Assembly: GCA_022749815.1 (NCBI GenBank)
Contig: JAKIWV010000002.1
Coordinates: 194,478 to 258,477 of the forward strand
Source of the DNA: Thermoplasmata archaeon
GTDB taxonomy: Archaea; Thermoplasmatota; Thermoplasmata; Lutacidiplasmatales; UBA184
Reading direction: 5' to 3'
DNA: 64,000 nucleotides
Under the pieces are notes generated by a model. The model saw only the letters and a list, made by a program, of their open reading frames with translations, did no database searches and was not told the origin of the DNA. Of the stretch, positions 1-64,000 are shown piece by piece. How positions within the stretch are numbered: position 1 is the first letter of the stretch; each line of letters begins with the position of its first letter. Position numbers and translations under genes: made by a program.

Positions 1-1537
1 CCTGATCCTCCAGAAGGGAGAATCGATCGGCCGGCAGGCTCTCCTCGACCATCTCGTCCGCTTGAAGTATTCGCGGAACGACACCGAGTTTCAGCGGGGC
101 CGCTTCCGCGTGCGCGGCGGGAACATCGATATCCAGGGCTCCGGCGAGTCGCTGCATCGGGTCGTGCTCGAAGGGGACACGATCGCCGCGATCTACGAGC
201 TTGATCACCTGAGTCAGGAGGAGATCCGGGAGGTCCGGACGCTCACCGTCTTTCCGGCGACCCACTTCCTGACCGTGGATGACGAGTTGGAGCACGTGCT
301 GTCGCAGATCGATCAAGAAAAGGTGGCTCGCGTCAAGGAGCTGGAGGCCGGGGGGCACCTCGTCGAGGCTCAGCGGCTCAAGAGCCGCACGGAATACGAC
401 CTCGAGATGATCCGGGAGACCGGATTCTGCAGCGGGATCGAAAACTATTCGAGGTACTTTGCCGGCCGGCACGAGGGCGACCCGCCCTACACGCTGCTCG
501 ATTTCTTCCCCCCGGACTTTCTGACTTTCATCGACGAGTCCCACGTATCCCTCCCGCAGTTGCAAGGAATGTACAAAGGGGACCGAAGCCGGAAGGACAA
601 CCTGGTCGAGTTCGGCTGGCGCCTGCCCTCGTGCCGGGACAACCGTCCTCTGAAGTTCCCGGAGTTCCTGAGCCACGTCGGGCAGGTCGTGTTCGTCTCG
701 GCCACGCCCGGTCCGTTCGAGCTCAAGCACTCCACGGGCACCGTCGAGCAGATCATCCGCCCCACGGGCCTCGTCGACCCCGTGATCGACGTCCGGCCGC
801 TCAAGGGGCACATCGCCGACCTGATCGGGGAGCTCCGACGCCAGGTGGACCACGGCGAGCGGTCGCTCGTCACCACGCTGACCAAGGCGACGGCCGAGGA
901 GCTCTCTTCGTATCTCGCGAACCTGAACTTCAAGGTCCGCTACCTGCACTCCGATGTCGAGACGCTGAAGCGGATCGAGATCCTGCGGGACCTCCGGGTC
1001 GGACGGTTCGACATCCTGGTGGGCATCAATCTTCTGCGGGAGGGGCTCGACCTGCCCGAGGTGAGTCTCGTGGCGATCCTCGACGCCGACAAGGAAGGGT
1101 ACCTGCGCAGCGATACGTCGCTCATCCAGACGGCGGGGCGGGCGAGCCGAAATGTGTCGGGACGCGTCGTACTGTACGCCGACCGGATGACCGGATCGAT
1201 GGCGCGGGCGATCGCGGAGACGTCGCGGCGTCGAGAGCTCCAGGTCGCCTACAACCGGGAGCACGGTATCGTGCCAGAAACGATCGTCAAGGAGGTCCGC
1301 TCCCTGCTCGCGGCCTCGGAAGAGGCCGACTCGGGAGAACTCTCCACGTCGGGCCTCGGCAAGCGCTGGAAGGAGCGGCTGCCCGTCCTGATGGCGAACC
1401 TCGAAGAGGAGATGCGCCTCGCGGCGGAACGTCTCGATTTCGAGGAAGCGGCGCGGATCCGGGACCGCATCCATGACATCGAGCGGAAGGCGGGTCTCTC
1501 GCGCGCCATGCGGCCGTCGGCGCCGGCGTCCGCCTAG
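1..1537 (+). CDS. uvrB: Excinuclease ABC subunit B (UvrB), C-terminal ~510 aa; the 5' end lies outside the window
   Basis: The frame is open from the window start. The helicase C-terminal motifs match UvrB (TAEELSSYL, HSDVETLKRIEILRDLR, FDILVGINLLREGLD, ILDADKEG). The protein ends in a UVR domain (EEAARIRDRIHDIE). Confidence 0.9.
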   Translation, partial: LILQKGESIGRQALLDHLVRLKYSRNDTEFQRGRFRVRGGNIDIQGSGESLHRVVLEGDTIAAIYELDHLSQEEIREVRTLTVFPATHFLTVDDELEHVLSQIDQEKVARVKELEAGGHLVEAQRLKSRTEYDLEMIRETGFCSGIENYSRYFAGRHEGDPPYTLLDFFPPDFLTFIDESHVSLPQLQGMYKGDRSRKDNLVEFGWRLPSCRDNRPLKFPEFLSHVGQVVFVSATPGPFELKHSTGTVEQIIRPTGLVDPVIDVRPLKGHIADLIGELRRQVDHGERSLVTTLTKATAEELSSYLANLNFKVRYLHSDVETLKRIEILRDLRVGRFDILVGINLLREGLDLPEVSLVAILDADKEGYLRSDTSLIQTAGRASRNVSGRVVLYADRMTGSMARAIAETSRRRELQVAYNREHGIVPETIVKEVRSLLAASEEADSGELSTSGLGKRWKERLPVLMANLEEEMRLAAERLDFEEAARIRDRIHDIERKAGLSRAMRPSAPASA

Positions 1538-1548
1538 TCCCGAGTCGG

Positions 1549-2736
1549 TCAACTCGCGGGTGGCACCGGGGTCACGGCCGCCGGGAGCGACCCGGGGCGA
1601 CGTCGCCCCCGCGTGTAAAAGCCCTCGATCGCCACGAGCGAGACTGCCGTCGCTCCGATCGCGAACGCGAACAGTCCGACCGGACCCGCCAGGCTGAGCG
1701 CGACGCTGCCGCCGAGCGGGCCGAGGCTCCAGAGCGTGGAGTTGATCAGGGAGAAAACGCCGAGGTACTCGGCCCGCCGACCGGAGGGCGCCAGCCGGGC
1801 CACCCACGAGAGCATCGCCGGGCCCAGGAAGGCGAAGCCAAGGTTCCGGAACGCCTGGGCCGGTAGCAGCTCGACCCAATTGGAGGCCACAAGGAACCCC
1901 GCGATGGCGACGATCGAGACACCGGTGCCCCAGAGGAGGCCCTTGATCTCCCCGATGTCGTCGACGATCCGGCCGATCGGGACGGACATCAGCGCCATCG
2001 TCGCGAGTCCCGCGATCGCGACGAGAGCGACCTCGAAGAAATTCGCCCCCAGCGCGGCGGCGTACACCCCGTAGAAGGCCCCGACCGCCCCGGCCCCGAG
2101 AGAGCGGATCGATACCGTCGTGGAGAAGAACAGGAGCTCTTTCATTTCTCCCAAGGGTCGGCGAAGAGGGGTGCCCACGGCTCGATCATCGGGCACCCGG
2201 ATCAACAGGATCCCCAGCGTGCCGGCCTGGACCAACGCCACGAAGTAGAACATGTAGGTGAACCCCAGGTCGAGCACGAGCAGCCCGACGACCACGAATC
2301 CCACAATGCTGCCGGCGGAACTTGCGGCGTTGAGGAGGCCATAGGCGCCCCCCCGTTGCCGATCGCGCGTCACGTCGGCCACGAAGGCGCTCAGCGCGGG
2401 TCCGCCCATCGACAGGATCGTCGTCCCGGCGATGAAGGCGAGTCCGGCGGCCAAGTAGCCCGGAAGGAAAGGGATGGAAAGGTACAACGGGAGCGCCCCC
2501 AATTCAGCGCCGACGAGGAACGGGCGTCGGCGGCCGAGCCGGTCCGACCAACGACCGGCAAGGGGCGCTACGAGGCTTCCCGCGACATACGCGACCGAGG
2601 TGAATGCTAACGCGGTCGGGATCGGAGCGTGGTCCACCAGATGGAGGAAGACCGGAAAGAAGACCAAGTAGACGCCGGATCGGTTGCTCGCCAACAGGGA
2701 GTACAGCGAGAGACCCACGAGGGTCCGGTCGACCAT
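1549..2736 (-). CDS. MFS-family transporter (395 aa)
   Basis: About 12 predicted TM helices. An MFS signature follows TM2 (GRWSDRLGRRRPFLVG). The composition is hydrophobic and Gly/Ala-rich. Confidence 0.7.
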   Translation of the reverse strand: MVDRTLVGLSLYSLLASNRSGVYLVFFPVFLHLVDHAPIPTALAFTSVAYVAGSLVAPLAGRWSDRLGRRRPFLVGAELGALPLYLSIPFLPGYLAAGLAFIAGTTILSMGGPALSAFVADVTRDRQRGGAYGLLNAASSAGSIVGFVVVGLLVLDLGFTYMFYFVALVQAGTLGILLIRVPDDRAVGTPLRRPLGEMKELLFFSTTVSIRSLGAGAVGAFYGVYAAALGANFFEVALVAIAGLATMALMSVPIGRIVDDIGEIKGLLWGTGVSIVAIAGFLVASNWVELLPAQAFRNLGFAFLGPAMLSWVARLAPSGRRAEYLGVFSLINSTLWSLGPLGGSVALSLAGPVGLFAFAIGATAVSLVAIEGFYTRGRRRPGSLPAAVTPVPPAS

Positions 2737-2825
2737 GGCCGCGAGGTGCAGGACCCATATTTAGGCCGCGCGCCGACCTAGACGTATCGGCGAGGTTCTT
2801 TTGAGCCGGGGCCGGTCCCGCCGGC

Positions 2826-3641
2826 GTGACCCCATCGGCGGCGGCTCCCGATCGCTCGTCCGGTCTCTCGCTCCTGCGTCGCAGCGGGACCGTGACCGAG
2901 TTGCTCTTCCTGCACGAATGTGCCACGCGAGAGGTGGCTCAGCTCCGGCCCGTCGCCCAACGCCTCGGCCTCACCGTCCAAGCCGCCTCCCACATCTTCC
3001 GGCAGCTCCGGCGACGGGGATTGGCCGAGGTGCGGAACGACCTGTACCGGCCGACGGTATCTGGAATCGCCTGGCTCCACGCCGCGTTCGGTTCGGTGCG
3101 TGAGGACTTGGACGAACGTCTCCAGCGATTGCGGGTCATTCGCTCGACCCGAGCAGTGGCCCGGGGCCGGGTACCGGCCGACGCCGGTGTCGTTCTGGAG
3201 CTGCGGAGCGGCATGCTCGAAGCGCGCGTAGGCTCGAGAGGCCCCTCCCGGGGGCGGGCGCGCCGGGCGGCGAGGGACGGCGAACTCGTGGAAGTGACCG
3301 ACCTCGAGGGAATCGTCCCGCTCCGTCCGGCCGAGATCCGTATCGTCACGCTGCCCGACTCGGGGGCCCTCGAGAAGTCGATCGTAGCTCAGCTCCGTCG
3401 CCTGCTCCGGGGAGGTTCCGAGGGACTGTTGGCCGCGTCCGGAATCGAAGCCTTCCATTGGCTCCAGCGGGCGTCCTCGCGGCCGGTCCTACGCTATGCC
3501 GTCGCAGCGTCGGCCATCGAGGCCTCCAACGTCGGTGTGCCGACCACCCTCGTAGTGCTCGAGAGCGACCTGCCCTGGCTGCTCGCCCAGTTCGACCAGC
3601 CGCAACCCGTGCCCCTCACAGTACGTCGTCTACGAGGCTAG
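2826..3641 (+). CDS. Putative winged-HTH transcriptional regulator with an uncharacterised C-terminal domain
   Basis: N-terminal HTH-like segment (LRPVAQRLGLTVQAASHIFRQLRRRGLAEV). It lies next to, and divergent from, the ABC import operon. The start codon is uncertain. Confidence 0.4.
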   Translation: MTPSAAAPDRSSGLSLLRRSGTVTELLFLHECATREVAQLRPVAQRLGLTVQAASHIFRQLRRRGLAEVRNDLYRPTVSGIAWLHAAFGSVREDLDERLQRLRVIRSTRAVARGRVPADAGVVLELRSGMLEARVGSRGPSRGRARRAARDGELVEVTDLEGIVPLRPAEIRIVTLPDSGALEKSIVAQLRRLLRGGSEGLLAASGIEAFHWLQRASSRPVLRYAVAASAIEASNVGVPTTLVVLESDLPWLLAQFDQPQPVPLTVRRLRG

Positions 3642-4957
3642 GGCGGGTGCGGCCCCGTGGGGCTCGGCGCCGTCGGTTCCGGCCGACGTCGGGGAAGGTT
3701 CCAGCTCACGGAGAAGGTCGTCAGGGCTCTCCAGCGAGCGAGCGCCGGCCGCCACGAGCCGGTCCCGCACAGCCGCCGCCGTGCCGCCGGTGAAGTCGCG
3801 GTGGGGCCAGCTCGCCATCCCCAGGAGGAAGATGGGCGTGCGTCCAGCGAAGGGCACGAGGTCCTCCAGGTTAGCGAGGTTCCCAGGGCCTACCGGGAAT
3901 GGCGCAACCACGATCCGGTCGGCCTCCACGAGCAGCCGGCGATGCTGCGTCCGGCTTTCGTCGCTCAGGGGGGCAAAGGGAACCTCGGTGGCGACGGGGA
4001 TCCCGAATTCTTCCGCGGTCGTGTGGTCGGTATCGAAGAGGGCCACGACGCCGCTGGTCACGAAGAACCCCCGCTCCCATAGGCGGCGTAGAATGGGGGA
4101 CGCGGATCCCCCACCCCCCACCACGTGCACGCGAAGTGGGGGCGTCCGAAACGGCACTCTCGGTGCCTCCGGCGGCAGGCGGGGAATCAGGTAGGGGACC
4201 CCGCTGCGGGGATCCTCGCGGAGGTCGGCCACGATGCCCCATACCTCCTGCAGCAATACCGGAGAGAGCACGGCCGCCGCCGGTCCATCGGCCACCAGGC
4301 GGCCGTGGTGCAGGACCGCGACGCGGTCTGCAAAACGCGCCGCGAGGTTGAGGTCGTGCAGGGCGGTGACCGCGGCGCTCCCCTCTCGGTGGCAGAGCCG
4401 GCGCACCCGCTCGAGGACCTCGAGCTGGTGCGCCATGTCCAGATGCGCCGTGGGCTCGTCGAGGAGAAGGGCGGGCGTCGATTGGGCGAAGACTCGAGCG
4501 AGACGCAGGCGCTGGCGCTCGCCTCCGCTGATCTCCCAGGTCCGGTCGCCGGCCCGGTCTCCTAGGCCGACCTCGTCCAGGGCCTTCCGGGCCGCGAGGC
4601 GATCGCCCGCCGATTCCCCTCCGAACCGGGGAACGTGGGGGTGACGGCCGAACAGAACGTACTCGAAGAGCGTGACGTTGTCTCCCGGCAACTCCTCCTG
4701 GGGCATCCACGCGAGGTGCCGGGCCCGCGCCGACAGGGACAGCCGTCCTGCTGGAACGCCGGCGAGGAAGATCTGACCTTTGTCGGGCGATACGAGACCA
4801 AGAACCGTCCGGATCAACGTCGTCTTCCCCGAGCCGTTCGGCCCCGCGATCGCCAGGAGCTCTCCCGAGCGCACCGACAGTGAAACGTCCCGAAGGGCGA
4901 CGGTCGTCCCCAGGCGGACGGTCAGGTGCTCCACAGAGATCGCCGCGGGGATCAGGG
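3630..4957 (-). CDS. ABC transporter ATP-binding protein (FepC/BtuD-like, iron-siderophore/cobalamin type) with an unusual ~180-aa C-terminal extension
   Basis: Walker A (GPNGSGKTTL), ABC signature (ISGGERQRLRLA) and Walker B (LLLDEPTAHLD) are present, with a likely GTG start at 4957. The long listed ORF 3630..5837 is a frame artefact on its N-terminal side. Confidence 0.75.
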
Positions 4958-4963
4958 TCGTGG

Positions 4964-6085
4964 TCACGTGCGGGGTCCCTCCGAGGGGGTTCGGCGTCGA
5001 TACAGGAGATACAGAAAGAACGGCGCGCCGGCGAACGCCGTCGGGATCCCCACGGGCAGGACGATCGCCGGCACGACGACCTGGGCCAGGTCCCAGGCCG
5101 AGGCGAGGAACGCGCCGCCGAAGAGGGCGGATAGGGGAAGGACGGCCCGGTAATCGGGCCCCACCAAGCGTCGGACGATGTGCGGCGAGACCAGTCCCAC
5201 GAACCCGATCACCCCGGTAAACGCAACGGCGGTGGCGGTGAGGAGCGTCGTTGTTAGGATCAACTGTCGGGCCACTCGTCGTCCGTCGACCCCCAGACTG
5301 CTCGCCACATCGGGGCCGAGTTGGAGAACGTTGAGCTCGCGGCCTCGAAGCGCCGCGACGCCGCCGGCGATGAGCACGCCACCGAACACGATGCCCGCCC
5401 GGCCCCAGGTCGCACCGGCCATCCCCCCGAGGAGCCAGAAACTTACCTGGAACTCCCCGAGCGGATTCACGAGCAGGAATGCCGCCAACATCGCAGAGAA
5501 GAACGCGCTCAGGGCGACGCCCGTAAGGACCAACGTCTCGACCGCGCGGGCGCGGCCGGCCGCCCAGTACACGATGATCCCAGGGATCAATCCCCCCAGG
5601 AACGCGAAGAGGGGGAGCACAAGGTAAGCGGACGCGAGTCCGATCCGGAAGACGAAGATCAGCGACGCCCCCATCGCAGCCCCGGTGGACAGTCCGAGGA
5701 GGTAGGGGTCCGCGAGCGGGTTCCGGAACACGCCCTGCAACGAGCCGCCGGACAGCCCGAGGGCGGCCCCGGCGGCGAGAGCCAGGACGATCGCGGGCAT
5801 CCTCGCTTGCCAGACGATTTCGGTCCAGATCGCGCATTGGCGGGCCGAGACCGCAACGGAGCTACAAGCCGAACCCGCGAGGGCGCCACCCGTGAGACCG
5901 TGCACGCCGATCGACAGGACGACCCCGGGCGGGATCGGCACCGGTCCGATCAACGGGGAGAGGAGCAGCAACCCCAGGAGGACGCCCGCCAGGAGAAGCG
6001 ATGAAATCCAACGAAGTCGCCGGCGCGGCTGTGTGTTGGCCCCGGGGAGCTTCTCCGTCGTGCCGGGGGTGGGATTCCCCGGCAT
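4964..6085 (-). CDS. FecCD-family ABC permease (BtuC/FepD-like)
   Basis: Polytopic membrane protein with FecCD-type motifs (SGGSLQGVFRNPLADPYLLGLSTGAAMGA). It sits directly upstream of the ATPase. Confidence 0.8.
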   Translation of the reverse strand: MPGNPTPGTTEKLPGANTQPRRRLRWISSLLLAGVLLGLLLLSPLIGPVPIPPGVVLSIGVHGLTGGALAGSACSSVAVSARQCAIWTEIVWQARMPAIVLALAAGAALGLSGGSLQGVFRNPLADPYLLGLSTGAAMGASLIFVFRIGLASAYLVLPLFAFLGGLIPGIIVYWAAGRARAVETLVLTGVALSAFFSAMLAAFLLVNPLGEFQVSFWLLGGMAGATWGRAGIVFGGVLIAGGVAALRGRELNVLQLGPDVASSLGVDGRRVARQLILTTTLLTATAVAFTGVIGFVGLVSPHIVRRLVGPDYRAVLPLSALFGGAFLASAWDLAQVVVPAIVLPVGIPTAFAGAPFFLYLLYRRRTPSEGPRT

Positions 6086-6109
6086 TCGTCGGTCCCAAGA
6101 ACGGGGTGC

Positions 6110-7195
6110 CTACGGCGGGGGCACCAGGGTAGGGTGAACCAAGTGCAGCAGGATGGGAATGGCGAGGATCAGGGAGGGGTCGGCCTCCGTCATCAGGGTG
6201 ATGTCCACGGCGTCCTTGGCCCCGGTCAGCTGGCTCCAATAGGGGGCCCCCCCCGTCGTCGATTGCCATTGCGCCGGCGTCTGATTCGCCACGATCCAAG
6301 GGTCGTTCCAGCTCGTGCCGTAGAGCACGACGTCGGGACTCGCGTTGAGGACCGCCGTCGCGTTCATTTCGAAGTAGACTAGCGGGGACGAGGAGGCGAT
6401 GTTGACCGCCCCCAGCACGTCGATGAGCGACTGGCCGAACGAATCCGGTCCGAAGGTGTAGTACCCTCCGCCGTCGTAATAGTAGGTGACGAGGACGGTG
6501 GGCAGAATCCCCCCGTTGCTCGACAGGTTCGAATCAAATTTCTCCGCCGCGATCAACTGGAGGTTCAGTTGGGTCACGAGCGCATTCGTCGTGGCGCCCA
6601 CGGAGGGGAACAGCTGCCCGACCAATCGCACGTCGTTCACGATGCCTTCCAGGCTGTTCGGTGAGAGAAGGACCACGGGGATGTGGTACGTTACGGAGAG
6701 CTCTTCCACCGCCGCCGCCGAGGTGATGGTGGAGGCTAGAATCAGCTGGGGGCTCCGGTACAGGAGCTCCTCCACGGCGATCGAAGGAAAGTCGGCGATA
6801 CAGAGAGCGGCGGACACGTTCCACAACGCCGACTGATTGGGGGTGTACTCGTTCAGCAGGCCCCCTGAAATGAGTGGGTCGCATCCCACCCCGACGACCC
6901 GGTCGCGGAGGCCCAACCGGTAGACGATGTCGAGAACGCTCGGGGCGAGCACGACGATCCGAGAGGCGTTGGCCTTCGCCACGACCGAGCGGCCCAGATC
7001 GTCGACGACCGTGACGTTGGGTCCGGGGCCGGTCGGGGAGACGGCCTTGGACTCGATCGCCGGCTTGAGCTCGAAATAAACCGCGGTCGCGGCGACCGCA
7101 GTACCGGAGGCGATGAGAAGAGCGACGACCAAGAGCGTGACGGAGATGCGTCGCCCGGCGAGGGAAACCGGTCCAGGGGAGGGATTCAACGACAT
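6110..7195 (-). CDS. ABC substrate-binding protein (BtuF/FepB-like, class III) with an N-terminal membrane anchor; rich in N-x-S/T sequons
   Basis: N-terminal TM segment (ISVTLLVVALLIASGTAVAA). Binding-protein core (RIVVLAPSVLDIVYRLGL..VVGVGCD). It is the first gene of a three-gene import operon. Confidence 0.7.
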   Translation of the reverse strand: MSLNPSPGPVSLAGRRISVTLLVVALLIASGTAVAATAVYFELKPAIESKAVSPTGPGPNVTVVDDLGRSVVAKANASRIVVLAPSVLDIVYRLGLRDRVVGVGCDPLISGGLLNEYTPNQSALWNVSAALCIADFPSIAVEELLYRSPQLILASTITSAAAVEELSVTYHIPVVLLSPNSLEGIVNDVRLVGQLFPSVGATTNALVTQLNLQLIAAEKFDSNLSSNGGILPTVLVTYYYDGGGYYTFGPDSFGQSLIDVLGAVNIASSSPLVYFEMNATAVLNASPDVVLYGTSWNDPWIVANQTPAQWQSTTGGAPYWSQLTGAKDAVDITLMTEADPSLILAIPILLHLVHPTLVPPP

Positions 7196-7360
7196 TGGAA
7201 TCCAGACAAATACACTTTAAGATAAACATTGTGTCGCGATTCGGGCGGGCAACCCCCGAGGAATCCCCCGGCGCGCCCGGGTGGGGGGCGGAGTTTCGCT
7301 GGACACGGGTCGGGGGTTCACGACAAAGAATATCTGCGGGAAGGCTCCGGGACCACGGGA

Positions 7361-7522
7361 GGGAGCATAGGCTAATCTGGCAGACCAGCGGGCTCCAGTC
7401 AGGTCTCCTGCGAGGGGGATCTTTGCATTGGGTCAGCGGAGGGACGCTTCGGCGTACCGATGACGAGTGACTGGAGCGCGCGGAGAGACCCGCATATCGG
7501 GGTTCAAATCCCCGTGCTCCCA
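7361..7522 (+). tRNA. tRNA-Trp (anticodon CCA) with an 89-nt intron (7399..7487) between positions 37 and 38; CCA not encoded
   Basis: The acceptor stem is a perfect 7-bp helix, GGGAGCA/TGCTCCC, with discriminator A. The D-loop (AATCTGGCA) has A14, G18, G19 and A21. The anticodon stem is GCGGG/CCCGC, perfect once the intron is removed. The anticodon loop reads CT-CCA-G followed by A38 from exon 2. The T-arm is CGGGG-TTCAAAT-CCCCG. An AT-rich box, AAAGAATATCT, lies about 25-30 nt upstream. Confidence 0.8.
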
Positions 7523-7823
7523 TTGAAAATGGGCGGCCAGACCCATCTCCGGGGGTCCTTCGGGGCCCCGGAGTTTAGTTTCTCCATAGGCAAACTTCGT
7601 GCGAGAAAGGGGTGCTTTTCGAGCGCAGGAGTCAAGGGAGTGGTGGCCGACGATTCTCTAGTGTCCGGCCGCCAGCTTGTCCGGCTCGTTCTAGAAGAAG
7701 GTCGGGCCTCGGTCGGCTATTGTTGTTTAGCCCTTTGGCCACCATTGTGCCTGCGATTCAATTGCCCCCGCGGTCCGAAGCAGTACCGGACTTTCGACTC
7801 GAGACTATCGAGTTCAGCAGCGG

Positions 7824-8261
7824 TCAACTTGTTTCGCTGACGCATGCATAGACCTTCGCACGCATCCGCATCGTCTGTGGGTCGAAAGTGCCCTCGAGGA
7901 TGCAGACGCTGTTGTTGAGCCACTTGTACCGCTCGTCTTCGGTTTCAAACAGTACCGAGAGAAGCTGCCGGCCCCCCGCCTCGGTAAACACGGTACGGCC
8001 TTGCAGCGAGACCAGAACGAGCGCGTCGTCGTGCGTCTTGATCAAGCCGTGCGCGTCGGGCAGCATCGCGCCATCGCTCCGCCGGCGAGGATGATTTGTC
8101 AGGCGAAGGGAGCCACGAAGCTTGTCACCCGTAACCGTTCCGTCCAGCTCGCCGTACCCTGCCCCGCCTTCATTTCCATAGGGCCTCACTAGGACAAACT
8201 TCTCGCCAAAGGAGGAGTCGCGATACGCCGCGTCAAGCTCACAGATCGGCTCCAGACGCAT
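7824..8261 (-). CDS. DUF3237-family protein (~145 aa)
   Basis: The pattern M.LEP...L.A.Y....G...G..Y.L.G.V.G..LRG......DW....DG...LD is typical of DUF3237. The likely start is MRLEPICELD. Confidence 0.5.
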   Translation of the reverse strand: MRLEPICELDAAYRDSSFGEKFVLVRPYGNEGGAGYGELDGTVTGDKLRGSLRLTNHPRRRSDGAMLPDAHGLIKTHDDALVLVSLQGRTVFTEAGGRQLLSVLFETEDERYKWLNNSVCILEGTFDPQTMRMRAKVYACVSETS

Positions 8262-8493
8262 AGTAGCACCGCCTGCCGGCGGAAAACCAGGCGTGAGTAA
8301 AGAACCTTCCGCACTATCCAAGTTGTCGGCCGTCGTACCCGAGTTCGCCGTCCCGCATAGGCTACTATGTCGGAGATCTACAAGGAGTTCGAAACGGGCC
8401 CCTAAGCGTTTTAAGAGAGCGACTGGCTTTTGCTGAACTTTTCCAAAGGAGGGGATTCTCTAGGGCCCCCCTGGCGTGCTTCAGCTACACCGC

Positions 8494-8523
8494 GAGGGTG
8501 CAATCGCCATTGCACCCTCGAAC
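8494..8523. repeat. Palindromic repeat family, copy P1: GAGGGTGCAAT-CGCC-ATTGCACCCTC + GAAC
   Basis: Perfect 11-nt inverted arms around a 4-nt spacer. It is intergenic, lying between the STAND gene 3' end and the DUF3237 gene. Confidence 0.7.
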
Positions 8524-8962
8524 CCGGTTACCTCACTGGGGCCGGAGAGCGGATCCATTTGCAACGGCTCACCCACCACAGCGGTCAGACATCGCAGGTT
8601 CCGAGGGCAGCCGCTCTTGGGGCGATCGGAGGAGGGGGAGGCATGTCGAAGCGGGCCCTCTGACTCGAGCCACGGTCAGGGTTCCTCCTTTCACCCATCC
8701 TCCCCCGTGGCCATCTCCACCCTCTCGCAGGACGCCATCTGTCTCCCTTGGATAGTTGTCGAGGGAGGAGTTGCGCCGCCTCTAGGGCGCCGCAGCGACG
8801 TAGGGGCCGACTTCGGAGGCTGCCTCCGAGGCCCGCCTCCCCATGGCTCCCTCCGGATCCGGCCCAGCGGGCCTGGCTCGGCGAGGGGCATAGCCGAGAA
8901 GGGGGGCGCCGAGCCCTCTCGGACGAGTGGGAGCAAGGGGCCCTCGCCACCGGGCGTATGAG

Positions 8963-11767
8963 TCAGCCCGAGATTTTGGACAGGAGCGCTCGCGTTTGGT
9001 CCAGGTCCGGGACGGCCGACATTTCCTCGAAGAGCTCCAATGCGTGCGACAGGGCGGCCCGCCCGCCCGGGCCGTCCCCGCCCTCGGCGAGGGCCCGGCC
9101 GACCTCGACCCAGGTGCGCGCCGTCTCGTACGTCCAACCGAGCCGGGACCACGTTCCGATGCATCGGTGCAGGAGGGGCACCGCCACGCTCGCTCGTCCC
9201 TCACGGACGAGGCACTCCGCTTTAGCGCGGTCGGAAAACGCGCGTATGTAGTCGGAATCAAAACGGTCGGCGAATTCCTGGAGAGGGCCCAGCAATGCCT
9301 GGGCCTGTTCGAGGTGTCCCTGTCGCACGGCCACCGACACGAAGAGCGCGAGGGCTTCGGGGTACAGCTCGGCGTACCAGCCCTCCGGGCCAGTCGCTAG
9401 GCAACAATCCCGCGCCGCACCGAACGCCTGCTCGGCGGCGGCGAACTCGTCCCGGAGGAGGAAGTGTCGACCCAGGTAGAGGTGGATCAGCGCCTCGAGG
9501 TACCACCTCGGTTCGGTCCGCATGAGGGCGAGGGCGGTCTCCAGCGACGGGCGGGCGCTCTCAGTCTGACCCAGCAGAGCCCCGGCCGCTCCATGACCGA
9601 ACAGCGCCTGGACCGGTTCCGGGACGCCGTGCACCGCCGCGAACCGGCGCAGTTCGTCGGCGCGCAGCACGACCTCGGTAAAGTGGCCCTGGCGCAAGAG
9701 ACCCAGCGGCTCGGCATACCCCCGCCACCAAGCTTCTATGTCGGCGGTACCGGTTCGTCGCGCGAGCTCGATCAGCTCGCCGGAGGCGTCCAAGGCGCGA
9801 GGGAGGTCCCCCTCCACGTGGTAGATCGCCGCCGCCTGGTAGGTCAGGGCCTCGATAACTAGGTCGGTGAGCCCGTGGTCCTCGGCGATCGCCTTCGCCT
9901 CCCGGACGAGTCGGAACGAGTCCCGGATCCGGCCTACAGGGAGCGACCGAGCCGAGATGAGCCGGGTGAGGACCTGACCGTGACGGTCCCCTTGGGCTTC
10001 CGCCAGCCGCAACGCCCGCTCCGCGTCTTCGCGGGCTGGTCCGACCCGACCCAGGACGTAGAGGAAGTTCGACCGCGCCACGAGCACCTGACCGAGGAGC
10101 GAGTCCTCCGGGCTTTCCCCCAGAAGCGCGGTCGCGCGCCGGAAGAGCGGCTCGGCGCGGTCCGGCGTGATATCGGCGTTGGTGCCCATCGCCGCGATGC
10201 ATCCGACGGCCGCGGCGAGGTCCCCGAGGCGTTGGAAGCCGTCGGCGGCTTCTTCGAAGAGGTCGAGACCCTTGCCCGCGTCCCCGACCCGGATCATCTG
10301 TTCTGCGAGGCGCGACTGGATGCGCCAGCGTTGCGAGCCCGCCGGTTCCCGGGAAAGCAGGTCGAGTGCCGCCCGGTAATGCTCGATTGCGTCGCGCCGC
10401 GCATAGATCTGGGCCGCGCGGTCCCCCGCCTTCATGCAGTACTCGAGGGCCCGAGCCGTGTCCCCGGATCGCAGGAAATGGTAGGCGAGGATCCCCGAGC
10501 GGTCGGACGAATCGCCCGGCGGACTCGATTCGAGGGCGAGGCCGATCCGGTGGTGGATCTCGCGCCGTCGCGCCAGAGGAACTTCGGCGTACAATGCTTC
10601 CTGGATCAGCGGGTGGGCGAACGTTCCGACGTCGTCTCCGGCCGGGCCCCGCACCACCTGGACGAGTCGCGCGCCTGCCGCGGCTTCGATCGCATCGAGG
10701 ACATCTTTCTCGCCACGGCCGCTAATCTGCGGGAGCAGCCGGACGTGGAACTCCGGCCCCTCCGCTGCGGCCGCAGCCAGCACCGTCCTGTGGTCCGTGC
10801 CGAGGCGTCCCAGACGTTGTTCGAGCACACTCTGGACGCTCGAGGGGACGCGGAGGGTTGGGACCGATCGTCCTTCCCAGCCATCCGCCGTGGGAAAGAT
10901 TGCCCCCGACTCGATCAGCGATTGGACGATCTCCTCGACGAAGAACGGGTTTCCGCCGGACTTCTCGTTGACGAGGCGGACGAACTCGGGGAGAGGGACG
11001 GCCTGGCGGAGCAGCTGGCCCACCAGGGCCGCCACCTCCGACCGGTCTAGTCGCGCGAGGTCGACCCGTGTGATGAGCTTGCTCCGCCCCAGCGTGAGCA
11101 CGAGCTCCTTCAGGGGCGGGCTCTGGTCAAGGTGGGTGTCCCGTGCAGATACCGCGATGAAGAGGGGGTTCGTCCGGGTCGCCGGTGCGATCGCCTGTAG
11201 GAGCTCTACCGACGATGCATCGGCCAGCGCAAGGTCGTCGATCGTGATCAACGCGCTCCCGGACCCGGCGATGGCGATGAACAGGTCGCACAGCTCACGC
11301 ACGAAGGAGTGGCCGTCCAATGGGTGCGCGCGCCAGTCCGGACTCGGGGTAAGCCAGACTTTGTCCGTAAGCTCCGGCAATAGCGCGAACACCGCATCCG
11401 CACAGGGGACCACCGTGGAACGCACCCTCCCCCGGGGTTGCTCTCTGACGAACTGCCGGAGGAGGTCGATCCACGGGGCATACGGCACGCCCCGCTCGAT
11501 TCCCTCGCACTGGGCCGACAGTTGGAGCATCCCTACGGTCGTGGCGACCCGGTGGAACTCGTCGATCAATCGAGTCTTGCCGATGCCGGACTCCCCGGTG
11601 AGGAGGAGCAACCGGCCCGATTCTTTGGTCGGACCGTCGACGAACGACTGCAGGGCCCCGAGCTCCGCCTTCCGGCCCACGAATGCGACCGTGGCGGCCC
11701 CAAGGCCCCCGGGCAGGCGTGGGTACAGAAGGCCCGGGTCTCGAGGGGCGACATCCGGGTCGCTCAC
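8963..11767 (-). CDS. STAND-class P-loop NTPase with C-terminal TPR-like helical repeats (934 aa); no effector or HTH domain recognised
   Basis: Walker A at ~aa 55 (LLLTGESGIGKTRL), Walker B-like (LITIDDLALAD), and a long alpha-helical repeat region beyond it. This is the AfsR/MalT/Avs-like NTPase class. Confidence 0.7.
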   Translation of the reverse strand: MSDPDVAPRDPGLLYPRLPGGLGAATVAFVGRKAELGALQSFVDGPTKESGRLLLLTGESGIGKTRLIDEFHRVATTVGMLQLSAQCEGIERGVPYAPWIDLLRQFVREQPRGRVRSTVVPCADAVFALLPELTDKVWLTPSPDWRAHPLDGHSFVRELCDLFIAIAGSGSALITIDDLALADASSVELLQAIAPATRTNPLFIAVSARDTHLDQSPPLKELVLTLGRSKLITRVDLARLDRSEVAALVGQLLRQAVPLPEFVRLVNEKSGGNPFFVEEIVQSLIESGAIFPTADGWEGRSVPTLRVPSSVQSVLEQRLGRLGTDHRTVLAAAAAEGPEFHVRLLPQISGRGEKDVLDAIEAAAGARLVQVVRGPAGDDVGTFAHPLIQEALYAEVPLARRREIHHRIGLALESSPPGDSSDRSGILAYHFLRSGDTARALEYCMKAGDRAAQIYARRDAIEHYRAALDLLSREPAGSQRWRIQSRLAEQMIRVGDAGKGLDLFEEAADGFQRLGDLAAAVGCIAAMGTNADITPDRAEPLFRRATALLGESPEDSLLGQVLVARSNFLYVLGRVGPAREDAERALRLAEAQGDRHGQVLTRLISARSLPVGRIRDSFRLVREAKAIAEDHGLTDLVIEALTYQAAAIYHVEGDLPRALDASGELIELARRTGTADIEAWWRGYAEPLGLLRQGHFTEVVLRADELRRFAAVHGVPEPVQALFGHGAAGALLGQTESARPSLETALALMRTEPRWYLEALIHLYLGRHFLLRDEFAAAEQAFGAARDCCLATGPEGWYAELYPEALALFVSVAVRQGHLEQAQALLGPLQEFADRFDSDYIRAFSDRAKAECLVREGRASVAVPLLHRCIGTWSRLGWTYETARTWVEVGRALAEGGDGPGGRAALSHALELFEEMSAVPDLDQTRALLSKISG

Positions 11768-11843
11768 GTGAGCCGTCCGGGACGAGCACCGAGCGGGACG
11801 ACGGATGCCGCGCGCCCCAACCGGTCGCGCGGCGGAGCTACCC

Positions 11844-12470
11844 TCATTCGATCTCCTTCCGCGAGCCGTCGCTCGCTACGAACGCCCGCCAGCCGTCCGT
11901 GGAGTCGAGCTCGAGCTCGCCCTCGAACCGTCCGCTCCTCGTTCCGCGGTCGGTGGCGAACTCGACCAGGAGCTTGAACGGCCGCGTCGAGTGGTCGCTG
12001 GCCTCGAGGAGCCACTTCATCAGCTCTTCGTGGCGCGACCAATCGACCTCGACGAAGTGGCCCGGGAGCAGAGAGGGCTCGTAGGCCACCTCCTTCCCCG
12101 CCAAACGGGCCCGTAGCTCCTGGACCGGCTCGGGGGAGCAGTTCCTGAGGAATACGCGGTGGGAGGCCCGCAGTCGCGTCGGACGCGCCACATAGGCGGG
12201 CTCGAGTTCGTGGCGCTGCCGCTCCCCCACGGGCCAGACGTGCCGATAGAGCGAGGTCGGGCGGACCTTTGGGGGCGACCGGTACCCCTTCCGCCAGCGT
12301 TGGACTTGCCGCAGTCGGGCAGCAAAATTGGGAGTTTCGTTCTTCCAGTTGCCGTAGATAACCGGGGCGAGCGCCTCTAGCTCCCGCTCGACCTGGCGGG
12401 CCGACCACTCGGAATGCGCCCGCTCGACGTTTTGGGTGAGCTGCTCGAGCTCCTTCCGAGGTCGGGTCAT
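11844..12470 (-). CDS. Hypothetical protein (208 aa) immediately upstream of, and co-oriented with, the STAND NTPase
   Basis: The reading frame has balanced composition (MTRPRKELEQL...). The overlapping listed ORF 11764..12603 is Arg/Gly-rich and likely a frame artefact. No family was recognised. Confidence 0.4.
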   Translation of the reverse strand: MTRPRKELEQLTQNVERAHSEWSARQVERELEALAPVIYGNWKNETPNFAARLRQVQRWRKGYRSPPKVRPTSLYRHVWPVGERQRHELEPAYVARPTRLRASHRVFLRNCSPEPVQELRARLAGKEVAYEPSLLPGHFVEVDWSRHEELMKWLLEASDHSTRPFKLLVEFATDRGTRSGRFEGELELDSTDGWRAFVASDGSRKEIE

Positions 12471-12718
12471 GCCGCGGCCCGCGACATCTGTCGGACCCCC
12501 GTGAAGGGGCGAACGGCGCCTGGGTCGATAAAGATGCGCGAATCCCCGACAACCGGGGCGGCACTTCAGCGTACAGAATCCCCACGGGTGAGGATGGCGG
12601 CACCGCGATTCAGCCCCGGGGCATCGGGAACCGTCCGGAGGGGGCCGGCCAGGCCCGAGGGGCCTCTCTCCAAGGGGTGCCACAGTGCCACTTTCTCCCC
12701 TCCAGGACGAACCGGCTG

Positions 12719-12973
12719 ATGACCGCCTCCTTAGAAATTGCGTTCTCGGAAGCGGTCGAACGGTGGGAGACGCATCGCAAGGCATGCGCGCGGTGCGCGA
12801 CGAGCCAGCGGGGGGAGTGCGAGACGGGTGACCATTTGTTGGCCGCCGCGGCCGAAGCTCGAGGACGCTGGTTGCTCCGCCTCACACGGTCCGTGGGCGT
12901 AAGGATCGCGGTCCGTCCTCCTGCCCTTCCGACGAGCAAGCCCGAGTCCCGGCCAAGGAAGAGGACCAGGTAG
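12719..12973 (+). CDS. Small zf-HC2-like protein, paralog 1 (ERWETHRKACARC)
   Basis: Shares the motif E-W-[DE]-x-H-x3-C-x2-C-x7-C-x2-G with two downstream paralogs. The start and the C-terminal boundary are uncertain. Confidence 0.35.
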   Translation: MTASLEIAFSEAVERWETHRKACARCATSQRGECETGDHLLAAAAEARGRWLLRLTRSVGVRIAVRPPALPTSKPESRPRKRTR

Positions 12974-13261
12974 CAGTGGGCCGGGCGCGTTCTGCATGGG
13001 AGGAGGGGGAACGGGACCGTTCGCCCCGAACCGATCTCTGGGGGGATCGCTTCGTACGGTGAGTCGCGTTTCGCTCAGCCATCATTCCACCCGCTCTCGG
13101 CCGCCCCCGTGCACACGGAGTACGAGGTTCGTCGTTGTCAGATCCACAACTGCGCCGCGACAAGTGTCGAGGGTCCGTGGGGCGGCACCTCGCGAGGCCG
13201 GCCGAGGAAGCCGACGGGGGAGCGCGACACGCGAGCCGAAACCTCGGACATATGGAGAAGC

Positions 13262-13594
13262 ATGAAGTTCCCAAGCGGCACAGACGAGCATAGCTCCCAG
13301 CCCTGCCCAAACGACTTGCCGAAGTACCGTCGATGCGAGAACCGACTACACGGGACCCTGGCCGAATGGGACCGTCACATCGCATTGTGCGGTGAATGTC
13401 TGTCCTACGGCGTACACCTTTGCGCTATGGGCCAGAGCTTATCCCTTGAGGTCGGACGTGCACGAGCACGCTTGGACATGGTCGCAGCCAAGCTCACGCG
13501 GACTCGGCCCCGCCCGGAGTCGGTGGTCCCCGAACTCCCGATTCGAAGCCCACCCTCTCCTTCCCTGTCCGCGGTGGTTTCGGGGACTCCGTGA
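13262..13594 (+). CDS. Small zf-HC2-like protein, paralog 2 (AEWDRHIALCGECLSYGVHLCAMG)
   Basis: It has the H-x3-C-x2-C zinc-binding motif with an upstream Cys. It is paralogous to 15958..16365 and 12719..12973. Confidence 0.45.
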   Translation: MKFPSGTDEHSSQPCPNDLPKYRRCENRLHGTLAEWDRHIALCGECLSYGVHLCAMGQSLSLEVGRARARLDMVAAKLTRTRPRPESVVPELPIRSPPSPSLSAVVSGTP

Positions 13595-13818
13595 CGCCGA
13601 AATGGTTTCACGGGGGGTCGGAGGCGGCACCCTATCTTCGTGGTGGTGGTAACGTCGGTCCTCCTGCCGGCCTCCGCAGCCGCCGGCACACCTCCCACGT
13701 TGGGGAGGGAGTCCAGAGTCTTCACTCACGTTCGCCTTACGATGAAACCGAACCTGGCCCCGAGCGTGACCCTCGGAGGTGCAAACGACTTCTTCCCTTG
13801 AAAGAACAGTCCGTGCCC

Positions 13819-15588
13819 ATGGAAACGGGGCGAGCGGCCCGGCTCCCATGCTGGAATCCCCCCTCAATCCCGGGACGTTCGTCACGGCCTATTAACCTCC
13901 CGAGGTCGCCGTCCGGAAAACGACCCGGACGGTCGCGGACTTGGCCCCAACAGCGCAGCCAGATCGCTTCCATTGCGGTCGTGACTCTCGCTCTCATCGT
14001 AAGTTTCGGCATGTTGCCTTGGGCCCGGGCGCCCGCCCCACTCTCCTCCACTAGTGGAACACCTGGAATCCACACTCTAGATTTGAGCATCCCCATGGTC
14101 AACACGTCGTTTGCTGGCTATGTGCTGCTCAACCCCAACCATGGCTCGGTGCAGGCGATTTCCGATACGTTCACGCAACCGAGAGGGACTTGCAGCTCGG
14201 GCGAGTATGTTGTGAACTCAAACGCGTCCTATCCAAATGACCAGAATGTGTGGATCGGGCCGGGCCTTTACGACGGCACTCTCGACTTTTCAAATTTCGG
14301 GGCCTATCAAATGGGAACCGAAACGCTCTGCCAGTCGCTTACTCAGGACCCCGTCTACATTCCGTTCTACTACTCGATAGCGATCCGGCCGTCGGACCCG
14401 CCGAACCCCGACAACGTCATGCACGCCTTCACGGGGCTCGTGGTGAGTGCCGGCGACTCGATCAAGTCCACGATACTTTCGTCGTCCGGAACTCTGACAT
14501 TCACGTTTACGGACCTGACAAGCAATCGGACCGTAACGGCTGAGGTCAGTGCATCGGAGTTCAAGCCAAACGGAGCGTTCTGCATCCTGAACGTCTTTGG
14601 AAATCTGGCAAGATTCTCCAGGTTCACCCAGTCCTGCGAGCCCAACGTCGGTGGCGAGACGGCCGGTATTGGTGCCTTTACGACTCCGAACATCGCCCTT
14701 CGGGCAGTCATGGTCAACACCACTGGTGCGATCCAAGCCGCCGTGTCCCCACTATCTCCCGACGGAGCGACATTTTCGACCCGCTTTGTTTTCTCATCCC
14801 CCCTCGGCCCACTGTTCCCGCCCGGTCAAGATACGTTGTTTCGCGCTTCCCACGCCGCCGGTTATCTTCTCCTGAACAGCTACCACGGATCCGTGGTCTC
14901 GGCCTCCGACTCGTACGTTCAGCCTAAGGCCTCGTGCTTCGCAGGAGAGGCGTACGAAAACGCCACCGGGCACTATCCGGGCGACCAGGACGCTTTCGTG
15001 GGGGCAGGGCTGTACGCGGGCAGCACCGACTCCTCCAGCTACAGATTCTATCAGGTCGGCACTGAAGCGTTGTGTCAGCTCTTCTTCCAGAATCCGGTCT
15101 ACATCCCGTACTACCTCGTGACGGTCGTGACTCCGACCGACCCCACCGGGGACTTCTCCATCGTCGTCTTACCGAATTTGACTGTGAACCCCGGCGACGT
15201 CATTCATTCTGCGGTGAAAGTATCGGGAGCAACTTCAGGTGACGACCCGCAGAATAACAGGGTGACGTTCATCCTGGCCGACCTGACGACAGGCATGACC
15301 GCCCGAGTGACCATTTCCGCCGCTGGGTTCGCCCCGAACGGCGCGGCCTGTGTCATGGAACCTATCTTCCTCACCCCGAAGTTTACGCCAATCGCACAGT
15401 CCTGTAAGGCAACTGTCGACGGGGTGAACGATGGGTTTGGAGACTTCGCCCCTCCGAACCTTCTACTCCGGTTCGACCTCCGCAGCAACCTCAACTCGAC
15501 GGTGGTGCAGGCGCGCACTTCCGGTTTTATCGCCGACGGCGGGGACTTTTCCATCACCTGGATCACTTCGGAGCCGCTTGGGTTCTAG
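13819..15588 (+). CDS. Secreted or membrane-anchored protein with two tandem ~240-aa domains resembling the peptidase G1 (eqolisin/A4) concanavalin-like fold
   Basis: N-terminal TM/signal segment (IASIAVVTLALIVSFGML). There is an internal duplication: GYVLLNPNHGSV...YQMGTE...CILNV versus GYLLLNSYHGSV...YQVGTE...CVMEP. The QxGTE and I-V-E-like positions resemble the G1 catalytic Gln/Glu dyad. Many N-glycosylation sequons are present. Confidence 0.45.
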   Translation: METGRAARLPCWNPPSIPGRSSRPINLPRSPSGKRPGRSRTWPQQRSQIASIAVVTLALIVSFGMLPWARAPAPLSSTSGTPGIHTLDLSIPMVNTSFAGYVLLNPNHGSVQAISDTFTQPRGTCSSGEYVVNSNASYPNDQNVWIGPGLYDGTLDFSNFGAYQMGTETLCQSLTQDPVYIPFYYSIAIRPSDPPNPDNVMHAFTGLVVSAGDSIKSTILSSSGTLTFTFTDLTSNRTVTAEVSASEFKPNGAFCILNVFGNLARFSRFTQSCEPNVGGETAGIGAFTTPNIALRAVMVNTTGAIQAAVSPLSPDGATFSTRFVFSSPLGPLFPPGQDTLFRASHAAGYLLLNSYHGSVVSASDSYVQPKASCFAGEAYENATGHYPGDQDAFVGAGLYAGSTDSSSYRFYQVGTEALCQLFFQNPVYIPYYLVTVVTPTDPTGDFSIVVLPNLTVNPGDVIHSAVKVSGATSGDDPQNNRVTFILADLTTGMTARVTISAAGFAPNGAACVMEPIFLTPKFTPIAQSCKATVDGVNDGFGDFAPPNLLLRFDLRSNLNSTVVQARTSGFIADGGDFSITWITSEPLGF

Positions 15589-15674
15589 ATTCTATCCCTT
15601 TCACGCCCCTGGCCGCCTAAATTCTCAGGCACTGCCCGGGCCCCACGCGGGACCCAATCCCTCTGCATCAGGCA

Positions 15675-15715
15675 GGGGTGGCTGCAGCCACTATTGCACC
15701 CTCGAACGCCGCAAC
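15675..15715. repeat. Palindromic repeat family, copy P2 (GGGGTG-GCTGCAGCC-ACTATTGCACCCTCGAACGCCGCAAC)
   Basis: It shares the right half, ATTGCACCCTCGAAC, with P1, and carries an inserted GCTGCAGC palindrome. It is intergenic. Confidence 0.55.
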
Positions 15716-15957
15716 CAGCCTGGAACCGGGAAGAGCATCCAATCGCAACGAGATGGGTGGCCTGAGGGCAGAGTCGATTCCCTAGCGGACCGGCGGCTGG
15801 ACGGTCCACTCGAGGTCCGCAGAGGGGGTCCGAAGGCCCGGCGCGACATCTGTCGCGTCATTCACAGACGTGTACTTTCGCCTTCCTCGATGGAGCGCTC
15901 TCCAGGCGCGACAGTCCGACCGAAACATCGGCACATAGACTAACCGAGGGAACCGCG

Positions 15958-16365
15958 ATGACGACACAACTATCGACCGCCCTCTCGGCCATCCAAGAGC
16001 ACAACGCCCGCGACCAGTCTGGAAGCTTCAAACCGGGACGAGCCAACGTGGCGCAAGCCCGTTTTGAACGCGTCCTTTGCGAGTGGGACTCCCACATAGC
16101 CCGGTGCACAGAGTGTCTGTCTTACGGCGAACACCTGTGCATGTTGGGTGGTTTTCTTGTTGAAGATGTCGGGAGCGCGCGAGATCGTCTGGTCGGTCTG
16201 GCGGTAGAGCTCCCCCCCCCGAGCGCGGATGTATCGCAGCTTACCGGAGCACGAGCTCTTGGGGCGATCGGATACATGCTCTATGGGCCCCGAGTCTATG
16301 CCGAGAACCGAACTACCCGTGCGCCCTTATCGGATTGCGACGCTTCGAAGCCCAGTCCCAGTTGA
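15958..16365 (+). CDS. Small zf-HC2-like protein, paralog 3 (CEWDSHIARCTECLSYGEHLCMLGG)
   Basis: It has the H-x3-C-x2-C motif and is clearly paralogous to 13262..13594. Confidence 0.45.
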   Translation: MTTQLSTALSAIQEHNARDQSGSFKPGRANVAQARFERVLCEWDSHIARCTECLSYGEHLCMLGGFLVEDVGSARDRLVGLAVELPPPSADVSQLTGARALGAIGYMLYGPRVYAENRTTRAPLSDCDASKPSPS

Positions 16366-16567
16366 GCCGCTCAGGTCGACGAGCAGGAGACGGCAGGCGG
16401 GTGGCGCGGGCCAGGAAAAGGGCCCCTTGTTCCACGCTCGGAATAGCGTTAAATCGATCGTGGCTAACCTCGGGCTCGGACGAGCCGACGCGTTCACGTC
16501 CAATCATCGGAAGGTCCGCACGCGCTGCGGGGGTGCCCTTTAACCGACTCGCAGAAGTGAGCGAGAC

Positions 16568-17023
16568 ATGGCGGAGCGGAAACAGGCAAAGCCGGGCGCG
16601 CAGAAGTCAGTTAGCGGATTCACGGAAGAGGAGCGAGCCGCGATGAAGGAAACCCTCCAAGAGCGGAAGGCGCAGCGTGCCGGCAAGGCAGACGGGGAAC
16701 GCGACGTGCTCGCGAAGATCGCCGCGATGCTGGCGCCGGATCGCGTCATGGCCGAACGGCTCCATGCACTCATCAAAGCCAGCGCGCCCGCCCTCTCACC
16801 GAAGACCTGGTACGGGATGCCCGCCTATGCCAACAAGGATGGCCAGATCGTCTGCTTCTTTCAGGACGCCAAGAAGTTCAAGACGCGGTATGCCACGCTC
16901 GGCTTCAGTGACAAGGCGAACCTCGACGAGGGTCACATGTGGCCGACCGGTTTCGCGCTCAAGGAACTGACTGCCACCGAAGAAACCAAGATTCTCGCGC
17001 TCGTAAAGAAGGCTGTGAGCTGA
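16568..17023 (+). CDS. DUF1801 (YdhG-like) domain protein
   Basis: The [15 protein letters not shown]...KTRYATLGF pattern is typical of DUF1801. Confidence 0.55.
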
Positions 17024-17185
17024 GCGCCGTGCATCGCTCAGACCCGTAAGCTACGTCTTGATTCCTAAGCAGGAACGCGCTGTCCGAAACCCCCTCCGGC
17101 GGACCGTTCCGGGCCGGCTCGCATCGTGTGGTTTACCCCCGTGGGGGTACTCTCAAAGTGCTGACCTCCGACCTGCCACTCAACG

Positions 17186-17860
17186 ATGAAGAAGCTCCGA
17201 AGCTTGCCTTCCGAGGCGATGTCTACTGACTGGGGATCGGTACTTACAGAGGTGGTGGACCGGATTGACCATCCCCTCAGACGGGCCAAGGTCGATTGGT
17301 CGCTTGCCGGCTCCGCCGCCACCGCAATCCAAGGCTGCGAGATTGTTCCGCGGGATCTCGATATTCTCTTGAAGAAGGCCGACGGAGTGGACGCGTTGGC
17401 GAACCTCATGCACGAGTACGCGCCTCATACATGCGACGCTATGATGGGATCCGAATCATGGGTTTCCTCTCAGGATACTCCGTTCGCTGACGAACGGGAT
17501 CCTGAGGGCTTCCTCTGGCACTGGGGGCGTTGGTTGGTTGGAGGGTTCAAGGTCGAAGGAGCATACATCGTCGCGCGCGATGGTGCGCAGGGTGGCGAGC
17601 CGGGAATCTGGGAGAACGGGCCGGAGATCTGGACGCTCCATCGAGTGGTCGAGTTCGGCGGGCATCGAATCCGGGTGCCCCCGCTCGAAGTTCAACTTGC
17701 AACCTGCGCTCGCCGAGGTCTATCAGATCGCGTTGAGGCGATCATCGAGGCCCTTCAACGCGACGGCGTGAATCGTAAGCTCCTCGAGCGGAGCCTCTCG
17801 GATCCGCAGGTCCACGCCTTGCTCAATCGTTCCTTGAACCGCCGGGCAGGTCAGACGTAA
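17186..17860 (+). CDS. Putative nucleotidyltransferase-fold protein
   Basis: A GS-x9-DLDIL motif (LAGSAATAIQGCEIVPRDLDILL) resembles the Pol-beta superfamily NTase signature. A 16-nt perfect palindrome, TACCCCCGTGGGGGTA, lies 33 nt upstream. Confidence 0.35.
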   Translation: MKKLRSLPSEAMSTDWGSVLTEVVDRIDHPLRRAKVDWSLAGSAATAIQGCEIVPRDLDILLKKADGVDALANLMHEYAPHTCDAMMGSESWVSSQDTPFADERDPEGFLWHWGRWLVGGFKVEGAYIVARDGAQGGEPGIWENGPEIWTLHRVVEFGGHRIRVPPLEVQLATCARRGLSDRVEAIIEALQRDGVNRKLLERSLSDPQVHALLNRSLNRRAGQT

Positions 17861-18194
17861 ACTGAAAGTGGCACTGCGACGAATCCAAGCGGTTCAGTCA
17901 CGACGTGAGGGTCGGGTCAAACGACACTTCATACCCCCACGAGGGGGCTTGAGTCCCCCCGCAAGGGGCTCCTTGTGTCGCATTGGGACCCAATCGATGC
18001 GGTCAGGGACGACGACCCTTTCGCGCACATGGGGTTGCGCTCGATGGGGTACCGTCGTCTCTCCGGGAGGACCCCGACGATCCTTGGAATGTCGGCGAGC
18101 GGCCTTCGCCGCGCATGAGCATTCGAGCCGCTCGAGCGGCTAAGCACGACCGATTTTGGTGAACGCCTCCTCTCTCGAAGAAATGGGATTGGTT

Positions 18195-18234
18195 GCCCAC
18201 AACACGGGGTGGGAACCCGTGCTCCCATTGCCCT
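18195..18234 (+). repeat. tRNA-Trp 3'-end-like direct repeat, copy 2 (GCCCACAACACGGGGTGGGAACCCGTGCTCCCATTGCCCT)
   Basis: It contains CGGGGT...CCCGTGCTCCCATTG, identical to the tRNA-Trp T-stem plus acceptor 3' strand plus 3 nt at 7498..7525, but with a different loop. It is about 85% identical to copy 3 at 20600..20640. Confidence 0.6.
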
Positions 18235-18364
18235 CCCCCACGTCGTCGCGCAAGCTCTCGACGATGTGGGCACCTAAGTGGGCAGCCTTGCGTCGCTGAA
18301 CGTGGGAACCCGATTCACCGATGGTGCACAACGGCTTTCTTGAACCCTAGCGTCGACCCGGCCG

Positions 18365-20224
18365 ATGAAAGAGCCGACGCCGCCCGCGGTCGATGACGAG
18401 CTCGAGGGGAAGATTGAGGCGATCGCTCGCATCGGAGCCTGCTACCATCCGACGATCGCCCCCGACGGCAGTGCGATTGCCTTTGTCTCGGACCTGAGCG
18501 GTTCCCCTCAAGTGTGGAAAGTCTCGGCGAAGGGCGGTTGGCCCGAGCAGCTCACCGCATTCGACGACCCGGTCCTTGGGGTGACTTGGTCTCCGAGCGG
18601 CGAGTGGATAGCGTTCTCGCTCGCTCCTGGGGGAGGAATGAACGGGCAAATCTGCCTCGTTCGGCCAGATGGGATGGGGCTAAGGCGACTGACCAAGGGG
18701 GGCCCGACGAACAACTGGCTCAATTGTTGGTCTCGAGACGGGCGACTTCTAGGATACTCCACGAACGAAAGCGACCCCTCACGGCTGGAGTGTGTCGCTA
18801 TGGAAATCCAGACGGGGGAATTGAAGGAGCTCGGTCACACTCCAGGAACCGGAGACGTTGTCGATTTCGCGCCGGATGGGAAGACCGCCCTCACCCTGGT
18901 CGACCCCCAGCGAGGTGATTCGAATGTCTACCTCGTCGACCTTTCCACCGGCAAGGCGAATCTGCTGACGCCACATGACGGAACCGCGAACATCAAACGC
19001 GCTCGCTTCGCTGCGGATAGTTCAACGATTTATCTATCCTGCAACCTCGGCTCGGATTTTATCCACTTCGCGCGATTGAAGCTCGGCCCCCGCCATACGC
19101 CGGGAGCCTTGGAAGTGCTCGCAGCGCGAGCCGACGCCGACTTGGAGTGGTTCGACGTGGGGGAAGACGGGCAAAGAGCGGCGCTGTTTTGGAATGTGGC
19201 GGGCCGTTGCGAAATGGACTTTGTCGACCTGAAATCCGGGAAGCTCACCAAGGGACCCGCTCTGCCAGGGGAAACTATTGACGGTCCGGTCTTCACCCGC
19301 GACGGCCAGACCCTGGTGTCGTCCTTCAGCGGTGCCACGTTACCGTGGAACGTGTGGGCGCTATACCCTGGCAGCCGCTCGTTCGAACAACTGACGCGGG
19401 CTCCCCATGCCGGCGTCCGCCTGGAGGAGCTGGTCCGCCCTGTGCTGCTCCAATTCAAGGGCGAAGACGGGCTGCCGTTATCGGGATGGCTCTACCGGCC
19501 GCGTGGATTCTCCTCCGCCATACCGGTCGTGATCAGCTTCCACGGCGGACCGGAGAGTCAGGAACGGCCGTACATCGACGCCACCTACCAGGCTCTGCTG
19601 ATTCAAGGAATCGGGGTTTTCGCGCCGAACGTCCGAGGGTCCTCCGGTTTCGGCAAGTCTTTCCTCAACCTCGATAACGGCCCACTCCGCGTGAATGCGG
19701 TTCTAGACATCGGGGCGTGCGTTCGGGCCGTCGTCGACGCTGGGGTGGCGGATCCCGCCCGAATTGGGGCGATGGGAGGGTCTTACGGCGGTTACATGAC
19801 CATGGCGGCGTTGACCGAGTTCCCCGACCTGTTCGCCGCCGGCGCGGACTTGTTTGGAATCGTCAATTTCGAAACGTTTTTCGCTCACAGCGAACCCTGG
19901 ATGGGCGCGGTCTCTAAAGCGGAGTACGGAGACCCCGAAACCCAGCGGGACCTGCTACGTGCACTATCTCCCATTCACAAAATTGACCGGGTGAGGGCTC
20001 CCACCCTGGTTCTCCACGGGGCAAATGATACGAACGTCCCGATAGTAGAAGCTCAGCAGGTGGTGGCCGAGCTCCGGAAACACAAGGTCCCGGTCGAGCT
20101 CATCCTCTTTCCTGACGAGGGACACGGCTTCGTGAAGACTCCGAATCGAATTCGCGCTACCCGGGAGATAGTTCGTTGGTTTGTCCTTCACCTCAAGGGG
20201 ACCCGAGCAGGCGATCTCCAGTAG
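18365..20224 (+). CDS. S9-family serine peptidase (prolyl oligopeptidase/dipeptidyl-peptidase type) with an N-terminal beta-propeller
   Basis: TolB-like propeller repeats, a nucleophile elbow GGSYGGYMT, and Asp/His in LVLHGANDTNV and DEGHGF. Confidence 0.8.
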   Translation: MKEPTPPAVDDELEGKIEAIARIGACYHPTIAPDGSAIAFVSDLSGSPQVWKVSAKGGWPEQLTAFDDPVLGVTWSPSGEWIAFSLAPGGGMNGQICLVRPDGMGLRRLTKGGPTNNWLNCWSRDGRLLGYSTNESDPSRLECVAMEIQTGELKELGHTPGTGDVVDFAPDGKTALTLVDPQRGDSNVYLVDLSTGKANLLTPHDGTANIKRARFAADSSTIYLSCNLGSDFIHFARLKLGPRHTPGALEVLAARADADLEWFDVGEDGQRAALFWNVAGRCEMDFVDLKSGKLTKGPALPGETIDGPVFTRDGQTLVSSFSGATLPWNVWALYPGSRSFEQLTRAPHAGVRLEELVRPVLLQFKGEDGLPLSGWLYRPRGFSSAIPVVISFHGGPESQERPYIDATYQALLIQGIGVFAPNVRGSSGFGKSFLNLDNGPLRVNAVLDIGACVRAVVDAGVADPARIGAMGGSYGGYMTMAALTEFPDLFAAGADLFGIVNFETFFAHSEPWMGAVSKAEYGDPETQRDLLRALSPIHKIDRVRAPTLVLHGANDTNVPIVEAQQVVAELRKHKVPVELILFPDEGHGFVKTPNRIRATREIVRWFVLHLKGTRAGDLQ

Positions 20225-20599
20225 CAACTTCCAGATACGGTGCCTTTGGGGGAGAATTTCTCACTCCTTCGAGATGGATTGCCGCGGTGGCCAAGGTCGA
20301 ATGTTAACGCTAGGGAGGGCGCAGCTAGCTCAGCGGAAGAGGACCTGCAGAAACTCGGATGCCTCCTCCCGTCTTTCTTTACGGGGCCCGGGGCGGTCCC
20401 TCAAACGCTGGTGAAATCTGCAGGGCCAACCACTGGCGCGGTTCGGTTAGGCGATTCGGCCTCCCACCCTTTTCAGTGGTGCCCGGACTCGGCCGCGCAC
20501 TCCGATGCCGCTCCCCGAGAGACTTCGGAACGGACCGGGCTGACTCCGTTCGATTCGATTTTTCCGCGGCCGTTAATCGCCGGTAGTATGGTATCTGGA

Positions 20600-20640
20600 A
20601 CCCACAACCGAGGGTGGGAACCCGTGCTCCCAATTTCCCT
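20600..20640 (+). repeat. tRNA-Trp 3'-end-like direct repeat, copy 3 (ACCCACAACCGAGGGTGGGAACCCGTGCTCCCAATTTCCCT)
   Basis: It shares a 12-nt core, CCCGTGCTCCCA, with the tRNA-Trp 3' end and about 33 nt with copy 2. It is a direct repeat flanking the S9 peptidase gene. Confidence 0.6.
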
Positions 20641-20706
20641 TCTCGCGGGTACACCCCCTGAGGACCCCCTCGGAGTCGATCCCGCGGCGCTGGCTCAACC
20701 ATTAAG

Positions 20707-21501
20707 ATGAGCGGCCCTTCCAGCGCCCGCGGAGCGGGGTCCATGGGATCGAAAGGGAAGGTGCTTCTGATTGCTGGAGTAGGGGCCGGCCTCGGGAGTG
20801 CGGTGGTAAGTGTTCTCGCCGCCACCGGCGCGACGGTGGTCGGTCTAGCCCGGAGTCGGTCGTCGCTCGACCCCCTTCAGAAACTGGCGGAGAGCCGGGA
20901 CTGGTCCTTCCGCGCGGCCACCGCCGACCTGCGGGTTCAGGCCGAAGTGAATGCCGTCGTGGACGGAGTGACGGCCGAGTTTGGACGACTCGACGGCGTG
21001 TCCGTCAATGTGGGACACTGGATGACCGGTGATACGCTCCTGCACCGTACGACCGAGGAGGAGTGGTCGACCGGGTTGCACGACAATCTCGACGCCATCC
21101 ATCGCGTGGGTCGGGCGGTGCTGCCCCCGATGATTAAGCAGGGACACGGCTCGATGGTGCTGGTCTCCGCGGCCGAGAGAGTCCGCCGGCTGGGGAACCC
21201 CTCCTACTGTGCCGCCAAGGGGGGGATTCTCGACCTCACCCAAAAGCTCGCGGCCGACTACCGGCCGTACGGCATTCGCTTCAATGCGGTTCTCCCCGGG
21301 AATATGGAGCATCAGCTCGGGGCGCTCGACCCGCCGGGGGGTGGTGACCCGATCCCACTGCGGAACAACTCGGGCGTCGATGCTTGGCAGGTGGCTCGGG
21401 CCATCCGATACCTGCTCCTCGAGGACGGCGAGTGGATTACCGGAGCTCTCCTGACGGTGGATGGGGGACAATCAACGGGCGGCACCGAAGCCCCGGCGTA
21501 G
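20707..21501 (+). CDS. SDR-family NAD(P)-dependent oxidoreductase
   Basis: Rossmann motif AGVGAGLGSAV and the catalytic YCAAKGG (YxxxK). Confidence 0.75.
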   Translation: MSGPSSARGAGSMGSKGKVLLIAGVGAGLGSAVVSVLAATGATVVGLARSRSSLDPLQKLAESRDWSFRAATADLRVQAEVNAVVDGVTAEFGRLDGVSVNVGHWMTGDTLLHRTTEEEWSTGLHDNLDAIHRVGRAVLPPMIKQGHGSMVLVSAAERVRRLGNPSYCAAKGGILDLTQKLAADYRPYGIRFNAVLPGNMEHQLGALDPPGGGDPIPLRNNSGVDAWQVARAIRYLLLEDGEWITGALLTVDGGQSTGGTEAPA

Positions 21502-21669
21502 CCCAGGCTATGGACCCGGAATCATTCCGGGCATTCTGGCCCTCGGACGAAACCTGAGGTCCGGCTGATGCCCGCCCACCGGACGCCGAGTGGTGAGAGC
21601 CGTCGCCCTCTTCCGCGTAGAGCGCGAGCCAGATTCCACAGCGCCCGAGCGCGCGATCACGCTCGGGCT

Positions 21670-22224
21670 TCAGGTCGACTGTTTCTCGGCCTCTTCGAGC
21701 GCGGAGACCAGAGGACCGAACTCGGGATAGCCATCGTACCTCGAGCCATTGATGAAGAAGGTGGGCGTTCCATTGACACCGCTGCGTATGCCGCTCATGT
21801 AATCTTCTTCAATCCGGGTCAAATGGACATGCTGCGCGACTTCGTCTTTGAGCTTGGCCAAGTCCAGCTTGAGCGCCCGTTCGTACCGGGCAAAGAAGCC
21901 CTCGTCCCCCAACGATGACTGGTGCTCGTAGAGAAAATCGTGCAGCTCCCAAAACTTCCCTTGAGCCCCTGCCGCCTCGGCGGTCTCAGCCGCCCACTGG
22001 GCTTGTGGGTGCAAATTTGTGATCGGGAAATTCCTGAAGACGAATCGCAGCCTTTTTCCTAGGTTCTTCTGGATCTTTTTCACGATTGGATAGGCTGCCC
22101 CGCAGTAGGGGCACTGGTAGTCTCCGTACTCGACGAGCACCACTGGCGCATCGGAAGGCCCTTCGAAGTGGTCTCGCTCTCCCGCGGGCAATGTCAGTCG
22201 GGGCGATTTGTACTTCTGGGTCAC
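21670..22224 (-). CDS. DsbA-like thioredoxin-fold oxidoreductase
   Basis: CPYC active site in VVLVEYGDYQCPYCG. Confidence 0.7.
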   Translation of the reverse strand: MTQKYKSPRLTLPAGERDHFEGPSDAPVVLVEYGDYQCPYCGAAYPIVKKIQKNLGKRLRFVFRNFPITNLHPQAQWAAETAEAAGAQGKFWELHDFLYEHQSSLGDEGFFARYERALKLDLAKLKDEVAQHVHLTRIEEDYMSGIRSGVNGTPTFFINGSRYDGYPEFGPLVSALEEAEKQST

Positions 22225-22245
22225 TGCGGTACACTCAATGGATCG

Positions 22246-22740
22246 CTAGGCGCGCCTGAGTTTCTCCAACGCGGAGAGTATCCCGTCCGCGCCGGGGTTG
22301 ATCCCGTCCGGGGAGAGCAAGCTCCATCGGATGATCCCTCGTTCATCGATTACGAAGAGCGCCCTCGCCGATTCGCCGACCCGGGCTTGATAGGCCCCGT
22401 ACGCCCGGGAGACGGCCCCCTTCGGCTCGAAGTCCGATAAGAGTGGAAAGTTCAGTTTGCGGTCCTTCGCAAAGGCAAGATGAGTCCAGATCCCGTCGAC
22501 GGAGATTCCGAGGACCTCCGCATTGAACTTCTTGAACTGGGGCATGACCTGAGCGTACAGTCCCATCTGGTCAGTGCAGACCGGGCTCCAATCGGCGGGG
22601 AAGAAGGCAATCACTACCGGTCTGCCCAGGAAGTCTCGAAGAGATACGGTCTGGTCCGGGGTACTTTTCAGGGTGAAATCTGGCGCCTCGGAGCCGGGCT
22701 TCAAAATGGAGGGCGGTTTGTTCCGGACGGTGCTGGACAT
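22246..22740 (-). CDS. Peroxiredoxin (AhpC/TSA-BCP type)
   Basis: FFPADWSPVCTDQM peroxidatic-Cys motif. Confidence 0.75.
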   Translation of the reverse strand: MSSTVRNKPPSILKPGSEAPDFTLKSTPDQTVSLRDFLGRPVVIAFFPADWSPVCTDQMGLYAQVMPQFKKFNAEVLGISVDGIWTHLAFAKDRKLNFPLLSDFEPKGAVSRAYGAYQARVGESARALFVIDERGIIRWSLLSPDGINPGADGILSALEKLRRA

Positions 22741-22760
22741 TGGATGGTGCGGGGCGTGTC

Positions 22761-22775
22761 CAATATAAAAACGGG
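22761..22775 (-). promoter_or_regulatory. Archaeal-type BRE/TATA-like element (minus strand CCCGTTTTTATATTG) ~25-30 nt upstream of the peroxiredoxin start
   Basis: It is the only AT-rich octamer in a GC-rich intergenic region. Its position fits a leaderless or short-leader archaeal promoter. Confidence 0.4.
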
Positions 22776-23149
22776 CCCTATCCTACATCTCATTTGCCCA
22801 ACACAGTGGTCGGGCCCGCGTGCCCGCGATGGGCCCCCCACTCGAGTCCCCCTCTGTTCCCCCATGGGCTGGTAGCGAGTCCATCTTGGGATGCGACCGG
22901 TTTTCTCGGAAGGTCCTCTGGCGATTCGGCCCTTACGCGGTCGCGGGAGCATTGCAGGCCCGTCCTGATATGGCGGCACGAGGTTGAGCAGTCACCCGCT
23001 CGCGCCAACCGTCACAAGGAACCTAAGGACGACAAACAGCACCGATGTTCCGAAGCCGATCGCCGGATCGAGAATCCCGATGGTCGCCGGGGGGTCGCGC
23101 CTTCTCTTCGCCGCGCCGTCTACCGGCATCCCATTGAATCCGGTCCCTT

Positions 23150-23575
23150 TCACGCGCGCTTCCCGAACCACCAGTCCTTCGAGTCGTCGGGCCAATTGAT
23201 GTCGATCACATCAAAGAGATTACCGTCCGGGTCGGCCAGCGTGACAAAGTCGTGCCCCGGCTCGGCTGCCCTCTCGAGCGTCGCTCCGAGGCGAAGAAGA
23301 CGCTCCACCTCTGCGCCCGGGTCCGAGGCATACAGATCGAGGTGGAGACGATATTCAACCAATGGGCCCTCAGAGGTCAGGCTCAGGTTCAGGTTGGGGC
23401 CGCGACCTATCGGGTCTCTCAGCATGACGCCGTCCGGTTGCGGGGGCTCCCGAGGAACGTAATGGAGGGCCTCTCCCCAGAACTCTATCATTCGAGGCAG
23501 ATCGGTGCAGTTCACAACGATTGAGCCGATCCAAATCTTGCTCCGCGCTGCCGGACCTTCCTCCTCCGAATCCAT
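23150..23575 (-). CDS. VOC (glyoxalase/bleomycin-resistance) family protein
   Basis: Paired beta-alpha-beta-beta-beta pattern (IWIGSIVVNCTDL...FVTLADPDGNLFD). Confidence 0.55.
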   Translation of the reverse strand: MDSEEEGPAARSKIWIGSIVVNCTDLPRMIEFWGEALHYVPREPPQPDGVMLRDPIGRGPNLNLSLTSEGPLVEYRLHLDLYASDPGAEVERLLRLGATLERAAEPGHDFVTLADPDGNLFDVIDINWPDDSKDWWFGKRA

Positions 23576-23874
23576 GGAGTCCTCCGTGCCCGTTGACCCC
23601 CGACCCTTGTTCGAGTCATAACCCTCCCGTCTTGGAGCCGGTGCGACTCACTTCGCCGCGGTACTAGAAGAAACGGAGTGCTGCAAAGTACCGGTAGCTC
23701 GACTGTTCCCGGGAGGCCCGCGCGGTCCTCGCCGTCGCTCAGGGCGGAGGGGGCCGAGACCTCGCGGAGTGCAGGTGACCTGCGAGGGTCGACCCTTCGA
23801 GGGGTTCTGAGGGGGTTGGCCTCGGGACAGAGGGACGCCGATGTCGCCTTAGCGAGGGCGCACATGAGCTCCGC

Positions 23875-24279
23875 TTGACCAAGCAGGCCGTGGCTTCCGG
23901 TCGGCCCGCCGCCGCATCGAATCCCCTTCGTGGTGCGCTGCTCGACCACGTCCTGATTTTCGTTCACGACTTCGATCGAATGCTCCGATTCCATCGCGAT
24001 ACTCTTGGATTCAAGATGCGATACGGCAACGATCATTTCGCCGAGCTCTCGTCGGCCGAGGCGCGGGAATCGGGCTCCACGCCGGAACCGACAAGGGGGT
24101 AACCCGCGAGCCGAAGATGCTGATCGAATTCCGGGTCGCCGATATCGGCCGTGCGGTCCGGACCCTTCGGGCCCGCGGGGTGAGCCCGTCCCCGATCCGA
24201 AACGAGCCCTTCGGTCGGATATCCGAGCTTCTCGACCCGGAAGGGCACCGGATAGGCCTCGAACAATCGAAGCGATAGG
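23875..24279 (+). pseudogene. VOC/glyoxalase family gene interrupted by a frameshift near 24095-24105 (G5 homopolymer)
   Basis: The N-terminal half (LDHVLIFVHDFDRMLRFHRDTLGF) ends at a stop at 24100. The C-terminal half of the fold (KMLIEFRVADIGRAVRTLRARGV...LDPEGHRIGL) continues in another frame. Confidence 0.4.
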
Positions 24280-24511
24280 ACCCCCTAGTCTCCGCCGGGC
24301 GCTTCCCCGGGCCCTCGTCCCCGGCTCCCGCAAGTTGCCTCGCGAGTTGGCGGGAACGTCCCGTGGCGGCTGGCCCCACTCCGGGTCGACGGTCGACCCA
24401 CTCAGGCCACGGACAGAGGTTTATTTCCCGGGTCGCCATCGGTGACCCGGCCACAGGCGGGCTAATACGGGGGTTCTACCTCGGTTTCCCTTCTGCGGCG
24501 AGGATCCGAAG

Positions 24512-25102
24512 TTGAGCCAGCGGGGAACGTACGTAGTCATCGAAGGCATCGACGGGACGGGGAAGACTGAGCTCGCCTCCCGGTTGGTTCCACCCCTTCT
24601 GCGCCGGGGCCACTCCATTTCTAGCTTCCGAGAACCGACCGACAAGTTCCTCCGGGAGCAGTTCGCTCGGCTGAGAAAGCTGGATTCTCTCGCCGCGGCG
24701 CTCTGCTTCACCGTTGACAGGGAAATGCTCCGCCCCGAAGTGGAACGGGCGCTAGAGCACGGGGACGTGGTGATCCAGGACCGTTCTTTCTATTCGACGC
24801 TCGCCTACCAGTTCCCCGCGTTGAGCCCCGAGAGCTTCCGCGAGCTGGAACGGATCGAGGAGCAGCTCGCGATCGAGCCCGACATTGTGTTGTATCTGGA
24901 TGCCCCCGTCGACGTCGCGGTCAAGCGGGTGGAGGCTACGGGCCAGCTCGATCCCTTCGAGAGCCCCCCGTATCTCGAACGGGTGCACAAGAAGTTCGAG
25001 CAGATGTTCCAGGCCCCCCGATGGGTCCGCGTCGATGCCCGGGGCGACCCCGATCGAACTCTCCAGCACGCAATGAATGTCCTGATGGCGGCCGGGCTCT
25101 AG
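24512..25102 (+). CDS. tmk: Thymidylate kinase
   Basis: P-loop VVIEGIDGTGKT. DRxxYS-like motif (VIQDRSFYSTLAYQ). Confidence 0.85.
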   Translation: MSQRGTYVVIEGIDGTGKTELASRLVPPLLRRGHSISSFREPTDKFLREQFARLRKLDSLAAALCFTVDREMLRPEVERALEHGDVVIQDRSFYSTLAYQFPALSPESFRELERIEEQLAIEPDIVLYLDAPVDVAVKRVEATGQLDPFESPPYLERVHKKFEQMFQAPRWVRVDARGDPDRTLQHAMNVLMAAGL

Positions 25103-25325
25103 CCCGCGCGCTGTCGGTTCAATCGAACTCTACGAGGTACTCTCCGCGCCTCGGCGGACAGGGGATGGCCCGATAGGGTTCCGTCGCGCACGTCTCTCAA
25201 CTCCGAGCCCCGGGGAGCCCACCCCCGAGGGAGCTCGAGCATTGATCGGACCCCTTCAACAGCCCGAGCGCACCTCGGGGACCGAAGCAATAAGGGGCAC
25301 AGACCCTGTCACCCAGGAAGTCCCC

Positions 25326-25694
25326 ATGCACGCAAAGATCCCGGCTCCCGGTGCTACCGCCGTGAAGGCTTTCGAAGAACTGACGCCGGTGGGCCCCAAG
25401 ATCGGGGTCCGGAAGGTCTTCGGTCAGCCCGCGGCGTTCGTGAACGGGAATATGTTCATGGGCGTCTTCGGCGAGAAGGTTTTCGTGCGCCTCTCCGAAG
25501 AGGAGGGCAGAACGGCAAGGGAGCGCGAGGGCCTCGCGCCGTTCGAGCCGATGCCCGGGCGCCCGATGCGTGGGTACGTCGTCCTTCCCCCCAAAACGCT
25601 GTCCGATCGCGTCACGGCCCGGCAATGGGTCTCCAAGTCCCTGACCTTCGCGGCAGGGCTCCCCCCGAAGGTTCCGAAGCGACCCCGCGGCTAG
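25326..25694 (+). CDS. TfoX N-terminal domain-like protein
   Basis: KVFGQPAAFVNGNMFMGVFGEKVFVRL and MPGRPMRGYVVL are typical of TfoX_N. Confidence 0.4.
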   Translation: MHAKIPAPGATAVKAFEELTPVGPKIGVRKVFGQPAAFVNGNMFMGVFGEKVFVRLSEEEGRTAREREGLAPFEPMPGRPMRGYVVLPPKTLSDRVTARQWVSKSLTFAAGLPPKVPKRPRG

Positions 25695-25742
25695 GGGGCG
25701 TCTGGCCGGACCGGCCCGTCGTGCGGTTATCTGCTCCCCGGC

Positions 25743-26459
25743 ATGTCTCACATTCGAGGGACAGCCGTGACGGAGCGCAGGGCCGGGCAGGGGGGGTTCA
25801 CGCCAGATTTCTTCCGTTTCCTTCGAGAGCTCGCCAAGAACAACCATCGGGAGTGGTTCAACGCGAATAAGGCCCGCTACGAGGCTTCGGTGAGGGACCC
25901 CTCGTTCGCCTTCGTCCGGGCCGTGGGACCCAAGTTGGCCTCCGTCAGCCGACACCTCGTTGCGGACCCGCGTCCAGTCGGGGGGTCGGTGATGCGAATC
26001 TATCGGGACATTCGGTTTTCAAAGGACAAGAGCCCGTACCGTACTTCCGTCGGCATTCATTTCATGCACGACGGCGGAACCGAGAACGACGAGCACCTCC
26101 CCGGGTTCTTCCTGCATCTTGCCCCGGCCGACTCATGGGTCTATGCCGGAGTGTGGCAACCGGAGCCGCCTCGACTCGACAAGATCCGGAAAGCCATCGT
26201 CGCCCGCGCGACGGATTGGAAAAAGGTCCGGGCCAGTATCCCCCCCATCGAGGGCGAGTCGTTGAAGCGTCCGCCGCCGGGGTACGACGCTACCCACCCG
26301 CTGATCGACGACCTCAAGCGCAAAGGGTTCAGCGCGGGGCTCCCGGTCAAGGACCCGGAGGTATCTGGTCCAAATTTCCCGGACCGGTTCGTAGTATTGT
26401 GCCAGAAGCTCGACCCGCTGAATCGCTTCCTCGCTCGGGCGATCGACGTCGCCTACTGA
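25743..26459 (+). CDS. DUF2461 (TIGR02453) family protein
   Basis: FFRFLRELAKNNHREWFNANKARYE...IYRDIRFSKDKSPYRT matches the DUF2461 N-terminal consensus. Confidence 0.6.
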   Translation: MSHIRGTAVTERRAGQGGFTPDFFRFLRELAKNNHREWFNANKARYEASVRDPSFAFVRAVGPKLASVSRHLVADPRPVGGSVMRIYRDIRFSKDKSPYRTSVGIHFMHDGGTENDEHLPGFFLHLAPADSWVYAGVWQPEPPRLDKIRKAIVARATDWKKVRASIPPIEGESLKRPPPGYDATHPLIDDLKRKGFSAGLPVKDPEVSGPNFPDRFVVLCQKLDPLNRFLARAIDVAY

Positions 26460-26488
26460 GGCTGGGCCGCCCCCCCCCGCGCGTCTTG

Positions 26489-26887
26489 TCAGGCCGGGGT
26501 CTCCGGAGCGGATTGCATGTCGCGCCAGGCGCAGTAAAGGATCAGGGCACTGACAACGAGGACCACTGCGGAAAGTGCCAGGGGCCCCGGCGGATCCGGC
26601 GGCCCCGCAACGGCCGAAAGGTCGAACAGGACGATTGCGACCGCCGCGGCCGCCACGATCAGCGCCAGGCGAGCGGTCCAGTCGGACATGCGACGCGCCG
26701 TTGCGACGGCGGCCAAGACCCCGGCAAAAATCAGGATGGTGAGTCCCAGAAAGACCGGCCCCGCCCACATGGCGTAGTCGGTGAACTTCCGAGTCTCGAT
26801 TCCGAACCCCGGTAGGGAAACGACGAACAGAACCGCCTCGACCAGTAACAGAGCGACGAGGGGCCTCCCTAGCTTCTTCGTGGCCAT
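26489..26887 (-). CDS. Hypothetical membrane protein (4 TM)
   Basis: Hydrophobic helices. No family recognised. Confidence 0.4.
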   Translation of the reverse strand: MATKKLGRPLVALLLVEAVLFVVSLPGFGIETRKFTDYAMWAGPVFLGLTILIFAGVLAAVATARRMSDWTARLALIVAAAAVAIVLFDLSAVAGPPDPPGPLALSAVVLVVSALILYCAWRDMQSAPETPA

Positions 26888-27016
26888 GGCCCGCGATAGA
26901 GCCGCCCCTACTTTTCGATTCCCAAACAGGCATCACCGCCCGCAGCGGCCCAGGGGGCCGACTCCCCGGCCCTACCCGCGAGGGCCTCTTCGCGGGGCAC
27001 CAAGCCCGGCCACGGT

Positions 27017-27517
27017 TCAGTAGTGATCCGGAATCGGCCCGTCCCACGGTTCTTCCGGGTGATCGTAGAGACAAATCAGATTGCCATCGGGATCCGGGAT
27101 GTAGGCGATCCGGTGGCCGGACGCCGGTGTCCAGACATCCTGCTCCATCGCCTGGGCCACGCGCGGGTCGGCTGTGGCCCGTTCAACCCCCGCCGGGTTC
27201 ACCCAGAGTTTCCGGTTCACGGGCAAGACCCCCCGGGCCTGCAGGCGCTCGAGCATCTCCGGTACACTCCTCACGCGCACCTCGATGTGATCGAGTCCCT
27301 CCCCAGCCACATAGGGGGCCCAGAACGGACTGGCCTCAGAATACCAGTTCAGCTCGAGCCGTTGGCCCGAGCGTCGGTCTTTGAGGAGCACGTACGCGCT
27401 GTCGTCGTCCGCTTCGCGCTTGAGTTCCACCAAGTCGAGGAGGCTCGAGTAGAACTCTATCGATCGTTCCAGGTTGGTGACCCGGATGCCGATGTCGCTC
27501 AGCCATGCATCGGCCAT
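27017..27517 (-). CDS. VOC (glyoxalase) family protein
   Basis: LSDIGIRVTNLERSIEFYSSLL and IPDPDGNLICLYDHP. Confidence 0.55.
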   Translation of the reverse strand: MADAWLSDIGIRVTNLERSIEFYSSLLDLVELKREADDDSAYVLLKDRRSGQRLELNWYSEASPFWAPYVAGEGLDHIEVRVRSVPEMLERLQARGVLPVNRKLWVNPAGVERATADPRVAQAMEQDVWTPASGHRIAYIPDPDGNLICLYDHPEEPWDGPIPDHY

Positions 27518-27719
27518 GGAATCGAAAACCCCCCCGGCGGATTAGGGCTTGCGCTTGACTCACCCGGGTGCAAGCGGACGAGGATCCGGTGGCTCGTGCT
27601 CCCTCCAACGGAAACGGAATCTCCTCGGAGCTGGCCGACCGACCGGGAGCGACGCCACCGGGTGGAGGGGGCGGCCCTTAGCCCCCCGGACGGGACGAGC
27701 GAGCGCGCTCGACCCCGGC

Positions 27720-28574
27720 CTATCGGATGGTGATCGAGTTGAGGACCGCTCCCGAGCCAGGCCCAGCCATCGTAACGAGGCCAGACTCGCTCGCTCCGGT
27801 GAGTGACGCGTCATAGGTGTAATCGTACGCGTCGACGTACGAATACCAACTGACCTGAAGGATGTACACATGCGACGCGACGAGCCCTTTCGCGTGAATC
27901 GACCAAACGACCTTCTGGTTCACGCTGACATGCGAGTTCCCGGTCACGTTCGAAGTGCAGTTGCCGAGGTAGCAGGAGTCGTAGAGCGAGCTGGTCGCGG
28001 CGGCCCCCGTCCAAGGGGTGGTGCCGAACCAGTAAGTGAAGTTGGTCGTATCGATCAGGTAGGCGTACGCGTACAGTTGTGCGCTCGCGGCCGCGTAGCA
28101 GTACGAGAACGTGGTGTTGAGGAGAGCGCAAGTCCCGCCCGCCAGCTGCGACGCGATCGAAGCTTTGAGTGTCCATGTGGCATGGATGGAGTTCGTGCCC
28201 GAATGGGCGGGAATCGGTACCGAGACGGTCTCGGAGGCGGTGGTGTAGCCCGAGTCTCCGTAGAGCCCAGGACACGTGTTCGCGTGGGCTCTCTCGGAAA
28301 ACCCGAGTCTCCCGTTGGTCAGGTTGAAGAAGGGTGCCCGAACGATCTTCCCCACCCCGCAGCCGGCGCTCGACAGGGAGCTGGATGGATAGCTAGTCGC
28401 CCCGGTGAAGGGGGCTTTGATCGTTACTAGGGCCGTTCCTGATGCCGTCGCCTCGGCCAGCGGCGCGAGCAGCAAGAGCAGGGCGACCCCGAGAAGCCCG
28501 CTAGCCAAGAGCGTCGATCGCCATCGGCTAGTTCTCGCTTGCCAGCTCCCTTCACAAGTTCCGGATTCCTTCAT
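27720..28574 (-). CDS. Secreted protein, sequon-rich, unknown function
   Basis: Signal/TM segment (LLASGLLGVALLLLLAPLAEA). Rich in Ser/Thr/Tyr with many N-x-S/T. Confidence 0.5.
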   Translation of the reverse strand: MKESGTCEGSWQARTSRWRSTLLASGLLGVALLLLLAPLAEATASGTALVTIKAPFTGATSYPSSSLSSAGCGVGKIVRAPFFNLTNGRLGFSERAHANTCPGLYGDSGYTTASETVSVPIPAHSGTNSIHATWTLKASIASQLAGGTCALLNTTFSYCYAAASAQLYAYAYLIDTTNFTYWFGTTPWTGAAATSSLYDSCYLGNCTSNVTGNSHVSVNQKVVWSIHAKGLVASHVYILQVSWYSYVDAYDYTYDASLTGASESGLVTMAGPGSGAVLNSITIR

Positions 28575-28824
28575 TCACAATTTTCCCCCTTTTGCGTTGG
28601 TCCCACAGCGCCGCCCCGATGTTCTGCGAGACCTTCCCCGTATCGAGCTCGGTGATATAATAGAAGGAGAGGTCGGATCACGGAGCCCCGCGACAGATTC
28701 CGCCCCCCGGGGAGCAAGTCGTCACAGTCATCGAGCGATCCGGCGCTGCCGACTCCGAGGGGCAGGTTCGAGGAAACCTTCGCGGGCGCGCACCTTTTTT
28801 GCCGAACCGGGGCTCCCCCCTCGC

Positions 28825-29706
28825 ATGGCCCGAGTCTGGTTCGAAGGTCTACCGGATTACTCCACCCTCGGCGGGACCATCGAGGGGATGCTCGGACTCG
28901 AGGCGGACGGGGTCGTTCGGGCGACGGACCTCCTCCTCCATCTGCATGGATTGGAGACGTCACAGGTCACCGTGGGTTCCGGCAAGTCCCGGAGGGTCAT
29001 CGTCGAGCACGCGTCCTTCCTAGAACTCGTCTCGTCATTCCACGACTCGCTGCACTTCCAGGACGCCAACCATGTGGGGCCCGGCACATACCGATTCCCG
29101 TTCCGTTTCGACATCCCTGCGACCGCGGAGCCGTCGCTGGCGACCGAGGAGCTCCCCCGAAGCCGTGGACGGCTCAGCCAGCGTCCGGACGGGATGTACG
29201 TCGAGTACGAGCTGGAGGCCCGACTGACCGTCCCGTGGTGGGTGGACCCGCTCGACCGCGAGGTCGTGCCGGTGTATTCTCCCCGCCGGGTGCTCGGCGC
29301 CGTGCCGGCTTTCTCGACCGAGGCGGGCCCGGACCGGCCGACCGTCCAAGTTCGCATCGACCCGGTGATGATCCTCCCCGGGACGACCGTCACCGGAAGC
29401 TTTGCGATCCAGAACCCTCACTTGAAGGAACTGCCTCAGCTGACCGTGACGTTGTTCCGCCACGTGGAATACCACGCCTCCAGGACCTCCGCTCTTCGGG
29501 AGGCTCCTCAATTCCCCGCCGCGATCCAACTCGGGGCCCGTGCTCCGAGCTACCAGGGGACGTTCGGGATCGCGGTCCCCAATATCTCTGAAACGACAGG
29601 GCCGTTTACCGGCGAGCTGTATCGAACCTACTGGGTCGCCCGGGCCGAGCTCGAGGTAAGTCTAGGGTTCAACGTTCGAATGGACGCCATCTTCACCCCC
29701 GCTTGA
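28825..29706 (+). CDS. Arrestin/Spo0M-like beta-sandwich protein
   Basis: The PGTYRFPFRFDIPATAEPS motif resembles the arrestin-N (G.Y.FPF.F.LP...P.S) signature. The upstream part of the listed ORF overlaps the previous gene and is probably non-coding. Confidence 0.35.
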   Translation: MARVWFEGLPDYSTLGGTIEGMLGLEADGVVRATDLLLHLHGLETSQVTVGSGKSRRVIVEHASFLELVSSFHDSLHFQDANHVGPGTYRFPFRFDIPATAEPSLATEELPRSRGRLSQRPDGMYVEYELEARLTVPWWVDPLDREVVPVYSPRRVLGAVPAFSTEAGPDRPTVQVRIDPVMILPGTTVTGSFAIQNPHLKELPQLTVTLFRHVEYHASRTSALREAPQFPAAIQLGARAPSYQGTFGIAVPNISETTGPFTGELYRTYWVARAELEVSLGFNVRMDAIFTPA

Positions 29707-29805
29707 CGGAGCACGCCGTCGCCTCACCGCCACGTCCGTTCGGAGCGGGTCGTCCGACCGATTCGGTTATCAATCGGGGTCCGCTCAATCCTGAGGAGCC
29801 AATCC

Positions 29806-30195
29806 GTGGCACTCGCGAAAGGCGTGGCTCGGGTAGTGGCGCTGATCCTCGTCGGACTCGCGTTCGTAGTGGTCGGAGGGACGATCTGGGGCGTGTGCGC
29901 CAGCGCTCCGCAGGTCAACGGGGTCGCCCCCAACTGCGGCCCGGGGCCCGCGGCCGTCATCGCGCTTGGGATCCTTCTCATCCTCGTGGGCATCGGGGTC
30001 GGGGTGGCCTCGGCGTACAGCGGCCCACGAACGATCTATCCGACGATGGACCCGGCCATCCCGCCCCCCTTGGTGCGGCCCGTGGTCGTGCAGGAGACGA
30101 TCGTGCAACAGACAGTGGAGGTCCGGTGCCGGTACTGTGGAGGCCTGAACCCCGTGACAGCCACCAAGTGCTCGTCCTGCGGCGCCGCCCTCTGA
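29806..30195 (+). CDS. Membrane protein with a C-terminal zinc ribbon (CRYCGG...CSSCG)
   Basis: Two TM helices followed by CxxC-x14-CxxC. Confidence 0.45.
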   Translation: MALAKGVARVVALILVGLAFVVVGGTIWGVCASAPQVNGVAPNCGPGPAAVIALGILLILVGIGVGVASAYSGPRTIYPTMDPAIPPPLVRPVVVQETIVQQTVEVRCRYCGGLNPVTATKCSSCGAAL

Positions 30196-30242
30196 TCCCG
30201 CCCGTCCCCTTCCGCGAGCGAGCGGGGGCCCGAATCCCAACG

Positions 30243-30683
30243 CTAGGCAGCCGGCGGTCCCGAAGAGCCGCCGGCCCGGGGTCCATCGGTAGCGGGCTTC
30301 CGAATCTGGACGTAGAGCCAAATGGCAACGAGGAACAAAGCGGTCTCGAGCGTCACCAGGACGTACTCGAGATTGGAGATGGCAGTGGGAGGGCTCTGGG
30401 TGGCAAATTGACCGGTCTGATCGAGGATGAAGCCCGGGATCACCAGAAAGATCCCGAGGCCCGCGAGAACGGCGGAAACACTCGGCCGACCGCGCAAAAA
30501 GGCCAAGGCAACGGCGTTCAGAATGGCGGTCACGAAAACGAGGACGAGGGTGAAGACTCCGATGGGATGAATGAGCTTGAGATTTCGGGTTTCGAAACCC
30601 GAGAGCGGGGTCAGAAGGAACACTGTGACGAACATCGCAACGGCAAGCGCTACGAGTACCATTCCGGGTCGCGACAGGCTCAT
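30243..30683 (-). CDS. Hypothetical membrane protein (4 TM)
   Basis: Hydrophobic helices. The start is taken at MSLSRPGMVLV. Confidence 0.4.
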   Translation of the reverse strand: MSLSRPGMVLVALAVAMFVTVFLLTPLSGFETRNLKLIHPIGVFTLVLVFVTAILNAVALAFLRGRPSVSAVLAGLGIFLVIPGFILDQTGQFATQSPPTAISNLEYVLVTLETALFLVAIWLYVQIRKPATDGPRAGGSSGPPAA

Positions 30684-30989
30684 TCCGATCCCCCCCGTGC
30701 GCGAATCATCCGCTCGGTGCCCCTCGAAAGGCGAGGTCACCTTGGTCCCACAGATAACTTAGCCCGGTCAAGACCACCCCGATCGCTGCCACGGTAGCGA
30801 GGGCGACAAAGAGGGGGTCGCTCGAATCCAGATAGAGAGCCATCAGGGCCCCGACGATGAAGAGAGCGCGACCAGGGCCAGCCCGGTCAACAGTAGGCAT
30901 GGCTTCATGTTTCAGCGGTAGTCGCGACAGGTCACGGGTAAAAGAAGGCCCTTCCGCCCGCCGGGGAGTCACCCAGGGGCTTCGCCCTT

Positions 30990-31023
30990 GGGAGCAATCA
31001 ACATTGCACCTCTCCGGAAACCG
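30990..31023. repeat. Palindromic repeat family, copy P10 (GGGAGCAAT-CAAC-ATTGCACCTCTCCGGA)
   Basis: Inverted arms GCAAT/ATTGC with an extended ACC. It is intergenic. Confidence 0.5.
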
Positions 31024-31089
31024 TTCCCAACCTTCGAATCGAGAGTGATTATTGACCCCTGAGGCGGCGCCGAAGCCACCCCAACGATT

Positions 31090-32040
31090 CGACACCCTGT
31101 GCATGCTGGAATGGCCGCAGCGTAGACAGGCCCGGAGGTGGCGGCTTCCGGGAATTTCCAAGGAAGAATCCGGTCAACCCGGAGAGGATTGAATCTACGT
31201 CCTCTGGGCGCGCGTCATGACTTAGTGGGCTCTCGTCGAACGTGAACCATGGCTTCGGACCACCTTGCATTGCAACGCTGGGCAGGAACATGAGCAAGTC
31301 GATCCACCCGGCCCCAATGCACGCGGAGGGCCAGTCGGCAAGAAGATTCGTCGTTTGGTTACAAGGAGATTGTCTGCCCGAACATCGGAATGAAGCAACG
31401 TAGAGCCTGATGCGGCTTCGGGGAGATTTGCTTCCAGCTGCGTGAGTTGGTCCAAGTGCTCCACAACCCATGGATCTACGTCCGTGAGGGCATCGGTTCC
31501 GTGGCAACGAGCCTCCCCCATTTCCCGCCACAGGCTGAACATTCGACGGTGCCTCTCCTCAAAGGTTGGTGCTGAGAAAGGCGCCGGTGTGAAGAGTGAA
31601 CTAAGCGACTCGACGGCCCTGAGGACCCGCTTGAGTTCGGCTGCTCTCCAGGGGAGATGTGGGGTATGCCCATCCACCTCCTCGAGAAAGAGACCCACCC
31701 AACGCCCGTCGTCGTAGGTTGAAAGTAGATGTGGGACCGGGGACTCCGGAGGCATCTGGGCCAGAACCCGTGCCTCCGTCCGGTGAAACTCAACCGAGTC
31801 GGGGTTCGGGTCGCGACCCACAACCTTCGCGAAAACTCTCCGTCCGTCGGACAAGCGCAACCGCGAAGCGACACCCGGCGAGAATCCGCCGGGCTCAGAT
31901 TGTGTATCATCCACGTGCGCACCGAGGTGCTGCTCGAGCGCACTTCGGACCGAGCCCGGGAGATCTGACCAGACGCTTCGTTCGCCTTCCGCGGGCGGAC
32001 CTGTCCTTTGTTCCTCGGTAGACCGGCGAGTCACGGGTCT
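31090..32040 (-). pseudogene. Aminoglycoside-phosphotransferase (APH)-family kinase gene with an apparent frameshift
   Basis: The catalytic loop LLHSDVRADNLLV is in one frame (ORF 31222..32268). The downstream DW...WIDL motif segment (LLADWPSACIGAGWIDL) is in another frame (ORF 31049..31531). Confidence 0.4.
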
Positions 32041-32090
32041 TAGTTGAACTCGATGAACGATAAGGTGGTTGCAGAGCTGCTCTAAATGAC

Positions 32091-32125
32091 GAGGGTGCAA
32101 TCTGCATTGCAACCCGGGCGAGGGG
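32091..32125. repeat. Palindromic repeat family, copy P3 (GAGGGTGCAAT-CTGC-ATTGCAACCCGGGCG)
   Basis: It lies in the divergent intergenic region between the APH pseudogene and the S9 peptidase gene. Confidence 0.65.
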
Positions 32126-32202
32126 AACGCGAGCCTCACCCGGCGATTGCGGACCCCTAAAGAGACCGACCCGGTTGCTCCCGCATCGGGAGGTGGGTTG
32201 GG

Positions 32203-34137
32203 ATGAAGAGTAGGACGCCTCCACGACAAAGGCCAAAAAGAAAAAAGGCGTCGAACCGCGCAGCCCACCGTAACCGTCCCTCCGCCGCTGAAGCAGGCCT
32301 CGACCTGGAGGCGTTGTGCCGGCTTCCGTCGCTCCTATTCCCCAAGTTGTCCTGGCGCCGCGACCGCTTCGCGTACTATTGGGATGGAACGGGTCGTATC
32401 GAGCTCTACGTACGGTCAATCGACCGCGACGACCCCCGCCAGTTGAGCCACGGTGAAGTTCCTCGCTCCCTCCGGTGGCGGCCGATCTGGGATCGCAGCG
32501 ATCGGTCACTGGTGTTCATTAGGGACATCGGGGGGGACGAGCGCTACGACCTATTCCGAATCGATCGCGGCTCGGGGGCGGTCCACCAGCTGACGGACCG
32601 CCCGGCCGACAGCTACCCGACTGAATTCAGCCCGGACAACCGATGGATCTTGTTGCAGTCGAACATGGTCGGCAAGGGTGGACGGGCTCAGTCCAACCTG
32701 TGGCGGGTACCAGCGGACGGCGGAACGCCCGAGCAGATCACCGACTACGAGTCCCCGGTATCGATCTTCGGTTTCGGTACGGCCACGTGGAGCCCCGATG
32801 GGCGACAGATTGCCTACTCTGCGAACGAGACCGCCGACCCTCGCAACCAGGATGTCTATCTCTGCAACGCCGACGGGACGAACGCGCGGCGTGTCTTTCG
32901 GGGGGGAGCCGGCTCCCACGACAGCGTCGCGGGATGGCACCCGGACGGACGCCGGCTCGCTCTGTCCTCCGACGTCAGCGGTCGTTACCAGTCCGGAGTC
33001 CTCGACCTCGGGAGAGAGGCGGTACAGTGGTTTGGGGACGGGCGGCGCGACGAATCGCCCGTAGAGTTTTCGCCGGACGGCCGTTCGTTGCTTACGGTGG
33101 TTTTGGATGGAGTGCGCGTCGCTCCTCGAATGTACTCCGTGGCCAGCCGTCGCGGACAGAACGTCGAGACAGAGGGCGGCGTAGTGCTGGACCAAGAATT
33201 TGCTCCCGACGGTCGCACCGTCCTGGCGTGGTACCAGAGCCCCGTGCGACGAGGCGAGTTCGCACGGCTCCGCGCCGGCCACCCGCCCGAGACTCTCCTG
33301 CCCGCCGAATACGGCTCCGTGGACCGAAGCGCCTTCGTGAACCCCCGCACGGTGCGCTACAAGTCCTTCGACGGCCGCCGGGTCGAAGCGCTGCTCTACT
33401 CCCCGAGGTCTCCCCGACCACGATCGCTTCCTGCCTTGGTCGAAGTCCACGGAGGCCCTACCGGCCAGTTCGCCCGCTTCTTCGACGAGACAACCCAGTA
33501 CATCGTTAGTCGCGGATTCGTGGTCCTTCAACCGAACATTCGCGGGAGCACCGGATACGGGATCGAGTTCCAGGACCTCAACCGGCACGACTGGGGCGGG
33601 GGAGACTTGCAGGACGTGGTCGCCGGGGCCCGGTTCCTCGCGAGCCTTCCGTTCGTGAATCCGAAGCGCCTCGGGATCTGGGGTGGGAGTTTCGGCGGGT
33701 TCATGACATACCTCGCGACCGTGAAAGTGCCCGACCTGTGGCACGCGGCGTGCGCGTGGGTAGGAGTCACCGACCTCGAGCTCCTCTACCAGGAGTCCCG
33801 GGAGCACTACCAATACTTCCTCCGTGAACAGATGGGAGACCCCGAAAAGAACCGCCGCCTCTGGCAGGACCGAAGCGCGATCAATTTCGCGGAGAGGCTT
33901 AGGGCCAAGCTGCTGATGGTTCACGGGATCAACGACCCACGGTGTCCCATCGACCAAGCCCGCCGGTACCGGGACCGGCTGCTCGCGTTGGGTCGACGGG
34001 AAGGCTCAGATTTCGAGTATGTCGAATTGGGGGAGGAGGGCCATGGCTCGGCCGACATCGAGCAGAAGCTCCGCTCGGCTCGGGTCGTGACCGGCTTCTT
34101 CGAGAAGGCGCTGGGCGCTCCCCGGGCCCCCACCTAG
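32203..34137 (+). CDS. S9-family serine peptidase, paralog 2 (beta-propeller + alpha/beta hydrolase)
   Basis: GGSFGGFMT nucleophile elbow, HGINDPRCP, EEGHG. It has the same architecture as 18365..20224. Confidence 0.8.
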   Translation: MKSRTPPRQRPKRKKASNRAAHRNRPSAAEAGLDLEALCRLPSLLFPKLSWRRDRFAYYWDGTGRIELYVRSIDRDDPRQLSHGEVPRSLRWRPIWDRSDRSLVFIRDIGGDERYDLFRIDRGSGAVHQLTDRPADSYPTEFSPDNRWILLQSNMVGKGGRAQSNLWRVPADGGTPEQITDYESPVSIFGFGTATWSPDGRQIAYSANETADPRNQDVYLCNADGTNARRVFRGGAGSHDSVAGWHPDGRRLALSSDVSGRYQSGVLDLGREAVQWFGDGRRDESPVEFSPDGRSLLTVVLDGVRVAPRMYSVASRRGQNVETEGGVVLDQEFAPDGRTVLAWYQSPVRRGEFARLRAGHPPETLLPAEYGSVDRSAFVNPRTVRYKSFDGRRVEALLYSPRSPRPRSLPALVEVHGGPTGQFARFFDETTQYIVSRGFVVLQPNIRGSTGYGIEFQDLNRHDWGGGDLQDVVAGARFLASLPFVNPKRLGIWGGSFGGFMTYLATVKVPDLWHAACAWVGVTDLELLYQESREHYQYFLREQMGDPEKNRRLWQDRSAINFAERLRAKLLMVHGINDPRCPIDQARRYRDRLLALGRREGSDFEYVELGEEGHGSADIEQKLRSARVVTGFFEKALGAPRAPT

Positions 34138-34231
34138 ATCCGCTCAGGCAGACCAGCCCAGTGCGAGACAGCACAGACCGGGCCGGATCCGGTCGATCTA
34201 GTGGGGGCCCGTTCAGACAAACCTAATCCCC

Positions 34232-34510
34232 GTGACGGAGATGCGGGAGAGCGTGACGGCTGCCCCACCGATGGCCCCCCGGCCGAGAGCGTCGTACATG
34301 CCTTCCCGAGCGCGCGTTGTGGCGTCCATCCTGGGGCCGGTGGCCTGGCTCAGTTTCACGCTGTTGTACGTGGGGTTCTGGGCGCAGGGGTTCAGCTTCT
34401 TTCAGAGCGTGATCGTGATTCTCGTCTCGATCATCGTCCTCGCCGGACTCATGGCAGCCCTGTGGGCCTCGTGGGGGATGGGCCACCGCCGATGGGGCTG
34501 GGACGAGTAG
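34232..34510 (+). CDS. Small membrane protein (3 TM)
   Basis: Hydrophobic helices. It overlaps an antisense ORF that encodes an alpha/beta-hydrolase-like N-terminal fragment. Confidence 0.35.
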   Translation: MTEMRESVTAAPPMAPRPRASYMPSRARVVASILGPVAWLSFTLLYVGFWAQGFSFFQSVIVILVSIIVLAGLMAALWASWGMGHRRWGWDE

Positions 34511-34797
34511 GTTCGGCTGGAGTCCTCGCAGGTCGTACCGGACCCCCGTCCCGTTCTTGGAGTAGACTTCGGATTCGCGGTTCCTCATCCGGTGGTCGGC
34601 GATGCCGACACGAATCCACATGACCGGCGGTCCGTGGCCCGACCGCTCGTAGTACAGTCGACCGCCCGAGACGTCCAGCAGTCCCGAGCTATTCCGACGG
34701 GACATCGTCCAAGAGGTTCCGAGGCTGGGAGCGTTCCACTCCTTATAGCGGTGGTTCGGAATCGCCCTGGCAGCGACCGAGGAGGGAGAAAGGGCGA

Positions 34798-35361
34798 ATG
34801 GGGGCCAGAGTGCTGTCGCCGTTCACTGCCATCGATCGCCTGCGGGGGAGACTCGTGGCGCTTCGGTCTCTTCGGGTCACGGATGCCTCAGCGTTGGATA
34901 CCCTGTTGCGCGACGGCCGCGTCACCCGGCTGCTCCCGCCGAGGGTTCGGCGGGAGACCGGGCGGCAATTCGTCACCCGGGTCCTTCGGGAGCAGCGGAG
35001 AGGCGAGGGAGTATCGTTCGCGGTCCTCCCACTTGGGAGCGACGAGGTCATCGGGCAGATCCGGCTGATCAACTGGTCTCGATCCGAACGAACGGCGGAG
35101 GTGGGATATTGGTTCCGCCGGAAGTATTGGGGTCGAGGCTTCGCCACGGATGCGCTCCGGCTGACGTGCCGGTTCGGCTTCCGGCACCTGTCCCTCCATC
35201 GGATCGAGGCGATCGTCGTAGTCGGCAACGTTGGGTCGAGACGCGTGTTGGAGCACGTCGGTTTCCGGCTGGAAGGCCGGAGCCGGCGCGCTGCTCGCCT
35301 CGCCGTTCGTTGGGCCGATGAGTGGCGTTTCGGGCTCCTGCGCGGGGAACTGCGGTGTTGA
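34798..35361 (+). CDS. GNAT-family N-acetyltransferase (RimL-like)
   Basis: Q/RxxGxG/A-like motif region (RRKYWGRGFATDALRL) and RIEAIVVVGNVGSRRVLEHVGF. Confidence 0.65.
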   Translation: MGARVLSPFTAIDRLRGRLVALRSLRVTDASALDTLLRDGRVTRLLPPRVRRETGRQFVTRVLREQRRGEGVSFAVLPLGSDEVIGQIRLINWSRSERTAEVGYWFRRKYWGRGFATDALRLTCRFGFRHLSLHRIEAIVVVGNVGSRRVLEHVGFRLEGRSRRAARLAVRWADEWRFGLLRGELRC

Positions 35362-35438
35362 ATGCCCGGAGACATTTCAGATCCTAGTCGTTCTTGAGGA
35401 ACGCGCTGCGGGACGGGCCGTCTGCCCCCCAAGTCACT

Positions 35439-35978
35439 TCACCGGACGGTGACGTCCTTCCGCATTCGGATCTCACGGACCCCGGCTCCGATCGATCGGG
35501 TCCAGGCGTTCTCCTCCTCACCGGTAATCTGGAAACCGTGGCCCTGCCACCATCGGAGGGACTTCCACGGCACCCCCGCGGCGCTCCGGCTCGTCCCGAG
35601 GGTCACCGCGTGCTGGCCGTGCTGCCGGGCGTGTTCTTCGACGAACCGCACCAGCTGGCGGCCGATCCCCCGGCGTTGATGGTCCCGGGAAACGTCGATA
35701 TTGTTCAATTCCAAAATTTCGCCGCGGTTCTCAAGGGTCACGTAGCCGACCACGCGCCGGCCGACCTCCGCGACGAAAATCTCCTCTCCGCCTGCGCGGT
35801 TCGGCTCGTGCCATGCCGCCGCGAGTCTGCCCTCGTCTGTGAAGGTCTGCTGAGACCACGGCCGGCCGAACCCGACCCCCTCACTCTCCGTCGTCGAGGA
35901 GGTGGCACACCGGACCAGGGCCGGGATGTCCTCTCGCGTGGCCGGACGAACTCGAATTTCTAGGTGGCCAGATGACAC
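35439..35978 (-). CDS. GNAT-family N-acetyltransferase
   Basis: HQRRGIGRQLVRFVEEHAR (motif A). Confidence 0.7.
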   Translation of the reverse strand: MSSGHLEIRVRPATREDIPALVRCATSSTTESEGVGFGRPWSQQTFTDEGRLAAAWHEPNRAGGEEIFVAEVGRRVVGYVTLENRGEILELNNIDVSRDHQRRGIGRQLVRFVEEHARQHGQHAVTLGTSRSAAGVPWKSLRWWQGHGFQITGEEENAWTRSIGAGVREIRMRKDVTVR

Positions 35979-36468
35979 GCGACGCCAAGAAGGACGCGAT
36001 ACATCTCATTTCCAGTCAGGGCCGCTCACTCGCCCGTGATGGAGCGACCCCTCCGATACCGCACGGGGATTTGGGGCGGGGCTTCTTGGTCCTGCGCCGG
36101 AAGCGGGGCCCTAAGCCAAGCGCGGAAGGGGCGGCGCGTCACTCCGATTCGACTTTGGAAAGTAATCGAAGAAACGTTCGGTGGTCCCCTCGCTCGTCCT
36201 CTCCGCCCTCAACCGGGTCCGCTACTCAACCCTGTGGTGGGCGGAGAGTTGGACTCGATTCAGCTCCCCTGGGCGCGTTCCACCCATCTCGGAGGTGACC
36301 GTCGGGCCTCGGCATGTTGTAGGGAAGGTTCAATGATTCGACCCAAAGCAAATGACCGAAACCTCGCCTCCGCTTGCGGCGATCGCATTAGGTCGCTTCC
36401 TACCGGTGGAACCGAACCCCGGGGTGGGCACAATATAAGCCCCATGTCGCTGGAGTGGCCGTCAATCG

Positions 36469-36903
36469 ATGGTAGTCCCCAGCGGGCCGCCCGGGAGAGT
36501 GGCCCTGCTCGGGGCCGTTCCGTTGCTTTCGAAGTTGACACCGAGCCAGCTCGAGAAGATCGCTGCGACCGGGGCGGATCGAACGTTCCATCGCGGAGAG
36601 ACCATCGTCCGACAGGGAGAGAAGGGCGTCGGCCTCTACCTCCTCTTGAGCGGTTCGGCCGACGTCCGACGATCCGGCCAGAAGGTCGCGTCGTTGTCCG
36701 CGGGCCAGTTCTTTGGAGAGGCAGCCCTCTTGGTGGATACACCGCGGACCGCGGAGGTTTTCGCGATTACGGAGGTCCGGTGCTTCGTCCTGAACCGCTG
36801 GGATTTCTGGGGGGCCGTCGGCGTCGATCCCCAAGCGAATCGAGCCCTGTTTGAAGAGACGGTCCAACGGCTCAAGTCGTTCCACACGGAGTTGGTCGAA
36901 TAG
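36469..36903 (+). CDS. Cyclic-nucleotide-binding (CAP_ED) domain protein
   Basis: GEKGVGLYLLLSGSADV...GQFFGEAALL...PRTAEVFA is the cNMP-binding signature. Confidence 0.6.
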   Translation: MVVPSGPPGRVALLGAVPLLSKLTPSQLEKIAATGADRTFHRGETIVRQGEKGVGLYLLLSGSADVRRSGQKVASLSAGQFFGEAALLVDTPRTAEVFAITEVRCFVLNRWDFWGAVGVDPQANRALFEETVQRLKSFHTELVE

Positions 36904-36924
36904 CACCCGCCGCGGCTCGAAAAG

Positions 36925-37902
36925 CTAGGAGGCGGGGGAGCGGCTCGATCCGTCAGGGCGGACTTCTCGGAGCCGAGGCCTCGAGGTTGGCGAAGGGAGC
37001 CGGCTTCGTCGGGGCTTCGCCACGGGACTGAAGCTCCAGACCGTCCGCGGTGGTCTCAGCGAGGGCGTGCTTTCAAAGATTCGATGGATTCGCCCAAGCG
37101 CTTCGTTGCCTCGTTGTGTGAGGTCTGCGATCCGGTCGTACCGGGCAAGTGCCGCCGGGATTGGATCGGCCGTCGGGTCCATCGGGCGCCACGCGTCCCA
37201 TAGAAGGAGCTCCTGACGGTTGAGCGAACAGAAATCGAGAATGAGTCGACTTCGAACGAACCAGAGTCCTCGTAAGGAACCCCTCGATTCGACCCCAAAG
37301 GAGCGGGGGTCGGCCTGTGATTCTCGGCACAATTGCCAGGCCCGACCGCCGACCAAGAATCGGTCCCGCGGAACGTCGATCGGTACGAAGGGGAGGCGGT
37401 TGTACTCAACGAGCCGCTCGCTCTGCTCGGGGTCCACGAGATGCCATCGACCGGCTCCTCGGTCCCAAACTTCGGCGATCGTATGGTCAACGTGGAAACC
37501 GGCCGGTTCATCTCGGAAGTAGGTGGCGAACCCCACTCGCACGCGACAGGGGATCCCTTGATGCCGGGCCATGGCGCAGAAGAGTACCGCAAAGTCGCGA
37601 CAGCATCCCACGATCCTGCGTTCGACGGGTCGGGGCTCCGATAGCGGACGTTCATCCATTGCCGCCAGACGAGCGAGCATCCGCGAGACGAGTCGAGTAT
37701 CGACTTCTCGCAGTCTCTCCCGGGGGAGGCGCGCTTTCACGACTTCCTGACTTCGGTAGTGCACCACGAGGCCCTGGACAATCTGACAGAGACCGGAAAT
37801 TCCATTCGGCAGGTCCGCAAAGAGTCGTTGGTGCTTTCCTGGGTCGGTGAATAGGCTCTGGCGAGTGTAGTACGTGACGGCTGCGGAGAGACGATCCGGC
37901 AT
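36925..37902 (-). CDS. Transglutaminase-like cysteine-protease-fold protein
   Basis: GCCRDFAVLFCAMARHQGIPCRVRVGF...FHVDHTIAEVWD, with the Cys-His-Asp spacing typical of transglutaminase-like domains. Confidence 0.65.
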   Translation of the reverse strand: MPDRLSAAVTYYTRQSLFTDPGKHQRLFADLPNGISGLCQIVQGLVVHYRSQEVVKARLPRERLREVDTRLVSRMLARLAAMDERPLSEPRPVERRIVGCCRDFAVLFCAMARHQGIPCRVRVGFATYFRDEPAGFHVDHTIAEVWDRGAGRWHLVDPEQSERLVEYNRLPFVPIDVPRDRFLVGGRAWQLCRESQADPRSFGVESRGSLRGLWFVRSRLILDFCSLNRQELLLWDAWRPMDPTADPIPAALARYDRIADLTQRGNEALGRIHRIFESTPSLRPPRTVWSFSPVAKPRRSRLPSPTSRPRLREVRPDGSSRSPAS

Positions 37903-38006
37903 AGTTCGGACCCCAAGCCGCGCGCACTGTCCTCCGCCCCATGAACCCTCCCCTCCGAGCGACGAGGGGCTGTCGCCGGCCTAGGGTATTCTCTTCCGGA
38001 GCGCAA

Positions 38007-38144
38007 TCAGTCGTAGGCGCTGTCCTCGCTCATTCGCATGATCATTCCCCCGCATCGGGGGCATTGGACCAGGCGCCATTCGGGCTCGACTGTGATCACT
38101 GCGCGACACGTCGGGCAGACCACTTGTTGACTCGTTCCGGTCAT
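38007..38144 (-). CDS. Small zinc-ribbon protein (45 aa; MTGTSQQVVCPTCRAVITVEPEWRLVQCPRCGGMIMRMSEDSAYD), not in the supplied ORF track
   Basis: CPTC-x15-CPRC arrangement. It sits in an otherwise unassigned gap between the transglutaminase-like and MOSC genes. Confidence 0.35.
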   Translation of the reverse strand: MTGTSQQVVCPTCRAVITVEPEWRLVQCPRCGGMIMRMSEDSAYD

Positions 38145-38352
38145 CCGTCCATCGCGATCCAGCGGCCTGCGTCGCCGGCGTAACCTCCTTCGGTGTCAAA
38201 AGGAAACCGTACTGGGCATGTCCGCCGGTGGTCCTTCTCTTCCAGAATGTCCTAGCGGCCCCATCAAGGCGGAGAACCTCCCGACCTGTCTGGACTCGGA
38301 GGATCTGAGGAGCGGGTCCAAGAGACTCGGGCCTCTCATCGGCACGGCCGAT

Positions 38353-38904
38353 TCAATCGCTCGATTCCTCTGACGTGACGAACTCGGACACCGACGGAGC
38401 GCCGGGTCGGCGGGAGAGAAGCTCGATGGGGTCGCCCGTTCCCATTTCTCCCTCGTCGATGACCGCAAGGTAGAAGCCGGAACGCCGCGAACGATAGAAC
38501 CGCTCGATCATGTCGGACCGGCCGAACGCCGCGTTCATTTTGTAGCACGGGCTCCGCGGTTGCGTAACCTCTAGCGTGGCGGATCCAATGCGTACGTTGT
38601 CCCCGATGCACGCGGTCGATTCGAGCCACCCGCTGGTGGTAAGGTTCTCCCCGAAAGATCCCCAACCCAGGGAAGGGGAAACGAGCGTCTCTCGCCAGAA
38701 GCCGTAGTGCTCCGACGGGTAAACGTAGACGGCCTTTCGTCGCCCGCCGTGCACGCTCCGATCGGCCTGATCGTCACCTAGGAAGTTCACACCGCGGAGC
38801 GGGATTCGGCCTTGGACCGGGTGCTTCCTGAACCCCGTCCGGATCTGACGGCCCTCCCAACGGATGACCTCAACCTCCCCGACGTTGAGGGAAACCACGT
38901 TCAT
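38353..38904 (-). CDS. MOSC-domain protein (YiiM-like)
   Basis: GDNVRIGSATLEVTQPRSPCYKM and GFYLAVIDEGEM are MOSC-domain motifs with the conserved Cys. Confidence 0.65.
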   Translation of the reverse strand: MNVVSLNVGEVEVIRWEGRQIRTGFRKHPVQGRIPLRGVNFLGDDQADRSVHGGRRKAVYVYPSEHYGFWRETLVSPSLGWGSFGENLTTSGWLESTACIGDNVRIGSATLEVTQPRSPCYKMNAAFGRSDMIERFYRSRRSGFYLAVIDEGEMGTGDPIELLSRRPGAPSVSEFVTSEESSD

Positions 38905-39483
38905 CAGGCCCTCGCGAGCCGATTCGCGCTGTTACGGTTTCGCTGTTTCGTTGGCGGCGTGTAGCTACCGTAGAAGACTCCACGGACGGGGGGTTCTCGT
39001 TCAGGGGCGGAGCGGGCCGAATCTGGAGTTTGCCTCGGGCTGGGGGCCATTGGGGTTCCAGAAGCGACCGTTATGTTGTCCCTTGCCTTGCGTCGATGGA
39101 TGCCCGGACTCCCGAATATCCCAACGCCGTGCTGCCCGAATTGTCTGCCCGCACACCGAGGCGATTGGGAAGTTCGAACCAACCCCTACATGCTCTACGA
39201 GTCGGGCGGTCCCCCGTGTGCGTACTGCGGGATGGACGACCCCGAGTGGATCCTCACCGTCGCGTGCCCGATCAACCTCTCTGGGCCTCAGGCAGCCGAA
39301 GTTCGCCCCGGTCGGTTCGACAAACCCAACTAGCGGCTCGTCTGGCCGCGTTTTTCATCCCGGGAGCGCCACCCTTCCCATGGCCACGCTGAACCCCTCT
39401 GAACCTGAGCTGAACGCAGCAGTGATTGCGACTTGGATGGTGCCGGCTGCCAGAGGGGCAGGGCGAATTCACGGCTCGGGAAT

Positions 39484-39514
39484 GGGTGCAACGACTATTG
39501 CACCTCCGGACGGT
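39484..39514. repeat. Palindromic repeat family, copy P4 (GGGTGCAA-CGACT-ATTGCACCTCCGGACGG)
   Basis: It lies about 50 nt upstream of the ATG at 39564. Confidence 0.65.
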
Positions 39515-39563
39515 GAAGCGGCACCAGCGAGACTTTTTCAATCCTCAAGTGACCAGTGGTTCC

Positions 39564-39905
39564 ATGACCGGCTACCGGGCTCCCAATGTTCCTCCGACCA
39601 AAGTCACTCCCCAGCTCGTGAGAGACGAACTACTAACGTGCTTTCAGAGCGCGAACCGGGAGTTTGCGAACCTGCTGAACCAGCCCGTCACGGACGAGCA
39701 ACTGAAGCAGCAGGTCAACCAATTCGTGCGCACCGTGTTCGATCAATGTGGCGTCAATTTCGAAGCGCCCACGAAGGAAGGGATCACTCGGGCGATGGCC
39801 GAGTGCAGGAGTAACGCCGAGAAGATGATGGGCCCGAAGGGCTCCTCGATCATTCAACACCACTACGACGAAATGATGAAGCTCGTGCGGGTCCTAACAG
39901 ACTGA
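39564..39905 (+). CDS. Hypothetical protein (113 aa)
   Basis: A clean frame starting MTGYRAPNVP. No family recognised. Confidence 0.35.
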   Translation: MTGYRAPNVPPTKVTPQLVRDELLTCFQSANREFANLLNQPVTDEQLKQQVNQFVRTVFDQCGVNFEAPTKEGITRAMAECRSNAEKMMGPKGSSIIQHHYDEMMKLVRVLTD

Positions 39906-40020
39906 CCGCGGATGCACCCTCGAGCCGCGGAGCCGGTTCCCGGCTTTTCTCCCGACGGACGCGGTCCGGTGGTAGCGCAGTCGGGGGGAGGGGATTGAGG
40001 TCTGGAATACCTCCGGACTC

Positions 40021-40665
40021 CTAGTATCGGGAAGAATCGGCGCGATGAAGTCGGACGTCGACCTCTCTCTCCACGTAATTCCACTCCTCCGTCTCTCGTA
40101 GGCGTCCCACCAGTCGCTCGAACGCCGGCGAATCGCTGGGTTTGAACTCGAACCAGGTGAGAAAATCGAACGGCTCCCCCAGGCGCCGGCTGTGATAGAG
40201 CTGCCGCGCGACTGCCGGCAGATACTCGAGGCCCGTGGCGAGGTGGTGGGACCGATCCTCGAAAATCGCTCGTCTCTCGTTCAACGGCAAGTCCCACCAG
40301 TCCGAGGACTTACGGATGGGTATGAGCGCCGCTCGGGTGCAGCCGGATCGACCGAGTGCAGGCTGAACCAATCGAAGCCGCGCTTGCTCCGTCGGAGTCG
40401 TGTAGTGCTCCTGCTCGATGATTCCTCGAAGTGCCCAAACCGACGCCACGGGCACCCTTGATTCCACCCCGGGGATCATGTCCACGGCAGACACCCTGGG
40501 CAAGGGCGCGCCTCGAATTCCAGCGATCTGTTCCACTTGCCACGGGCCGCGTTTCCCGCCCACAAAAGTGGCGCCGGCGTTTCGCGGAACTTCTCCCCCA
40601 CCCCCGCTCATGATGATACCCGGGCCGCGTTCCGGAGGTCCATTTCCCCGCGACGTACCCCGCAA
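40021..40665 (-). CDS. Hypothetical protein; weak resemblance to the chlorite-dismutase/HemQ (CDE superfamily) C-terminal region
   Basis: C-terminal FDFLTWFEFKPSDSPAFERLV. The start is uncertain and the N-terminal part of the ORF is Gly/Arg-rich. Confidence 0.25.
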   Translation of the reverse strand: MRGTSRGNGPPERGPGIIMSGGGGEVPRNAGATFVGGKRGPWQVEQIAGIRGAPLPRVSAVDMIPGVESRVPVASVWALRGIIEQEHYTTPTEQARLRLVQPALGRSGCTRAALIPIRKSSDWWDLPLNERRAIFEDRSHHLATGLEYLPAVARQLYHSRRLGEPFDFLTWFEFKPSDSPAFERLVGRLRETEEWNYVEREVDVRLHRADSSRY

Positions 40666-41027
40666 TCCTTCTTGATGTGGACGTCACAGCGATGGGGTCG
40701 AACCCCTGCGGACGACCGGGCCCGTAAGAGAACTCCTCCCAAGTCAAGAGTGCCACCCGCGGTGAGACGAGCCACGACGCCCTGCCCAGAGGAGAATGAC
40801 CGTTGCAATCCGAGCGCCCGATCACAAGAGATCAGGACCGGCTGGGATGAGGATCCATGCTCACCACTAGCAGTCGTTCGATCGACGTTCTCGAGGTCAC
40901 CGCCCTTCGTCGCAGGGACCTCCGCGGCCGGGCCTGTGCCAAGTCTCATTCAGGGTCGTCAAGTTCCCAGTCGGACCCGAGACCGGGTCGGCGACAGATG
41001 CCTGAGGAGCAGAGTGGCTCGTCTCCG

Positions 41028-41264
41028 CTAGCGCTTTGCCGCCGCGATGTTGTGTGTGATGTGGGCGTCTCGCTCTTTTTCGGTGAGGTCACGCATGTGA
41101 GCGGTCATCGTCACCACTCCATTCAGCTCTAGTCCAAGTCGTGTGCCTGCGAGATTGAGCCTTACACTCCGCAGCTGAAGGTCCAGCTGGGTGTGCTTGT
41201 CACTCAACGCGGCGATCAGATCTTCCACCATCCCCGATGAACTGGGTCCTCTCTTTTCCGGCAT
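41028..41264 (-). CDS. Hypothetical small protein (78 aa)
   Basis: Starts MPEKRGPSSSGMVEDLIAAL. No family recognised. Confidence 0.3.
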   Translation of the reverse strand: MPEKRGPSSSGMVEDLIAALSDKHTQLDLQLRSVRLNLAGTRLGLELNGVVTMTAHMRDLTEKERDAHITHNIAAAKR

Positions 41265-41538
41265 GTCCCCTCGATAGAGCCCGGAGCGGCTTCGTCCGAT
41301 ATACGATTTTGGGCGCGCCTCGACGCCGAGGGTCCTTCCGGCTCGGCGGGCGGGACGGAGACCCACCCTGCGCTCCTAAACGCTGCGTGCCCGACGGTTA
41401 ATGATTCGTCAGTCCTCGATGGCTGGCCGAGGGAAGCGAACCGACGTTCACGGGACGTGGGCCGGTTTCCCGTACCGACGAAGCGGATAAGGGCGGGCGG
41501 CTGTCTCCCCGAGGGGCGAGCCAGGGGATCGAGAACAG

Positions 41539-42096
41539 TTGATCCAGTCCTACCGAGGAGTCCGGATTCAGCGCCGCGCGCCGATTCGACTGTATCCGTT
41601 TGAACGGTTCTTCCGCGGATTCGCCACCGCCCCCCCAATCCTGGAGCTGTTCGGGAAGAACGCCGGGAAGATCCTCGGCGGGCTCAAGGTCGAGTTCTTC
41701 TCCCCGCCGTTTGGGTACATGGGGACGAGTGACATCGACGGGCATCTCATCGTGAGCAGCCATCACCTCAAAACGAGCGATCTCCGAACCCTCTACCTCG
41801 ATGTCGTCCACGAACTCTGTCACGTCAAGCAATTTCGTGCCGGACGGGCCCTCTTTGACCGGAAGAGGAAGTACGTTGACACTCCGACCGAGGTCGAGGC
41901 GTATGCCTTCACGGTAAAGGAAGGGAGGCGGATCGGGATGACGAACCCGCAGCTGTTCGAATACCTAAAGGTCGAGTGGGTCGACGCGAAGGACCTCCGT
42001 CGGTTGGGGCGGAGGCTCGGTGTGCTCGGAACGGGGCGACCCGCCCGGGGTCACCGGCGCCGGTCACCCCCGACACGAGCCCGAAGACGCCGATAA
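41539..42096 (+). CDS. Putative zinc metallopeptidase-like protein (HExxH motif VVHELCHVKQ)
   Basis: A single HELCH motif with a downstream Glu (PTEVEAYAF). The family is not identified. Confidence 0.3.
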   Translation: MIQSYRGVRIQRRAPIRLYPFERFFRGFATAPPILELFGKNAGKILGGLKVEFFSPPFGYMGTSDIDGHLIVSSHHLKTSDLRTLYLDVVHELCHVKQFRAGRALFDRKRKYVDTPTEVEAYAFTVKEGRRIGMTNPQLFEYLKVEWVDAKDLRRLGRRLGVLGTGRPARGHRRRSPPTRARRRR

Positions 42097-42103
42097 GGGT
42101 CGA

Positions 42104-42523
42104 ATGGGAGGGGTCATGATTTCCGGAGCGCACGCCATCCTCTACAGCAAAGATGCCGATGCGGACAGAGAATTCTTCCGCGACGTGCTCAGGTTTCGTT
42201 CTGTCGACGCCGGCGACGGATGGCACATCTTCGCTCTCCCGCCGGCAGAGGTAGCCGTGCACCCGGCGGACAAGAATGGCCGGCACGAGCTCTTTCTGAT
42301 GTGCGATGACCTCGACGCGACCATCAAGTCACTCCGGCGGAAGAAGGTCCGGTGTTCGGCGCCCGTTGAGCGGGATTGGGGTACCCTGACCATGGTCACG
42401 CTGCCCGGCGGCGGCAAGCTCGGAGTGTATCAGCCGAAGCATCCCTTGGCCCACGGCCGAGGATTGCGATCAACGTCCTCACCCTCCCACAGACCGTTCG
42501 ATGGCAGCAACTCACCCCCCTGA
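42104..42523 (+). CDS. VOC (glyoxalase) family protein
   Basis: ISGAHAILYSKDADADREFFRDVLRF...VTLPGGGKLGVYQPKH. Confidence 0.5.
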   Translation: MGGVMISGAHAILYSKDADADREFFRDVLRFRSVDAGDGWHIFALPPAEVAVHPADKNGRHELFLMCDDLDATIKSLRRKKVRCSAPVERDWGTLTMVTLPGGGKLGVYQPKHPLAHGRGLRSTSSPSHRPFDGSNSPP

Positions 42524-42603
42524 ATCCAGGATCGATCCCAGGGGAAGATGCTCCTTCGCGGGCGCACCAGGGAGAAGGACCGCGAAGAGCGGGTCGAGCT
42601 CAG

Positions 42604-43560
42604 CTAGGCCCCTTTCGTGGTGGCCTGCTCAGACCCGAGTCCTGCCAGGAACGTCGCCGAGGGCACAAAGAATAGGCTTCCGGTGACCGCGCGGCTGAAG
42701 TCCAACAGGCGGTCATAGGTGCCGGGCGGGTTGCCGATGAACATGTTCTGGAGCATCTGCTCGATGGTGCGGGGCGACCGGCTGTACCCGATGAAATAGG
42801 TGCCGAACTCCCGCAGCGCCGCATTGCCAAAGGGCATGTTGTCCCGGAGAATCTTGACCTCCTTCCCATCCTCCACGATCTTGGTCAACGCATTGTGGGC
42901 GTAGGGAGGCTTGACCGAGTCGTCCAGTTCTATGTCGGTCAACTTCTTGCGGCCGACGATCCGTTCCTGCTCTTCGGTGGGAAGCGCTTCCCAGGCCTCC
43001 AAATTGTGGAGGTATTTCTGAACGATGACGTAGCTGCCTCCGGAGAACGGCGGGTCCTCGTGGTTGACGAGGACGGCCTCTCTGGCGTCCGCTCCTTTCG
43101 GGTTCTCCGTTCCGTCGACGAACCCGATGAGGTCGCGGCTGTCGAAATACCGGAATCCGTGCACCTCGTCGACGGGGGAGACCGCCGCCCCCAGGCGGGC
43201 GAGTATCCGCGTCGCCAGTTCGAAGCAAAGGTCGGGCCGGTTCGCCCGGATATGGAACAAAATATCGCCAGGCGTGGCGACGGCGTGCCGCTCGCCGGCG
43301 CGTAGTTCGCGGAACGGTCTTAGCTCGGCGGGCCGGGGCGGGCCAAAGAGCCCATCCCAGGCTTGGGACCCGAAGCCCGTCACGCAGGATAGGCTCCCAT
43401 CCAGCTCACGGAAGCCTACCGAGCGAACGAACGCGGGCAGATCCCCGCAGAGGGACCGGATAATGCCTCGACTTTCCGAGCCCGGGGTCACCGTCACCAC
43501 AAGGAAGATCGCTGCCCGGGTCAGGCCAGCCGCTACTTCTTGTGGCACCGGCCCCGATTC
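42604..43560 (-). CDS. DyP-type peroxidase
   Basis: The C-terminal region matches DyP-type peroxidases (FGTYFIGYSRSPRTIEQMLQNMFIG...GSLFFVPS and GFVDGTENPKG). The listed ORF extends further 5', but that part is low-complexity and probably non-coding. Confidence 0.7.
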   Translation of the reverse strand, partial: ESGPVPQEVAAGLTRAAIFLVVTVTPGSESRGIIRSLCGDLPAFVRSVGFRELDGSLSCVTGFGSQAWDGLFGPPRPAELRPFRELRAGERHAVATPGDILFHIRANRPDLCFELATRILARLGAAVSPVDEVHGFRYFDSRDLIGFVDGTENPKGADAREAVLVNHEDPPFSGGSYVIVQKYLHNLEAWEALPTEEQERIVGRKKLTDIELDDSVKPPYAHNALTKIVEDGKEVKILRDNMPFGNAALREFGTYFIGYSRSPRTIEQMLQNMFIGNPPGTYDRLLDFSRAVTGSLFFVPSATFLAGLGSEQATTKGA

Positions 43561-43723
43561 GTGGGAAGCGCTCGTGGGAATCACCGATGAGGGGTGCCCT
43601 GTGGGAAGAGACTGAGGGGATAAACCTCCTCTCAACCGACCGAGTGACCTGGGAGGGTACAACGGCGGTGGCACCGGGTTCGCGCCCAGCGTTGCCCGGT
43701 CGGGATCACCGACTGTCGTTATC

Positions 43724-44299
43724 ATGAACAGCCGTGTGGAGGGACGGATGACCACAGATCGACGATTCTGCCGATTCGCCCGCTCGAAGGAAACCGACCC
43801 CTTCGGAATGCCCGAGGTTCCCGAGGACGGGCTCTGTCTGTCGGCCTTCGTGATCCTCAGCCCGGAAGACGATCCGTCATCCGTTCTCATGGGTCACATG
43901 AACCCGGCGGCACCGTGGGATCACCTTGGGGCGATGGATCCAGGGCGGGTCGAGGCTCATCGGCACGGTTGGATGCTCCCCTCCTCCCATCTGATCCTCC
44001 AGGAATCCCCTGAGGAGGCCGCTCGGCGCGTGCTCGCCGAGCAGCTCGAGCTTCCCCCCCTTCCTCTCGAGGGACCGAAAGTCGTCTCGGAAGTCGGCCC
44101 CTCTCGCCGGTATCCGACGCGCCGCGGGCACTGGGACCTGGAGTTCCTGTTCCGTGGCCGAGTCCGCGAACGGGATCTCCCTTCTCCGGAGGCTTGGACC
44201 GAGCTGCGTTTCGTGGATTTACGCACGATTCGGAAGATGGAGATCGCTCGATCCCACGACGAGGTCCTCGCTTCCGCCGGCTTTCGGTTGAACGATTGA
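43724..44299 (+). CDS. NUDIX-hydrolase-like protein
   Basis: A degenerate Nudix box, ESPEEAARRVLAEQLEL, after a GLCLSAFVIL beta-strand. Confidence 0.35.
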   Translation: MNSRVEGRMTTDRRFCRFARSKETDPFGMPEVPEDGLCLSAFVILSPEDDPSSVLMGHMNPAAPWDHLGAMDPGRVEAHRHGWMLPSSHLILQESPEEAARRVLAEQLELPPLPLEGPKVVSEVGPSRRYPTRRGHWDLEFLFRGRVRERDLPSPEAWTELRFVDLRTIRKMEIARSHDEVLASAGFRLND

Positions 44300-44506
44300 G
44301 ACCCCACGTGGGGCAGCTCCGTAAGGACCAACTAGGGCGCCGGAGACGGTCGTTGCCTTCAGGCCCGCCGGGATTCCAGGTGGCCGCGCGGCGGGCTGTT
44401 CGGGTTAGAAATCGATTCCATTGAGAGGGTCGTACGCTGGAATCGCCGCCTTGGAGGGAGGGTCTTTCCCCCCACTCGAAGTAGTTCCGATTGGGCCGCG
44501 CTGATT

Positions 44507-45559
44507 CTACTCGACGAAGGAGCGTCGGACTGGCCTTCTCGGGACGCGGGGGGCTAGAGAGGACAGAGCCACGCGGAGAAAGAGGCGGGACTCCAGCGCT
44601 TTACTGATATTCTGATCGCGGATATTCTCCGTCATTCGGGCGATCTCGGAACTGATCGCCTCGGTGAGGGCTGCGGGAGCTTGGGTCTCGTTGAGAAGGG
44701 ACCGACCTTTCGAGATCTGGTAGTTCATTCGCGGGACAAGAAGCCCCCACAGGAGTCCGTTGGCCCGTTTCAATCGTCGCTCGATCTGTCCGGCCTCGCC
44801 CCTGCGCGGGATACGGATCGCCTCGGCCACTGGCCGCAATACGCCGGGCGCGACGCCGCCCATCTCCCGGAGCGCCCGGATCATCTGACCCGCTTCGGTG
44901 AACTGGGTCTTGATCCGGCTCCAGCTCGCCTCGATCGACTCTACGGTCCGCTGGGCGTTCTGTCGTTGTTCCTCGGCTCGAGCGAGTTCGCCTCCGCTCA
45001 GCGCCTTTCGGTAGGCGGCCAGGTCAGCGTCCAGGGCTTGGGTCCGCACCCGCCGTGCGATCGCGTCGCGACGGTCGCACAGCGTGCGATACCGGTCGAC
45101 CAGTCCGTCGAGGACCGACCGGACCAGGGAGTGGCGAAGCCGAGAGAGTTGGACCGGATCTCCGTCCGAGCGGGCCTGCCGCATGGCTCCCATTAGACGC
45201 GACAGGTCCAGTCCAAGGGCGCGTCCTATGCGAAGGGCCTCCTCCCAAGGACCGGGCAGATCCTCAACCCGACCGCCGGTTTCGGGATGCAGTTCCTCCC
45301 CACCCGGTACGGATGGTTCCTCAAGGGTCCGGTCGTCCACTGCAGGCGCCGGGGATTCGAGCAGTAAGGGCGGTGACGGCCCGGGGTGGACCGGTGGTCT
45401 GGCCCCGGTGAGTTCTTCGAGAGCGTGAGTGAACTTGGCTTCCTCCGCCGGATCAGCAATGTCGCGGACTGGCTCGAACATCTCACTCGGCAGACCGCAC
45501 GCGGCGCAACCGGTCTGACCTGGCGGACCCACTGCCCCACAGACTGGACACTCGACCAT
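44507..45559 (-). CDS. Zinc-ribbon plus coiled-coil protein (351 aa)
   Basis: N-terminal MVECPVCGAV...GCAACG ribbon followed by a long charged helical region. Confidence 0.4.
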   Translation of the reverse strand: MVECPVCGAVGPPGQTGCAACGLPSEMFEPVRDIADPAEEAKFTHALEELTGARPPVHPGPSPPLLLESPAPAVDDRTLEEPSVPGGEELHPETGGRVEDLPGPWEEALRIGRALGLDLSRLMGAMRQARSDGDPVQLSRLRHSLVRSVLDGLVDRYRTLCDRRDAIARRVRTQALDADLAAYRKALSGGELARAEEQRQNAQRTVESIEASWSRIKTQFTEAGQMIRALREMGGVAPGVLRPVAEAIRIPRRGEAGQIERRLKRANGLLWGLLVPRMNYQISKGRSLLNETQAPAALTEAISSEIARMTENIRDQNISKALESRLFLRVALSSLAPRVPRRPVRRSFVE

Positions 45560-45719
45560 GCTGCCTCCTCGAGGCCTCCCCCGGCATGCGGCGACCGAGC
45601 CCGCGGTCGCGCGAACGGCCGTGAGGGGGCTTTGTTCGAGGAACGAACCGAACCGAACAGATATACGTCGGAAGACGTAAGAACTTCTCGGTGCCGGCGC
45701 CGAGTCGGGGCGCTTTCCC

Positions 45720-46400
45720 GTGGGCTCCAAAAGCGGGCTCAGTTGCTCGATGGCCGTGCAGGGAGCAACCTGCGTCGCACGATCGGGACGGGGTCCGTTG
45801 CGTACGCGTGAACGGGAAATTCTCAGCGATCCCCTATCATTCTGCGAACGATACCGATTCATACAACCGCGTTTCTGCAGCGGCGTGTCTCTCACGGATA
45901 TCGCTACGTGGGTGAGCATTGCGGCGTCCTCAGCGCTCGTGGTATCGGTAATTCTCTTAGCATACAATGTGAGAGCGAGCAGGCTGGACGCGAGGAGGAA
46001 CTTGGCCTTCTCGATGATGGAGCAACTGACCTCGGCCGACTTTGCCGGGCGTCGATGGAAGATGCACCATTCTGTCGAAACTGCTTCTGCTTCCGGTTGG
46101 AGGGGGTTCGACGACAGCCTCGAGGATTTCGAGAGCAGATCCTTTGCCTACCAGTACGAGTTGATCGGCCAGATGGTGTTGTCCGGAACGCTGGACTACC
46201 GGCTGGTCAGGGACTTTGTTCGGTTCACTGTTGTCTCAGACTGGAATGCGTTCGAACCCTTGGACGCTCACCTGACGGAGCGGTTCCCTGGACGCCCCAG
46301 CCCTTGGGCTCGCTTTCGGCAGTTGGCCCAGCGGATTACCACCGAATTGAAGGGCCCCGAACTTCTTAGACGAGCTCCTTCGCAGTCTGACGAGAAATAG
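45720..46400 (+). CDS. Hypothetical membrane-anchored protein
   Basis: A single TM (IATWVSIAASSALVVSVILLAY) followed by a soluble domain. The start is uncertain. Confidence 0.3.
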   Translation: MGSKSGLSCSMAVQGATCVARSGRGPLRTREREILSDPLSFCERYRFIQPRFCSGVSLTDIATWVSIAASSALVVSVILLAYNVRASRLDARRNLAFSMMEQLTSADFAGRRWKMHHSVETASASGWRGFDDSLEDFESRSFAYQYELIGQMVLSGTLDYRLVRDFVRFTVVSDWNAFEPLDAHLTERFPGRPSPWARFRQLAQRITTELKGPELLRRAPSQSDEK

Positions 46401-46473
46401 CGCCGGTCCCTACGCGAGGGCGTCACTTCCTAGGCGGCATAGGCACCGGCGAGCAGCCCAGGTGCCAACGGGT

Positions 46474-46515
46474 GGGGTTTGCAAAGCCCCCCTCGCATTG
46501 CAACCTGCCGTAGGT
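46474..46515. repeat. Palindromic repeat family, degenerate copy P11 (GGGGTTTGCAAAGCCCC..CGCATTGCAACC)
   Basis: It contains TTGCAA and ATTGCAACC half-sites. It is intergenic. Confidence 0.35.
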
Positions 46516-46749
46516 TCCAGAGATTCATTGTGCCTTGCACGGATCGCGAGGTGCGACGCCTCCGAAACGTAACGACGGCCCCCCAATCAAAGGGGCGCCC
46601 TCTCAACGCGGAGGACTTCCATCCGCCAGGCCCTTGTGGGCCTAACCCCCCCTCGGGCGAATCTTCGGCCGTGCCCAACTGGCCCCAAGTTCGGGCCCGC
46701 CCACGGATCCATCAATCGTCTGCGCCAGTCGGCCCCAAGCGGGCGGGAC

Positions 46750-47301
46750 CTATGTTCCGCCGTACAGAGTCGCTCCACAGTTCTGGCAGATTCGGGCATC
46801 CCCGGAGTTCCGAGCATCACATTTCGGACAGTACCGTACGATCATCGAGCCGGCACTCCGGGGGAGTAAGGCTTCGGAATGGGGGGTGGTCTGTGAAACC
46901 ACGGGGGTGGTAGGCTGAGAATACAGTCCCTCCGGAGTCTTGGGAGGAAGGGGAGACTGCGCGAAGACGATACCGATCACACCCGCGATGATTGCGAGGA
47001 CGAACCCGACGACGAATCCCCCTCCAAGCCAGAGGGAGAACGCGCCAAGAATAACGATCAGTGCTGACAAGGAGCCTCGCCGCAGGGAATCGTCAGAAAG
47101 CAGGTAGAATAGGAGGACAAAACCGAGCAGAATCGCCAGCCCGATATCGACGACACCGAGGAAGACGACCGGGCCCGAAACCTGTAGAGGGGTTGGGAAA
47201 GACGCCACCGCGGCAAGGTATACGATTCCGTTGATCAGGATGAGCAGGACCGCAGGTATGCCGAGTAGGATTACCTCGATCCTGGCCTCCCCATCGTACA
47301 T
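46750..47301 (-). CDS. Membrane protein (4 TM) with a C-terminal zinc ribbon (CPKC...CQNC)
   Basis: It has the same architecture as 29806..30195. Confidence 0.45.
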   Translation of the reverse strand: MYDGEARIEVILLGIPAVLLILINGIVYLAAVASFPTPLQVSGPVVFLGVVDIGLAILLGFVLLFYLLSDDSLRRGSLSALIVILGAFSLWLGGGFVVGFVLAIIAGVIGIVFAQSPLPPKTPEGLYSQPTTPVVSQTTPHSEALLPRSAGSMIVRYCPKCDARNSGDARICQNCGATLYGGT

Positions 47302-47628
47302 TGGCTCGCTCTCATCTCACCAGATATCCAACCTATAAACTGAGGGTGAGCGCGCCGGCAGGATGCTTGCGGGCTCAACGTGGCTTCGATCCCCCCATCC
47401 ACACGTCGGAGCCGCGCCTGCCCGAGCCGATCTCTCCCAATCGGGAGGACTAGGCGCGGCCGCCTAAGCCGCCCGCCTGAAACCGAACTTCGCGGAAGTG
47501 TCACCTCCGTTGTCTGTTTTAAGAACGGTGAATTGTGGACACCTGAATTCCTCTTCCCAACCCATTTACGCCCCTTCTTTCTGAGCGACACGGGCCTCCG
47601 CCGCGGTGAACAATTGAAGAATTCTCAG

Positions 47629-48201
47629 GTGGGCAGACTACGTCGTTGTCCGTGGGCGGGGGGTGATCCACTGCTCCGTGAATACCATGACGAGGAGTGG
47701 GGCATCCCCGTTCGCGACAGCCGCACACTTTGGGAGAAGTTGATGCTCGACGGTTTCCAGGCTGGTTTGTCGTGGTCGATCATCTTGCGCAAGCGCGATG
47801 CATTTCGCAGAGCCTTCAAACAGTTCGACCCGGAAGTGGTCGCGCGATTTCGAGAACGGGATATCACCCGTCTGCTGGCTGACCCCGGTATCGTTCGGTC
47901 GCGGGTCAAGATCGAGGCGACCATCGCGGGCGCACGCGCCTATCTCACGATGCAAGCCTCGGGCACTGATTTCTCGACGTACGCATGGAGAGCCGTGGGC
48001 GGGACCTCAATCCAAAATTCAGGTCCCGTCCCAGCTAAGACTCCCCTCTCGGAGGAGATTTCAAAGAGTCTCAAAGAGCGTGGATTCAAATTCGTGGGTC
48101 CGACCATCGTCTACGCGTGGATGCAGGCATCCGGCCTCGTGAATGATCACTCGGCGGATTGCTTTCGACGCATCCCGATTTCCAGAATGGGGCGACTCTG
48201 A
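47629..48201 (+). CDS. tag: DNA-3-methyladenine glycosylase I
   Basis: RCPWAGGDPLLREYHDEEWGIPVRD...FQAGLSWSIILRKR...GPTIVYAWMQASGLVNDH. The likely start is a GTG at 47629. Confidence 0.75.
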   Translation: MGRLRRCPWAGGDPLLREYHDEEWGIPVRDSRTLWEKLMLDGFQAGLSWSIILRKRDAFRRAFKQFDPEVVARFRERDITRLLADPGIVRSRVKIEATIAGARAYLTMQASGTDFSTYAWRAVGGTSIQNSGPVPAKTPLSEEISKSLKERGFKFVGPTIVYAWMQASGLVNDHSADCFRRIPISRMGRL

Positions 48202-48325
48202 GGCGGTCTTCTACCGCGTGCCCGGATGGCGGCAGGGGCCTCCCCCAGACCAAACCGACCTCCACTGGTTGAGGGCAGTGCGCACGGTGGCGGGCCTCGG
48301 CGTCCTTCGGGAAAGACTGGAGGCG

Positions 48326-48356
48326 TAACCCCCGTTGCACCTTTCGAGGAACGCGC
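48326..48356. repeat. Palindromic repeat family, half-copy P12 (GTAACCCCCGTTGCACCTTTCGAGGAACGCGCC)
   Basis: It carries only the right half-site, GTTGCACC, plus the flank TCGAGGAACG (compare P1/P2 TCGAAC). It is nearly identical to 53344..53362, GTAACCTCCCCGTGCACC. Confidence 0.4.
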
Positions 48357-48664
48357 CGCTTTCGATGGGCGACGAAAGTAGCGCTGCCACTGCCGCGGAG
48401 GGCTCCGAACGTTGGGGGTGGCGGGCGGATTATCGTGCACCTCCTTCGCCGACGTCGGGGTAGGTTACACGGTCGAGTTGGCGGCGAAGTCGTGACTGTT
48501 CATCTTGGACGAAGGTCCAGATGTCCTCCAGATCGACTTCCACGTAATCGTGAACGAGCCCACCTTTGCGCGTGTGAGGGTCATTTCCTGGAATTTCGCC
48601 GAGTCCGGACCCAGGCCAGTATTCCGATAGAACGGCCGGACGCACGGTTGCGCGAGACGCGTTT

Positions 48665-49540
48665 ATGGCCTACGGAAGGTACCCGACCGACGTGAAGGCA
48701 GCGGCCCCGGCCTGGTCGGATTTCAGTTACGTCGTCTCCAGTCGATATCGGGAGCAAGTGTTCGCCGCGCTGGGCGCCCGACCGAAACTTCCTAGGGAAC
48801 TTGCTGAGACAACGCGCCTGCGCCTCGGCCACGTAAGTCGTGCGCTGAGGGAGCTCTCCGACAGACGCCTGGTCGCGTGCCTCACCCCAGAACTTCGCGC
48901 CAGGGGACGATTGTACGGCTTGACGCCCCAGGGCGCCGCGGTGCTGAATCAACTCGTCCGACCGGTCGGCGGGGCGATCGTCGCCTCGACCGAGGACATC
49001 GCCCCGCGCTTTGTCCCGAAGATTCGGGCGTCCACGGTCCTAAGAATGATTCAGTACCTTCGGCAAACTCGGGGCTCAGCCCCTGTCGCTCAAACGATGA
49101 AGGAATGGGGGGTGGATGTAGACGAACTCGCCGAAGATTCCTGGCTCCCCGTCGAGACATGCGCGCGACTTCTCGAGCTGATTGAGCGCAATTTCGGCGA
49201 CGGGAGCTACGGCTTCGTTCGCGAGGCATTCCGAGAGGCGGTGGTCACATTCCCAACAGTACGGGAGCAATTGTCGAAAGCCCTCCCACTCGCCGCGCTC
49301 TCGCGACATGCTCCAACGGTCTACGCGCAGGAATGGAACTACGGACGCCTTGAGGTTGCGGTGACCAGACGGCGGGCGGTTCTCCGGCACTACGATTGGA
49401 CGCCTACACCGGCGATGTGTGCCTTGTTCCATGGCGTCTACGAGGGTATCCTTCAGGCTCGAGGAGTCAAGGGACGAGTAGTGAAAAGTCGCTGCATCCG
49501 GGTGGGCGATCCCTACTGCGAATACGTGGTCGAATGGTAG
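48665..49540 (+). CDS. Transcriptional regulator: N-terminal wHTH plus C-terminal V4R-like domain
   Basis: HTH (PRELAETTRLRLGHVSRALRELSDRRLV). C-terminal CALFHGVYEGILQARGVKGRVVKSRCIRVGDPYCEYVV (C-x3-G...C...C-E pattern of V4R). Confidence 0.45.
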   Translation: MAYGRYPTDVKAAAPAWSDFSYVVSSRYREQVFAALGARPKLPRELAETTRLRLGHVSRALRELSDRRLVACLTPELRARGRLYGLTPQGAAVLNQLVRPVGGAIVASTEDIAPRFVPKIRASTVLRMIQYLRQTRGSAPVAQTMKEWGVDVDELAEDSWLPVETCARLLELIERNFGDGSYGFVREAFREAVVTFPTVREQLSKALPLAALSRHAPTVYAQEWNYGRLEVAVTRRRAVLRHYDWTPTPAMCALFHGVYEGILQARGVKGRVVKSRCIRVGDPYCEYVVEW

Positions 49541-50804
49541 GGAGGGGGGTTGGTTCGAACGTCCCGGCTCCAGTCGAGGGGCTGCTGGCAGACCGCAGGG
49601 CCGCTCCAAGGACCCTGAGATAGGCGTGCAACGAGTCGCGTTGTTCGGATCCGCCTTGGAGAAACATCACCACGGGAATCAGCACGGTCAGCCCTCGGAC
49701 GTCGACCTCGGCGTGCTCGGAGCCAGGGGCCTGCAACGAGACGGCCCGACGTGAGTACTCTGCCCACCGTGCAAACAATCGCTCGTAGTCTTGCATCCTG
49801 GGGCACGGAGCGCTCGCGTCCGCGCGACCCGCTTCGGCCTCCCTATCGTGCGCCAGGGCGAGCGTGACCGAATTGACGATGCCACGTCTGAGGTCGGCTT
49901 CTCGCGTAACAAAATGGTCGATGGCCCCCACGACGATGTCGAGATAGTACCACGCTTCCAGATGGCGAGGCAGGTCAAAATCGCGTGGAAGCAGGCTCGC
50001 GCAAGCGAGGTCGACGAGCGTCAAGGCCCCGATCCAGGTGAGCTCCCCTACGTACCGGTCCACCCAGGGCACGTCGGCCGCAGGGGACGGGAGCCCCCAC
50101 GCGAGGTCGCGCACTTGGGAGACGTCCACCTTGGGTCGCCGGAGGCAACGGGAGACCGCTTGGCCGGCCGCAAACCCCTCGTTCTCCGAACGGAAAGACT
50201 GGGCCACGACTGAAAATTGAGGGGCTGAGAGGAGGGAAGCCCGAATTCGAGAAACTAGCTCGACCACCTCCGCAGCCCACTCGACGGTCAGCCCCTGCCA
50301 CCGGGTTCTCAGCCTCTCGTGGAGCACTTCGAAATCGGACTTGGGTGCGGTGAGGCTGTGAAGCGTCTCGGCGATCGCCTGGCCAACTTCGTTCTCGTCA
50401 AGGTGGGCTTCGTCCACGATATCGTCCAACAGGTCGAACAATCGCACGCACAGCAGTTTCGTGGCCCAAGCGCGGCACACATCGGAATCCGTCATCCACC
50501 CACGGAAGAGGTACGTCAGGAGAAGCGCCCCCGAGCACCGATACATGCTGTTGGGCCGACCGAGGAGTCCTTCGACGGCGGGGTCGAGCATCAGATCCGA
50601 CCCCTTCGGAGCTTGCACCCGAAGCGCGGCCGGGAGCAATCCGGCATCGCGAGCGAATGAATCGAATAATGGGCGAAAGTCCATCGACGGGCCGCCGAAA
50701 TCGTGATCGCGAATTTCCGTGGCGGCCCGCTTCCCGAGCGCGCTGAGTGTGCGGGCGATCCACTCCTCTACCTCTGGGCCTCGAAGGTGGGACGGGGTCT
50801 GCAT
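49467..50804 (-). CDS. Hypothetical protein with a DDxxD/E motif (LFDLLDDIVDE); possible terpene-synthase-like fold
   Basis: An Asp-rich metal-binding-like motif in a helical protein of about 440 aa. Support is weak. Confidence 0.25.
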   Translation of the reverse strand: MQTPSHLRGPEVEEWIARTLSALGKRAATEIRDHDFGGPSMDFRPLFDSFARDAGLLPAALRVQAPKGSDLMLDPAVEGLLGRPNSMYRCSGALLLTYLFRGWMTDSDVCRAWATKLLCVRLFDLLDDIVDEAHLDENEVGQAIAETLHSLTAPKSDFEVLHERLRTRWQGLTVEWAAEVVELVSRIRASLLSAPQFSVVAQSFRSENEGFAAGQAVSRCLRRPKVDVSQVRDLAWGLPSPAADVPWVDRYVGELTWIGALTLVDLACASLLPRDFDLPRHLEAWYYLDIVVGAIDHFVTREADLRRGIVNSVTLALAHDREAEAGRADASAPCPRMQDYERLFARWAEYSRRAVSLQAPGSEHAEVDVRGLTVLIPVVMFLQGGSEQRDSLHAYLRVLGAALRSASSPSTGAGTFEPTPLPTIRPRIRSRDRPPGCSDFSLLVP

Positions 50805-51144
50805 CGTTTCCCTCGGCGCGAGAATGGAGTGTTGGGTTAAGTCGAAAGTTACGAGAATCATACCATTCCGATACCAGACGCTCATCGGATCGAGGCCATT
50901 CCGCCCGATCCGGCGCCTCCTGGTTTTCCTTACCACGAACCTGAGGCCGGACTTGTCAGTGGGGGCTATACTTCCGGGGAAGGGATTCGAAGCTTGCTGG
51001 GATCGATGGCAGTTCTTGGAAGGTCTGCCCCTCGACGGTCTTCCGACCCGTAAGAATCCACCTGTCTGTGAACTGTTCCCAGCTTACCTGACACCTATCG
51101 CACTCCTTTGTGGGCCTCTGCCCAGGGCGCCAAGAGGCCCGATC

Positions 51145-51795
51145 ATGGCTATCCCTGCCACCAAGAGCTCCACTCTAGTCCCCAACCCGACGTACGCGAA
51201 GCCGGCAACGCACGAACAGCTCCTCCGGGCCGCGGCCCGATTGAAGGAACATGGAATCCACGCCGTAATTGTCGCCGATCGAGCGGAGGCACTTAGAACG
51301 GTGCTCTCGCTCATCCCGGAACGCTCCGAGGTGTACACTGCGCCCTCAGAAACTCTCGCCCGCATTGGGCTGGAGGCTGCATTGGAGGAATCCGACAAGT
51401 ACGAGTCCGTCCGAAAGCGCTTGATGGGGTTGAACCGGACCACCCAGGAACGGGAGATCCGTAAGCTTAGCCAGGCCCCCTCGTTCGTGGTCGGCAGCGT
51501 TCATGCGGTCACCGAAGAGGGTGACGTCCTCGTTGCGTCGGCGACCGGGAGCCAACTCGGTCCGTATGCCTACGGCGCAGGGATGGTCATCTGGGTCGTC
51601 GGGGCCCAGAAGGTGGTGCCGACCCTACAGGACGGCCTGAATCGTCTGCGGGAATACGCCTACCCGATGGAGGACGCCCGGGCCCTGAAGGCATATGGCA
51701 TCAACAGTGGACTCAACAAGATCCTGATCATATCCAAGGAGATCAGTCCCGGCCGGGCCACCGTCATCTTGGTCCCGGAAGCTCTCGGGTTCTAA
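51145..51795 (+). CDS. LUD (LutC/YkgG-like) domain protein
   Basis: VIVADRAEALRTVLSLIPE...FVVGSVHAVTEEGDVLVASATG...GMVIWVVGAQKVV. Confidence 0.5.
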   Translation: MAIPATKSSTLVPNPTYAKPATHEQLLRAAARLKEHGIHAVIVADRAEALRTVLSLIPERSEVYTAPSETLARIGLEAALEESDKYESVRKRLMGLNRTTQEREIRKLSQAPSFVVGSVHAVTEEGDVLVASATGSQLGPYAYGAGMVIWVVGAQKVVPTLQDGLNRLREYAYPMEDARALKAYGINSGLNKILIISKEISPGRATVILVPEALGF

Positions 51796-51867
51796 ATCCG
51801 GCGACCCGCGCCCCTTCATCTTCAGTCGGCGAGCCCGTGAGAAGATTGAACTATCGAATCCTCCATC

Positions 51868-52938
51868 GTGCCGGGGAGCGGGGGGCCGATGCGCCGTCAG
51901 CGACTAGCTTTAGTCGCCGTTCCGGCCGTCACCTTTTGCCCTTTGCTTACCGTGTTCCTCGCCATCGGGCTAGGGGCGGCGCCGGCCTCGACGGGCCATG
52001 CGTCCGGCCTACCCGCCTTAGTTGCAGGCTCGACCGTTCCATCGTCGGGACAGCCTTTCGGGGGTATTCAATACCCTGTGACGTTTTCCGAGACCGGCCT
52101 CCCGGCCAACATCACTTGGTCCGTCACGCTGAACGGGTCGACTCGCTCCTCGTCGGGGCCAGCGATCCAGTTTGCCGAGGTCGACGGTAGATATTCCTTC
52201 TCTATAGGGACCGTCGCGGGATACATTGCGAATCTCCAATCTGGTAGCGTCACCGTGAATGGAGGGCCGGTCTCCCAGGCGATCACCTTCTCCTCGGCGA
52301 CATCCCTTCCCTCTGGCTGGAACACCATCACCTTCTTCGGGTTACCCGTCTGGGAGACCGCAGCCATCACCGGCATCGCCGTGGTCGTGGTGGCACTCCT
52401 CCTTCTGGGCCTCCTCGATTGCCCCGACGAATGTAAGCCGAAAGGGGCCAAGGTAGACTGCAGTTCCAGCATTACCCTCGAAATCTATCCGTGCGGCCAA
52501 GCGCCCGGTTCGACGAAGGACCTCGAGACCGGTGCAGAGATCATGGCCCTCGGCGCGAAGCTGGCGGGGAAGCTGGAGGTCTTCGGCGAGACCTACGGTA
52601 AGATGCTCGAGGCGATGCCCGGATGGATTAAGGCCGGCGGGAACGTGATCGGGCAAAAGGTCGGAGTGGAAGTCTACGCCACAGTGAACTGCCGGTGGAT
52701 GGTCTGCACCGACGTACCGTGCCATTATTTCTGGAAGAAGGTCGATTGGACCAGGGACTGGAGATTCTGGGGGCCGTCCAAGCTCACACCCCCTTCGGGT
52801 TACGCCAAAAGCGGCGGGGCGGACTGCTTCGGACCCGGCTTGGACGCTGGGGACCTCTCCGCGGCAATCGGCGGGGCCCTGGACGCCAATGAGAAAGTGG
52901 CGGAGGCCCGAAGGAACTGCAAGAAGGTGTGCGCATGA
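51868..52938 (+). CDS. Single-pass membrane protein with an extracellular ETGLP-module domain and a cytoplasmic Cys-rich domain
   Basis: A signal/TM segment, then YPVTFSETGLPANITWSVTLNGS...FAEVDGRYSFSIG, then a TM (ITGIAVVVVALLLLGLL), then about 150 aa containing about 12 Cys. Confidence 0.5.
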   Translation: MPGSGGPMRRQRLALVAVPAVTFCPLLTVFLAIGLGAAPASTGHASGLPALVAGSTVPSSGQPFGGIQYPVTFSETGLPANITWSVTLNGSTRSSSGPAIQFAEVDGRYSFSIGTVAGYIANLQSGSVTVNGGPVSQAITFSSATSLPSGWNTITFFGLPVWETAAITGIAVVVVALLLLGLLDCPDECKPKGAKVDCSSSITLEIYPCGQAPGSTKDLETGAEIMALGAKLAGKLEVFGETYGKMLEAMPGWIKAGGNVIGQKVGVEVYATVNCRWMVCTDVPCHYFWKKVDWTRDWRFWGPSKLTPPSGYAKSGGADCFGPGLDAGDLSAAIGGALDANEKVAEARRNCKKVCA

Positions 52939-53156
52939 TATCGCGGGGACGGTTCGGTACGTGCCGGCGTTGCGTAATCCTGAATCTAGCGGCGGTTGCC
53001 ATCTCCGCTGGCGGGCTCATCTGGTCGATGGAGAGTTCGGTGTTCCAGCTCGAACCGCTCTGGATCGGCCTTCTTGCCGTGAGCGGCAGCCTACTGGCCC
53101 TGCACCTTCTCTATCGACAAGTCCGTTCAGCGGGCCGAAGCCGGTCGGAGACCTGA
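52929..53156 (+). CDS. Small membrane protein (2 TM)
   Basis: Its start overlaps the upstream stop (TGATATCG...ATG). It is hydrophobic. Confidence 0.3.
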   Translation: MRMISRGRFGTCRRCVILNLAAVAISAGGLIWSMESSVFQLEPLWIGLLAVSGSLLALHLLYRQVRSAGRSRSET

Positions 53157-53405
53157 ACTAGCCCAATCGCGCACGGGTACTGGGCGAGCCCGCAGCAATA
53201 CTGGGAGCGAGTGGGTCGGCCCAGAAGATCCATAGGAGGCAGCTTGGCCCTCGCGCCGAACCTTCGATTCCTCGATAGTTCTCTGTGCAACGGGTCGGCC
53301 AAAGCCTCCATCGGCACGCACATAGCTGGACCGACTGTGGGCGTAACCTCCCCGTGCACCACGCTGCGCTTTTAGGGGCCGGGAGTAGTCGGAACTGGGG
53401 GAACA

Positions 53406-53885
53406 GTGCCCGAGTCCAGCCGGCGGATATTCGCGACGCAGAACATTCGATTTGTAAAGATCGCCAAGGTCCCTCTCTCGTATGCCTACGCGTGGTGTAC
53501 GGACTTCCGGTCGGACGATGGAAAGTTCTCCGGTTCCACGGCGCGGTATCGTGTTCTGAAGGCCGCCCCGGACCGCGCGGTCCGCATCCGGACAGCAAAG
53601 TCTGCCGGTAAAACCCCGGTCATCGCGATCGAGCTGGTCCGGTTGATGCCTCCCGATCGTTGGCACGTCGACCAGGTCGATGAGACCGACCTCGCGGCGG
53701 TCGACTACGAGCTGACGAAGCTCGGGCCCAACAAGACCCGAATCGAGCTCCGGATCACCGAACGATGGATGACCCCCCGATTTCCGAGCCGCTCGGATTA
53801 CCTTCGTACGACCAGCGACTACTGGGACAAACTCGTGGGAGCGCTCGAGACTCGCCACGCTCAAGGGCGCCCGCCGCGCGGCTAG
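53406..53885 (+). CDS. SRPBCC (Bet v1-like / polyketide-cyclase-like) domain protein
   Basis: About 160 aa with alternating beta-strand patterning typical of START/SRPBCC proteins. The call is weak. Confidence 0.35.
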   Translation: MPESSRRIFATQNIRFVKIAKVPLSYAYAWCTDFRSDDGKFSGSTARYRVLKAAPDRAVRIRTAKSAGKTPVIAIELVRLMPPDRWHVDQVDETDLAAVDYELTKLGPNKTRIELRITERWMTPRFPSRSDYLRTTSDYWDKLVGALETRHAQGRPPRG

Positions 53886-53970
53886 TCGGGGAAACGGATC
53901 TCGTGACGGAGAATCCCACCTGAAGAAATGGATTCTCGCGGGACTCTAACCCCACCCGCTCCGGAACTCA

Positions 53971-54010
53971 GGGAGGTGCAACTTCCATTGCACCTCCTTC
54001 GCAGGACGCG
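53971..54010. repeat. Palindromic repeat family, copy P5 (GGGAGGTGCAA-CTTCC-ATTGCACCTCC + TTCGCAGGACGCG)
   Basis: 10-nt inverted arms. It shares the 3' flank CTTCGCAGGACGC with P6. It lies about 135 nt upstream of the YVTN gene start. Confidence 0.7.
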
Positions 54011-54144
54011 GCTCTCTGGACGCCTGACTAATATTGCACGACTAGAAATGGATGGGCTTCTGACGCAGAGTGTGGCTCGGGAACCGAGAACTTAGCTGGG
54101 GGGGAGGCAGCACGTACATAGAGTGGGCCGGCGTCGTGTTTCCC

Positions 54145-56085
54145 ATGGGACCGCGTCCGAGTCCATTGGACCCCCTCGGTCTGGCGATCGTATTTGGAGC
54201 CCTGATCCTCTCCTCGAGCGGCGGGGGTTTGCCCTTCGGGACGGTTGCGGGCGCCTCGGTCAATCCGTTGGACAGTCGGCCCGACGTGCGATCGGTGGGG
54301 GCAGCACCTCTGTACCCCCAAACGTTCACTGAGACTGGCCTTCCTTCCGGATCGCCCTGGAACATTACGCTGAACGGACAGACGCAGAGTGTTGTCGCTC
54401 CGTTGCCGATCGTGTTTTCGGAACCTAATGGAACCTACGCGTACACGGTCGGCGGCCCGTCCGGTTGGGAACTTGTGCCACCTTCGGCGACAGGGATAGC
54501 GCGTGTGGCGGGCGCCCCGAACACGGTGGCACTGCCGAACATCGGGGTGGGGACCAACCCCTATGACACAGCGTACGACACGACGAATGGGTACGTGTAT
54601 GTGGCGAACTTGGGATCGAACAACGTAACGGCGATCGACGGTGCTACGGACAACGTAGTGGTGCCGGGAATTGGGGTGGGGACCAATCCGCTTGGGATCA
54701 CGTATGATCCCTCGAACGGGTACCTGTACGTAACGAACTATGGATCGAACAACGTGACGGTGATCGATGGTGCGACGGAGAAGGTGGTGGTGCCGAGCAT
54801 CGGTGTGGGGAGTGGCCCAAATGTGATCGCGTTTGACCCTTCGAACGGATTTCTGTATGTGGTGAACGGCGGATCGAACAACGTGACGGTGATCGACGGT
54901 GCGACGGACAAGGTGGTGGTCCCGAGCATCGGCGTGGGGGCCACTCCCACTGGAATTGTGCAGGATCGTTCGAACGGGTACCTGTATGTGGCGAATTATG
55001 GATCGAACAACCTATCGGTGATCGACGGTGCGACGAACAAGGTCGTTGTGCCTAGCATCGGGGTGGGGATGAACCCCTATGGGATTGCGTCAGACCCCGC
55101 GAACGGATATCTGTATGTTGTGAATTTTGGATCGAACAACGTGACAGTGGTCAACGGTGCGACGGAGATGGTGGCAGCGCCGAACATCGGAGTGGGGGCG
55201 AACCCCGACTGGATCACGTATGACCCGTCTAACGGCTATCTGTACGTGGCGAACTTTGGATCGAATACCGTGACGGTGATCGACGGCGCCACGGGCAATG
55301 TTGTGGTCCCGAGCATCGGAGTGGGGAGCGGCCCGAGCGGGATTGCGTTTGACTCTTCGAACCGTTTTCTGTATGTGACGAACTATGGATCGACCACCGT
55401 GACAGTGATCAACGGGAATGGTTTGCTGTTGACGGACTGGAAAGTGGCGCCGAGATATCCGGTGACGTTCCCGGAGACCGGCCTTCCGTCGGGAACGATC
55501 TGGTTGGTGACGCTGAACGGTGCCGCGGGTGGTTCCGCCGGGCCGACGATCACGTTCCAAGAGCCCAACGGGACGTACACCTATACCATCGCCCCAATCG
55601 CCGGCTGGACCGTCGCGATGTATCGCGGGAGCCTGACGGTGCCGGGCGCGCCAACCGGTGTCGCCGTGGCCTGGACCCAGACGACCTATCCGGTAGCCTT
55701 CGCAGAGACCGGCCTCCCGTCGGGACGGAGCTGGTCAGTGACGGTGAACGGGGCGCCGCAGAATTCGACGACCTCGACCATCACGTTCGCAGAGCCGAAC
55801 GGGACGTATGCGTACATGATCAGTTCGGTAGGTGGCTATTCCGTCGCTCCCTCCTTCGGGGTTTTGACCGTGAAGGGACCGAACCTTGGGCCGTCGATCG
55901 TGTTCTCTCCCCTCCCTCCGCCTTCGAGACCCGGGTTCCTCGGGCTTTCCGGGAACGAGGGCTACCTGGTCGTGGGGGGCATTGCGGCCGTCGTGGCGAT
56001 AGGAGCGGGGTTCGGGCTACTGCTCCATCGGAGGCAGGCGCGTCAAGTGAAGGTATCCGAACCGGATCCGAAGCGGGCAGCGTGA
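54145..56085 (+). CDS. Cell-surface protein with YVTN-type beta-propeller repeats, three ETGLP modules and a C-terminal TM anchor
   Basis: A signal segment. At least 8 repeats of about 42 aa (NGYLYVANxGSNNVTVIDGATxKVVVPSIGVGxxP). The module YP.TF.ETGLPSG..W.VTLNG...F.EPNGTY.Y appears three times. C-terminal GYLVVGGIAAVVAIGAGFGLLL + HRRQARQ. Confidence 0.75.
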   Translation: MGPRPSPLDPLGLAIVFGALILSSSGGGLPFGTVAGASVNPLDSRPDVRSVGAAPLYPQTFTETGLPSGSPWNITLNGQTQSVVAPLPIVFSEPNGTYAYTVGGPSGWELVPPSATGIARVAGAPNTVALPNIGVGTNPYDTAYDTTNGYVYVANLGSNNVTAIDGATDNVVVPGIGVGTNPLGITYDPSNGYLYVTNYGSNNVTVIDGATEKVVVPSIGVGSGPNVIAFDPSNGFLYVVNGGSNNVTVIDGATDKVVVPSIGVGATPTGIVQDRSNGYLYVANYGSNNLSVIDGATNKVVVPSIGVGMNPYGIASDPANGYLYVVNFGSNNVTVVNGATEMVAAPNIGVGANPDWITYDPSNGYLYVANFGSNTVTVIDGATGNVVVPSIGVGSGPSGIAFDSSNRFLYVTNYGSTTVTVINGNGLLLTDWKVAPRYPVTFPETGLPSGTIWLVTLNGAAGGSAGPTITFQEPNGTYTYTIAPIAGWTVAMYRGSLTVPGAPTGVAVAWTQTTYPVAFAETGLPSGRSWSVTVNGAPQNSTTSTITFAEPNGTYAYMISSVGGYSVAPSFGVLTVKGPNLGPSIVFSPLPPPSRPGFLGLSGNEGYLVVGGIAAVVAIGAGFGLLLHRRQARQVKVSEPDPKRAA

Positions 56086-56180
56086 CTAACCTCTGATGAG
56101 CGGGTCGGTTACTCAGCCCCTTACCGAGGTCGGTCGGTTTCTAAGGCCCCCTTCTCCCCGAGTTTCGCAAGGCGGTGGAC

Positions 56181-56217
56181 AAGTGCAACCTCCATTGCAC
56201 ACCCTTCGCAGGACGCC
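56181..56217. repeat. Palindromic repeat family, copy P6 (AAGTGCAA-CCTCC-ATTGCACACCCTTCGCAGGACGCC)
   Basis: It lies between convergent genes (YVTN stop at 56085, C39 stop at 56228). Confidence 0.65.
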
Positions 56218-56227
56218 AGACTTGGCA

Positions 56228-56857
56228 CTAACTGGCGGTCAGAATCAGCTGCCGGTCGATGCCCTGGGAACTGTCGTCCATTGCACGATCGAAATCTTCC
56301 AGTGAGAGACGCTGTTCGGGGCCTAGGTCGGGGTCGTGGAAACTGATCCCACCGTCCTCCATGTTTGTCACCACCACCCAGTGCAGGACTCCGCCCGGAA
56401 AGTCGGGATCCGGTGCGTAGGAGCCCTGATCCACCATCACGATGGCCGGACAACGAAGGGCATCCGACATTCGAAGGCGATCCACCCTGACGGGTTCAAT
56501 TGAAACACGCACACCTCGGCGTCGGGCTTCCCACTCTCGGTAGCGGGCCACGGGGCTCGCGAAGTGACCGAAGGCGGTTCCGACCGCGTCGAAGCTCGTC
56601 CCGGTCTTAGGCCGTAGATGAAACCCCGGACTCTCCTTTGGAACGGTTACGTTGGCCCCGGAGTTGCGGAGGAGGACGGCGAGTCCGGACGATTCCGTCA
56701 TCCCGAACGGGAACAGCCAGCTGCGAGCCCAGGGAACCATGTCCGACCCTGGTCGAACAACCGGGGATCTGGCGAGCCAACCCCGGACCATCTCTACGCA
56801 GGCGGGTCCGCAGCTCCCAATCATCGTCTGTTTGAGATACGGGACCGGAAGGGCCAC
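56228..56857 (-). CDS. Peptidase C39-like (papain-fold) domain protein
   Basis: QTMIGSCGPACVEMV (Gln-x5-Cys-Gly) and a downstream HWVVV His motif. Confidence 0.5.
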   Translation of the reverse strand: MALPVPYLKQTMIGSCGPACVEMVRGWLARSPVVRPGSDMVPWARSWLFPFGMTESSGLAVLLRNSGANVTVPKESPGFHLRPKTGTSFDAVGTAFGHFASPVARYREWEARRRGVRVSIEPVRVDRLRMSDALRCPAIVMVDQGSYAPDPDFPGGVLHWVVVTNMEDGGISFHDPDLGPEQRLSLEDFDRAMDDSSQGIDRQLILTAS

Positions 56858-57101
56858 AACCTCGGAAACTGCCCGAGCCCATAACTCGGACGAACCGAGG
56901 AACGGCGAGAGGTTTAGCTCGGTACCACGCGCGGTCCGAGCTAGTCGTGGTCGGCAGCAAGTGGTCGATCCGCAGAGGAGGGATTCGGCAAGTGCTCAAT
57001 CAGTTTGCGTTTTCCCGTGCGGCGCCAGGGCGAAGGCGAAAGCCCAGAGGCGCGGCAACCTTCAGAGGAGCCCTTAACACCCGGGTCTTAGATTCGGGTA
57101 C

Positions 57102-60100
57102 GTGCCCGAGGAGTCGCGTCGGCTCGCCGCGATCGTGCTCACCGACCTCGTTGGTTTCACCGCGCGGACGCGACTTGACGAGACCAGGGCACTTGAGGTC
57201 CTCGAAGAGCACCGGGGGATTGTGCGGTCCGCTCTGCGGGAACACGACGGACGCGAGATCAAGACCATCGGCGACGGATTCCTCGTGGAATTTGGTAGCG
57301 CCTTCGAGGCTGTTCGTGCCGCCATTCGGATCCAAGAACTCATGCACGACTACAACGCCCAGCCTCGAAGGGCGCAGATCCGTGCGCGGATCGGGGTCCA
57401 CGTGGGAGATGTTGTTCACCGTGAAGGAGACATCTACGGCGACTGCGTGAACCAAGTGTCACGAATTGAGCCCTTGGCCGACCCAGGAGGGGTTTGCGTT
57501 TCGAGCCCAGTCTACGAACAGGTGAAACATCAGTTCCGAGAAGGGTTCGTGAAGCTCGACTCCCCCGCTTCGAAGGAGGGTCCACTTCCGGTCGACGTTT
57601 ACAAGATACTACTGCCCTGGGAACAGGGAATTCAGCTTCGGCTGGGGACCGCGAGCCTCGTGGGTCGGGGCTCCGACTGGGACACGCTGAGATCCCTCCT
57701 AGACCGCGCCGCCGGGGGCGAGGGTGGGGTCGTATTTGTGTGCGGGGAGGCAGGGATTGGAAAGAGCAAGTTCGCCGAGCAGGGTCTTGCCTATGCCCAG
57801 AGGCGGAAGATGACCTGCCTTCGCGCCCGGTGCGCCCAGAAGACCTCCGCGATACCCTACGGACCGTGGAGCGAAATGTTTCGGGAACTCGCTCGGGAGG
57901 CGACGGCGTTGTACTTGTCAAAGATCGCCGAGGGTTCCGTCGAGGCTCTGATCACGCTCGTCCCAGAGCTTCGTGACAAGCTCGGTCCGAGCCGTACGTC
58001 GGCGGCCCTCGAAGCGTCGGCGGACGACCGTCGGCGCTTCATCGACCATCTATGCCAAGTCTTCCTCAACATCTCGCGAGATACCCCTCTGCTACTCTTC
58101 ATCGAAGATCTCCAATTCGCCGACGAAGGGTCTGCCGACCTGCTCGAGACAATTGCGCGAAAGGCCCGAGATGCGGCCTTGTTGATTGTCGGGAACGCGC
58201 GAGATGCAGAAGTCGAGGAATCGACTCCGTTCGGACGGCTGAACTTCGTCCTCCATGCGGACCGGCTGAACACGGTGATCTCCCTCAAACGACTCGACCG
58301 GAATCAAGTGGCCGAGCTGATCGGGGAAATCCTGGGGGACTCTGGGGTGAGCGACGAGTTCCGGGACATGATCTTCGGCAAGACCGGGGGGAACCCGTAC
58401 TTCGTCGAAGAGCTGCTTCAGGCGCTCATCGACGAAGGGACGATGTTCCGGACAGGAGTAGGATGGGAACGAAAGCCGATGGCCCAGATTCGATTGCCAC
58501 GTACAGTCCGTGAACTGTTACATCAGCGCCTCGCGCGGCAGGACGAGGATACGCTCAATCTCCTCCGGGTCGCGTCGGTCGTTGGAGTGGAGTTTCCGTT
58601 CGGGCCCGTCCGCGAAGTGACCGCGTTGGATGAGGAGCGCGGCGTCAACGCACTCGAGCACGCGCTCCGTGCGCGGTTGGTCAATGAACGCGAGCTGGGT
58701 TCTGGGCGAGTCGTCTACGAATTCGGAGACCGCCAGATTCGCGACGTTCTATACGAGGAGATTAGTCTCGTTCGGGCGCAGCGGTACCACCGTCAGATCG
58801 CCCAGGCGCTCGAGAGGGATCTCGAAACGAAGGCGGATGAACTGGCGGGCGAGGTCGCGTATCACTACCTGCTAGGCAACGAGCGGATCAAGGCGCTCGA
58901 ATTCTCGATTCGGGCCGGAGATCGCGCCTCCCGGTTGTACGCGCACTCCGAGGCCGTGCGGCAATACACGACGGCGCTCGATATCTTGGAGGAGCATCCC
59001 GACGACCCGGTGCGAGCTCAGCTGTTCGAAAAATTGGGGGACGAGGAGGACCTCTTGGCGAACGCCAAGGGGGCCGTCCAAAGCTGGGAGCAAGCCGCCC
59101 GCGGTTACGAACGATCCGGCCGCCGAATCGCGGCCGGTGCAACGCTGGTCAAAGTGGCCGGTCACCTTGCAAGCATGCTCGTGGATCGGCCGCGATCGAT
59201 TCAAGTTTTTGGCGAGGCGCGGCAAATGCTGGAGTCCGAAACTGAATCGCCAGAGTTGGCGTGGCTGTACGCTCAATTGGCCGCGGTACATTCGTATTCG
59301 TCCGGCACGAGCGAACTCGTCCAGGACCTGTGCCGCCGGGCCATCGCTCTCGGGGAACGGCTCAAGTCACGCAGCGCAGAGATCTCAGCGTACAGCACGC
59401 TCTCGACCGTGCTTCCGGCCCACGAACGCCGGAAGGCCCTCGATCTTCAGAAGAAAGCCCTAGATATTGCCGTCTTGAACCGGTCCGAGGTCCTGACTAT
59501 GGATGCCTACTCCGCTCTCGGATTTTCCACAATCCAACTGGACGGAGATTGCGCTGGGGCCCTTCGATGCCAGCAGCACGCGCTCGAGATGGCGACCCGA
59601 GCCGCGGCAATTGGATTGGAAATGCGGCTTCGGGGGGTACAGATATCCCTCGTGTTCATTCGGATGGGCCGCCTCCGCGAAGCCCGACAGTCGTCGGAGG
59701 AACTCTACCGATTCGCCGCGGAACATTTGCCGCGGAGGCGATGGACCGACTTGTGCATTCTAGGGGAGGTGCTAGTGCTCCAAGGCCAGTTGACTCGGGC
59801 CCAGGAGGTCCTAGCCGAGTGGGACTCCCTTCCGAAGGATTCGGTGCCATGGTACTGTCAAGCACGAACGAGCTCGGTGCTCGCCGAACTCGATCTGGCT
59901 CTGGGAAGACAGGATTCCGCTGAGAAGCGCCTCGAGACCGCGTGCGACTTGGCCCGGCGCCAGGGCTTCGCTGCGGTGCACGCCTACGATGCTGCGAAGG
60001 CGCTGGCGCTCCTGGTCGAGTGCCGCCTCCGGCGGTCACAACAAAGGGAAGCCGAAGATGCGCTTCAAGAATTGAAACGGCTGGGGGACGCTTTTGATGG

Positions 60101-60392
60101 AGATGTGGTCTCCGGATACCGGCTTCGTGCCGAGGGCCTGTGGGATGCGGCCCGCGGGGATCGAGCTGCTGCTGTTCGCCATTTGCAGCAGAGTATCGTC
60201 GTCTGGGAGCGAGTGGCTTGGCCCTACGAAGTTGCTCAATCGCAATTCTATCTCGGAAGAGTTTACGCCCAGTCGGGTGACACTACTTCTGCGGCCGTCG
60301 CCAAGAAGCAAGCGCTGGAAGGGTTCACCCGAATCGACGCGCAGCTCGGCGTAAAACGCGTCTCGGCTGAGAAGGAGCCACTCCAAGCTTAG
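57102..60392 (+). CDS. Class III adenylyl/guanylyl cyclase domain + STAND P-loop NTPase + TPR-like repeats (1096 aa)
   Basis: N-terminal cyclase-homology domain (IVLTDLVGFTART...IKTIGDGFLVEF...IGVHVGDVV). Walker A VFVCGEAGIGKSKF. Walker B LLLFIEDLQFADEGS. C-terminal helical repeats. Confidence 0.75.
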   Translation: MPEESRRLAAIVLTDLVGFTARTRLDETRALEVLEEHRGIVRSALREHDGREIKTIGDGFLVEFGSAFEAVRAAIRIQELMHDYNAQPRRAQIRARIGVHVGDVVHREGDIYGDCVNQVSRIEPLADPGGVCVSSPVYEQVKHQFREGFVKLDSPASKEGPLPVDVYKILLPWEQGIQLRLGTASLVGRGSDWDTLRSLLDRAAGGEGGVVFVCGEAGIGKSKFAEQGLAYAQRRKMTCLRARCAQKTSAIPYGPWSEMFRELAREATALYLSKIAEGSVEALITLVPELRDKLGPSRTSAALEASADDRRRFIDHLCQVFLNISRDTPLLLFIEDLQFADEGSADLLETIARKARDAALLIVGNARDAEVEESTPFGRLNFVLHADRLNTVISLKRLDRNQVAELIGEILGDSGVSDEFRDMIFGKTGGNPYFVEELLQALIDEGTMFRTGVGWERKPMAQIRLPRTVRELLHQRLARQDEDTLNLLRVASVVGVEFPFGPVREVTALDEERGVNALEHALRARLVNERELGSGRVVYEFGDRQIRDVLYEEISLVRAQRYHRQIAQALERDLETKADELAGEVAYHYLLGNERIKALEFSIRAGDRASRLYAHSEAVRQYTTALDILEEHPDDPVRAQLFEKLGDEEDLLANAKGAVQSWEQAARGYERSGRRIAAGATLVKVAGHLASMLVDRPRSIQVFGEARQMLESETESPELAWLYAQLAAVHSYSSGTSELVQDLCRRAIALGERLKSRSAEISAYSTLSTVLPAHERRKALDLQKKALDIAVLNRSEVLTMDAYSALGFSTIQLDGDCAGALRCQQHALEMATRAAAIGLEMRLRGVQISLVFIRMGRLREARQSSEELYRFAAEHLPRRRWTDLCILGEVLVLQGQLTRAQEVLAEWDSLPKDSVPWYCQARTSSVLAELDLALGRQDSAEKRLETACDLARRQGFAAVHAYDAAKALALLVECRLRRSQQREAEDALQELKRLGDAFDGDVVSGYRLRAEGLWDAARGDRAAAVRHLQQSIVVWERVAWPYEVAQSQFYLGRVYAQSGDTTSAAVAKKQALEGFTRIDAQLGVKRVSAEKEPLQA

Positions 60393-60601
60393 TAGTCGTT
60401 CATCGCGGACAAACGAGGAGTCTGTAGGCCTCAGGGTGAGAGCGGGGGCGGCCGGCCGGGGTGGCTTCGCGACCTCGCGTGCTCGCCCCCATCCTAGGTC
60501 AGCCTGGGTCTCCGAGTGCCATTGGACTCAGGCGTTCCTCGAAATGCTGTTGTTCACCCCCCGGTTCCCTGTCCTGGCTGGGCTCTGACGCCTTACTTGT
60601 G

Positions 60602-60632
60602 GGCGCACGTCGAGCTGCAACTACCATTGCAC
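60602..60632. repeat. Palindromic repeat family, copy P7 (GAGCTGCAA-CTACC-ATTGCACCCCTGTCGAG)
   Basis: It lies about 115 nt upstream of the M29 aminopeptidase start. Confidence 0.6.
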
Positions 60633-60747
60633 CCCTGTCGAGTAGAGGTCGCGGACTGAGACTCCATAGTCTATCCCGCTCCGACGTCGTAGGAGGCCGG
60701 TCGCGCTTCATTCGACACCGTTCCATCACCCCCCCTCTAAGGTACAT

Positions 60748-61878
60748 ATGCTAGCCGAAAGTTGGAAGGCCCGTATGCCGACCGATTCCGTCTCGTCCCA
60801 AACCCGTGCCAAGCTCGCGCGATCCGTCCTCAAGAACAATCTTCAACTGAAACCTGGAGAACGCGTAATCGTCGAGGCCTGGACCCACACACTACCGTGG
60901 GCCGTTGCCTTCGCGCGCGAGGCCCGGCATATGGGTGCGCAAGTGCTCATCCCCTACGAGGACGAGGAGGCGTACTGGGACGCTGTCGCACACGGAGAGG
61001 ACCGACTACTCGGGAAGGTGGCTCCCCACGAATGGGCCGCGCTGGCGAAGAGCAACGTGTACATCCACATGTGGGGTCCGGGGGACCGTGTGCGGCTCAA
61101 CGGGCTTCCTGAGGCCCAACAGAACCGGCTATTCGGGTTCAACAACCAATGGTACTCCACGGCCCTGAAGAATGGCGTCAGAGGTGCCCGACTCGAGCTC
61201 GGTCGACCTTATCCCGCGCTGACCAAGGCGTACAAGGCTGACGAAGCCGCGTGGATGGACCAGGTGATACGGGGGACGATGGTGAGTCCCGACTCGCTGG
61301 CCCGAATCGGGTCACCCGTCGGACGTGTGCTCGGCCGTGGAAAGCGCATCCGGATCCAGGATGACCGAGGCACTGATCTAACGCTCGGTCTCGCTAGGCG
61401 ACCCGTACGCATGGACTATGGACGAACGACTCCCGCCGAAAGGAAGCGACCGTTCAATCAGCTCACCACCCTACCGTCGGGTGCAGCCACTCTGGCGCTG
61501 GATGAGAGTGTGGCCGACGGGACGATCGTCGGCAACCGGACGTGCTTCTACGACGACGCGATCGCGACGGGGGGCGTTTTCAGTTTCCGGAAAGGAAAGC
61601 TCGCTCACGCCGAGTTCGAGACGGGCGGGGACCGGTTCGACCGGGACTTCAAGAAAGGCGGAAAGGGGCGTGACCGTCCGGGTCAGCTGCGCATCGGACT
61701 GAACCCCCAGTTGAACAACACGCCCCAGCTCGAAGACCGCGAGCTCGGTGCGGTGATGGTATCTCTCGGAAACAATCAGTTCTACGGCGGCAAGAACCGG
61801 TCTCGGTTGTTCGGTTGGGTCATCAACTCTGGCGCCACGGTCGAGGTGGACGGCAAGCCCCTGGCTCTCGGAAGCTGA
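60748..61878 (+). CDS. M29-family aminopeptidase (AmpS/PepS-like)
   Basis: Length and motifs (VIVEAWTHTLPWAVAF..., LTTLPSGAATL, NQFYGGKN) resemble thermophilic aminopeptidase T/S. Confidence 0.5.
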   Translation: MLAESWKARMPTDSVSSQTRAKLARSVLKNNLQLKPGERVIVEAWTHTLPWAVAFAREARHMGAQVLIPYEDEEAYWDAVAHGEDRLLGKVAPHEWAALAKSNVYIHMWGPGDRVRLNGLPEAQQNRLFGFNNQWYSTALKNGVRGARLELGRPYPALTKAYKADEAAWMDQVIRGTMVSPDSLARIGSPVGRVLGRGKRIRIQDDRGTDLTLGLARRPVRMDYGRTTPAERKRPFNQLTTLPSGAATLALDESVADGTIVGNRTCFYDDAIATGGVFSFRKGKLAHAEFETGGDRFDRDFKKGGKGRDRPGQLRIGLNPQLNNTPQLEDRELGAVMVSLGNNQFYGGKNRSRLFGWVINSGATVEVDGKPLALGS

Positions 61879-61997
61879 ATCTCCGTCGGCCCACCGCACC
61901 GGTTGGGCCGGGGTCCCCGGTTCGGTGCATCGTGTCAAGAAATACGAGCCGCCCGCCCGAAGAACGCCTCCTCTCGCGCTGACAGCTGCCGATTTTC

Positions 61998-62028
61998 GAG
62001 AGGTGCACTTACCATTGCGCCCTATCAC
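61998..62028. repeat. Palindromic repeat family, copy P8 (GAGAGGTGCAC-TTACC-ATTGCGCCCTATCAC)
   Basis: It lies about 110 nt upstream of the methyltransferase start. Confidence 0.55.
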
Positions 62029-62135
62029 TCCGTTCAGATTCGACGGCTGGAGCGGCTTTGCATACGGCTCGGCTACCGGACCCAGGTTCCCTCACTCCCA
62101 CAAAAGGAAAGTAGAATGCCCAAGTTCGGGGAGAC

Positions 62136-62939
62136 GTGCCCGAGAAGACGGACCTCTACGGCTTGACTTACTCGAAGTTCTCCGAGGATTCTCTTGCGCA
62201 GGTACGGCTGGAGGCCTATGGACCGGACATTGGCCAGAACAGCTGGACGCTGAAGTCTGAGTACGAAGGGTTTCTGCAGGATCTTGGCCTCGGAGCTGGC
62301 CGCAGACTGCTCGACGTCGCCTGTGGAGCGGGCGGTCCCGCGCTCTTTAGCGCGCGCACAACCGGCTGCGCAGTGGTAGGCGTGGACATCAGCGGCAACG
62401 GAATTCAGACTGCGACCCGTCTGGCCTCCGAAGCTGGATTGTCAGACCGTGTGACCTTCCAAGTCCTGGATGCCAACTCGACACTGCCCTTCCACGATGG
62501 AACCTTCGACGCAATCATCTGCGTGGATGCGTTCATCCACCTTCAGGATCGGCTGGTCGTCCTGAACGACTGGCGCCGCCTCTTGAAACCCAAAGGGAGG
62601 GTCGTTTTCACCGACTCGGCCGTGGTCACGGGACTCATCACTAACGAGGAAATCGCCATACGGAGTCCAAACGCGAAATGTGTCTTTTCCCCACCAGGGA
62701 ACGACGAACGCCTCCTGCGGGATTCGGGGTTTCAGCTTCTTCGAATGACGGATTCGACCACCGCGATGGCCGGAATTGCTGGGGCCCGGCATTCAGCCCG
62801 TGCTCGACATGAGGAAGGTTTGGTTGCCCTCGAAGGAAAGCAACTGTTCTCTGGCTTTCAACGCTTCCTCGATTGCGTTCAGCGCCTGGCAGCTGAACGA
62901 AGATTGTCCCGGTTCGTATTCCTCGCCGAACGACTCTAG
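62136..62939 (+). CDS. Class I SAM-dependent methyltransferase
   Basis: Motif I LLDVACGAGGPA. Acidic post-II VVGVDIS. FDAIICVDAF. Confidence 0.7.
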   Translation: MPEKTDLYGLTYSKFSEDSLAQVRLEAYGPDIGQNSWTLKSEYEGFLQDLGLGAGRRLLDVACGAGGPALFSARTTGCAVVGVDISGNGIQTATRLASEAGLSDRVTFQVLDANSTLPFHDGTFDAIICVDAFIHLQDRLVVLNDWRRLLKPKGRVVFTDSAVVTGLITNEEIAIRSPNAKCVFSPPGNDERLLRDSGFQLLRMTDSTTAMAGIAGARHSARARHEEGLVALEGKQLFSGFQRFLDCVQRLAAERRLSRFVFLAERL

Positions 62940-62945
62940 CCGCGT

Positions 62946-63497
62946 CTATGGGGGCGGGTTGGTAGACCCGTCCGAGCCGAACTGACCGGGGAACTCCGTC
63001 GCCTCGGGTGGGATGCCTTCCCCATTGACCTTTCGACAGACCGGGCAAATGAGATCAGGTGGGCTGAAGTGTGCGAAGTACGAGGCCCGATACGCATCGT
63101 ATAAGCAACTCACGTTCGGCAACTCCTGCCCATCGGGGCCCTTAGGAGTGCCGATCCCTGCTGAAGCAGCTAGACTGTAGAATGGTTCAGTCCTGAGACT
63201 CTCTATTGATTCGGGGCGCTCGATGTATCCAGTTCGCCCGGGAACTGGAACTTCCGCGTACCTCTTCGCGCGCGGAGGGGTCAGTTGCTCGAGAACCCAC
63301 ACGGGCTTGGAGGGACCAACTGCAATCCCCATTTCAAATGAAACCCATGCCGCCCTTTGGATTCTTTCGATGTACGGGGAAAGCAGGAGGAAGAGTGAGG
63401 CGGACTCCTCGATCCTCTGCCTCAGAACATGATCATGGGGAGGTCGGGGGCCCTCCCAGCTGTAGAAGAAGGCCCCATGGTCGACCGATCCGAACAA
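62946..63497 (-). CDS. Hypothetical protein (183 aa)
   Basis: An open frame with balanced composition. No family recognised. Confidence 0.3.
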   Translation of the reverse strand: MFGSVDHGAFFYSWEGPRPPHDHVLRQRIEESASLFLLLSPYIERIQRAAWVSFEMGIAVGPSKPVWVLEQLTPPRAKRYAEVPVPGRTGYIERPESIESLRTEPFYSLAASAGIGTPKGPDGQELPNVSCLYDAYRASYFAHFSPPDLICPVCRKVNGEGIPPEATEFPGQFGSDGSTNPPP

Positions 63498-63700
63498 CGT
63501 TTGTAAAAACTCCTTCCCGTTTACGTCACGGGCACTGTGGGAAACAAAAAACCTTTGACTTCTGCAAGCCGGGAGGTTCTATGCCGACAGAACCTTTCAC
63601 CCGCGGTGCCCACAAGCGCGAACCACTTTTCTCTGACATGAAACCGGCTTCCCAACGCCCCGGCGGGGGTTTTTCCTCGGGGAGAAGCGTGCTACTCTAA

Positions 63701-63729
63701 AAACGCAAGTACCATTGCACGTTCCGCGC
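63701..63729. repeat. Palindromic repeat family, copy P9 (AAACGCAA-GTACC-ATTGCACGTTCCGCGC)
   Basis: A degenerate left arm and an intact right half-site. It is intergenic. Confidence 0.45.
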
Positions 63730-63803
63730 TACCCGACGCTCTGGCTTGGCAACGACTGCAGGACCGTTCGAAATGTGTAGGTTTCCCAGGTCCAGGAGGG
63801 GAG

Positions 63804-64000
63804 TTAGGTCGGTGTCAGTCCCGGTTTGCGACCGGTGGCCAGGATTACTGTCTCCGGGACGCTTACGTGGCCATTGGACTCGAAACTTCTCATGGACTCC
63901 GTGATTTCTTTGGCAGCCCGAGTCCGGGCCTTTGCGTCTAGGGCGTCTATGACCCGTTTGAACGGGGGAGCCCCAGAGAAGAACACGTCGCACACTTCTT
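63804..64000 (-). CDS. Hypothetical protein, C-terminal fragment (gene continues beyond the window end)
   Basis: An open frame running off the 3' edge. Confidence 0.25.
   Translation of the reverse strand, partial: EVCDVFFSGAPPFKRVIDALDAKARTRAAKEITESMRSFESNGHVSVPETVILATGRKPGLTPT

Follow-up and report, generated by a model that had tools for sequence, protein, structure and literature searches.

Introduction

The general rule of tRNA-targeted integration goes back to Reiter 1989 and Williams 2002, as they are cited in PMC9897764. Archaeal islands that lie between a complete tRNA gene and a partial copy of its 3' part include PYG1 of Pyrococcus yayanosii, with its 44-bp repeats of tRNA-Gln (PMC5126054, PMC9897764). 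Thaumarchaeal att sites have a median length of 17 bp, and both the formation of tandem arrays which re-use one att site and tandem arrays of casposons are on record (PMC6563490). Casposons make target duplications of 14-15 bp, some of them at tRNA 3' ends (PMC4779613). SSV-type integrase systems are known from archaeal viruses and plasmids (PMC5495485), as is an SSV1-like integrase (PMC6563490).

The locus described here lies in a stretch of 64,000 nucleotides from an uncultured Thermoplasmata archaeon, referred to below as the window. Like the tRNA-targeted archaeal elements, it has an intact tRNA gene at one border and, on the same strand, a direct repeat of the 3' part of that gene at the other, it holds accessory cargo which relatives lack, and at 10.7 kb its main segment is of typical size. 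Its core of 12-15 bp is inside the reported range of thaumarchaeal att sites. Unlike those elements, it has no detected integrase, either in the segment or at the site in the relatives examined, the similarity between its distal copies reaches into a conserved arm of 90-110 nt, and its target tRNA bears an 89-nt intron. It resembles SSV-type systems in that the host is an archaeon and the att core coincides with part of the downstream half of a tRNA gene, but no split integrase ORF was found, and a coding test failed.

The cis-mobilisable elements (CIMEs) of streptococcal ICEs are integrase-less derivatives flanked by att sites. Like them and like tandem arrays, the locus runs tRNA, segment, att copy, segment, att copy, with junctions kept and recombination genes absent, and two genomes have the A-type and B-type segments in a different order. 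It is unlike them in that no helper element or integrase was found and in that the segments of relatives are tiny (0.35-1.9 kb, zero to two genes). Arrays of integron gene cassettes have been reported in archaeal MAGs, and they too are made of short, often one-gene units. Each unit closes with a conserved recombination module, the units follow one another at a single site, and their content varies between genomes. Here, in contrast to integron cassettes, no IntI is adjacent, the module shares the tRNA 3'-end sequence and is conserved in sequence and not only in structure, and one unit is 10.7 kb long with many genes. A cassette array was rejected on two grounds: none of the loci examined has a recombinase next to the tRNA, and the orientation of the cargo is mixed.

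Copies of a tRNA tail that close blocks of accessory genes are the usual trace of mobile DNA entering a tRNA gene; the exception here is that the enzyme of insertion was not found. The locus is best read as a feature of known kind with one unusual conserved arm. Positions 7523-20635 are probably a tandem pair of integrase-less segments, integrated at the 3' end of a tRNA-Trp gene that has an intron.

The tRNA-Trp gene and the copies of its 3' end

The tRNA-Trp gene and the core copies are as follows.

7361-7522, + strand: tRNA-Trp(CCA) with an 89-nt intron in the anticodon loop, the candidate attachment target
7511-7525, + strand: core copy 1 (CCCGTGCTCCCATTG), comprising the 3' strand of the T stem, the 3' acceptor strand, the discriminator A and 3 more nt; left junction of the 10.7-kb segment
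18216-18230, + strand: core copy 2, which equals the tRNA end over 15 nt; junction where segment 1 ends on its right and segment 2 starts on its left
20621-20635, + strand: core copy 3 (CCCGTGCTCCCAATT), 12 nt identical to the tRNA and then an AATT variant; distal junction

The tRNA-Trp gene named in the initial annotation is real. It was missed by ARAGORN at default settings and by Rfam at the gathering threshold, but ARAGORN called it once introns were allowed, and the Rfam model RF00005, whose cut-off is 29 bits, scored it at 42 bits with permissive filters, the alignment containing an insertion of 93 nt. The gene has a 7-bp acceptor stem, a T arm with the loop TTCAAAT, a CCA anticodon and a discriminator base. 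The limits of the intron are about 7397-7487, ambiguous by 2 nt. Relatives of the clade have a tRNA-Trp which is 96-99% identical, intron included.

The recurrence of the tRNA 3' end at copies 2 and 3 was also borne out. The window has three exact matches to the core CCCGTGCTCCCA, each on the + strand, starting at 7511, 18216 and 20621. With one mismatch allowed the count rises to 6 (0.68 expected), which none of 100 shuffles attained. The tRNA and copy 2 have 15 of 15 nt in common (CCCGTGCTCCCATTG), and the tRNA and copy 3 have 12 of 12. The AATT which follows in copy 3 is what follows the tRNA in three relatives (L006, L008 and L031). Within one genome, the bases past the discriminator are common to the tRNA and its partner repeat, being ATTG for the tRNA and copy 2 of the window and AATT for the tRNA and repeat of L006.

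Copies 2 and 3 are not tRNAs themselves: no tRNA match was found in 17800-20800 even at E<=10, only their 3' 12-15 nt are identical to the tRNA, and their loop is TGGGAA. They had been described as direct repeats of about 40 nt, and copy 2 (18196-18234) and copy 3 (20601-20640) are indeed 87.5% identical across 40 nt, the sole significant DNA repeat within the island, but these stretches are really the ends of a longer module of 90-114 nt.

Layout of the segments

From left to right the locus consists of the tRNA, B, 10.7 kb of cargo, arm2 and core, A', an S9 peptidase gene, arm3 and core, and then the chromosome. The parts other than the tRNA and cores are as follows.

7526-7600, + strand: arm B, about 55-75 nt, directly 3' of the tRNA, with two hairpins (ATGGG..CCCAT; CTCCGGGG..CCCCGGAG)
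7601-18121, mixed strands: segment 1 cargo
18122-18215, + strand: DRL2 (arm2), left arm of copy 2; nhmmer match 18122-18229, E=4e-20
18231-18308, + strand: trailer A' (GCCCTCCCCCACG...), the native tRNA-Trp trailer of relatives, displaced here
18309-20468, + strand: S9 peptidase module, segment 2 cargo; gene 18365-20224 with 56 nt upstream and 244 nt downstream
20530-20620, + strand: DRL3 (arm3), left arm of copy 3; nhmmer match 20530-20634, E=4e-26

Arm B may be the left end (P' arm) of the 10.7-kb segment. One of its hairpins has a compensatory change in the relative L021, where it reads ATGGA..TCCAT.

Comparison with related genomes

The window was compared with 41 related Thermoplasmata loci. 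It is collinear with the closest relative, L006, from 4770 to 7522 at 84.7% DNA identity. The homology ends at 7522, the last base of the tRNA, and to the right of the tRNA it returns only at 20549-20639, around copy 3 (84.8%, about 92 nt). Between these two points L006 has a different 1.9 kb, encoding an 88-aa and a Kelch-like protein. The synteny thus breaks at the repeats, and the 41 loci contain no homologue of any ORF from 7.6-18.2 kb, which supports the view that the intervening DNA is accessory. The SDR gene to the right did not prove to be a conserved neighbour; the closest relative has a guanylate-cyclase-TPR gene instead.

The flanks of the repeats are reciprocally exchanged between the window and L021. 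The core of copy 2 with its A' flank matches the tRNA-Trp end and trailer of L021 at 27 of 29 nt, and the trailer of a further relative, L017, starts the same way, so that the flank of copy 2 is what attR would be, a displaced tRNA-Trp trailer. Conversely, the B which follows the tRNA in the window corresponds to the flank which in L021 follows the repeat and not the tRNA (83% over 53 nt, E=5e-8). The A-type segment ends alike in both genomes, starting on the left with the A trailer and closing on the right with an arm of the arm3 type (69% identity), but counted from the tRNA it is the second segment of the window and the first of L021. L021 also has a contiguous arm-core-B arrangement, which is the predicted attP sequence, sited in the chromosome. 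The exchange with L021, together with the break in synteny at the tRNA 3' end and its resumption at copy 3 in L006, supports the earlier proposal of att-like recombination junctions at tRNA-Trp.

The DNA between tRNA and repeat differs between all genomes. It encodes a 252-aa membrane protein, a 146-aa protein, a 107-aa protein, an acetyltransferase or surface beta-propeller proteins, or it is 340 nt with nothing in it. The comparison turned up neither a genome in which a cleanly empty site leads into the same right flank nor a free element bearing attP.

The conserved arm-core module

The initial annotation took copies 2 and 3 for relics. As random remnants they do not hold up, since they are the ends of a conserved, indel-free module which aligns over 90-114 nt without gaps in 10 copies. 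The module recurs 3' of tRNA-Trp in two Thermoplasmata clades, and it lies 0.35-1.9 kb downstream of the tRNA wherever the length of the contig allows judging. The core is within an invariant 21-mer, GGGTGGGAACCCGTGCTCCCA, which bears the inverted repeat TGGGA-N8-TCCCA. The exact 21-mer has 6 occurrences in JGI metagenome contigs: three are on the same strand as a tRNA-Trp and 0.9-1.5 kb downstream of it, two are on short contigs, and one is a chance match inside a 2400-aa ORF. DRL3 is orthologous to the arm of L006, and DRL2 is the most divergent member of the arm family. The arm may act as a protein-binding attP arm.

Such conservation could also mean that the module is a vertically inherited chromosomal element, either a small ncRNA or a regulatory site, whose 3' end came from a duplicated 3' exon of tRNA-Trp, while the variable DNA around it arose by processes other than att-site integration, for instance homologous recombination on conserved anchors, deletions or unrelated insertions. 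This is the most serious alternative, although we consider it rather unlikely. It would suit the gap-free alignment over 114 nt, which is kept even though identity between groups drops to 35-45%, the clustering of arms by host clade, and the position of the module in L021, at 340 nt from the tRNA with an empty interval. Arm3 and its L006 counterpart diverge at the genome-wide rate (85% identity), which also fits a chromosomal landmark and counts against the att reading, as does the base composition of the island: 7.5-20.6 kb is not distinct from the 40 kb to its right. That no integrase was found anywhere would suit this alternative as well.

Other observations speak against this alternative. 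The module has no match in Rfam, and RNAalifold on the 10 sequences gave a weak consensus of -13.8 kcal/mol, of which the covariation term is only -1.15, the best-conserved helices being invariant. The T-loop equivalent TGGGAA, read by eye, resembles neither the TTCAAAT of the tRNA nor the T-loop consensus, which makes a functional T arm improbable. Close relatives which keep the tRNA (L022, L023, L026 and L027, with UvrB 89% identical) lack the module, as do two outgroup clades, and it is therefore accessory rather than housekeeping; the window, for its part, has two copies. Vertical inheritance also leaves the reciprocal exchange of flanks and the core-exact breakpoints unexplained.

The arm was also considered as an Int(N) coding fragment running into the core, in which case the repeats would be left over from a provirus or plasmid whose integrase gene, of the SSV ('suicidal') type, runs across attP and is cut in two by integration. 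One forward frame does give a conserved-looking peptide (..FFRGRFTPTGWY.......GGNPCSHF) into the core, and in one subgroup third positions are slightly more variable (12, 11 and 18 sites at codon positions 1, 2 and 3). But stops interrupt the frame in 4 of the 10 copies, three-base periodicity is absent overall, and the peptide profile has no match among 5.8 billion proteins even at E<=10. The frame out of the tRNA stops immediately (CAT TGA), no tRNA copy is followed by an Int(C)-like ORF, and the upstream conservation passes through a 2-nt indel. This origin is very improbable and close to refuted.

Search for a recombinase

Scans of the island ORFs with Pfam, NCBIfam and PADLOC found no integrase or excisionase, in agreement with the first reading of the sequence, and none was found among the ten largest other ORFs tested in the rest of the window. 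Neither a tyrosine nor a serine recombinase encoded by the element was thus seen. The tRNA-to-repeat intervals of relatives have no integrase in precomputed Pfam annotations or translated ORFs, where several small ORFs are without a domain match or unscanned. No viral contigs were found which carry the core or the tRNA end.

The 15-bp direct repeat has the length of a casposon duplication, and could stem from a casposon or other transposon that duplicated its target site on entering the tRNA 3' end. Nothing else fits: Cas1, PolB and transposase are absent from the Pfam and NCBIfam scans, B and arm2 by eye are not inverted repeats and are not among the 25 longest inverted pairs listed, and the likeness of copies 2 and 3 extends 40-110 nt past any duplication. 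A casposon is accordingly a highly doubtful source. That a GC-rich 12-mer recurs by chance, or was duplicated locally by slippage unrelated to mobility, has a negligible likelihood even in a genome of 64% G+C with a C-rich core; it is refuted by the shuffles and by the same 21-mer and arm beside tRNA-Trp in independent genomes.

Proposed mechanism

Integration at tRNA-Trp remains the preferred reading; on it the gene is a hot spot, and the segments were moved by a recombinase encoded elsewhere or lost. The initial annotation spoke of a decayed or immobilised element. It was right that no integrase is recognisable, but a single decayed autonomous element appears less likely than integrase-less segments served in trans, because no integrase was detected at the site in the relatives examined and their intervals are only 0.35-1.9 kb.

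The enzyme would be a site-specific recombinase not encoded in the tested parts of the window, the tyrosine-integrase type being the likeliest. Strand exchange would take place inside the core of 12-15 bp, which matches exactly the last 12 nt of the tRNA and 3 nt more. In the incoming circle, the core would lie between the conserved left arm (about 90-110 nt) and a right arm. Integration would restore the tRNA 3' end from the core of the element and displace the former trailer to the distal junction. The perfect 15-nt pair of tRNA and copy 2 fits a 10.7-kb insertion that is the youngest and sits in front of an older one of 2.4 kb. Copy 3 would then be the older junction, from an ancestor common with L006.

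Cargo of the segments

The genes of segment 1 are as follows.

7824-8321, - strand: DUF3237
8963-11767, - strand: cyclase-less STAND ATPase (AAA_16/TPR)
11844-12785, - strand: unknown ORF
13109-13594 and 15958-16365, + strand: two Cys-rich paralogues
13591-15588, + strand: tandem Peptidase_A4 protein
16568-17023, + strand: DUF1801-like ORF
17186-17860, + strand: unknown ORF

Several of the names first given to these and neighbouring genes were supported by Pfam, namely STAND ATPase, Peptidase_A4, Peptidase_S9 and SDR. The DUF1801 match is weak, below the Pfam cut-off, and 'zf-HC2' and 'NTase' have no Pfam support. The S9 module of segment 2 is 82% identical in DNA to S9 loci elsewhere, in contexts without tRNA-Trp or the repeat; there it is an ordinary chromosomal gene, a further point against the att reading. 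The STAND protein of segment 1 is 30% identical over 900 aa to the protein encoded at 57102-60392.

Copies of the tRNA-Trp 3' end in the window

A tRNA-Trp(CCA) gene with an 89-nt intron in its anticodon loop lies at 7361-7522, as predicted by ARAGORN with introns allowed. The Rfam tRNA model recovers it under permissive filters (42 bits against a cut-off of 29 bits, with a 93-nt insertion). ARAGORN with default settings finds no tRNA in the window, nor does Rfam at its gathering thresholds give any match there; the anchor gene of the island is invisible to intron-blind tRNA finders. The type of intron and the names of homologous proteins point to an archaeon of the class Thermoplasmata.

The 12-nt core CCCGTGCTCCCA, which comprises the 3' strand of the T-stem, the 3' acceptor strand and the discriminator, occurs exactly three times in the window, always on the + strand: at 7511 within the tRNA (copy 1), at 18216 (copy 2) and at 20621 (copy 3). 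With one mismatch allowed there are 6 matches against 0.68 expected, a number reached in 0 of 100 shuffles. The tRNA and copy 2 have 15 nt in common, and copies 2 and 3, neither of which is a tRNA gene, agree at 35 of 40 nt and form the sole significant repeat within the island. The initial annotation had reported partial tRNA copies at 18.2 and 20.6 kb, with the two distal ones as direct repeats of about 40 nt, and both observations are confirmed. Its interpretation of these repeats as att sites left by integration is partly supported: breakpoints at the cores, exchanged flanks and turnover of cargo speak for it, but the locus encodes no detectable integrase. The locus is arranged as follows.

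Features of the tRNA-Trp locus, left to right
Left of the tRNA: conserved block of UvrB, MFS transporter, DUF7839, ABC ATPase, FecCD and periplasmic binding protein (PBP) genes (Pfam)
7361-7522: tRNA-Trp, with core copy 1 at 7511 (+ strand)
7526-7600: B, the arm directly after the tRNA
Between the tRNA and copy 2: DUF3237 protein (Pfam)
8963-11767, between the tRNA and copy 2: AAA_16/TPR STAND ATPase, 934 aa
Between the tRNA and copy 2, after the STAND ATPase: ORF without assigned function
13109-13594 and 15958-16365, between the tRNA and copy 2: two Cys-rich paralogues, 48% identity
Between the tRNA and copy 2: tandem Peptidase_A4 protein
Between the tRNA and copy 2: protein with a weak DUF1801 match
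Between the tRNA and copy 2, last: second ORF without assigned function
18122-18215: arm2, the left arm of copy 2, followed by the core at 18216 (+ strand)
18231-18308: A', the flank after copy 2
Between copies 2 and 3: S9 peptidase, a single gene
20530-20620: arm3, the left arm of copy 3, followed by the core at 20621 (+ strand)
Right of copy 3: SDR, DsbA and AhpC genes

Comparison with related loci

About 30 related Thermoplasmata loci were gathered via homologues of the tRNA-adjacent PBP, and six further loci came from JGI metagenome contigs scanned for the 21-mer common to copies 2 and 3. The closest relative (L006/L007, PBP 87% identical in protein) is collinear with window positions 4770-7522 at 84.7% DNA identity, and the homology ends with the final base of the tRNA. 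Right of this point, L006 resembles the window again only across 20549-20639 (84.8%), which is the copy 3 arm, the core and 7 nt. Its interval between tRNA and repeat is a different 1.9 kb, with an 88-aa ORF and a Kelch-like surface protein. The initial annotation had proposed looking in relatives for tRNA-Trp directly followed by the SDR gene; right of the repeat, L006 has a guanylate-cyclase-TPR gene instead. A search of genome contigs with the SDR protein gave only distant bacterial matches, and no identical protein turned up for it in an exact-sequence search.

The cargo differs from one relative to the next, and homologues of the 7.6-18.2 kb ORFs were found in none of the related loci compared.

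Cargo between tRNA-Trp and the repeat in other relatives
L011: membrane protein, 252 aa
L012: 146-aa protein
L015: 107-aa protein
L017: acetyltransferase
L021: none
L031: beta-propeller surface protein, 506 aa

Segment 2, the 2.4 kb between copies 2 and 3, holds one S9 peptidase gene, and the initial annotation had listed an S9 peptidase among the cargo. The stretch 18309-20468, which extends the gene by 56 nt upstream and by 244 nt downstream, has about 82% DNA identity with S9 loci of L043-L049, which sit in unrelated neighbourhoods without tRNA-Trp or the repeat. The pre-insertion state was sought through these S9 orthologues, and all contexts were unrelated, none with tRNA-Trp or the repeat.

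The flanks of the cores were informative in two more distant relatives, L021 and L017 (PBP 65-66% identical). There tRNA-Trp is followed by TTGCCCTCC..., which in the window is the sequence after copy 2; the core and copy 2 flank match the L021 tRNA end and trailer at 27 of 29 nt. Conversely, the two-hairpin arm B after the window tRNA matches the post-repeat, not the post-tRNA, sequence of L021 (83% over 53 nt, E=5e-8). The right-hand flanks of tRNA and repeat are therefore swapped with respect to L021, which is what recombination inside the shared core would produce. The window reads tRNA, B...arm2-core, A'...S9...arm3-core, and L021 reads tRNA, A...340 nt...arm-core, B.... Both genomes have the A-type segment with the same two ends, an A trailer to the left and an arm3-type arm (69% identical) to the right, at different places in the array.

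The bases after the discriminator pair up within a genome: ATTG follows both the window tRNA and copy 2, which suggests that these are the youngest pair. AATT follows the L006 tRNA, the L006 repeat and window copy 3, and from these bases copy 3 would be a junction inherited from an ancestor shared with L006.

A conserved arm on the core

The repeat is longer than the 40 nt first estimated. When ten copies were aligned, conservation ran well upstream of that stretch, and the 114 nt ending just past the core are gap-free in 10 of 10 copies. The last 21 nt of this arm-core module, GGGTGGGAACCCGTGCTCCCA, hardly vary and include the inverted repeat TGGGA-N8-TCCCA. Between groups, identity over the first 93 nt is as low as 34-47%.

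On every contig long enough to show it, the module follows tRNA-Trp on the same strand at a distance of 0.35-1.9 kb. Searching the 64-kb window and the loci with an nhmmer profile of the arm turned up no additional copy. Of the six JGI metagenome matches to the 21-mer, three are downstream of tRNA-Trp, two come from short contigs, and the last, within an ORF of 2400 aa, is a chance match. Four close relatives (L022, L023, L026 and L027; UvrB 89% identical) keep the tRNA and have no module within 7 kb. The module is absent from the outgroup clades L028-30 and L033-39, the latter with housekeeping genes directly after the tRNA, and present in a third outgroup clade (L011, L012, L015). In L031 the repeat is a variant whose left arm differs and whose right flank repeats the tRNA trailer over at least 55 nt. 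Three scans of viral contigs, with the core 21-mer, a degenerate core and the tRNA 3' end, gave no matches.

The arm does not look like coding sequence. A remnant of a split SSV-type integrase was rejected, as stop codons interrupt the in-frame peptide in 4 of 10 copies. Entropy is flat across codon positions (0.99, 1.02, 1.10), the three reverse frames look no better as coding than the forward frame, no ORF runs out of any tRNA copy, and a profile of the arm peptide found no match among 5.8 billion proteins even at E<=10. The arm matches no Rfam family, and from only ten sequences RNAalifold yields a weak consensus fold (-13.8 kcal/mol) whose conserved helices show no covariation. A casposon end was rejected, there being no Cas1 or PolB, and the segment ends are not mutual inverted repeats by eye.

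Probable integration at tRNA-Trp

Classical integration at a tRNA gene is the simplest account of the locus, and the island probably arose in this way. A circular element would carry the core with one arm on its left and another on its right, and a site-specific recombinase would swap strands inside the 12-15 bp that the element shares with the tRNA 3' end. The tRNA would be restored from the element's core and the old trailer would move behind the distal copy; one more event at this site would add the second segment. The attP arm and core sites of tyrosine recombinases have an arm of fixed length and an inverted repeat around an 8-nt spacer. The fixed length and inverted repeat of the arm described here resemble such a site, and it is a putative recombinase-binding arm.

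Domain scans of the island ORFs (Pfam, NCBIfam, PADLOC) found no integrase, excisionase, Cas1 or transposase, in agreement with the initial annotation, which had recognised no integrase or excisionase. The same domains are absent from ten larger ORFs of the remaining window, and no recombinase gene was detected at the tRNA-Trp site of any relative examined. This suggests either a recombinase acting in trans, encoded at another place in the genome or on a helper element, or loss of the enzyme everywhere.

The missing integrases, and a divergence of the module congruent with that of the hosts, speak for the main rival explanation, which holds that the module belongs to the chromosome and is passed on vertically, possibly as a small RNA that arose from the tRNA 3' exon. 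Vertical inheritance leaves unexplained the reciprocal exchange of flanks, the duplication within the window and the absence from close relatives, and seems quite improbable. A further reading, rather unlikely on present data, extends integration into a cassette-capture system acting in trans, for which tRNA-Trp would be the docking site in this Thermoplasmata lineage. Short segments, often of one gene, would be tagged by the roughly 100-nt arm and a 21-nt core mimicking the tRNA 3' end, and a recombinase encoded elsewhere would integrate and excise them and change their order; the system would be a counterpart of integrons or cis-mobilisable elements (CIMEs), anchored on an archaeal tRNA. It is based on the reversed order of A- and B-type segments in two genomes, the indel-free arm, the intervals with 0-2 unrelated genes, and the lack of a detectable integrase in all loci examined.

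Relation to known systems

Partial tRNA copies around accessory DNA are a well-known footprint of integration, well documented in archaeal islands, and in this respect the basic finding is ordinary. In Pyrococcus yayanosii, for instance, the island PYG1 spans 21.4 kb and is bounded by 44-bp repeats of tRNA-Gln (PMC9897764, PMC5126054). Re-use of one att site can form arrays of elements, and thaumarchaeal att sites are short, with a median of 17 bp (PMC6563490), which the core length in the window fits. The tRNA-Trp locus shares with tRNA-targeted islands the borders, the absence in relatives and the displaced trailer, but differs from them in having no detectable integrase. It works like an array of integrated elements and is best filed among integrase-less derivatives, which it shares with CIMEs as its nearest likeness. 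The likeness to integron cassettes is partial: short units each end in a conserved recombination module, but they sit at tRNA-Trp without an adjacent IntI, the cargo genes point in both directions and one unit has many of them.

What is less ordinary is a gap-free conserved arm on the core, at tRNA-Trp in two clades, with no detectable integrase nearby. The locus points to 13 kb of accessory DNA and a hot spot of recombination in an uncultured Thermoplasmata lineage from soil and peat, for which we know of no described mobile elements. If the arm is the handle of a trans-acting recombinase, it offers a sequence tag for finding that enzyme and the mobile gene pool.

Gene content of the island

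The initial annotation had listed an orphan STAND NTPase. The AAA_16/TPR STAND ATPase is present and is a cyclase-less paralogue of the guanylate-cyclase-ATPase-TPR protein at 57102-60392 in the window (30% identity over 900 aa), with a partial match to an NCBIfam TOMM kinase/cyclase model. Members of the guanylate-cyclase-AAA_16-TPR family adjoin the repeat module in L006 and L021 and lie near the S9 gene in L044-L049. The zf-HC2 and NTase labels have no Pfam support, and DUF1801 stands only as a weak match. The two Cys-rich proteins have the motif C-x-E-C-L-S-Y-G-x-H-L-C, with 48% identity over 67 aa, and belong to no Pfam family; repeat families suggest a third relative at the DNA level near 8.5 kb (8496-8630 against 15680-16272). 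Identity of the S9 peptidase falls to 58% with bacterial homologues (Ktedonobacteraceae, Acidobacteria), and a second, distant S9 paralogue (about 26% identity) lies at 32203-34137. A defence island was rejected, as PADLOC gave no matches on the island.

The tRNA gene and the extent of the variable region

The 89-nt intron of tRNA-Trp is 96-99% conserved across clade relatives. In other Euryarchaeota this intron encodes a box C/D guide RNA, and the sole hint of one here is a weak sR55 match at 7456-7474 (E=0.3). Two further ARAGORN intron-mode predictions were taken as false positives: a tRNA-Ala at 1258-1699 (346-nt intron) inside the UvrB/MFS coding region, and a tRNA-Thr at 32436-34774 (2247-nt intron) inside the second S9 peptidase coding region.

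On its 5' side, tRNA-Trp directly adjoins the PBP gene in the window (7196-7360), L006, L011, L012, L015 and L028. In six relatives (L008, L017, L021, L022, L026 and L031) a block of about 3.6 kb separates the two and encodes a second PBP, an asparagine-synthase-like protein and a diphthamide-synthase-like protein. This difference in spacing indicates that the 5' side is also an indel point. Two contigs of 157-158 kb from different samples, L008 (1-1280) and L009 (1-930), both stop about 1-1.3 kb past tRNA-Trp, just after a 211-aa protein without assigned function and a partial antitoxin-like ORF; such an assembly break fits strain-variable DNA.

GC-skew and codon-usage deviation of 7.5-20.6 kb had been suggested in the initial annotation as a check. 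GC3 is 0.62-0.82 for island genes, 0.65-0.87 for genes at 20-64 kb and 0.79-0.88 for the left conserved block, so the island is indistinguishable from the DNA to its right and composition does not delimit it. Within the island, 9-13 kb has 69% G+C against about 62% around it. GC3 averages about 0.74 over everything right of the tRNA (7500-64000), and the UvrB-to-PBP block (1-7200) alone is higher. In L022 and L026, homologues of genes at 34-37 kb and 41 kb follow tRNA-Trp at a distance of only 2.4-7 kb. Together with the step in composition, this suggests that the variable region may extend well beyond 20.6 kb.

What the first reader, a model, noticed from the sequence alone, without database searches (positions are those of the whole stretch)
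8963..12470. Orphan STAND NTPase-TPR with an upstream 208-aa partner inside the island: candidate two-gene defence or signalling module
The 934-aa protein starts almost directly with the P-loop (aa ~55) and continues into TPR-like repeats. It has none of the N-terminal effector, HTH or cyclase domains typical of Avs, MalT/AfsR or cyclase-STAND proteins. The co-oriented gene 77 nt upstream (11844..12470) encodes a 208-aa protein of no recognisable family and could supply the missing effector or sensor. Its location right after the tRNA integration site, inside repeat-bounded DNA, fits the pattern of defence islands. A two-gene STAND system with a separately encoded effector is not a standard described architecture.
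Basis: inference. Interest (0 to 1): 0.6.

Follow-up and report, generated by a model that had tools for sequence, protein, structure and literature searches.

The report
Archaeal DNA-binding protein paired with STAND ATPase
The two genes are a real, conserved pair in one group of soil archaea, but they look like a split gene-regulation switch (a small probable DNA-binding protein plus an ATP-driven sensor), not an antiviral defence system on a mobile island.

Summary
Both ORFs are real. The 934-aa protein (8963-11767, minus) is an intact STAND NTPase (AAA_16 plus TPR) with no fused effector. The 208-aa protein (11844-12470, minus) belongs to a small family with no Pfam match, found only in Thermoplasmata (Lutacidiplasmatales-type MAGs).

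The pairing is conserved, but only in one clade. All 15 clade-A loci carry an orthologous STAND in or next to the operon. About 19 clade-B paralogue loci have none.

No defence signal was found: no PADLOC hit, no nuclease, protease or pore fold, no viral relatives, no integrase and no att repeat at the nearby intron-containing tRNA.

The 208-aa protein models as a basic four-helix N-domain plus an acidic Ig-like sandwich. A palindrome, CGACA-N2-TGTCG, sits 18-28 nt upstream of its start codon in 28 of 35 sequences. The window's only three exact copies lie at this gene and at two neighbouring genes.

The STAND's wider relatives carry fused kinase, cyclase, SARP, LuxR or XRE domains.

Best reading: a split MalT/AfsR/PH0952-like regulator. 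The small protein would be an autoregulated DNA-binding subunit and the STAND its ATP-dependent sensor. DNA binding and the protein-protein contact are inferred.

A divergent Zn-motif gene family, translationally coupled to secreted-protein genes, belongs to the same cassette.

The parts
8963..11767 (-). Effector-less STAND NTPase-TPR gene (934 aa, GTG start). Walker A is at aa 58-65 and Walker B DD at 177-178. The GNP (GxP) motif is at 272-274 and the conserved HPL at 385-387 in the 11 neighbourhood orthologues (only H385 varies when more distant homologues are added). TPR sensor spans about aa 430-930.
   Evidence: ORF. Pfam AAA_16, TPR_MalT and TPR_12. Invariant motifs in orthologue alignments. 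Orthologues.
11768..11843 (-). 76-nt spacer between the 208-aa gene and the STAND gene. It has no oligo-T tract, which is compatible with co-transcription.
   Evidence: Sequence read. Spacers in orthologous loci range from a 4-bp overlap to about 190 nt.
11844..12470 (-). 208-aa gene: putative DNA-binding autoregulator. Basic 4-helix N-domain at aa 3-61 with invariant R52 R54 Q57 R58 W59 R60. Basic linker. Acidic Ig-like beta-sandwich at aa 78-206.
   Evidence: Homologues and alignment. AF2 models with pLDDT 87. pI by segment.
12482..12493 (.). Palindromic box CGACAGATGTCG (read on the minus strand), centred 18 nt upstream of the ATG of the 208-aa gene. This is the putative operator.
   Evidence: The same position (18-28 nt upstream) is seen in 28 of 35 sequences.
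12527..12532 (-). TATA-like TTTATC about 59 nt upstream of the ATG, with an extra TGTCG half-site at 12547-12551 upstream of it.
   Evidence: Sequence. TTTATC also recurs in clade-A upstream regions. The promoter assignment is inference.
12719..12973 (+). CH80a: divergently transcribed small gene with the H-x3-C-x2-C-x7-C motif. The mechanical ORF starts at 12677; the likely Met start is 12719.
13158..13169 (.). Second exact box (CGACAAGTGTCG), about 95 nt upstream of CH80b.
13262..13594 (+). CH80b: second H-x3-C-x2-C-x7-C small gene (110 aa from Met 13262). Its stop overlaps the start of the next gene.
   Evidence: (P0178 is 110 aa at 71% identity).
13591..15588 (+). Peptidase_A4-like membrane-anchored or secreted protein (665-aa ORF), translationally coupled to CH80b. 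It is a conserved neighbour in the window's subclade.
   Evidence: Pfam. Hydrophobic (signal/anchor) segment and 4-nt overlap. Orthologues in L007, L008 and L010.
15844..15855 (.). Third exact box (CGACATCTGTCG), about 103 nt upstream of CH80c.
15958..16365 (+). CH80c: third H-x3-C-x2-C-x7-C small gene (135 aa).
8496..8630 (+). Degenerate remnant similar to the flanks of CH80c (72% identity), missing the central 458 nt. This is the likely source of the 'repeat-bounded' impression.
Evidence: Both copies translate to an ALGAIG motif.

Best explanation
The pair is a split STAND-type transcriptional regulator specific to Lutacidiplasmatales-type Thermoplasmata.

Proposed mechanism:
- The 208-aa protein is the DNA-binding subunit. 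Its basic four-helix N-domain, probably as a dimer, recognises the palindrome CGACA-N2-TGTCG. That box lies between the TATA-like element and the start codon of its own gene, so the protein autoregulates the 208-aa/STAND operon.
- The same box also precedes the neighbouring CH80 and secreted-protein operons, here the Peptidase_A4-like gene.
- The co-transcribed STAND NTPase-TPR supplies what MalT, AfsR and PH0952 have on one polypeptide. Its TPR sensor would bind a still-unknown cytoplasmic signal. ADP/ATP exchange would drive oligomerisation. The oligomer would then engage the clade-specific acidic Ig-like C-domain of the 208-aa protein and change its occupancy or cooperativity on arrays of half-sites.

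Shown: the gene pair is conserved, the ATPase motifs are intact, the box exists and is positionally conserved, the fold classes are as described, and defence hallmarks are absent.

Inferred: that the 208-aa protein is the box binder, that the STAND contacts it, and the direction of regulation.
For: 1. Conserved module in both directions.
- Clade A of the 208-aa family is always STAND-linked: 12 loci found with the small protein and 3 found with the STAND.
- Flanking genes differ between most of the loci with gene calls.
- Two loci have 4-bp overlaps (L003, L035).
- Pairwise distances of the two proteins correlate: r = 0.85, or 0.51 without the near-identical trio.

2. Operator.
- The box (up to 1 mismatch) is centred 18-28 nt upstream of the start codon in 28 of 35 sequences, across both clades.
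- Clade-B intergenic regions keep invariant TGTCGC and GCGACA half-sites while surrounding DNA diverges.
- The 64-kb window has only 3 exact boxes, against about 0.07 expected from base composition. All three lie within 3.4 kb, at this gene and at CH80b and CH80c.
- Where the STAND operon is detached (L008) or STAND comes first (L014, L037), a box still heads it.

3. Protein features.
- Confident AF2 model with pLDDT 87.
- Residues 46-105 have pI 11.9, and the C-domain has pI 5.1.
- The invariant residues in the last helix of the N-domain are R52 R54 Q57 R58 W59 R60.
- The only fold hits for the N-domain are HTH domains (LrpC, Pax5), and they are non-significant.
- The residues that discriminate clade A from clade B (102, 104, 172, 192) all lie outside the N-terminal helical domain: two in the basic linker just before the first long strand and two in the sandwich. 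The N-domain is equally conserved in both clades.

4. STAND family context.
- Walker A, Walker B, GNP (GxP) and the conserved PL motif with its preceding His (H385) are intact.
- Relatives carry kinase, cyclase, SARP, LuxR or XRE-HTH fusions.
- The profile hits the archaeal PH0952 and MalT TPR sensors.
Against: - No recognised DNA-binding profile matches the 208-aa protein. Foldseek matches are non-significant at E about 8-9.
- The box also co-occurs with CH80 genes, and CH80 (a Zn motif followed by a helix) could be the binder instead.
- All loci were collected through the 208-aa gene, so the box-gene association is partly ascertainment-biased.
- Several clade-A loci have the box displaced by 94-3654 nt, or only a 1-mismatch version.
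- No fused 208-aa/STAND protein exists among 1.84 billion representatives, so there is no Rosetta-stone support.
- No complex prediction could be run. Physical contact is supported only by operon linkage and modest co-phylogeny.
Confidence: 0.5

Rival explanations
1. The 208-aa protein is an autoregulated transcription factor that merely controls expression of the STAND along with CH80 and secreted-protein genes. The STAND then acts independently, for example as a scaffold or sensor with an output encoded elsewhere, with no direct TF-STAND contact.
For: - Box upstream of the operon.
- Clade-B paralogues work without any STAND.
- In L008 the STAND sits in a separate box-headed operon with a DUF3224 gene.
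Against: - The STAND has no output domain of its own.
- Strict two-way co-occurrence in 15 of 15 loci, 4-bp overlaps, and a dedicated monophyletic TF clade whose discriminating residues all lie outside the N-terminal helical domain suggest more than simple target regulation.
Confidence: 0.2
2. CH80, the small H-x3-C-x2-C-x7-C protein, is the factor that binds the CGACA-N2-TGTCG boxes. The 208-aa protein would then be a non-DNA-binding adaptor or regulator that links CH80 or the secreted-protein operon to the STAND.
For: - Boxes precede CH80b and CH80c in the window.
- CH80 is divergently paired with the 208-aa gene in most clade-B loci.
- CH80 has a likely Zn-binding motif with an invariant Arg downstream.
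Against: - Boxes at the fixed position of about -20 occur in loci with no CH80 within 8 kb: L015, L021 and L025 have exact boxes, L016 and L029 have 1-mismatch boxes.
- The 208-aa N-half is far more basic and carries an invariant Arg-rich helix.
- CH80 has no DNA-binding family hit either.
Confidence: 0.15
3. This is the first reader's reading: an antiviral (Avs-like) STAND defence system in which the 208-aa protein is the trans-encoded effector or co-sensor.
For: - STAND-TPR architecture resembles Avs sensors.
- Defence and non-defence STAND clades are interspersed (PMC13581612).
- Paralogues are multi-copy per genome and sit in variable contexts.
- L008 lies near an integrase and a PIN gene.
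Against: - No PADLOC hit for either protein.
- No enzymatic or pore fold.
- No viral relatives.
- Neighbours are housekeeping or secreted-protein genes.
- No att repeat or integrase in the window.
- Closest STAND relatives are signalling fusions.
- A conserved operator architecture points to transcriptional control.
Confidence: 0.08

Closest known systems
PH0952 of Pyrococcus horikoshii (PDB 6MFV), a predicted archaeal STAND transcription factor
   Same: - Archaeal NOD plus TPR-sensor STAND.
- The DNA-binding module lies N-terminal to the NOD, the same order as the 208-aa gene followed by the STAND gene.
- The TPR region is matched by the STAND profile at E = 1e-13 (PMC6468293).
   Different: - In PH0952 the ArsR-like DNA-binding domain is fused. 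Here the candidate DNA-binding protein is a separate 208-aa polypeptide of an unrelated, unclassified fold with an extra Ig-like domain.
- Only the TPR part matched by sequence.
MalT (E. coli) and LAL/AfsR/GutR-type STAND transcription activators
   Same: - ATP-dependent STAND core with a TPR/SUPR sensor.
- Pfam TPR_MalT hit and a match to the MalT sensor 1HZ4.
- Relatives of this STAND carry SARP, LuxR or XRE DNA-binding fusions.
- Arrays of repeated half-sites in target promoters are reminiscent of MalT boxes.
   Different: - No DNA-binding domain on the STAND polypeptide.
- The organism is an archaeon with TBP/TFB promoters.
- The box lies between TATA and the start codon, which suggests repression or autoregulation rather than classic upstream activation.
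Avs / bacterial NLR-like antiviral STANDs
   Same: P-loop STAND followed by a long helical-repeat C-terminal sensor.
   Different: - No N-terminal nuclease, protease, TIR or sirtuin effector.
- No PADLOC model hit.
- No defence-island context.
- The partner protein has no effector-like fold.
EAD-coupled STAND/NTPase conflict systems (Kaur, Burroughs, Iyer, Aravind 2020, PMC7159879)
   Same: The core NTPase and its output are encoded by adjacent genes in one operon.
   Different: - EAD coupling needs the same small adaptor domain on both proteins.
- The 208-aa protein and the STAND share no detectable domain (BLASTP E = 0.96), and the STAND has only an N-terminal stub of about 28 aa.
Cyclase- and kinase-AAA_16-TPR signalling proteins (e.g. 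the paralogue at window 57102-60392; TOMM kinase/cyclase fusion TIGR03903)
   Same: - Same NOD-TPR core.
- 30% identity over about 890 aa to the in-window cyclase-STAND.
- Partial TIGR03903 match.
   Different: Those proteins carry their output domain (a class III cyclase or Ser/Thr kinase) fused at the N-terminus. This one has none and instead has a dedicated upstream partner gene.

Membership tests
STAND NTPase superfamily (AAA_16 / MalT-like clade) | P-loop Walker A GxxGxGK[ST] and Walker B hhhhDD | tested here: met
   GESGIGKT at aa 58-65. G58 E59 G61 G63 K64 and D177 D178 D183 are invariant across orthologues. Pfam AAA_16 at E = 4.6e-20.
STAND NTPase superfamily (AAA_16 / MalT-like clade) | STAND-specific helical and winged-helix modules (GxP motif, conserved His of the WHD) | tested here: met
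   G272 N273 P274 are invariant in both orthologue alignments. H385 P386 L387 are invariant in the 11 neighbourhood orthologues but not all of them in the wider 12-sequence alignment. Assigning these to the GxP and WHD-His motifs rests on position and established STAND knowledge. No structure was computed.
STAND NTPase superfamily (AAA_16 / MalT-like clade) | C-terminal repeat sensor domain | tested here: met
   TPR_MalT at 559-680 and TPR_12 at 729-787. The profile hits the PH0952 and MalT TPR sensors.
MalT/LAL/AfsR/PH0952-type STAND transcription factors | DNA-binding effector domain on the same polypeptide | tested here: not met
   No HTH, SARP, LuxR or ArsR domain in the 934-aa protein. 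Only about 28 aa precede AAA_16.
MalT/LAL/AfsR/PH0952-type STAND transcription factors | Inducer- and ATP-dependent multimerisation that activates DNA binding | not testable with these tools
   Requires biochemistry.
MalT/LAL/AfsR/PH0952-type STAND transcription factors | Specific repeated DNA boxes in target promoters | tested here: inconclusive
   Conserved CGACA-N2-TGTCG boxes and half-site arrays head the operons, but the binding protein has not been identified experimentally.
Avs / antiviral STAND defence systems | Match to known defence-system protein models | tested here: not met
   PADLOC-DB gave 0 families for the STAND, the 208-aa protein and the downstream gene.
Avs / antiviral STAND defence systems | Cell-killing effector domain (nuclease, protease, TIR, pore), fused or in the partner | tested here: not met
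   None in the STAND. The partner model is a 4-helix domain plus an Ig-like sandwich with no significant structural match.
Avs / antiviral STAND defence systems | Enrichment next to other defence or mobile genes | tested here: not met
   Neighbours in the window and the loci with gene calls are transporters, metabolic, translation and secreted-protein genes. Only L008 has an integrase and a PIN gene nearby.
EAD-coupled NTPase conflict systems | The same effector-associated adaptor domain present in both the core NTPase and the adjacent protein | tested here: not met
   No similarity between the two proteins (best BLASTP E = 0.96). Definition taken from PMC7159879.
Helix-turn-helix DNA-binding proteins (for the 208-aa protein) | Match to an HTH sequence profile or significant structural match to an HTH domain | tested here: inconclusive
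   - No Pfam or NCBIfam hit.
- Foldseek on the N-domain returned only LrpC and the Pax5 paired domain, at E = 8-9 and TMq 0.43-0.51.
- Weak HMG-box hit to 2YUK at E = 0.026-0.07.
ZAS-type zinc-binding anti-sigma domain (for CH80) | H-x3-C-x2-C motif and a match to zf-HC2 | tested here: inconclusive
   The motif H-x3-C-x2-C plus a further invariant Cys is present. No Pfam hit at E up to 1, and archaea have no sigma factors.

The most novel reading that the evidence does not exclude
The whole cassette would be an archaeal analogue of a transmembrane sigma/anti-sigma-type signalling system built from unrelated parts.
- A lineage-specific transcription factor (the 208-aa protein).
- A Zn-binding H-x3-C-x2-C partner (CH80), translationally coupled to a membrane-anchored or secreted protein, that acts as its anti-factor.
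- In one clade, a recruited effector-less STAND ATPase that adds a cytoplasmic ATP-gated input by binding the factor's Ig-like domain.

That would be the first STAND regulator whose DNA-binding output is a separate subunit, and a new archaeal transcription-factor fold.
Probability: 0.12. Interest if true: 0.75.

Novelty: new variant of a known kind. Interest (0 to 1): 0.5.

Why it matters
STAND ATPases are studied mainly as single-chain switches, either immune receptors or regulators such as MalT and AfsR. A conserved pair in which the output is a separately encoded DNA-binding subunit would show that the switch can act in trans on a transcription factor.

It would also define two protein families with no current annotation, the 208-aa family and CH80, plus a ready-made operator sequence. 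That gives a directly testable regulon in uncultivated acid-soil Thermoplasmata.

There is also a practical caution. An effector-less STAND near a tRNA is not in itself evidence of a defence island.

Tried and rejected
- **tRNA detection.** ARAGORN found no tRNA and Rfam at gathering threshold found nothing. E-value mode recovered an intron-containing tRNA.
- **att or island test.** No second copy of the tRNA 3' end. The direct repeats are only 72% identical and look like gene remnants.
- **Defence models.** PADLOC gave nothing.
- **Structure searches on the full 208-aa model.** Searches against PDB and BFVD gave only generic Ig-like similarity, e.g. Kir cytoplasmic domain and GH2 Ig domains, all weaker than E = 1e-3.
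- **N-domain-only search.** Two non-significant HTH hits.
- **Profile against PDB.** A weak MLL3 HMG-box hit (E = 0.026 and 0.07). I do not rely on it, because the model lacks the long third HMG helix.
- **Search for a fused 208-aa/STAND protein.** None among 26 representatives; the longest is 343 aa.
- **Pfam on distant relatives and on CH80.** Nothing.
- **EAD-type shared adaptor.** Rejected.
- **Viral contigs.** No relatives.
- **phmmer of the STAND against PDB.** No hit. Only the orthologue profile reached the TPR sensors.
- **Box as an RNA hairpin.** Considered and rejected by reasoning only, not by a fold calculation. A 5-bp stem with a 2-nt loop is sterically implausible, and the half-sites recur in several orientations and upstream of other genes.

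Full report
**1. Observation**

The window comes from a Thermoplasmata MAG. The 208-aa protein and the 934-aa protein are each 100% identical to NCBI entries from a 655-kb contig. Related loci include Candidatus Lutacidiplasmatales genomes (order described in PMC9287336).

ORF 8963..11767 (minus, GTG, 934 aa) and ORF 11844..12470 (minus, ATG, 208 aa) both exist. They are co-oriented and separated by 76 nt with no T-tract.

The 934-aa protein has AAA_16 (aa 29-203), TPR_MalT (559-680) and TPR_12 (729-787), and nothing before the NTPase. It also partly matches the NOD-TPR portion of the TOMM kinase/cyclase fusion model.

In an alignment with 10 neighbourhood orthologues the following are invariant: Walker A (G58 E59 G61 G63 K64), the Walker B region (D177, D183), R209-D210, G272-N273-P274 and H385-P386-L387. 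In a second alignment with 11 database homologues most of these remain invariant, including D177, D178 and the GNP motif. It is therefore an intact STAND ATPase.

The 208-aa protein has no hit in Pfam, NCBIfam or PADLOC. It does have 32 homologue clusters, all Thermoplasmata or metagenomic. Nearly all are 208-210 aa and start at the same residue, so the longer 313-aa reading of the ORF is wrong.

**2. The island framing does not hold**

- A tRNA exists at 7361-7522, on the plus strand. It has an intron of about 93 nt and its anticodon reads CCA in the sequence. ARAGORN and Rfam at gathering threshold missed it; Rfam in E-value mode scored it at 42 bits.
- Its 3' end has no second copy in 64 kb.
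- No integrase or defence domain turned up among the ORFs I scanned. The neighbours I identified are a DUF3237 protein, a Peptidase_A4-like protein, DUF1801 and a prolyl oligopeptidase. The upstream ORFs (3630-7195) read like ABC-transporter components from their translations, but I did not scan them.
- The only flanking repeats are two contiguous segments of 72% identity at 8496-8630. They match 15680-15750 and 16209-16272 on either side of a small gene. I read this as a decayed, internally deleted copy of that gene, not an att pair.

**3. Is the pairing conserved?**

I looked up the neighbourhoods of 7 homologues. I then fetched 25 loci from GTDB species representatives with a profile of the family and located STAND orthologues in all of them by tblastn.

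The family splits cleanly into two clades on a midpoint-rooted NJ tree.
- **Clade A** (50% or more identity to the window protein): all 12 loci have an orthologous, full-length alignable, effector-less STAND of about 890-960 aa.
  - It is directly downstream on the same strand in 9 loci: the window, L003, L004, L005, L006, L007, L010, L012 and L013. L011 is the same contig as L006.
  - In L003 the two genes overlap by 4 bp.
  - In L014 the STAND is upstream on the same strand.
  - In L008 it is 2 kb away, on the opposite strand in its own operon.
  - In L015 it is present as fragments.
- **Clade B** (48% identity or less, about 19 loci): no STAND within 8 kb.

The reverse test agrees. Three further effector-less Thermoplasmata STAND orthologues taken from the STAND search (P0040, P0041, P0043) each have a 208-aa family gene in the operon.

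Flanking genes differ between most of the loci with gene calls. Several genomes carry two or three copies, including both clades. Pairwise distances of the two proteins correlate, with r = 0.85, or 0.51 without the near-identical trio.

So the two-gene module is real, but it belongs to one paralogous clade of a wider family.

**4. What the 208-aa protein looks like**

- AlphaFold2 with the 32-sequence alignment gives pLDDT 87. The model has four helices (aa 4-61), a low-confidence basic linker, and a beta-sandwich (aa 78-206). The N-domain alone also folds with pLDDT 87.
- Foldseek against PDB and BFVD finds only generic Ig-like similarity, weaker than E = 1e-3.
- For the N-domain alone, the only two hits are HTH domains (LrpC and the Pax5 paired domain), at non-significant E values of 8-9.
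- A profile search of PDB gives a weak HMG-box hit at E = 0.026-0.07, which I do not rely on.
- Residues 46-105 have pI 11.9 (15 K/R against 3 D/E), while the C-domain has pI 5.1.
- The invariant residues cluster in the last helix of the N-domain: R52 R54 Q57 R58 W59 R60.
- An exhaustive profile search of 1.84 billion representatives finds only 26 relatives. None is longer than 343 aa and none is fused to a STAND. There are no viral relatives.

There is no sign of a nuclease, protease or pore-forming fold.

**5. A conserved operator**

Reading the upstream regions of all loci revealed a palindrome, CGACA-N2-TGTCG.
- With up to one mismatch, it is centred 18-28 nt upstream of the start codon of the 208-aa gene in 28 of 35 sequences. 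This holds in both clades.
- In clade B, the roughly 280-bp divergent intergenic region keeps an invariant TGTCGC, a TGTCGC-N8-GCGACA-N2-(T/C)GTCGC array, and a further GCGACA across codons 2-4, while the surrounding DNA diverges.
- In the window there are only three exact boxes in 64 kb. My base-composition estimate of the expectation is about 0.07. The tool's shuffles were run for up to 1 mismatch and gave 3.2 expected against 5 found.
- The three boxes are at 12482-12493 (18 nt before the 208-aa ATG), 13158-13169 and 15844-15855. The latter two lie about 95 and 103 nt upstream of two small genes described below.
- A TATA-like TTTATC sits about 59 nt upstream of the ATG, so the box would lie just downstream of the transcription start (this is inference).
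- In clade-A loci where other genes precede the pair, or where the STAND is detached, a box heads the operon: L005, L012, L014, L035, L037, and L008 at 16411 upstream of DUF3224-STAND.

This is the signature of an autoregulated, dimeric DNA-binding factor. The 208-aa protein is the most economical candidate.

**6. A third partner noticed on the way**

A divergently transcribed gene of 75-110 aa, which I call CH80, has an invariant H-x3-C-x2-C-x7-C motif.
- It lies upstream of the 208-aa gene in most clade-B loci, and in the window, L007, L010 and L013. In L014 and L037 it lies upstream of the STAND instead.
- The window has three copies: 12719-12973, 13262-13594 and 15958-16365.
- It is also restricted to Thermoplasmata (28 clusters) and has no Pfam hit.
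- In 15 of the 24 CH80 genes examined, the stop codon overlaps (4 nt) or directly abuts the start of a gene with an N-terminal hydrophobic signal or anchor segment. A 16th (L023) overlaps by 19 nt, and in L014 and L037 such a gene follows after a gap of 22-76 nt. These downstream proteins are 134-155 aa in clade B, and Peptidase_A4-like or PKD proteins of 520-888 aa in clade A.
- The window's Peptidase_A4-like gene (13591-15588) is conserved next to the module in L007, L008 and L010.

**7. How it most likely works**

The STAND's wider relatives carry fused Ser/Thr kinase, class III cyclase, SARP, LuxR or XRE-HTH domains. The window itself has a cyclase-AAA_16-TPR paralogue at 57102-60392.

The orthologue profile hits the TPR sensors of archaeal PH0952 and of MalT. 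PH0952 is a predicted archaeal STAND transcription factor whose ArsR-like DNA-binding domain is N-terminal to the NOD (PMC6468293). That is the same order as the 208-aa gene followed by the STAND gene here.

The four residues that discriminate clade A from clade B (102, 104, 172, 192) all lie outside the N-terminal helical domain: two in the basic linker just before the first long strand and two in the sandwich. The N-domain is equally conserved in both clades. This fits a shared DNA specificity with a clade-specific protein interface.

I therefore favour a split MalT/AfsR/PH0952-like regulator, with confidence about 0.5. The 208-aa protein binds the box and autoregulates. The STAND senses a cytoplasmic signal through its TPR domain, exchanges ADP for ATP, oligomerises, and modulates the DNA-binding subunit through its Ig-like domain. 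Secreted or surface-protein operons would be the regulon.

- **Shown:** module conservation, motif integrity, the box and its positional conservation, the fold classes, and the absence of defence hallmarks.
- **Inferred:** the identity of the box binder, the STAND contact, and the sign of regulation.

**8. Rivals**

- **The TF only regulates the STAND, with no contact (0.2).** This is compatible with the box and with clade B. It leaves the STAND without an output and does not explain the dedicated clade.
- **CH80 is the box binder (0.15).** Boxes do precede CH80 genes. However, boxes at about -20 also occur where no CH80 is within 8 kb (L015, L016, L021, L025, L029). The caveat is that all loci were ascertained through the 208-aa gene.
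- **Avs-like defence (0.08).** There is no PADLOC hit, no effector fold, no viral relatives and no defence context. The literature does note that defence and non-defence STAND clades are interspersed (PMC13581612).
- **EAD-type trans-effector coupling (PMC7159879).** Rejected, because the two proteins share no domain.

**9. Novelty and verdict**

The STAND itself is an ordinary member of the MalT-like signalling clade. What is new is the architecture. The output is a separately encoded protein of an unclassified family, with a defined palindromic box, embedded in a lineage-specific cassette with a Zn-motif protein and secreted-protein genes.

I rate it a new variant of a known kind, with interest 0.5. 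The defence, effector and island interpretation is not supported, and the signalling alternative is.

Noticed in passing
window 12719-12973, 13262-13594, 15958-16365 (+); L001 9533-9778 and many other loci: An unannotated family of 75-110-aa proteins ('CH80') has an invariant H-x3-C-x2-C-x7-C motif, which resembles the ZAS signature. It is restricted to Thermoplasmata and has no Pfam hit. It is usually divergently paired with the 208-aa gene.
   Followed up: partly
window 13591-13594 overlap; L001, L007, L010, L017-L020, L022, L023, L026, L028, L030, L032-L034 (overlap or direct abutment); L014 and L037 (22-76 nt gap): CH80 genes are translationally coupled to a downstream gene encoding a protein with an N-terminal signal or anchor helix. 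The CH80 stop overlaps the next start by 4 nt or abuts it in most loci. The downstream proteins are 134-155 aa in clade-B loci, and Peptidase_A4-like or PKD proteins of 520-888 aa in clade-A loci.
   Followed up: partly
window 12482-12493, 13158-13169, 15844-15855; about 20 nt upstream of the 208-aa gene in L001-L034: The palindromic box CGACA-N2-TGTCG has strongly conserved position and sits with extra TGTCGC/GCGACA half-sites. It is a ready-made candidate operator for an archaeal regulon.
   Followed up: yes
window 7361-7522 (+): A tRNA with an intron of about 93 nt next to the anticodon, which reads CCA (Trp) in the sequence. ARAGORN and the Rfam gathering-threshold scan missed it; Rfam E-value mode scored it at 42 bits. 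I did not establish whether the intron carries a box C/D guide.
   Followed up: partly
window 57102-60392 (+): A second STAND paralogue with a fused N-terminal class III adenylate/guanylate cyclase domain (Guanylate_cyc plus AAA_16 plus TPR_12). It is 30% identical to the focal STAND over about 890 aa. A Peptidase_C39-like gene lies upstream at 56228-56857 (minus).
   Followed up: partly
window 8496-8630 versus 15680-15750 plus 16209-16272: Two contiguous segments of 72% identity match the flanks of CH80c, with the central 458 nt missing. This is probably a decayed CH80 cassette between the STAND and the DUF3237 gene.
   Followed up: partly
window 13591-15588 (+): The 665-aa ORF has a Peptidase_A4 (eqolisin-type acid peptidase) match in its first half, and the sequence appears internally duplicated. 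It has a hydrophobic anchor around aa 123-147 of the ORF, so the true start may lie further downstream.
   Followed up: no
L008 15754-16236 / 12556-15744 (minus); window 7824-8321 (minus): In L008 the detached STAND is co-transcribed behind a DUF3224 gene and preceded by a box. In the window, a DUF3237 gene lies downstream of the STAND. I did not examine whether these small beta-barrel DUFs are functionally linked.
   Followed up: no
L038-type genomes: JAKIWS (L012, L014, L026, L036), JAKIWG (L011, L021), DASRSV (L013, L018): Single genomes carry two to four copies of the 208-aa family, mixing STAND-linked and STAND-free clades. This indicates lineage-specific expansion of the cassette.
   Followed up: partly

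Follow-up and report, generated by a model that had tools for sequence, protein, structure and literature searches.

Small His-Cys3 proteins of Thermoplasmata form a conserved module with a divergent candidate regulator, a palindromic DNA element and exported-protein genes

Background

Bacterial anti-sigma proteins of the ZAS (zf-HC2) type, such as RsrA, RslA and RsiW, carry an H-x3-C-x2-C string at the end or start of a helix, with a probable His-Cys3 zinc site, and the proteins described here share these features. As in ZAS systems, moreover, the gene for a small helical protein is found by a putative transcription regulator and repeated operator-like sites. In RsrA, the fourth ligand, Cys11, lies upstream, 26 residues before His37 (PMC3961337), whereas in the family described here it lies 7 residues downstream of the string. 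The family also differs in having a predicted two-helix hairpin rather than the four-helix anti-sigma domain, in lacking profile similarity and a sigma factor (the host being an archaeon), in having a divergent rather than a co-transcribed partner gene, and in having no membrane-spanning or extracytoplasmic part.

Described archaeal counterparts include the Haloferax C(P)XCG micro-proteins (PMC11241148) and Halobacterium Brz, a transcription regulator (PMC2253796); these are small zinc-finger proteins which, like the family, have a single predicted zinc site, and some of them regulate neighbouring genes. The known proteins have two C(P)XCG knuckles (Cys4, zinc-ribbon-like), whereas the family has H-x3-C-x2-C-x7-C between two long helices. 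No CPXCG motif was found in 63 aligned family sequences and no sequence relation to known archaeal zinc-finger proteins was detected, DUF7563 matching 1 of the 63 at E 0.11. TAZ-type domains have inter-helical HCCC zinc sites in which two helices are linked through a His at a helix end and Cys residues located in the turn, and the placement of the His and Cys residues in the family resembles this. A local string, WD...C..C......LC.E, is also common to the family and the RING-H2 protein RBX1, but this match is not significant (E 0.1 over 50 residues) and the RBX1 stretch has no His. The ligand spacing of the family differs from that of both TAZ and RING-H2, and no TAZ or RING structure was among the matches of a Foldseek search.

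The locus also resembles divergent autoregulated transcription factor modules of archaea and bacteria, in that a 14-bp palindrome lies by the start codon of the putative regulator, p208, further half-sites bracket the target promoter, and the element precedes several genes in a regulon-like manner. Unlike the regulators of known modules, p208 falls outside the described DNA-binding families. Coordinates below refer to the window, i.e., the whole 64-kb stretch of Thermoplasmata DNA that was analyzed.

Results and Discussion

Three genes of an undescribed protein family

Three small open reading frames on the + strand, ORF1 (12719..12973), ORF2 (13262..13594) and ORF3 (15958..16365), encode HCCC proteins of 84, 110 and 135 aa, in agreement with the preliminary description of this DNA, and are real members of an undescribed protein family found so far only in Thermoplasmata. 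All three share W-[DE]-x-H-x3-C-x2-C-x7-C-x2-G; the E that had been reported to precede the W is found in ORF2 and ORF3, but ORF1 has R at this position (VERWETH). ORF2 and ORF3 are clearly paralogous, sharing 48% identity over 67 aa (E 4e-17). ORF1 represents a divergent, basic subfamily whose tail, AAAEARGRWLLR...VRIAV, is conserved. It is less close to ORF3 (E 4e-6) and showed no significant match to ORF2 in a pairwise comparison; it matches the family profile at E 6e-14.

A profile built from the three sequences retrieved 68 family proteins at E<1e-3 from 1.84 billion representative proteins, almost all of them 70-140 aa long. Two checks proposed in the preliminary description gave clear answers: H46, C50, C53 and C61 (ORF3 numbering) are invariant across the 63 aligned sequences, and all named members derive from MAGs of Thermoplasmata. 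Orthologues were found for ORF1 (P0022, P0031 and L024) and for ORF2 (L023, with 80% core identity, L024, P0012 and P0013); for ORF3, nothing closer than ORF2 was found among the relatives searched. Comparison with the L023 and L024 orthologues gave dN/dS of 0.37-0.47 for the ORFs (ORF1, 0.43; ORF2, 0.37-0.45).

The idea that the three frames are open merely by chance in GC-rich DNA, or are relics of pseudogenes, can draw on the weak in-frame GC3 signal of ORF2 and ORF3 within the window and on the failure of ORF3 to match anything, even itself, in a word-indexed protein collection that contains the adjacent peptidase. However, the 68 homologues with invariant ligands, dN/dS below 0.5, strong in-frame GC3 in the family genes of higher-GC relatives (0.87-0.93) and the conservation of upstream elements and SD-like sequences leave it practically no probability, and it was regarded as refuted by the comparative data.

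Predicted fold and relation to anti-sigma domains

The common core of about 55 residues is predicted to consist of two long antiparallel helices with a short turn that carries His-x3-Cys-x2-Cys-x7-Cys. In the AlphaFold model of ORF3 (pLDDT >94 for residues 28-84), helix 28-49 is followed by a turn with a short helix (51-56) and by helix 62-84. The HCCC cluster is placed at the tip of this predicted two-helix hairpin, which has no anti-sigma match. The likeliest role of the cluster is to hold a single metal ion, structural or sensory, for which zinc would be the default guess.

No membrane-spanning hydrophobic segment was found in any family member, as no 19-residue window exceeds a Kyte-Doolittle hydrophobicity of 1.23, and the ORF1-3 proteins are soluble and cytoplasmic. 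Family members are mostly acidic or neutral (median net charge -2), which, together with their solubility, favours binding to proteins over binding to DNA; nucleic-acid binding is conceivable for the basic ORF1 subfamily (+8 for ORF1).

The motif had initially been taken as the signature of true ZAS-type (zf-HC2) anti-sigma-like domains, which would switch a partner in response to redox state or zinc. The H-x3-C-x2-C-L string is indeed common to both, RslA (3hug_B) appeared at E 0.45 in a profile search of PDB sequences, and the logic of the module, with a small metal-binding protein, a putative regulator and autoregulation-like sites, is similar to that of sigma/anti-sigma operons. Yet none of the 63 family members matched Pfam zf-HC2 (PF13490) at E<=1, hhalign of the family profile against RsrA and RsiW covered 14-15 columns at 2% probability, and no upstream C/H ligand is conserved (at most 6/63 at any position). 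Moreover, Foldseek searches with the predicted hairpin returned no anti-sigma structure among their matches, and neither a membrane segment nor a sigma gene was detected, the latter being expected since the host is an archaeon. ZAS membership is therefore very improbable; it was rejected, the similarity being limited to the short H-x3-C-x2-C string, and the family arose independently of the bacterial ZAS anti-sigma domains.

The divergent gene p208

Divergent from the small HCCC genes is p208 (11844..12470, - strand), which encodes a 208-aa candidate DNA-binding regulator. Its start was set to the M codon at 12470 because homology begins there, so that the longer frame from the ATG at 12785 represents an overcall. 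Homologues (40-81% identity) are found head-to-head with a family gene at L003, L009, L010, L012, L013, L014, L020, L023 and L024, i.e., together with the window, in 10 of the 16 informative loci. p208 is missing at the six other loci with enough flank (L004, L006, L007/8, L015, L016 and L021), and ORF2 and ORF3 in the window also have no adjacent p208. For p208, dN/dS is 0.10-0.17. The protein has no match in Pfam, NCBIfam, PHROGs or PADLOC, and no DNA-binding family was significant (best, MLL3 HMG box at E 0.065 and HTH_32 at E 0.09). Its N-terminal 65 aa contain three predicted helices followed by a basic stretch; a single-sequence AlphaFold model was unusable (pLDDT 42).

A gene encoding a STAND-type ATPase (8963..11767, - strand; Pfam AAA_16, E 4.6e-20, and TPR families) follows p208, in the same orientation, after a gap of 77 nt. 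This order recurs in L023 and a STAND gene is nearby, although not adjacent, in L002, but none is found at the other p208 loci. The module was checked and is neither viral nor a known defence system.

A palindromic composite element precedes each of the three ORFs

A 14-bp palindrome with the consensus GCGACA-NN-TGTCGC is found at 12481..12494 (GCGACATCTGTCGG; 11 nt upstream of the p208 start codon), 13157..13170 (GCGACAAGTGTCGA; 105 nt upstream of ORF2) and 15843..15856 (GCGACATCTGTCGC, a perfect copy; 115 nt upstream of ORF3). These three occurrences, at one mismatch or less, compare with 0.35 expected in 64 kb, and 0 of 100 shuffled sequences reached three. Each palindrome is part of a composite element in which a GCGACA half-site and a promoter block follow about 67 bp on; a search for CGAC-N4-GTCG-N52-58-CGACA returned three copies in the window vs 0.13 expected (again, 0/100 shuffles reached three), each of which precedes one of the three ORFs. 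One copy is found per p208-type locus, and the palindrome-to-half-site spacing is 65-69 bp in 14 instances.

The promoter-proximal block of ORF2 (13224..13261, + strand) contains the GCGACA half-site, CCGAAAC and an A/T-rich CATATGG before the ATG, and is also found, with 67-bp spacing, in L023 and L024. That of ORF3 (15908..15957, + strand) contains GCGACA, CCGAAAC, CACATAGACTAA and GAGG before the ATG. In the ORF1 block (12546..12593, + strand), the half-site reads CCGACA and follows the palindrome by 65 bp; this block is degenerate relative to the others. Between palindrome 1 and this block, an A/T-rich GATAAAG (12527..12533, - strand) may serve as a TATA-like box for p208; its position is kept as CGATAAAG, CGATATAAG or CGATAGT in L023, L024, L014, L015, L012 and L020, and ahead of ORF2 and ORF3, where p208 is not adjacent, it has decayed to GAGGAAG or GATGGAG. 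A possible 41-codon upstream ORF (12594..12719, + strand), located after GAGG and with a stop that overlaps the ORF1 start (TGATG), is uncertain; it is not conserved in L024, and comparable upstream ORFs with a 4-nt ATGA or GTGA overlap are found in 8/8 long-leader loci elsewhere.

The HCCC protein itself could be the DNA-binding factor, i.e., a zinc-stabilised helical dimer that binds the palindrome and autoregulates, with p208 in another role such as ligand sensing. The element stands ahead of all three ORFs and of each family gene of the p208 type, L015 has kept it upstream of the HCCC gene despite loss of p208, ORF1-type proteins are strongly basic, and small archaeal zinc-finger regulators such as Brz exist (PMC2253796). 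On the other hand, most members are acidic or neutral, the fold search revealed no DNA-binding fold, and the subfamily without p208 is also without the element, with ordinary CTATAT boxes in place of the palindrome (L004, L006, L016 and L025). Furthermore, in L002, where an HCCC gene is absent within 21 kb, the element is retained three times alongside p208; besides its position next to p208, it is found ahead of three further genes, of which two are for secreted proteins. This points to p208 rather than the HCCC protein as the factor linked to the operator. We consider DNA binding by the HCCC protein unlikely, and p208 the candidate for binding the element. The six p208-less loci and the palindrome-less subfamily, in turn, indicate that the basic function of the family is independent of an adjacent p208. 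In L023, the element also precedes a gene for an fn3 surface protein.

Coupling to exported-protein genes

ORF2 and ORF3 bracket, as previously noted, an exported, membrane-anchored protein with two G1 (Peptidase_A4) domains (13591..15588, + strand). The Pfam Peptidase_A4 model (PF01828) matches in two stretches (E 1.2e-12; 48.2 bits vs a gathering threshold of 22.3), the two halves are 39% identical (E 1e-55), and the protein is 100% identical to an NCBI protein named G1 family endopeptidase from a Thermoplasmata archaeon, which identifies the host as a MAG of this group. It thus resembles G1/eqolisin peptidases in exceeding the gathering threshold, and differs from typical ones in its tandem duplication and membrane anchor, a hydrophobic segment around residue 124 of the long form; phmmer detected no similarity to solved G1 structures. 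Domain 1 has ILNVF where orthologues have ILEPF; if the Glu of ILEPF is the catalytic one, domain 1 may be inactive.

Translation of the peptidase likely starts at a GTG that overlaps the ORF2 stop codon (GTGA); alternative starts are at 13819 (preliminary description) and 14095 (NCBI). L023 and L024 also show this 4-nt overlap, there with an ORF2-like gene, followed by VTRK... or MTRY... and a signal peptide, and in these loci and the window a G-rich SD-like run lies 6-9 nt upstream of the overlapping start. Such coupling of a family gene to an exported-protein gene was found in at least ten loci, with 4-nt stop/start overlaps at ORF2 and at L009, L011, L012, L013, L019, L020, L022, L023 and L024. 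Partners elsewhere are mostly small PKD/Ig-like secreted proteins, which are homologous to each other, and the family gene is absent at the orthologous peptidase loci L001 and L002. A link to G1 peptidases in particular is thus no general property of the family.

These overlaps are typical of proteins needed in fixed stoichiometry and, with the SD-like G-run located within the C-terminal codons of the HCCC gene and a signal-peptide or anchor protein starting at the stop in 10 loci, would fit a non-regulatory role as a dedicated cytoplasmic escort, chaperone or assembly factor for the downstream exported protein, with p208 as operon regulator. We give this explanation a minor share of the probability, as the tandem G1 peptidase and the small PKD/Ig-like partners are unrelated, the L001 and L002 peptidases do without an HCCC protein, and no coupled exported partner is found at ORF1, ORF3, L003, L014/15 (where CDC48 follows) or L017/18 (where DeoC follows).

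Still less probable is a function in metal homeostasis, with the HCCC protein as sensor, buffer or metallochaperone for zinc or another metal and p208 as metal-responsive regulator. In its favour are the invariant His-Cys3 site, the CDF cation-efflux gene (Cation_efflux and ZT_dimer) that comes directly after p208 in L014 and L020, and the Nramp gene immediately ahead of the family gene in L016. However, the transporter genes amount to two or three observations in all, since L014 and L020 are related to each other, no metal transporter is near the three window genes, and the neighbours are mostly exported proteins or unrelated housekeeping genes.

A possible circuit for exported proteins

HCCC genes, as outputs and components, form a conserved module with p208, the palindromic element and exported-protein genes. 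Its order is divergent p208, a control region with the 14-bp palindrome by the p208 start, 65-69 bp on a promoter block bracketed by GCGAC half-sites like those of the palindrome, an optional short upstream ORF, the HCCC gene and an exported-protein gene overlapping its stop codon. The best explanation of the whole, which we hold tentatively and at somewhat less than even chance, is that the HCCC protein serves as a metal-binding adaptor within a circuit through which p208 controls exported proteins. A p208 dimer would bind the palindromic sites and regulate p208 itself, the HCCC operons and further genes for exported proteins. The HCCC protein would be produced in a constant ratio to the exported protein and may act as a small metal-dependent protein-binding adaptor, as antagonist or co-factor of p208, and feedback between envelope-protein production, or metal status, and transcription could result. 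The earlier proposal of a regulatory module with a partner thus survives in spirit, given the divergent p208, the palindromes and the coupling to exported-protein genes, but without the anti-sigma identity. As far as gene order goes, the HCCC gene could encode an antagonist, co-factor or chaperone, or just be a target.

Age of the duplication

The clustering of the three paralogues had been attributed to recent local duplication. This is contradicted by the divergence of ORF2 and ORF3 (dS 1.8, 44% aa identity), which marks ORF3 as an old paralogue of ORF2, and by the ORF1-ORF2 arrangement, which L024, a relative with only 71% DNA identity, already has. The segment containing the ORF1 region (12492-13139) is missing from L023, which is collinear elsewhere. 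The duplication is old.

A family of small His-Cys3 proteins

Three small genes lie on the + strand of the window, namely ORF1 (12719-12973, 84 aa), ORF2 (13262-13594, 110 aa) and ORF3 (15958-16365, 135 aa), and the products of all three carry the W-[DE]-x-H-x3-C-x2-C-x7-C-x2-G motif reported in the preliminary description. ORF2 and ORF3 are 48% identical over 67 residues (E 4e-17); ORF1 is related to them more remotely, with E 4e-6 in comparison with ORF3 and E 6e-14 for the family profile. A profile built from all three found 68 matches at E<1e-3 among 1.84 billion representative proteins, nearly all of them 70-140 aa long, and a 63-sequence profile matched each of the three ORFs with E values of 6e-14 to 5e-23. 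In the 63-sequence alignment H46, C50, C53 and C61 (ORF3 numbering) are invariant and W43, D44, L54, G57, G64 and R75 are nearly so. We define here the HCCC hairpin family by a W-D-x-H-x3-C-x2-C-L-x2-G-x3-C-x2-G core, two flanking amphipathic helices and a length of 70-140 aa; all three ORFs conform to this definition, including the absence of a signal peptide or transmembrane segment.

The codon-position GC signal of the small ORFs is weak within the window. In higher-GC relatives the family genes have an in-frame GC3 of 0.87-0.93, and dN/dS relative to the orthologues in the related loci L023 and L024 is 0.43 for ORF1 and 0.37-0.47 for ORF2. Because the homologues, the invariant ligands, GC3 in relatives and dN/dS agree, the small ORFs are regarded as genuine genes; the homologues, dN/dS and GC3 contradict a location in pseudogenised DNA, and there is next to no chance that the ORFs are spurious. 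A single-sequence search with ORF3 in a word-indexed collection of 5.8 billion proteins returned no match, not even ORF3 itself, although the adjacent peptidase is present there, which suggests that the three small genes were left uncalled in public annotation. Exact look-ups of ORF3, the S9 peptidase and the protein P0001 returned no contig. Profile scans of GTDB genome contigs with the three-paralogue alignment and with the peptidase were both empty, and therefore no GTDB representative genome appears to be close.

All family members with a named organism come from Thermoplasmata archaeon MAGs, and the archaeal neighbourhoods of family genes include eIF2-gamma, ribosomal protein S6e, thermopsin, archaeal pilins and TFIIB. 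The archaeal origin of the window itself, which had been assumed earlier, is confirmed by the peptidase between ORF2 and ORF3, which is 100% identical over its annotated part to the NCBI protein "G1 family endopeptidase [Thermoplasmata archaeon]", encoded by a contig of 655 kb. Neither the HCCC proteins nor p208, a 208-aa protein encoded divergently from ORF1 (11844-12470, - strand), belongs to a significant family in Pfam, NCBIfam, PHROGs or PADLOC; weak matches to DUF7563, PCYCGC and RH_dom were dismissed as noise from the motif. When the motif was searched as a degenerate DNA pattern, 14 metagenome contigs were retrieved, all with true members and none viral, and, with no significant match in PHROGs or PADLOC, an origin from a virus or a defence island was rejected. 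The window contains no tRNA or Rfam feature. The long matches P0014, P0015, P0021 and P0062 were set aside, P0015 as a protein with eukaryote-type repeated zinc fingers and the other three by length and repeated partial matches only. Two distant matches, P0047 (177 aa) and P0061 (187 aa), contain the motif AW-[EL]-x-H-[RK]-x-G-C-P-x-C-x8-10-C twice per protein and may represent a related two-domain family.

Relationship to ZAS domains and predicted fold

The ORFs had initially been read as zf-HC2/ZAS-like anti-sigma domains. ZAS proteins are defined by an HxxxCxxC motif together with gene adjacency to ECF (group IV) sigma genes, and the zinc ligands of RsrA are Cys11, His37, Cys41 and Cys44 (PMC3961337). 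Of these characteristics, the HCCC proteins share only the H-x3-C-x2-C motif, which is present in all three ORFs and invariant in the 63 homologues. None of the 63 members matches the Pfam zf-HC2 profile (PF13490) at E<=1. Alignment of the family profile by hhalign gave a probability of 2.3% over 15 columns with RsrA (query sequence checked against PDB 5frf) and of 2.0% over 14 columns with RsiW, with both alignments confined to the motif columns. A profile search of PDB sequences placed RBX1 (E 0.1) ahead of RslA (E 0.45), and both of these non-significant matches were rejected. As for the upstream ZAS-type ligand, located in the first helix ~25-30 residues before the His, no Cys or His position within 40 residues is common to more than 6 of the 63 members; the fourth invariant residue is instead a Cys located downstream, 7 residues after the CxxC.

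In the AlphaFold model, residues 28-49 and 62-84 form two long helices, and the turn that joins them contains a helix of six residues (51-56); pLDDT is >94 for residues 28-84. Anti-sigma domains fold as a helical bundle wrapped around regions 2 and 4 of sigma; what is predicted here is a two-helix hairpin. The four invariant ligands span 16 residues at the predicted tip of this hairpin, where they would form a metal (zinc) site. Foldseek searches against PDB and BFVD yielded only generic coiled-coil hairpins (E>=0.8), with no anti-sigma factor among the best matches shown. No member has a membrane-spanning hydrophobic stretch, and the median net charge is -2. Among the neighbours p208, a STAND ATPase, the G1 peptidase and a DUF1801 protein, none matches a sigma-70 family in Pfam; an adjacent ECF sigma gene was thus not found, and the host is archaeal. 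A search of the literature turned up no report of a ZAS-like family from archaea. It is highly improbable that the HCCC proteins are true ZAS domains, and the H-x3-C-x2-C string should not be taken as diagnostic of such domains.

p208, a divergently encoded partner

Genes of about 208 codons that are homologous to p208 (40-42% identity, E about 1e-50) are located head-to-head with a family gene in L003 and L009. In an HMM scan of the retrieved loci, p208 neighboured a family gene in divergent orientation in the window (ORF1), L003, L009, L010, L012, L013, L014, L020, L023 and L024, and no adjacent p208 was found in L004, L006, L007/8, L015, L016 and L021; five contigs that end too early are left out of this count. 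With a dN/dS of 0.10-0.17, p208 is under strong purifying selection. It has no significant match among PDB sequences, and its best non-significant Pfam match is HTH_32 (E 0.09). The N-terminal 65 residues also align, at a non-significant E of 0.065, with the human MLL3 HMG box (PDB 2yuk), including the W, Y and W core residues; the region concerned is residues 1-70 (12261-12470, - strand), and an HMG-like fold, if true, would be unusual in an archaeon. Three helices are predicted at the N-terminus, and the segment after them is strongly basic, with a net charge of +5 to +10 across residues 46-100; the single-sequence AlphaFold model of p208 was too poor for use.

A 313-codon ORF at 11844-12785 (- strand) was rejected as an overcall of p208, whose homology begins at M 12470. 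The conservation of long + strand frames at 12159-12719 is only a by-product of that of p208, to which they are antisense, and P0031 (272 aa, a JGI gene call) is such an antisense frame fused to an ORF1-like gene.

On the same strand, 77 nt after p208, is a gene for a 934-aa STAND ATPase (8963-11767, - strand) with AAA_16 and TPR domains and no detected DNA-binding domain. A STAND ATPase gene likewise follows p208 on the same strand at a distance of 77 nt in L023 (5767-8571, - strand), and a similar gene is located nearby in L002 (2636-5824). The STAND ATPase and p208 could together represent a split large ATP-binding regulator.

A palindromic element upstream of family genes

Roughly 10-25 nt away from the start of p208, the intergenic regions between p208 and HCCC genes contain a 14-bp palindrome (GCGACA-NN-TGTCGC in consensus). 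A further block is located 65-69 bp nearer the HCCC gene and is made up of a GCGACA half-site, CCGAAA(A), GTCGCAC, an A/T-rich yATAGTA, usually a GAGG, and the start codon; CCGAAA and yATAGTA are alternative candidates for the TATA box of this promoter block. With up to one mismatch, the palindrome occurs exactly three times in the window (12481, 13157 and 15843; 0.35 expected), each copy of the element being directly upstream of one of the three ORFs. The composite pattern CGAC-N4-GTCG-N52-58-CGACA likewise occurs exactly three times (0.13 expected), a number reached in 0 of 100 shuffles. Between the two blocks lies an A/T-rich CGATAAAG, which is retained at loci with an adjacent p208 and has decayed in the ORF2 and ORF3 copies; this fits a role as the p208 promoter.

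Elsewhere, p208-type loci have one copy of the element each. L002, which has p208 and an orthologous peptidase but no HCCC gene, contains three copies (1958-2027, 8467-8538 and 9394-9463), which precede a DUF3224 gene and two secreted-protein genes (186-191 aa); from this arrangement, the true start of the 186-aa gene should lie about 32 codons downstream of the annotated one. A second copy in L023 (5542-5613) precedes a gene for a 697-aa fn3 surface protein. Because copies are found before non-HCCC genes in L002 and L023, the element behaves like the operator of a small regulon, and it travels with p208. Binding of the palindrome by the HCCC protein itself, to which the copies in front of the three ORFs would also conform, is unlikely.

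History of the three copies

Gene order in L023 is collinear with that of the window (STAND ATPase, p208, an ORF2-like gene and a G1-like gene), except that L023 lacks the 650-bp segment 12492-13139 that carries ORF1. Since this segment is flanked on both sides by palindrome copies (12481 and 13157), its absence from L023 suggests that it was gained or lost via recombination between cassette copies. L024 aligns collinearly along 1857 bp (71% DNA identity) and has p208, an ORF1-like gene, an ORF2-like gene and an exported gene. The nearest relative of ORF3 found anywhere is ORF2, with 53% identity over the core, and dS between the two is 1.8; the recent local duplication that had been proposed from the clustering of the genes is thus not supported. 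The divergence of ORF2 and ORF3 and the collinear relatives rather show that the triplication is old and that each copy carried its control cassette along.

A second HCCC subfamily (members ending ...VTAxLP, plus P0043) is encoded between S6e/eIF2-gamma genes and a gene for an Arc_PepC_II membrane protein, whose domain is prepilin-peptidase-like. This position was seen in two distinct lineages, L004 (8404-9765) and L025/26 (L025 8001-9414), and has no palindrome and two canonical CTATAT boxes upstream. Given this context, the family must predate its link with p208, and an adjacent p208 cannot be a requirement for its basic activity.

Coupling to genes for exported proteins

The exported protein encoded between ORF2 and ORF3 matches Pfam Peptidase_A4 in two stretches (48.2 bits; gathering cut-off 22.3) and is an internal tandem duplication with halves that are 39% identical (E 1e-55). 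No characterised G1 enzyme was matched in a phmmer search of PDB with this peptidase. At ~14680-14700 (...NGAFCILNVFGN...) domain 1 reads ILNVF, compared with ILEPF in the orthologues P0003/L002 and VMEP in domain 2. If the Glu that is replaced here is the catalytic Glu of G1 peptidases, domain 1 may be inactive.

In ten loci the end of the HCCC gene shares 4 nt (ATGA or GTGA) with the next gene, so that its stop codon overlaps a start codon, and the product of that next gene carries an N-terminal signal peptide or membrane anchor. The overlapped genes are G1-like in the window, L023 and L024, encode homologous 124-175 aa PKD/Ig-like proteins in L009, L011, L012, L013, L019 and L022, and consist of a 73-aa ORF in L020. 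Comparison with L023 and L024, including the first residues VT(P/R)K shared with L023, favours GTG 13591, which overlaps the ORF2 stop, as the likely start of the window's peptidase. Alternative starts are M 14095 (NCBI), with which the membrane anchor is lost, and 13819, chosen in the preliminary description; the GTG start would make the cytoplasmic N-terminal region about 120 residues longer than that of the relatives. A general link between HCCC proteins and G1 peptidases was rejected, as L001 and L002 are peptidase loci with no HCCC gene. The overlap could also be read as a sign that the HCCC protein is an escort for the coupled exported protein, which we consider unlikely.

A C-terminal peptide that recurs among family members, ...PG(V)PA (or ...G(T/A/I)P in the ORF2 type; window 13573-13594), overlies a G-rich Shine-Dalgarno-like run located 6-9 nt before the overlapping ATG or GTG at the 3' ends of family genes in L009-L024. 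Its conservation therefore probably reflects a nucleotide-level constraint, and a conserved C-terminal peptide motif can more generally be the shadow of the ribosome-binding site of an overlapping downstream gene.

A possible regulatory module

Confidence in the descriptive parts of this account (the family, its ligands, the module, the element and the distinction from ZAS domains) is very high. As to function, our preferred reading is that HCCC proteins are small cytoplasmic metal-binding helical hairpins that act by protein-protein contacts and that, in the p208-type module, they work on p208 as adaptor, antagonist or co-factor. The prime candidate for binding to the palindromic sites is p208, which from there would regulate its own expression as well as the HCCC operons and other genes for exported proteins, and translational coupling would tie the supply of HCCC protein to exported-protein synthesis. 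This functional model is tentative, and we place it somewhat below even chances.

A role of the HCCC proteins in metal homeostasis is faintly favoured by CDF cation-efflux genes (zinc-transporter type) directly after p208 in L014 (5350-6234, - strand) and L020 (1829-2809, + strand), whose products are 60% identical, and by an Nramp metal transporter gene directly upstream of a family gene in L016 (1821-3044, - strand); such a role nevertheless seems improbable. A more specific version of the p208 model, which is speculative and rather doubtful, would be a Thermoplasmata-specific signalling module in which unrelated parts do the job of ECF sigma/anti-sigma pairs: p208 would be a new DNA-binding regulator, possibly an HMG-box-like three-helix protein, the HCCC protein a metal- or redox-sensitive antagonist translationally tied to exported proteins, and envelope or metal stress would free p208 to act on the GCGACA-NN-TGTCGC regulon.

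In kind, HCCC and p208 would represent a small metal-binding regulatory protein with a transcription-factor-like partner. Among described proteins, the haloarchaeal C(P)XCG micro-proteins (PMC11241148) and Brz (PMC2253796) come closest; both are zinc-finger regulators of small size from archaea and have other motifs. The former carry two C(P)XCG motifs (PMC11241148), whereas the HCCC consensus H-x3-C-x2-C-L-x2-G-x3-C has no CPXCG pair. The logic of the module is likewise close to that of sigma/anti-sigma systems. Comparative data alone yield a complete and testable regulatory unit from an uncultured archaeal lineage, comprising two undescribed families, a 14-bp candidate operator with fixed spacing to a promoter block, and putative target genes mostly for exported proteins, acid peptidases among them. 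To our knowledge, gene regulation in uncultured soil and peat Thermoplasmata is essentially unknown. If p208 binds the element and HCCC proteins modulate it, p208 would represent a new family of regulators in archaea, and the HCCC proteins a new type of small co-regulator that binds metal.

Upstream ORFs and N-termini

All eight loci with a long leader, i.e., L009 (7968-8060), L011, L012, L013, L014, L015, L017 and L020, have an upstream ORF of 26-35 codons that follows the GAGG and whose stop overlaps the HCCC start by 4 nt. These upstream ORFs have an SD-like GGAGG near their end and a weak coding GC pattern; their peptides are not conserved, but their length and position are. An upstream ORF of ORF1 (12594-12719, 41 codons, 1-nt overlap) is doubtful and is not conserved in L024. 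ORF2, ORF3 and the family genes of L023, L003 and L010 have longer N-termini instead of an upstream ORF.
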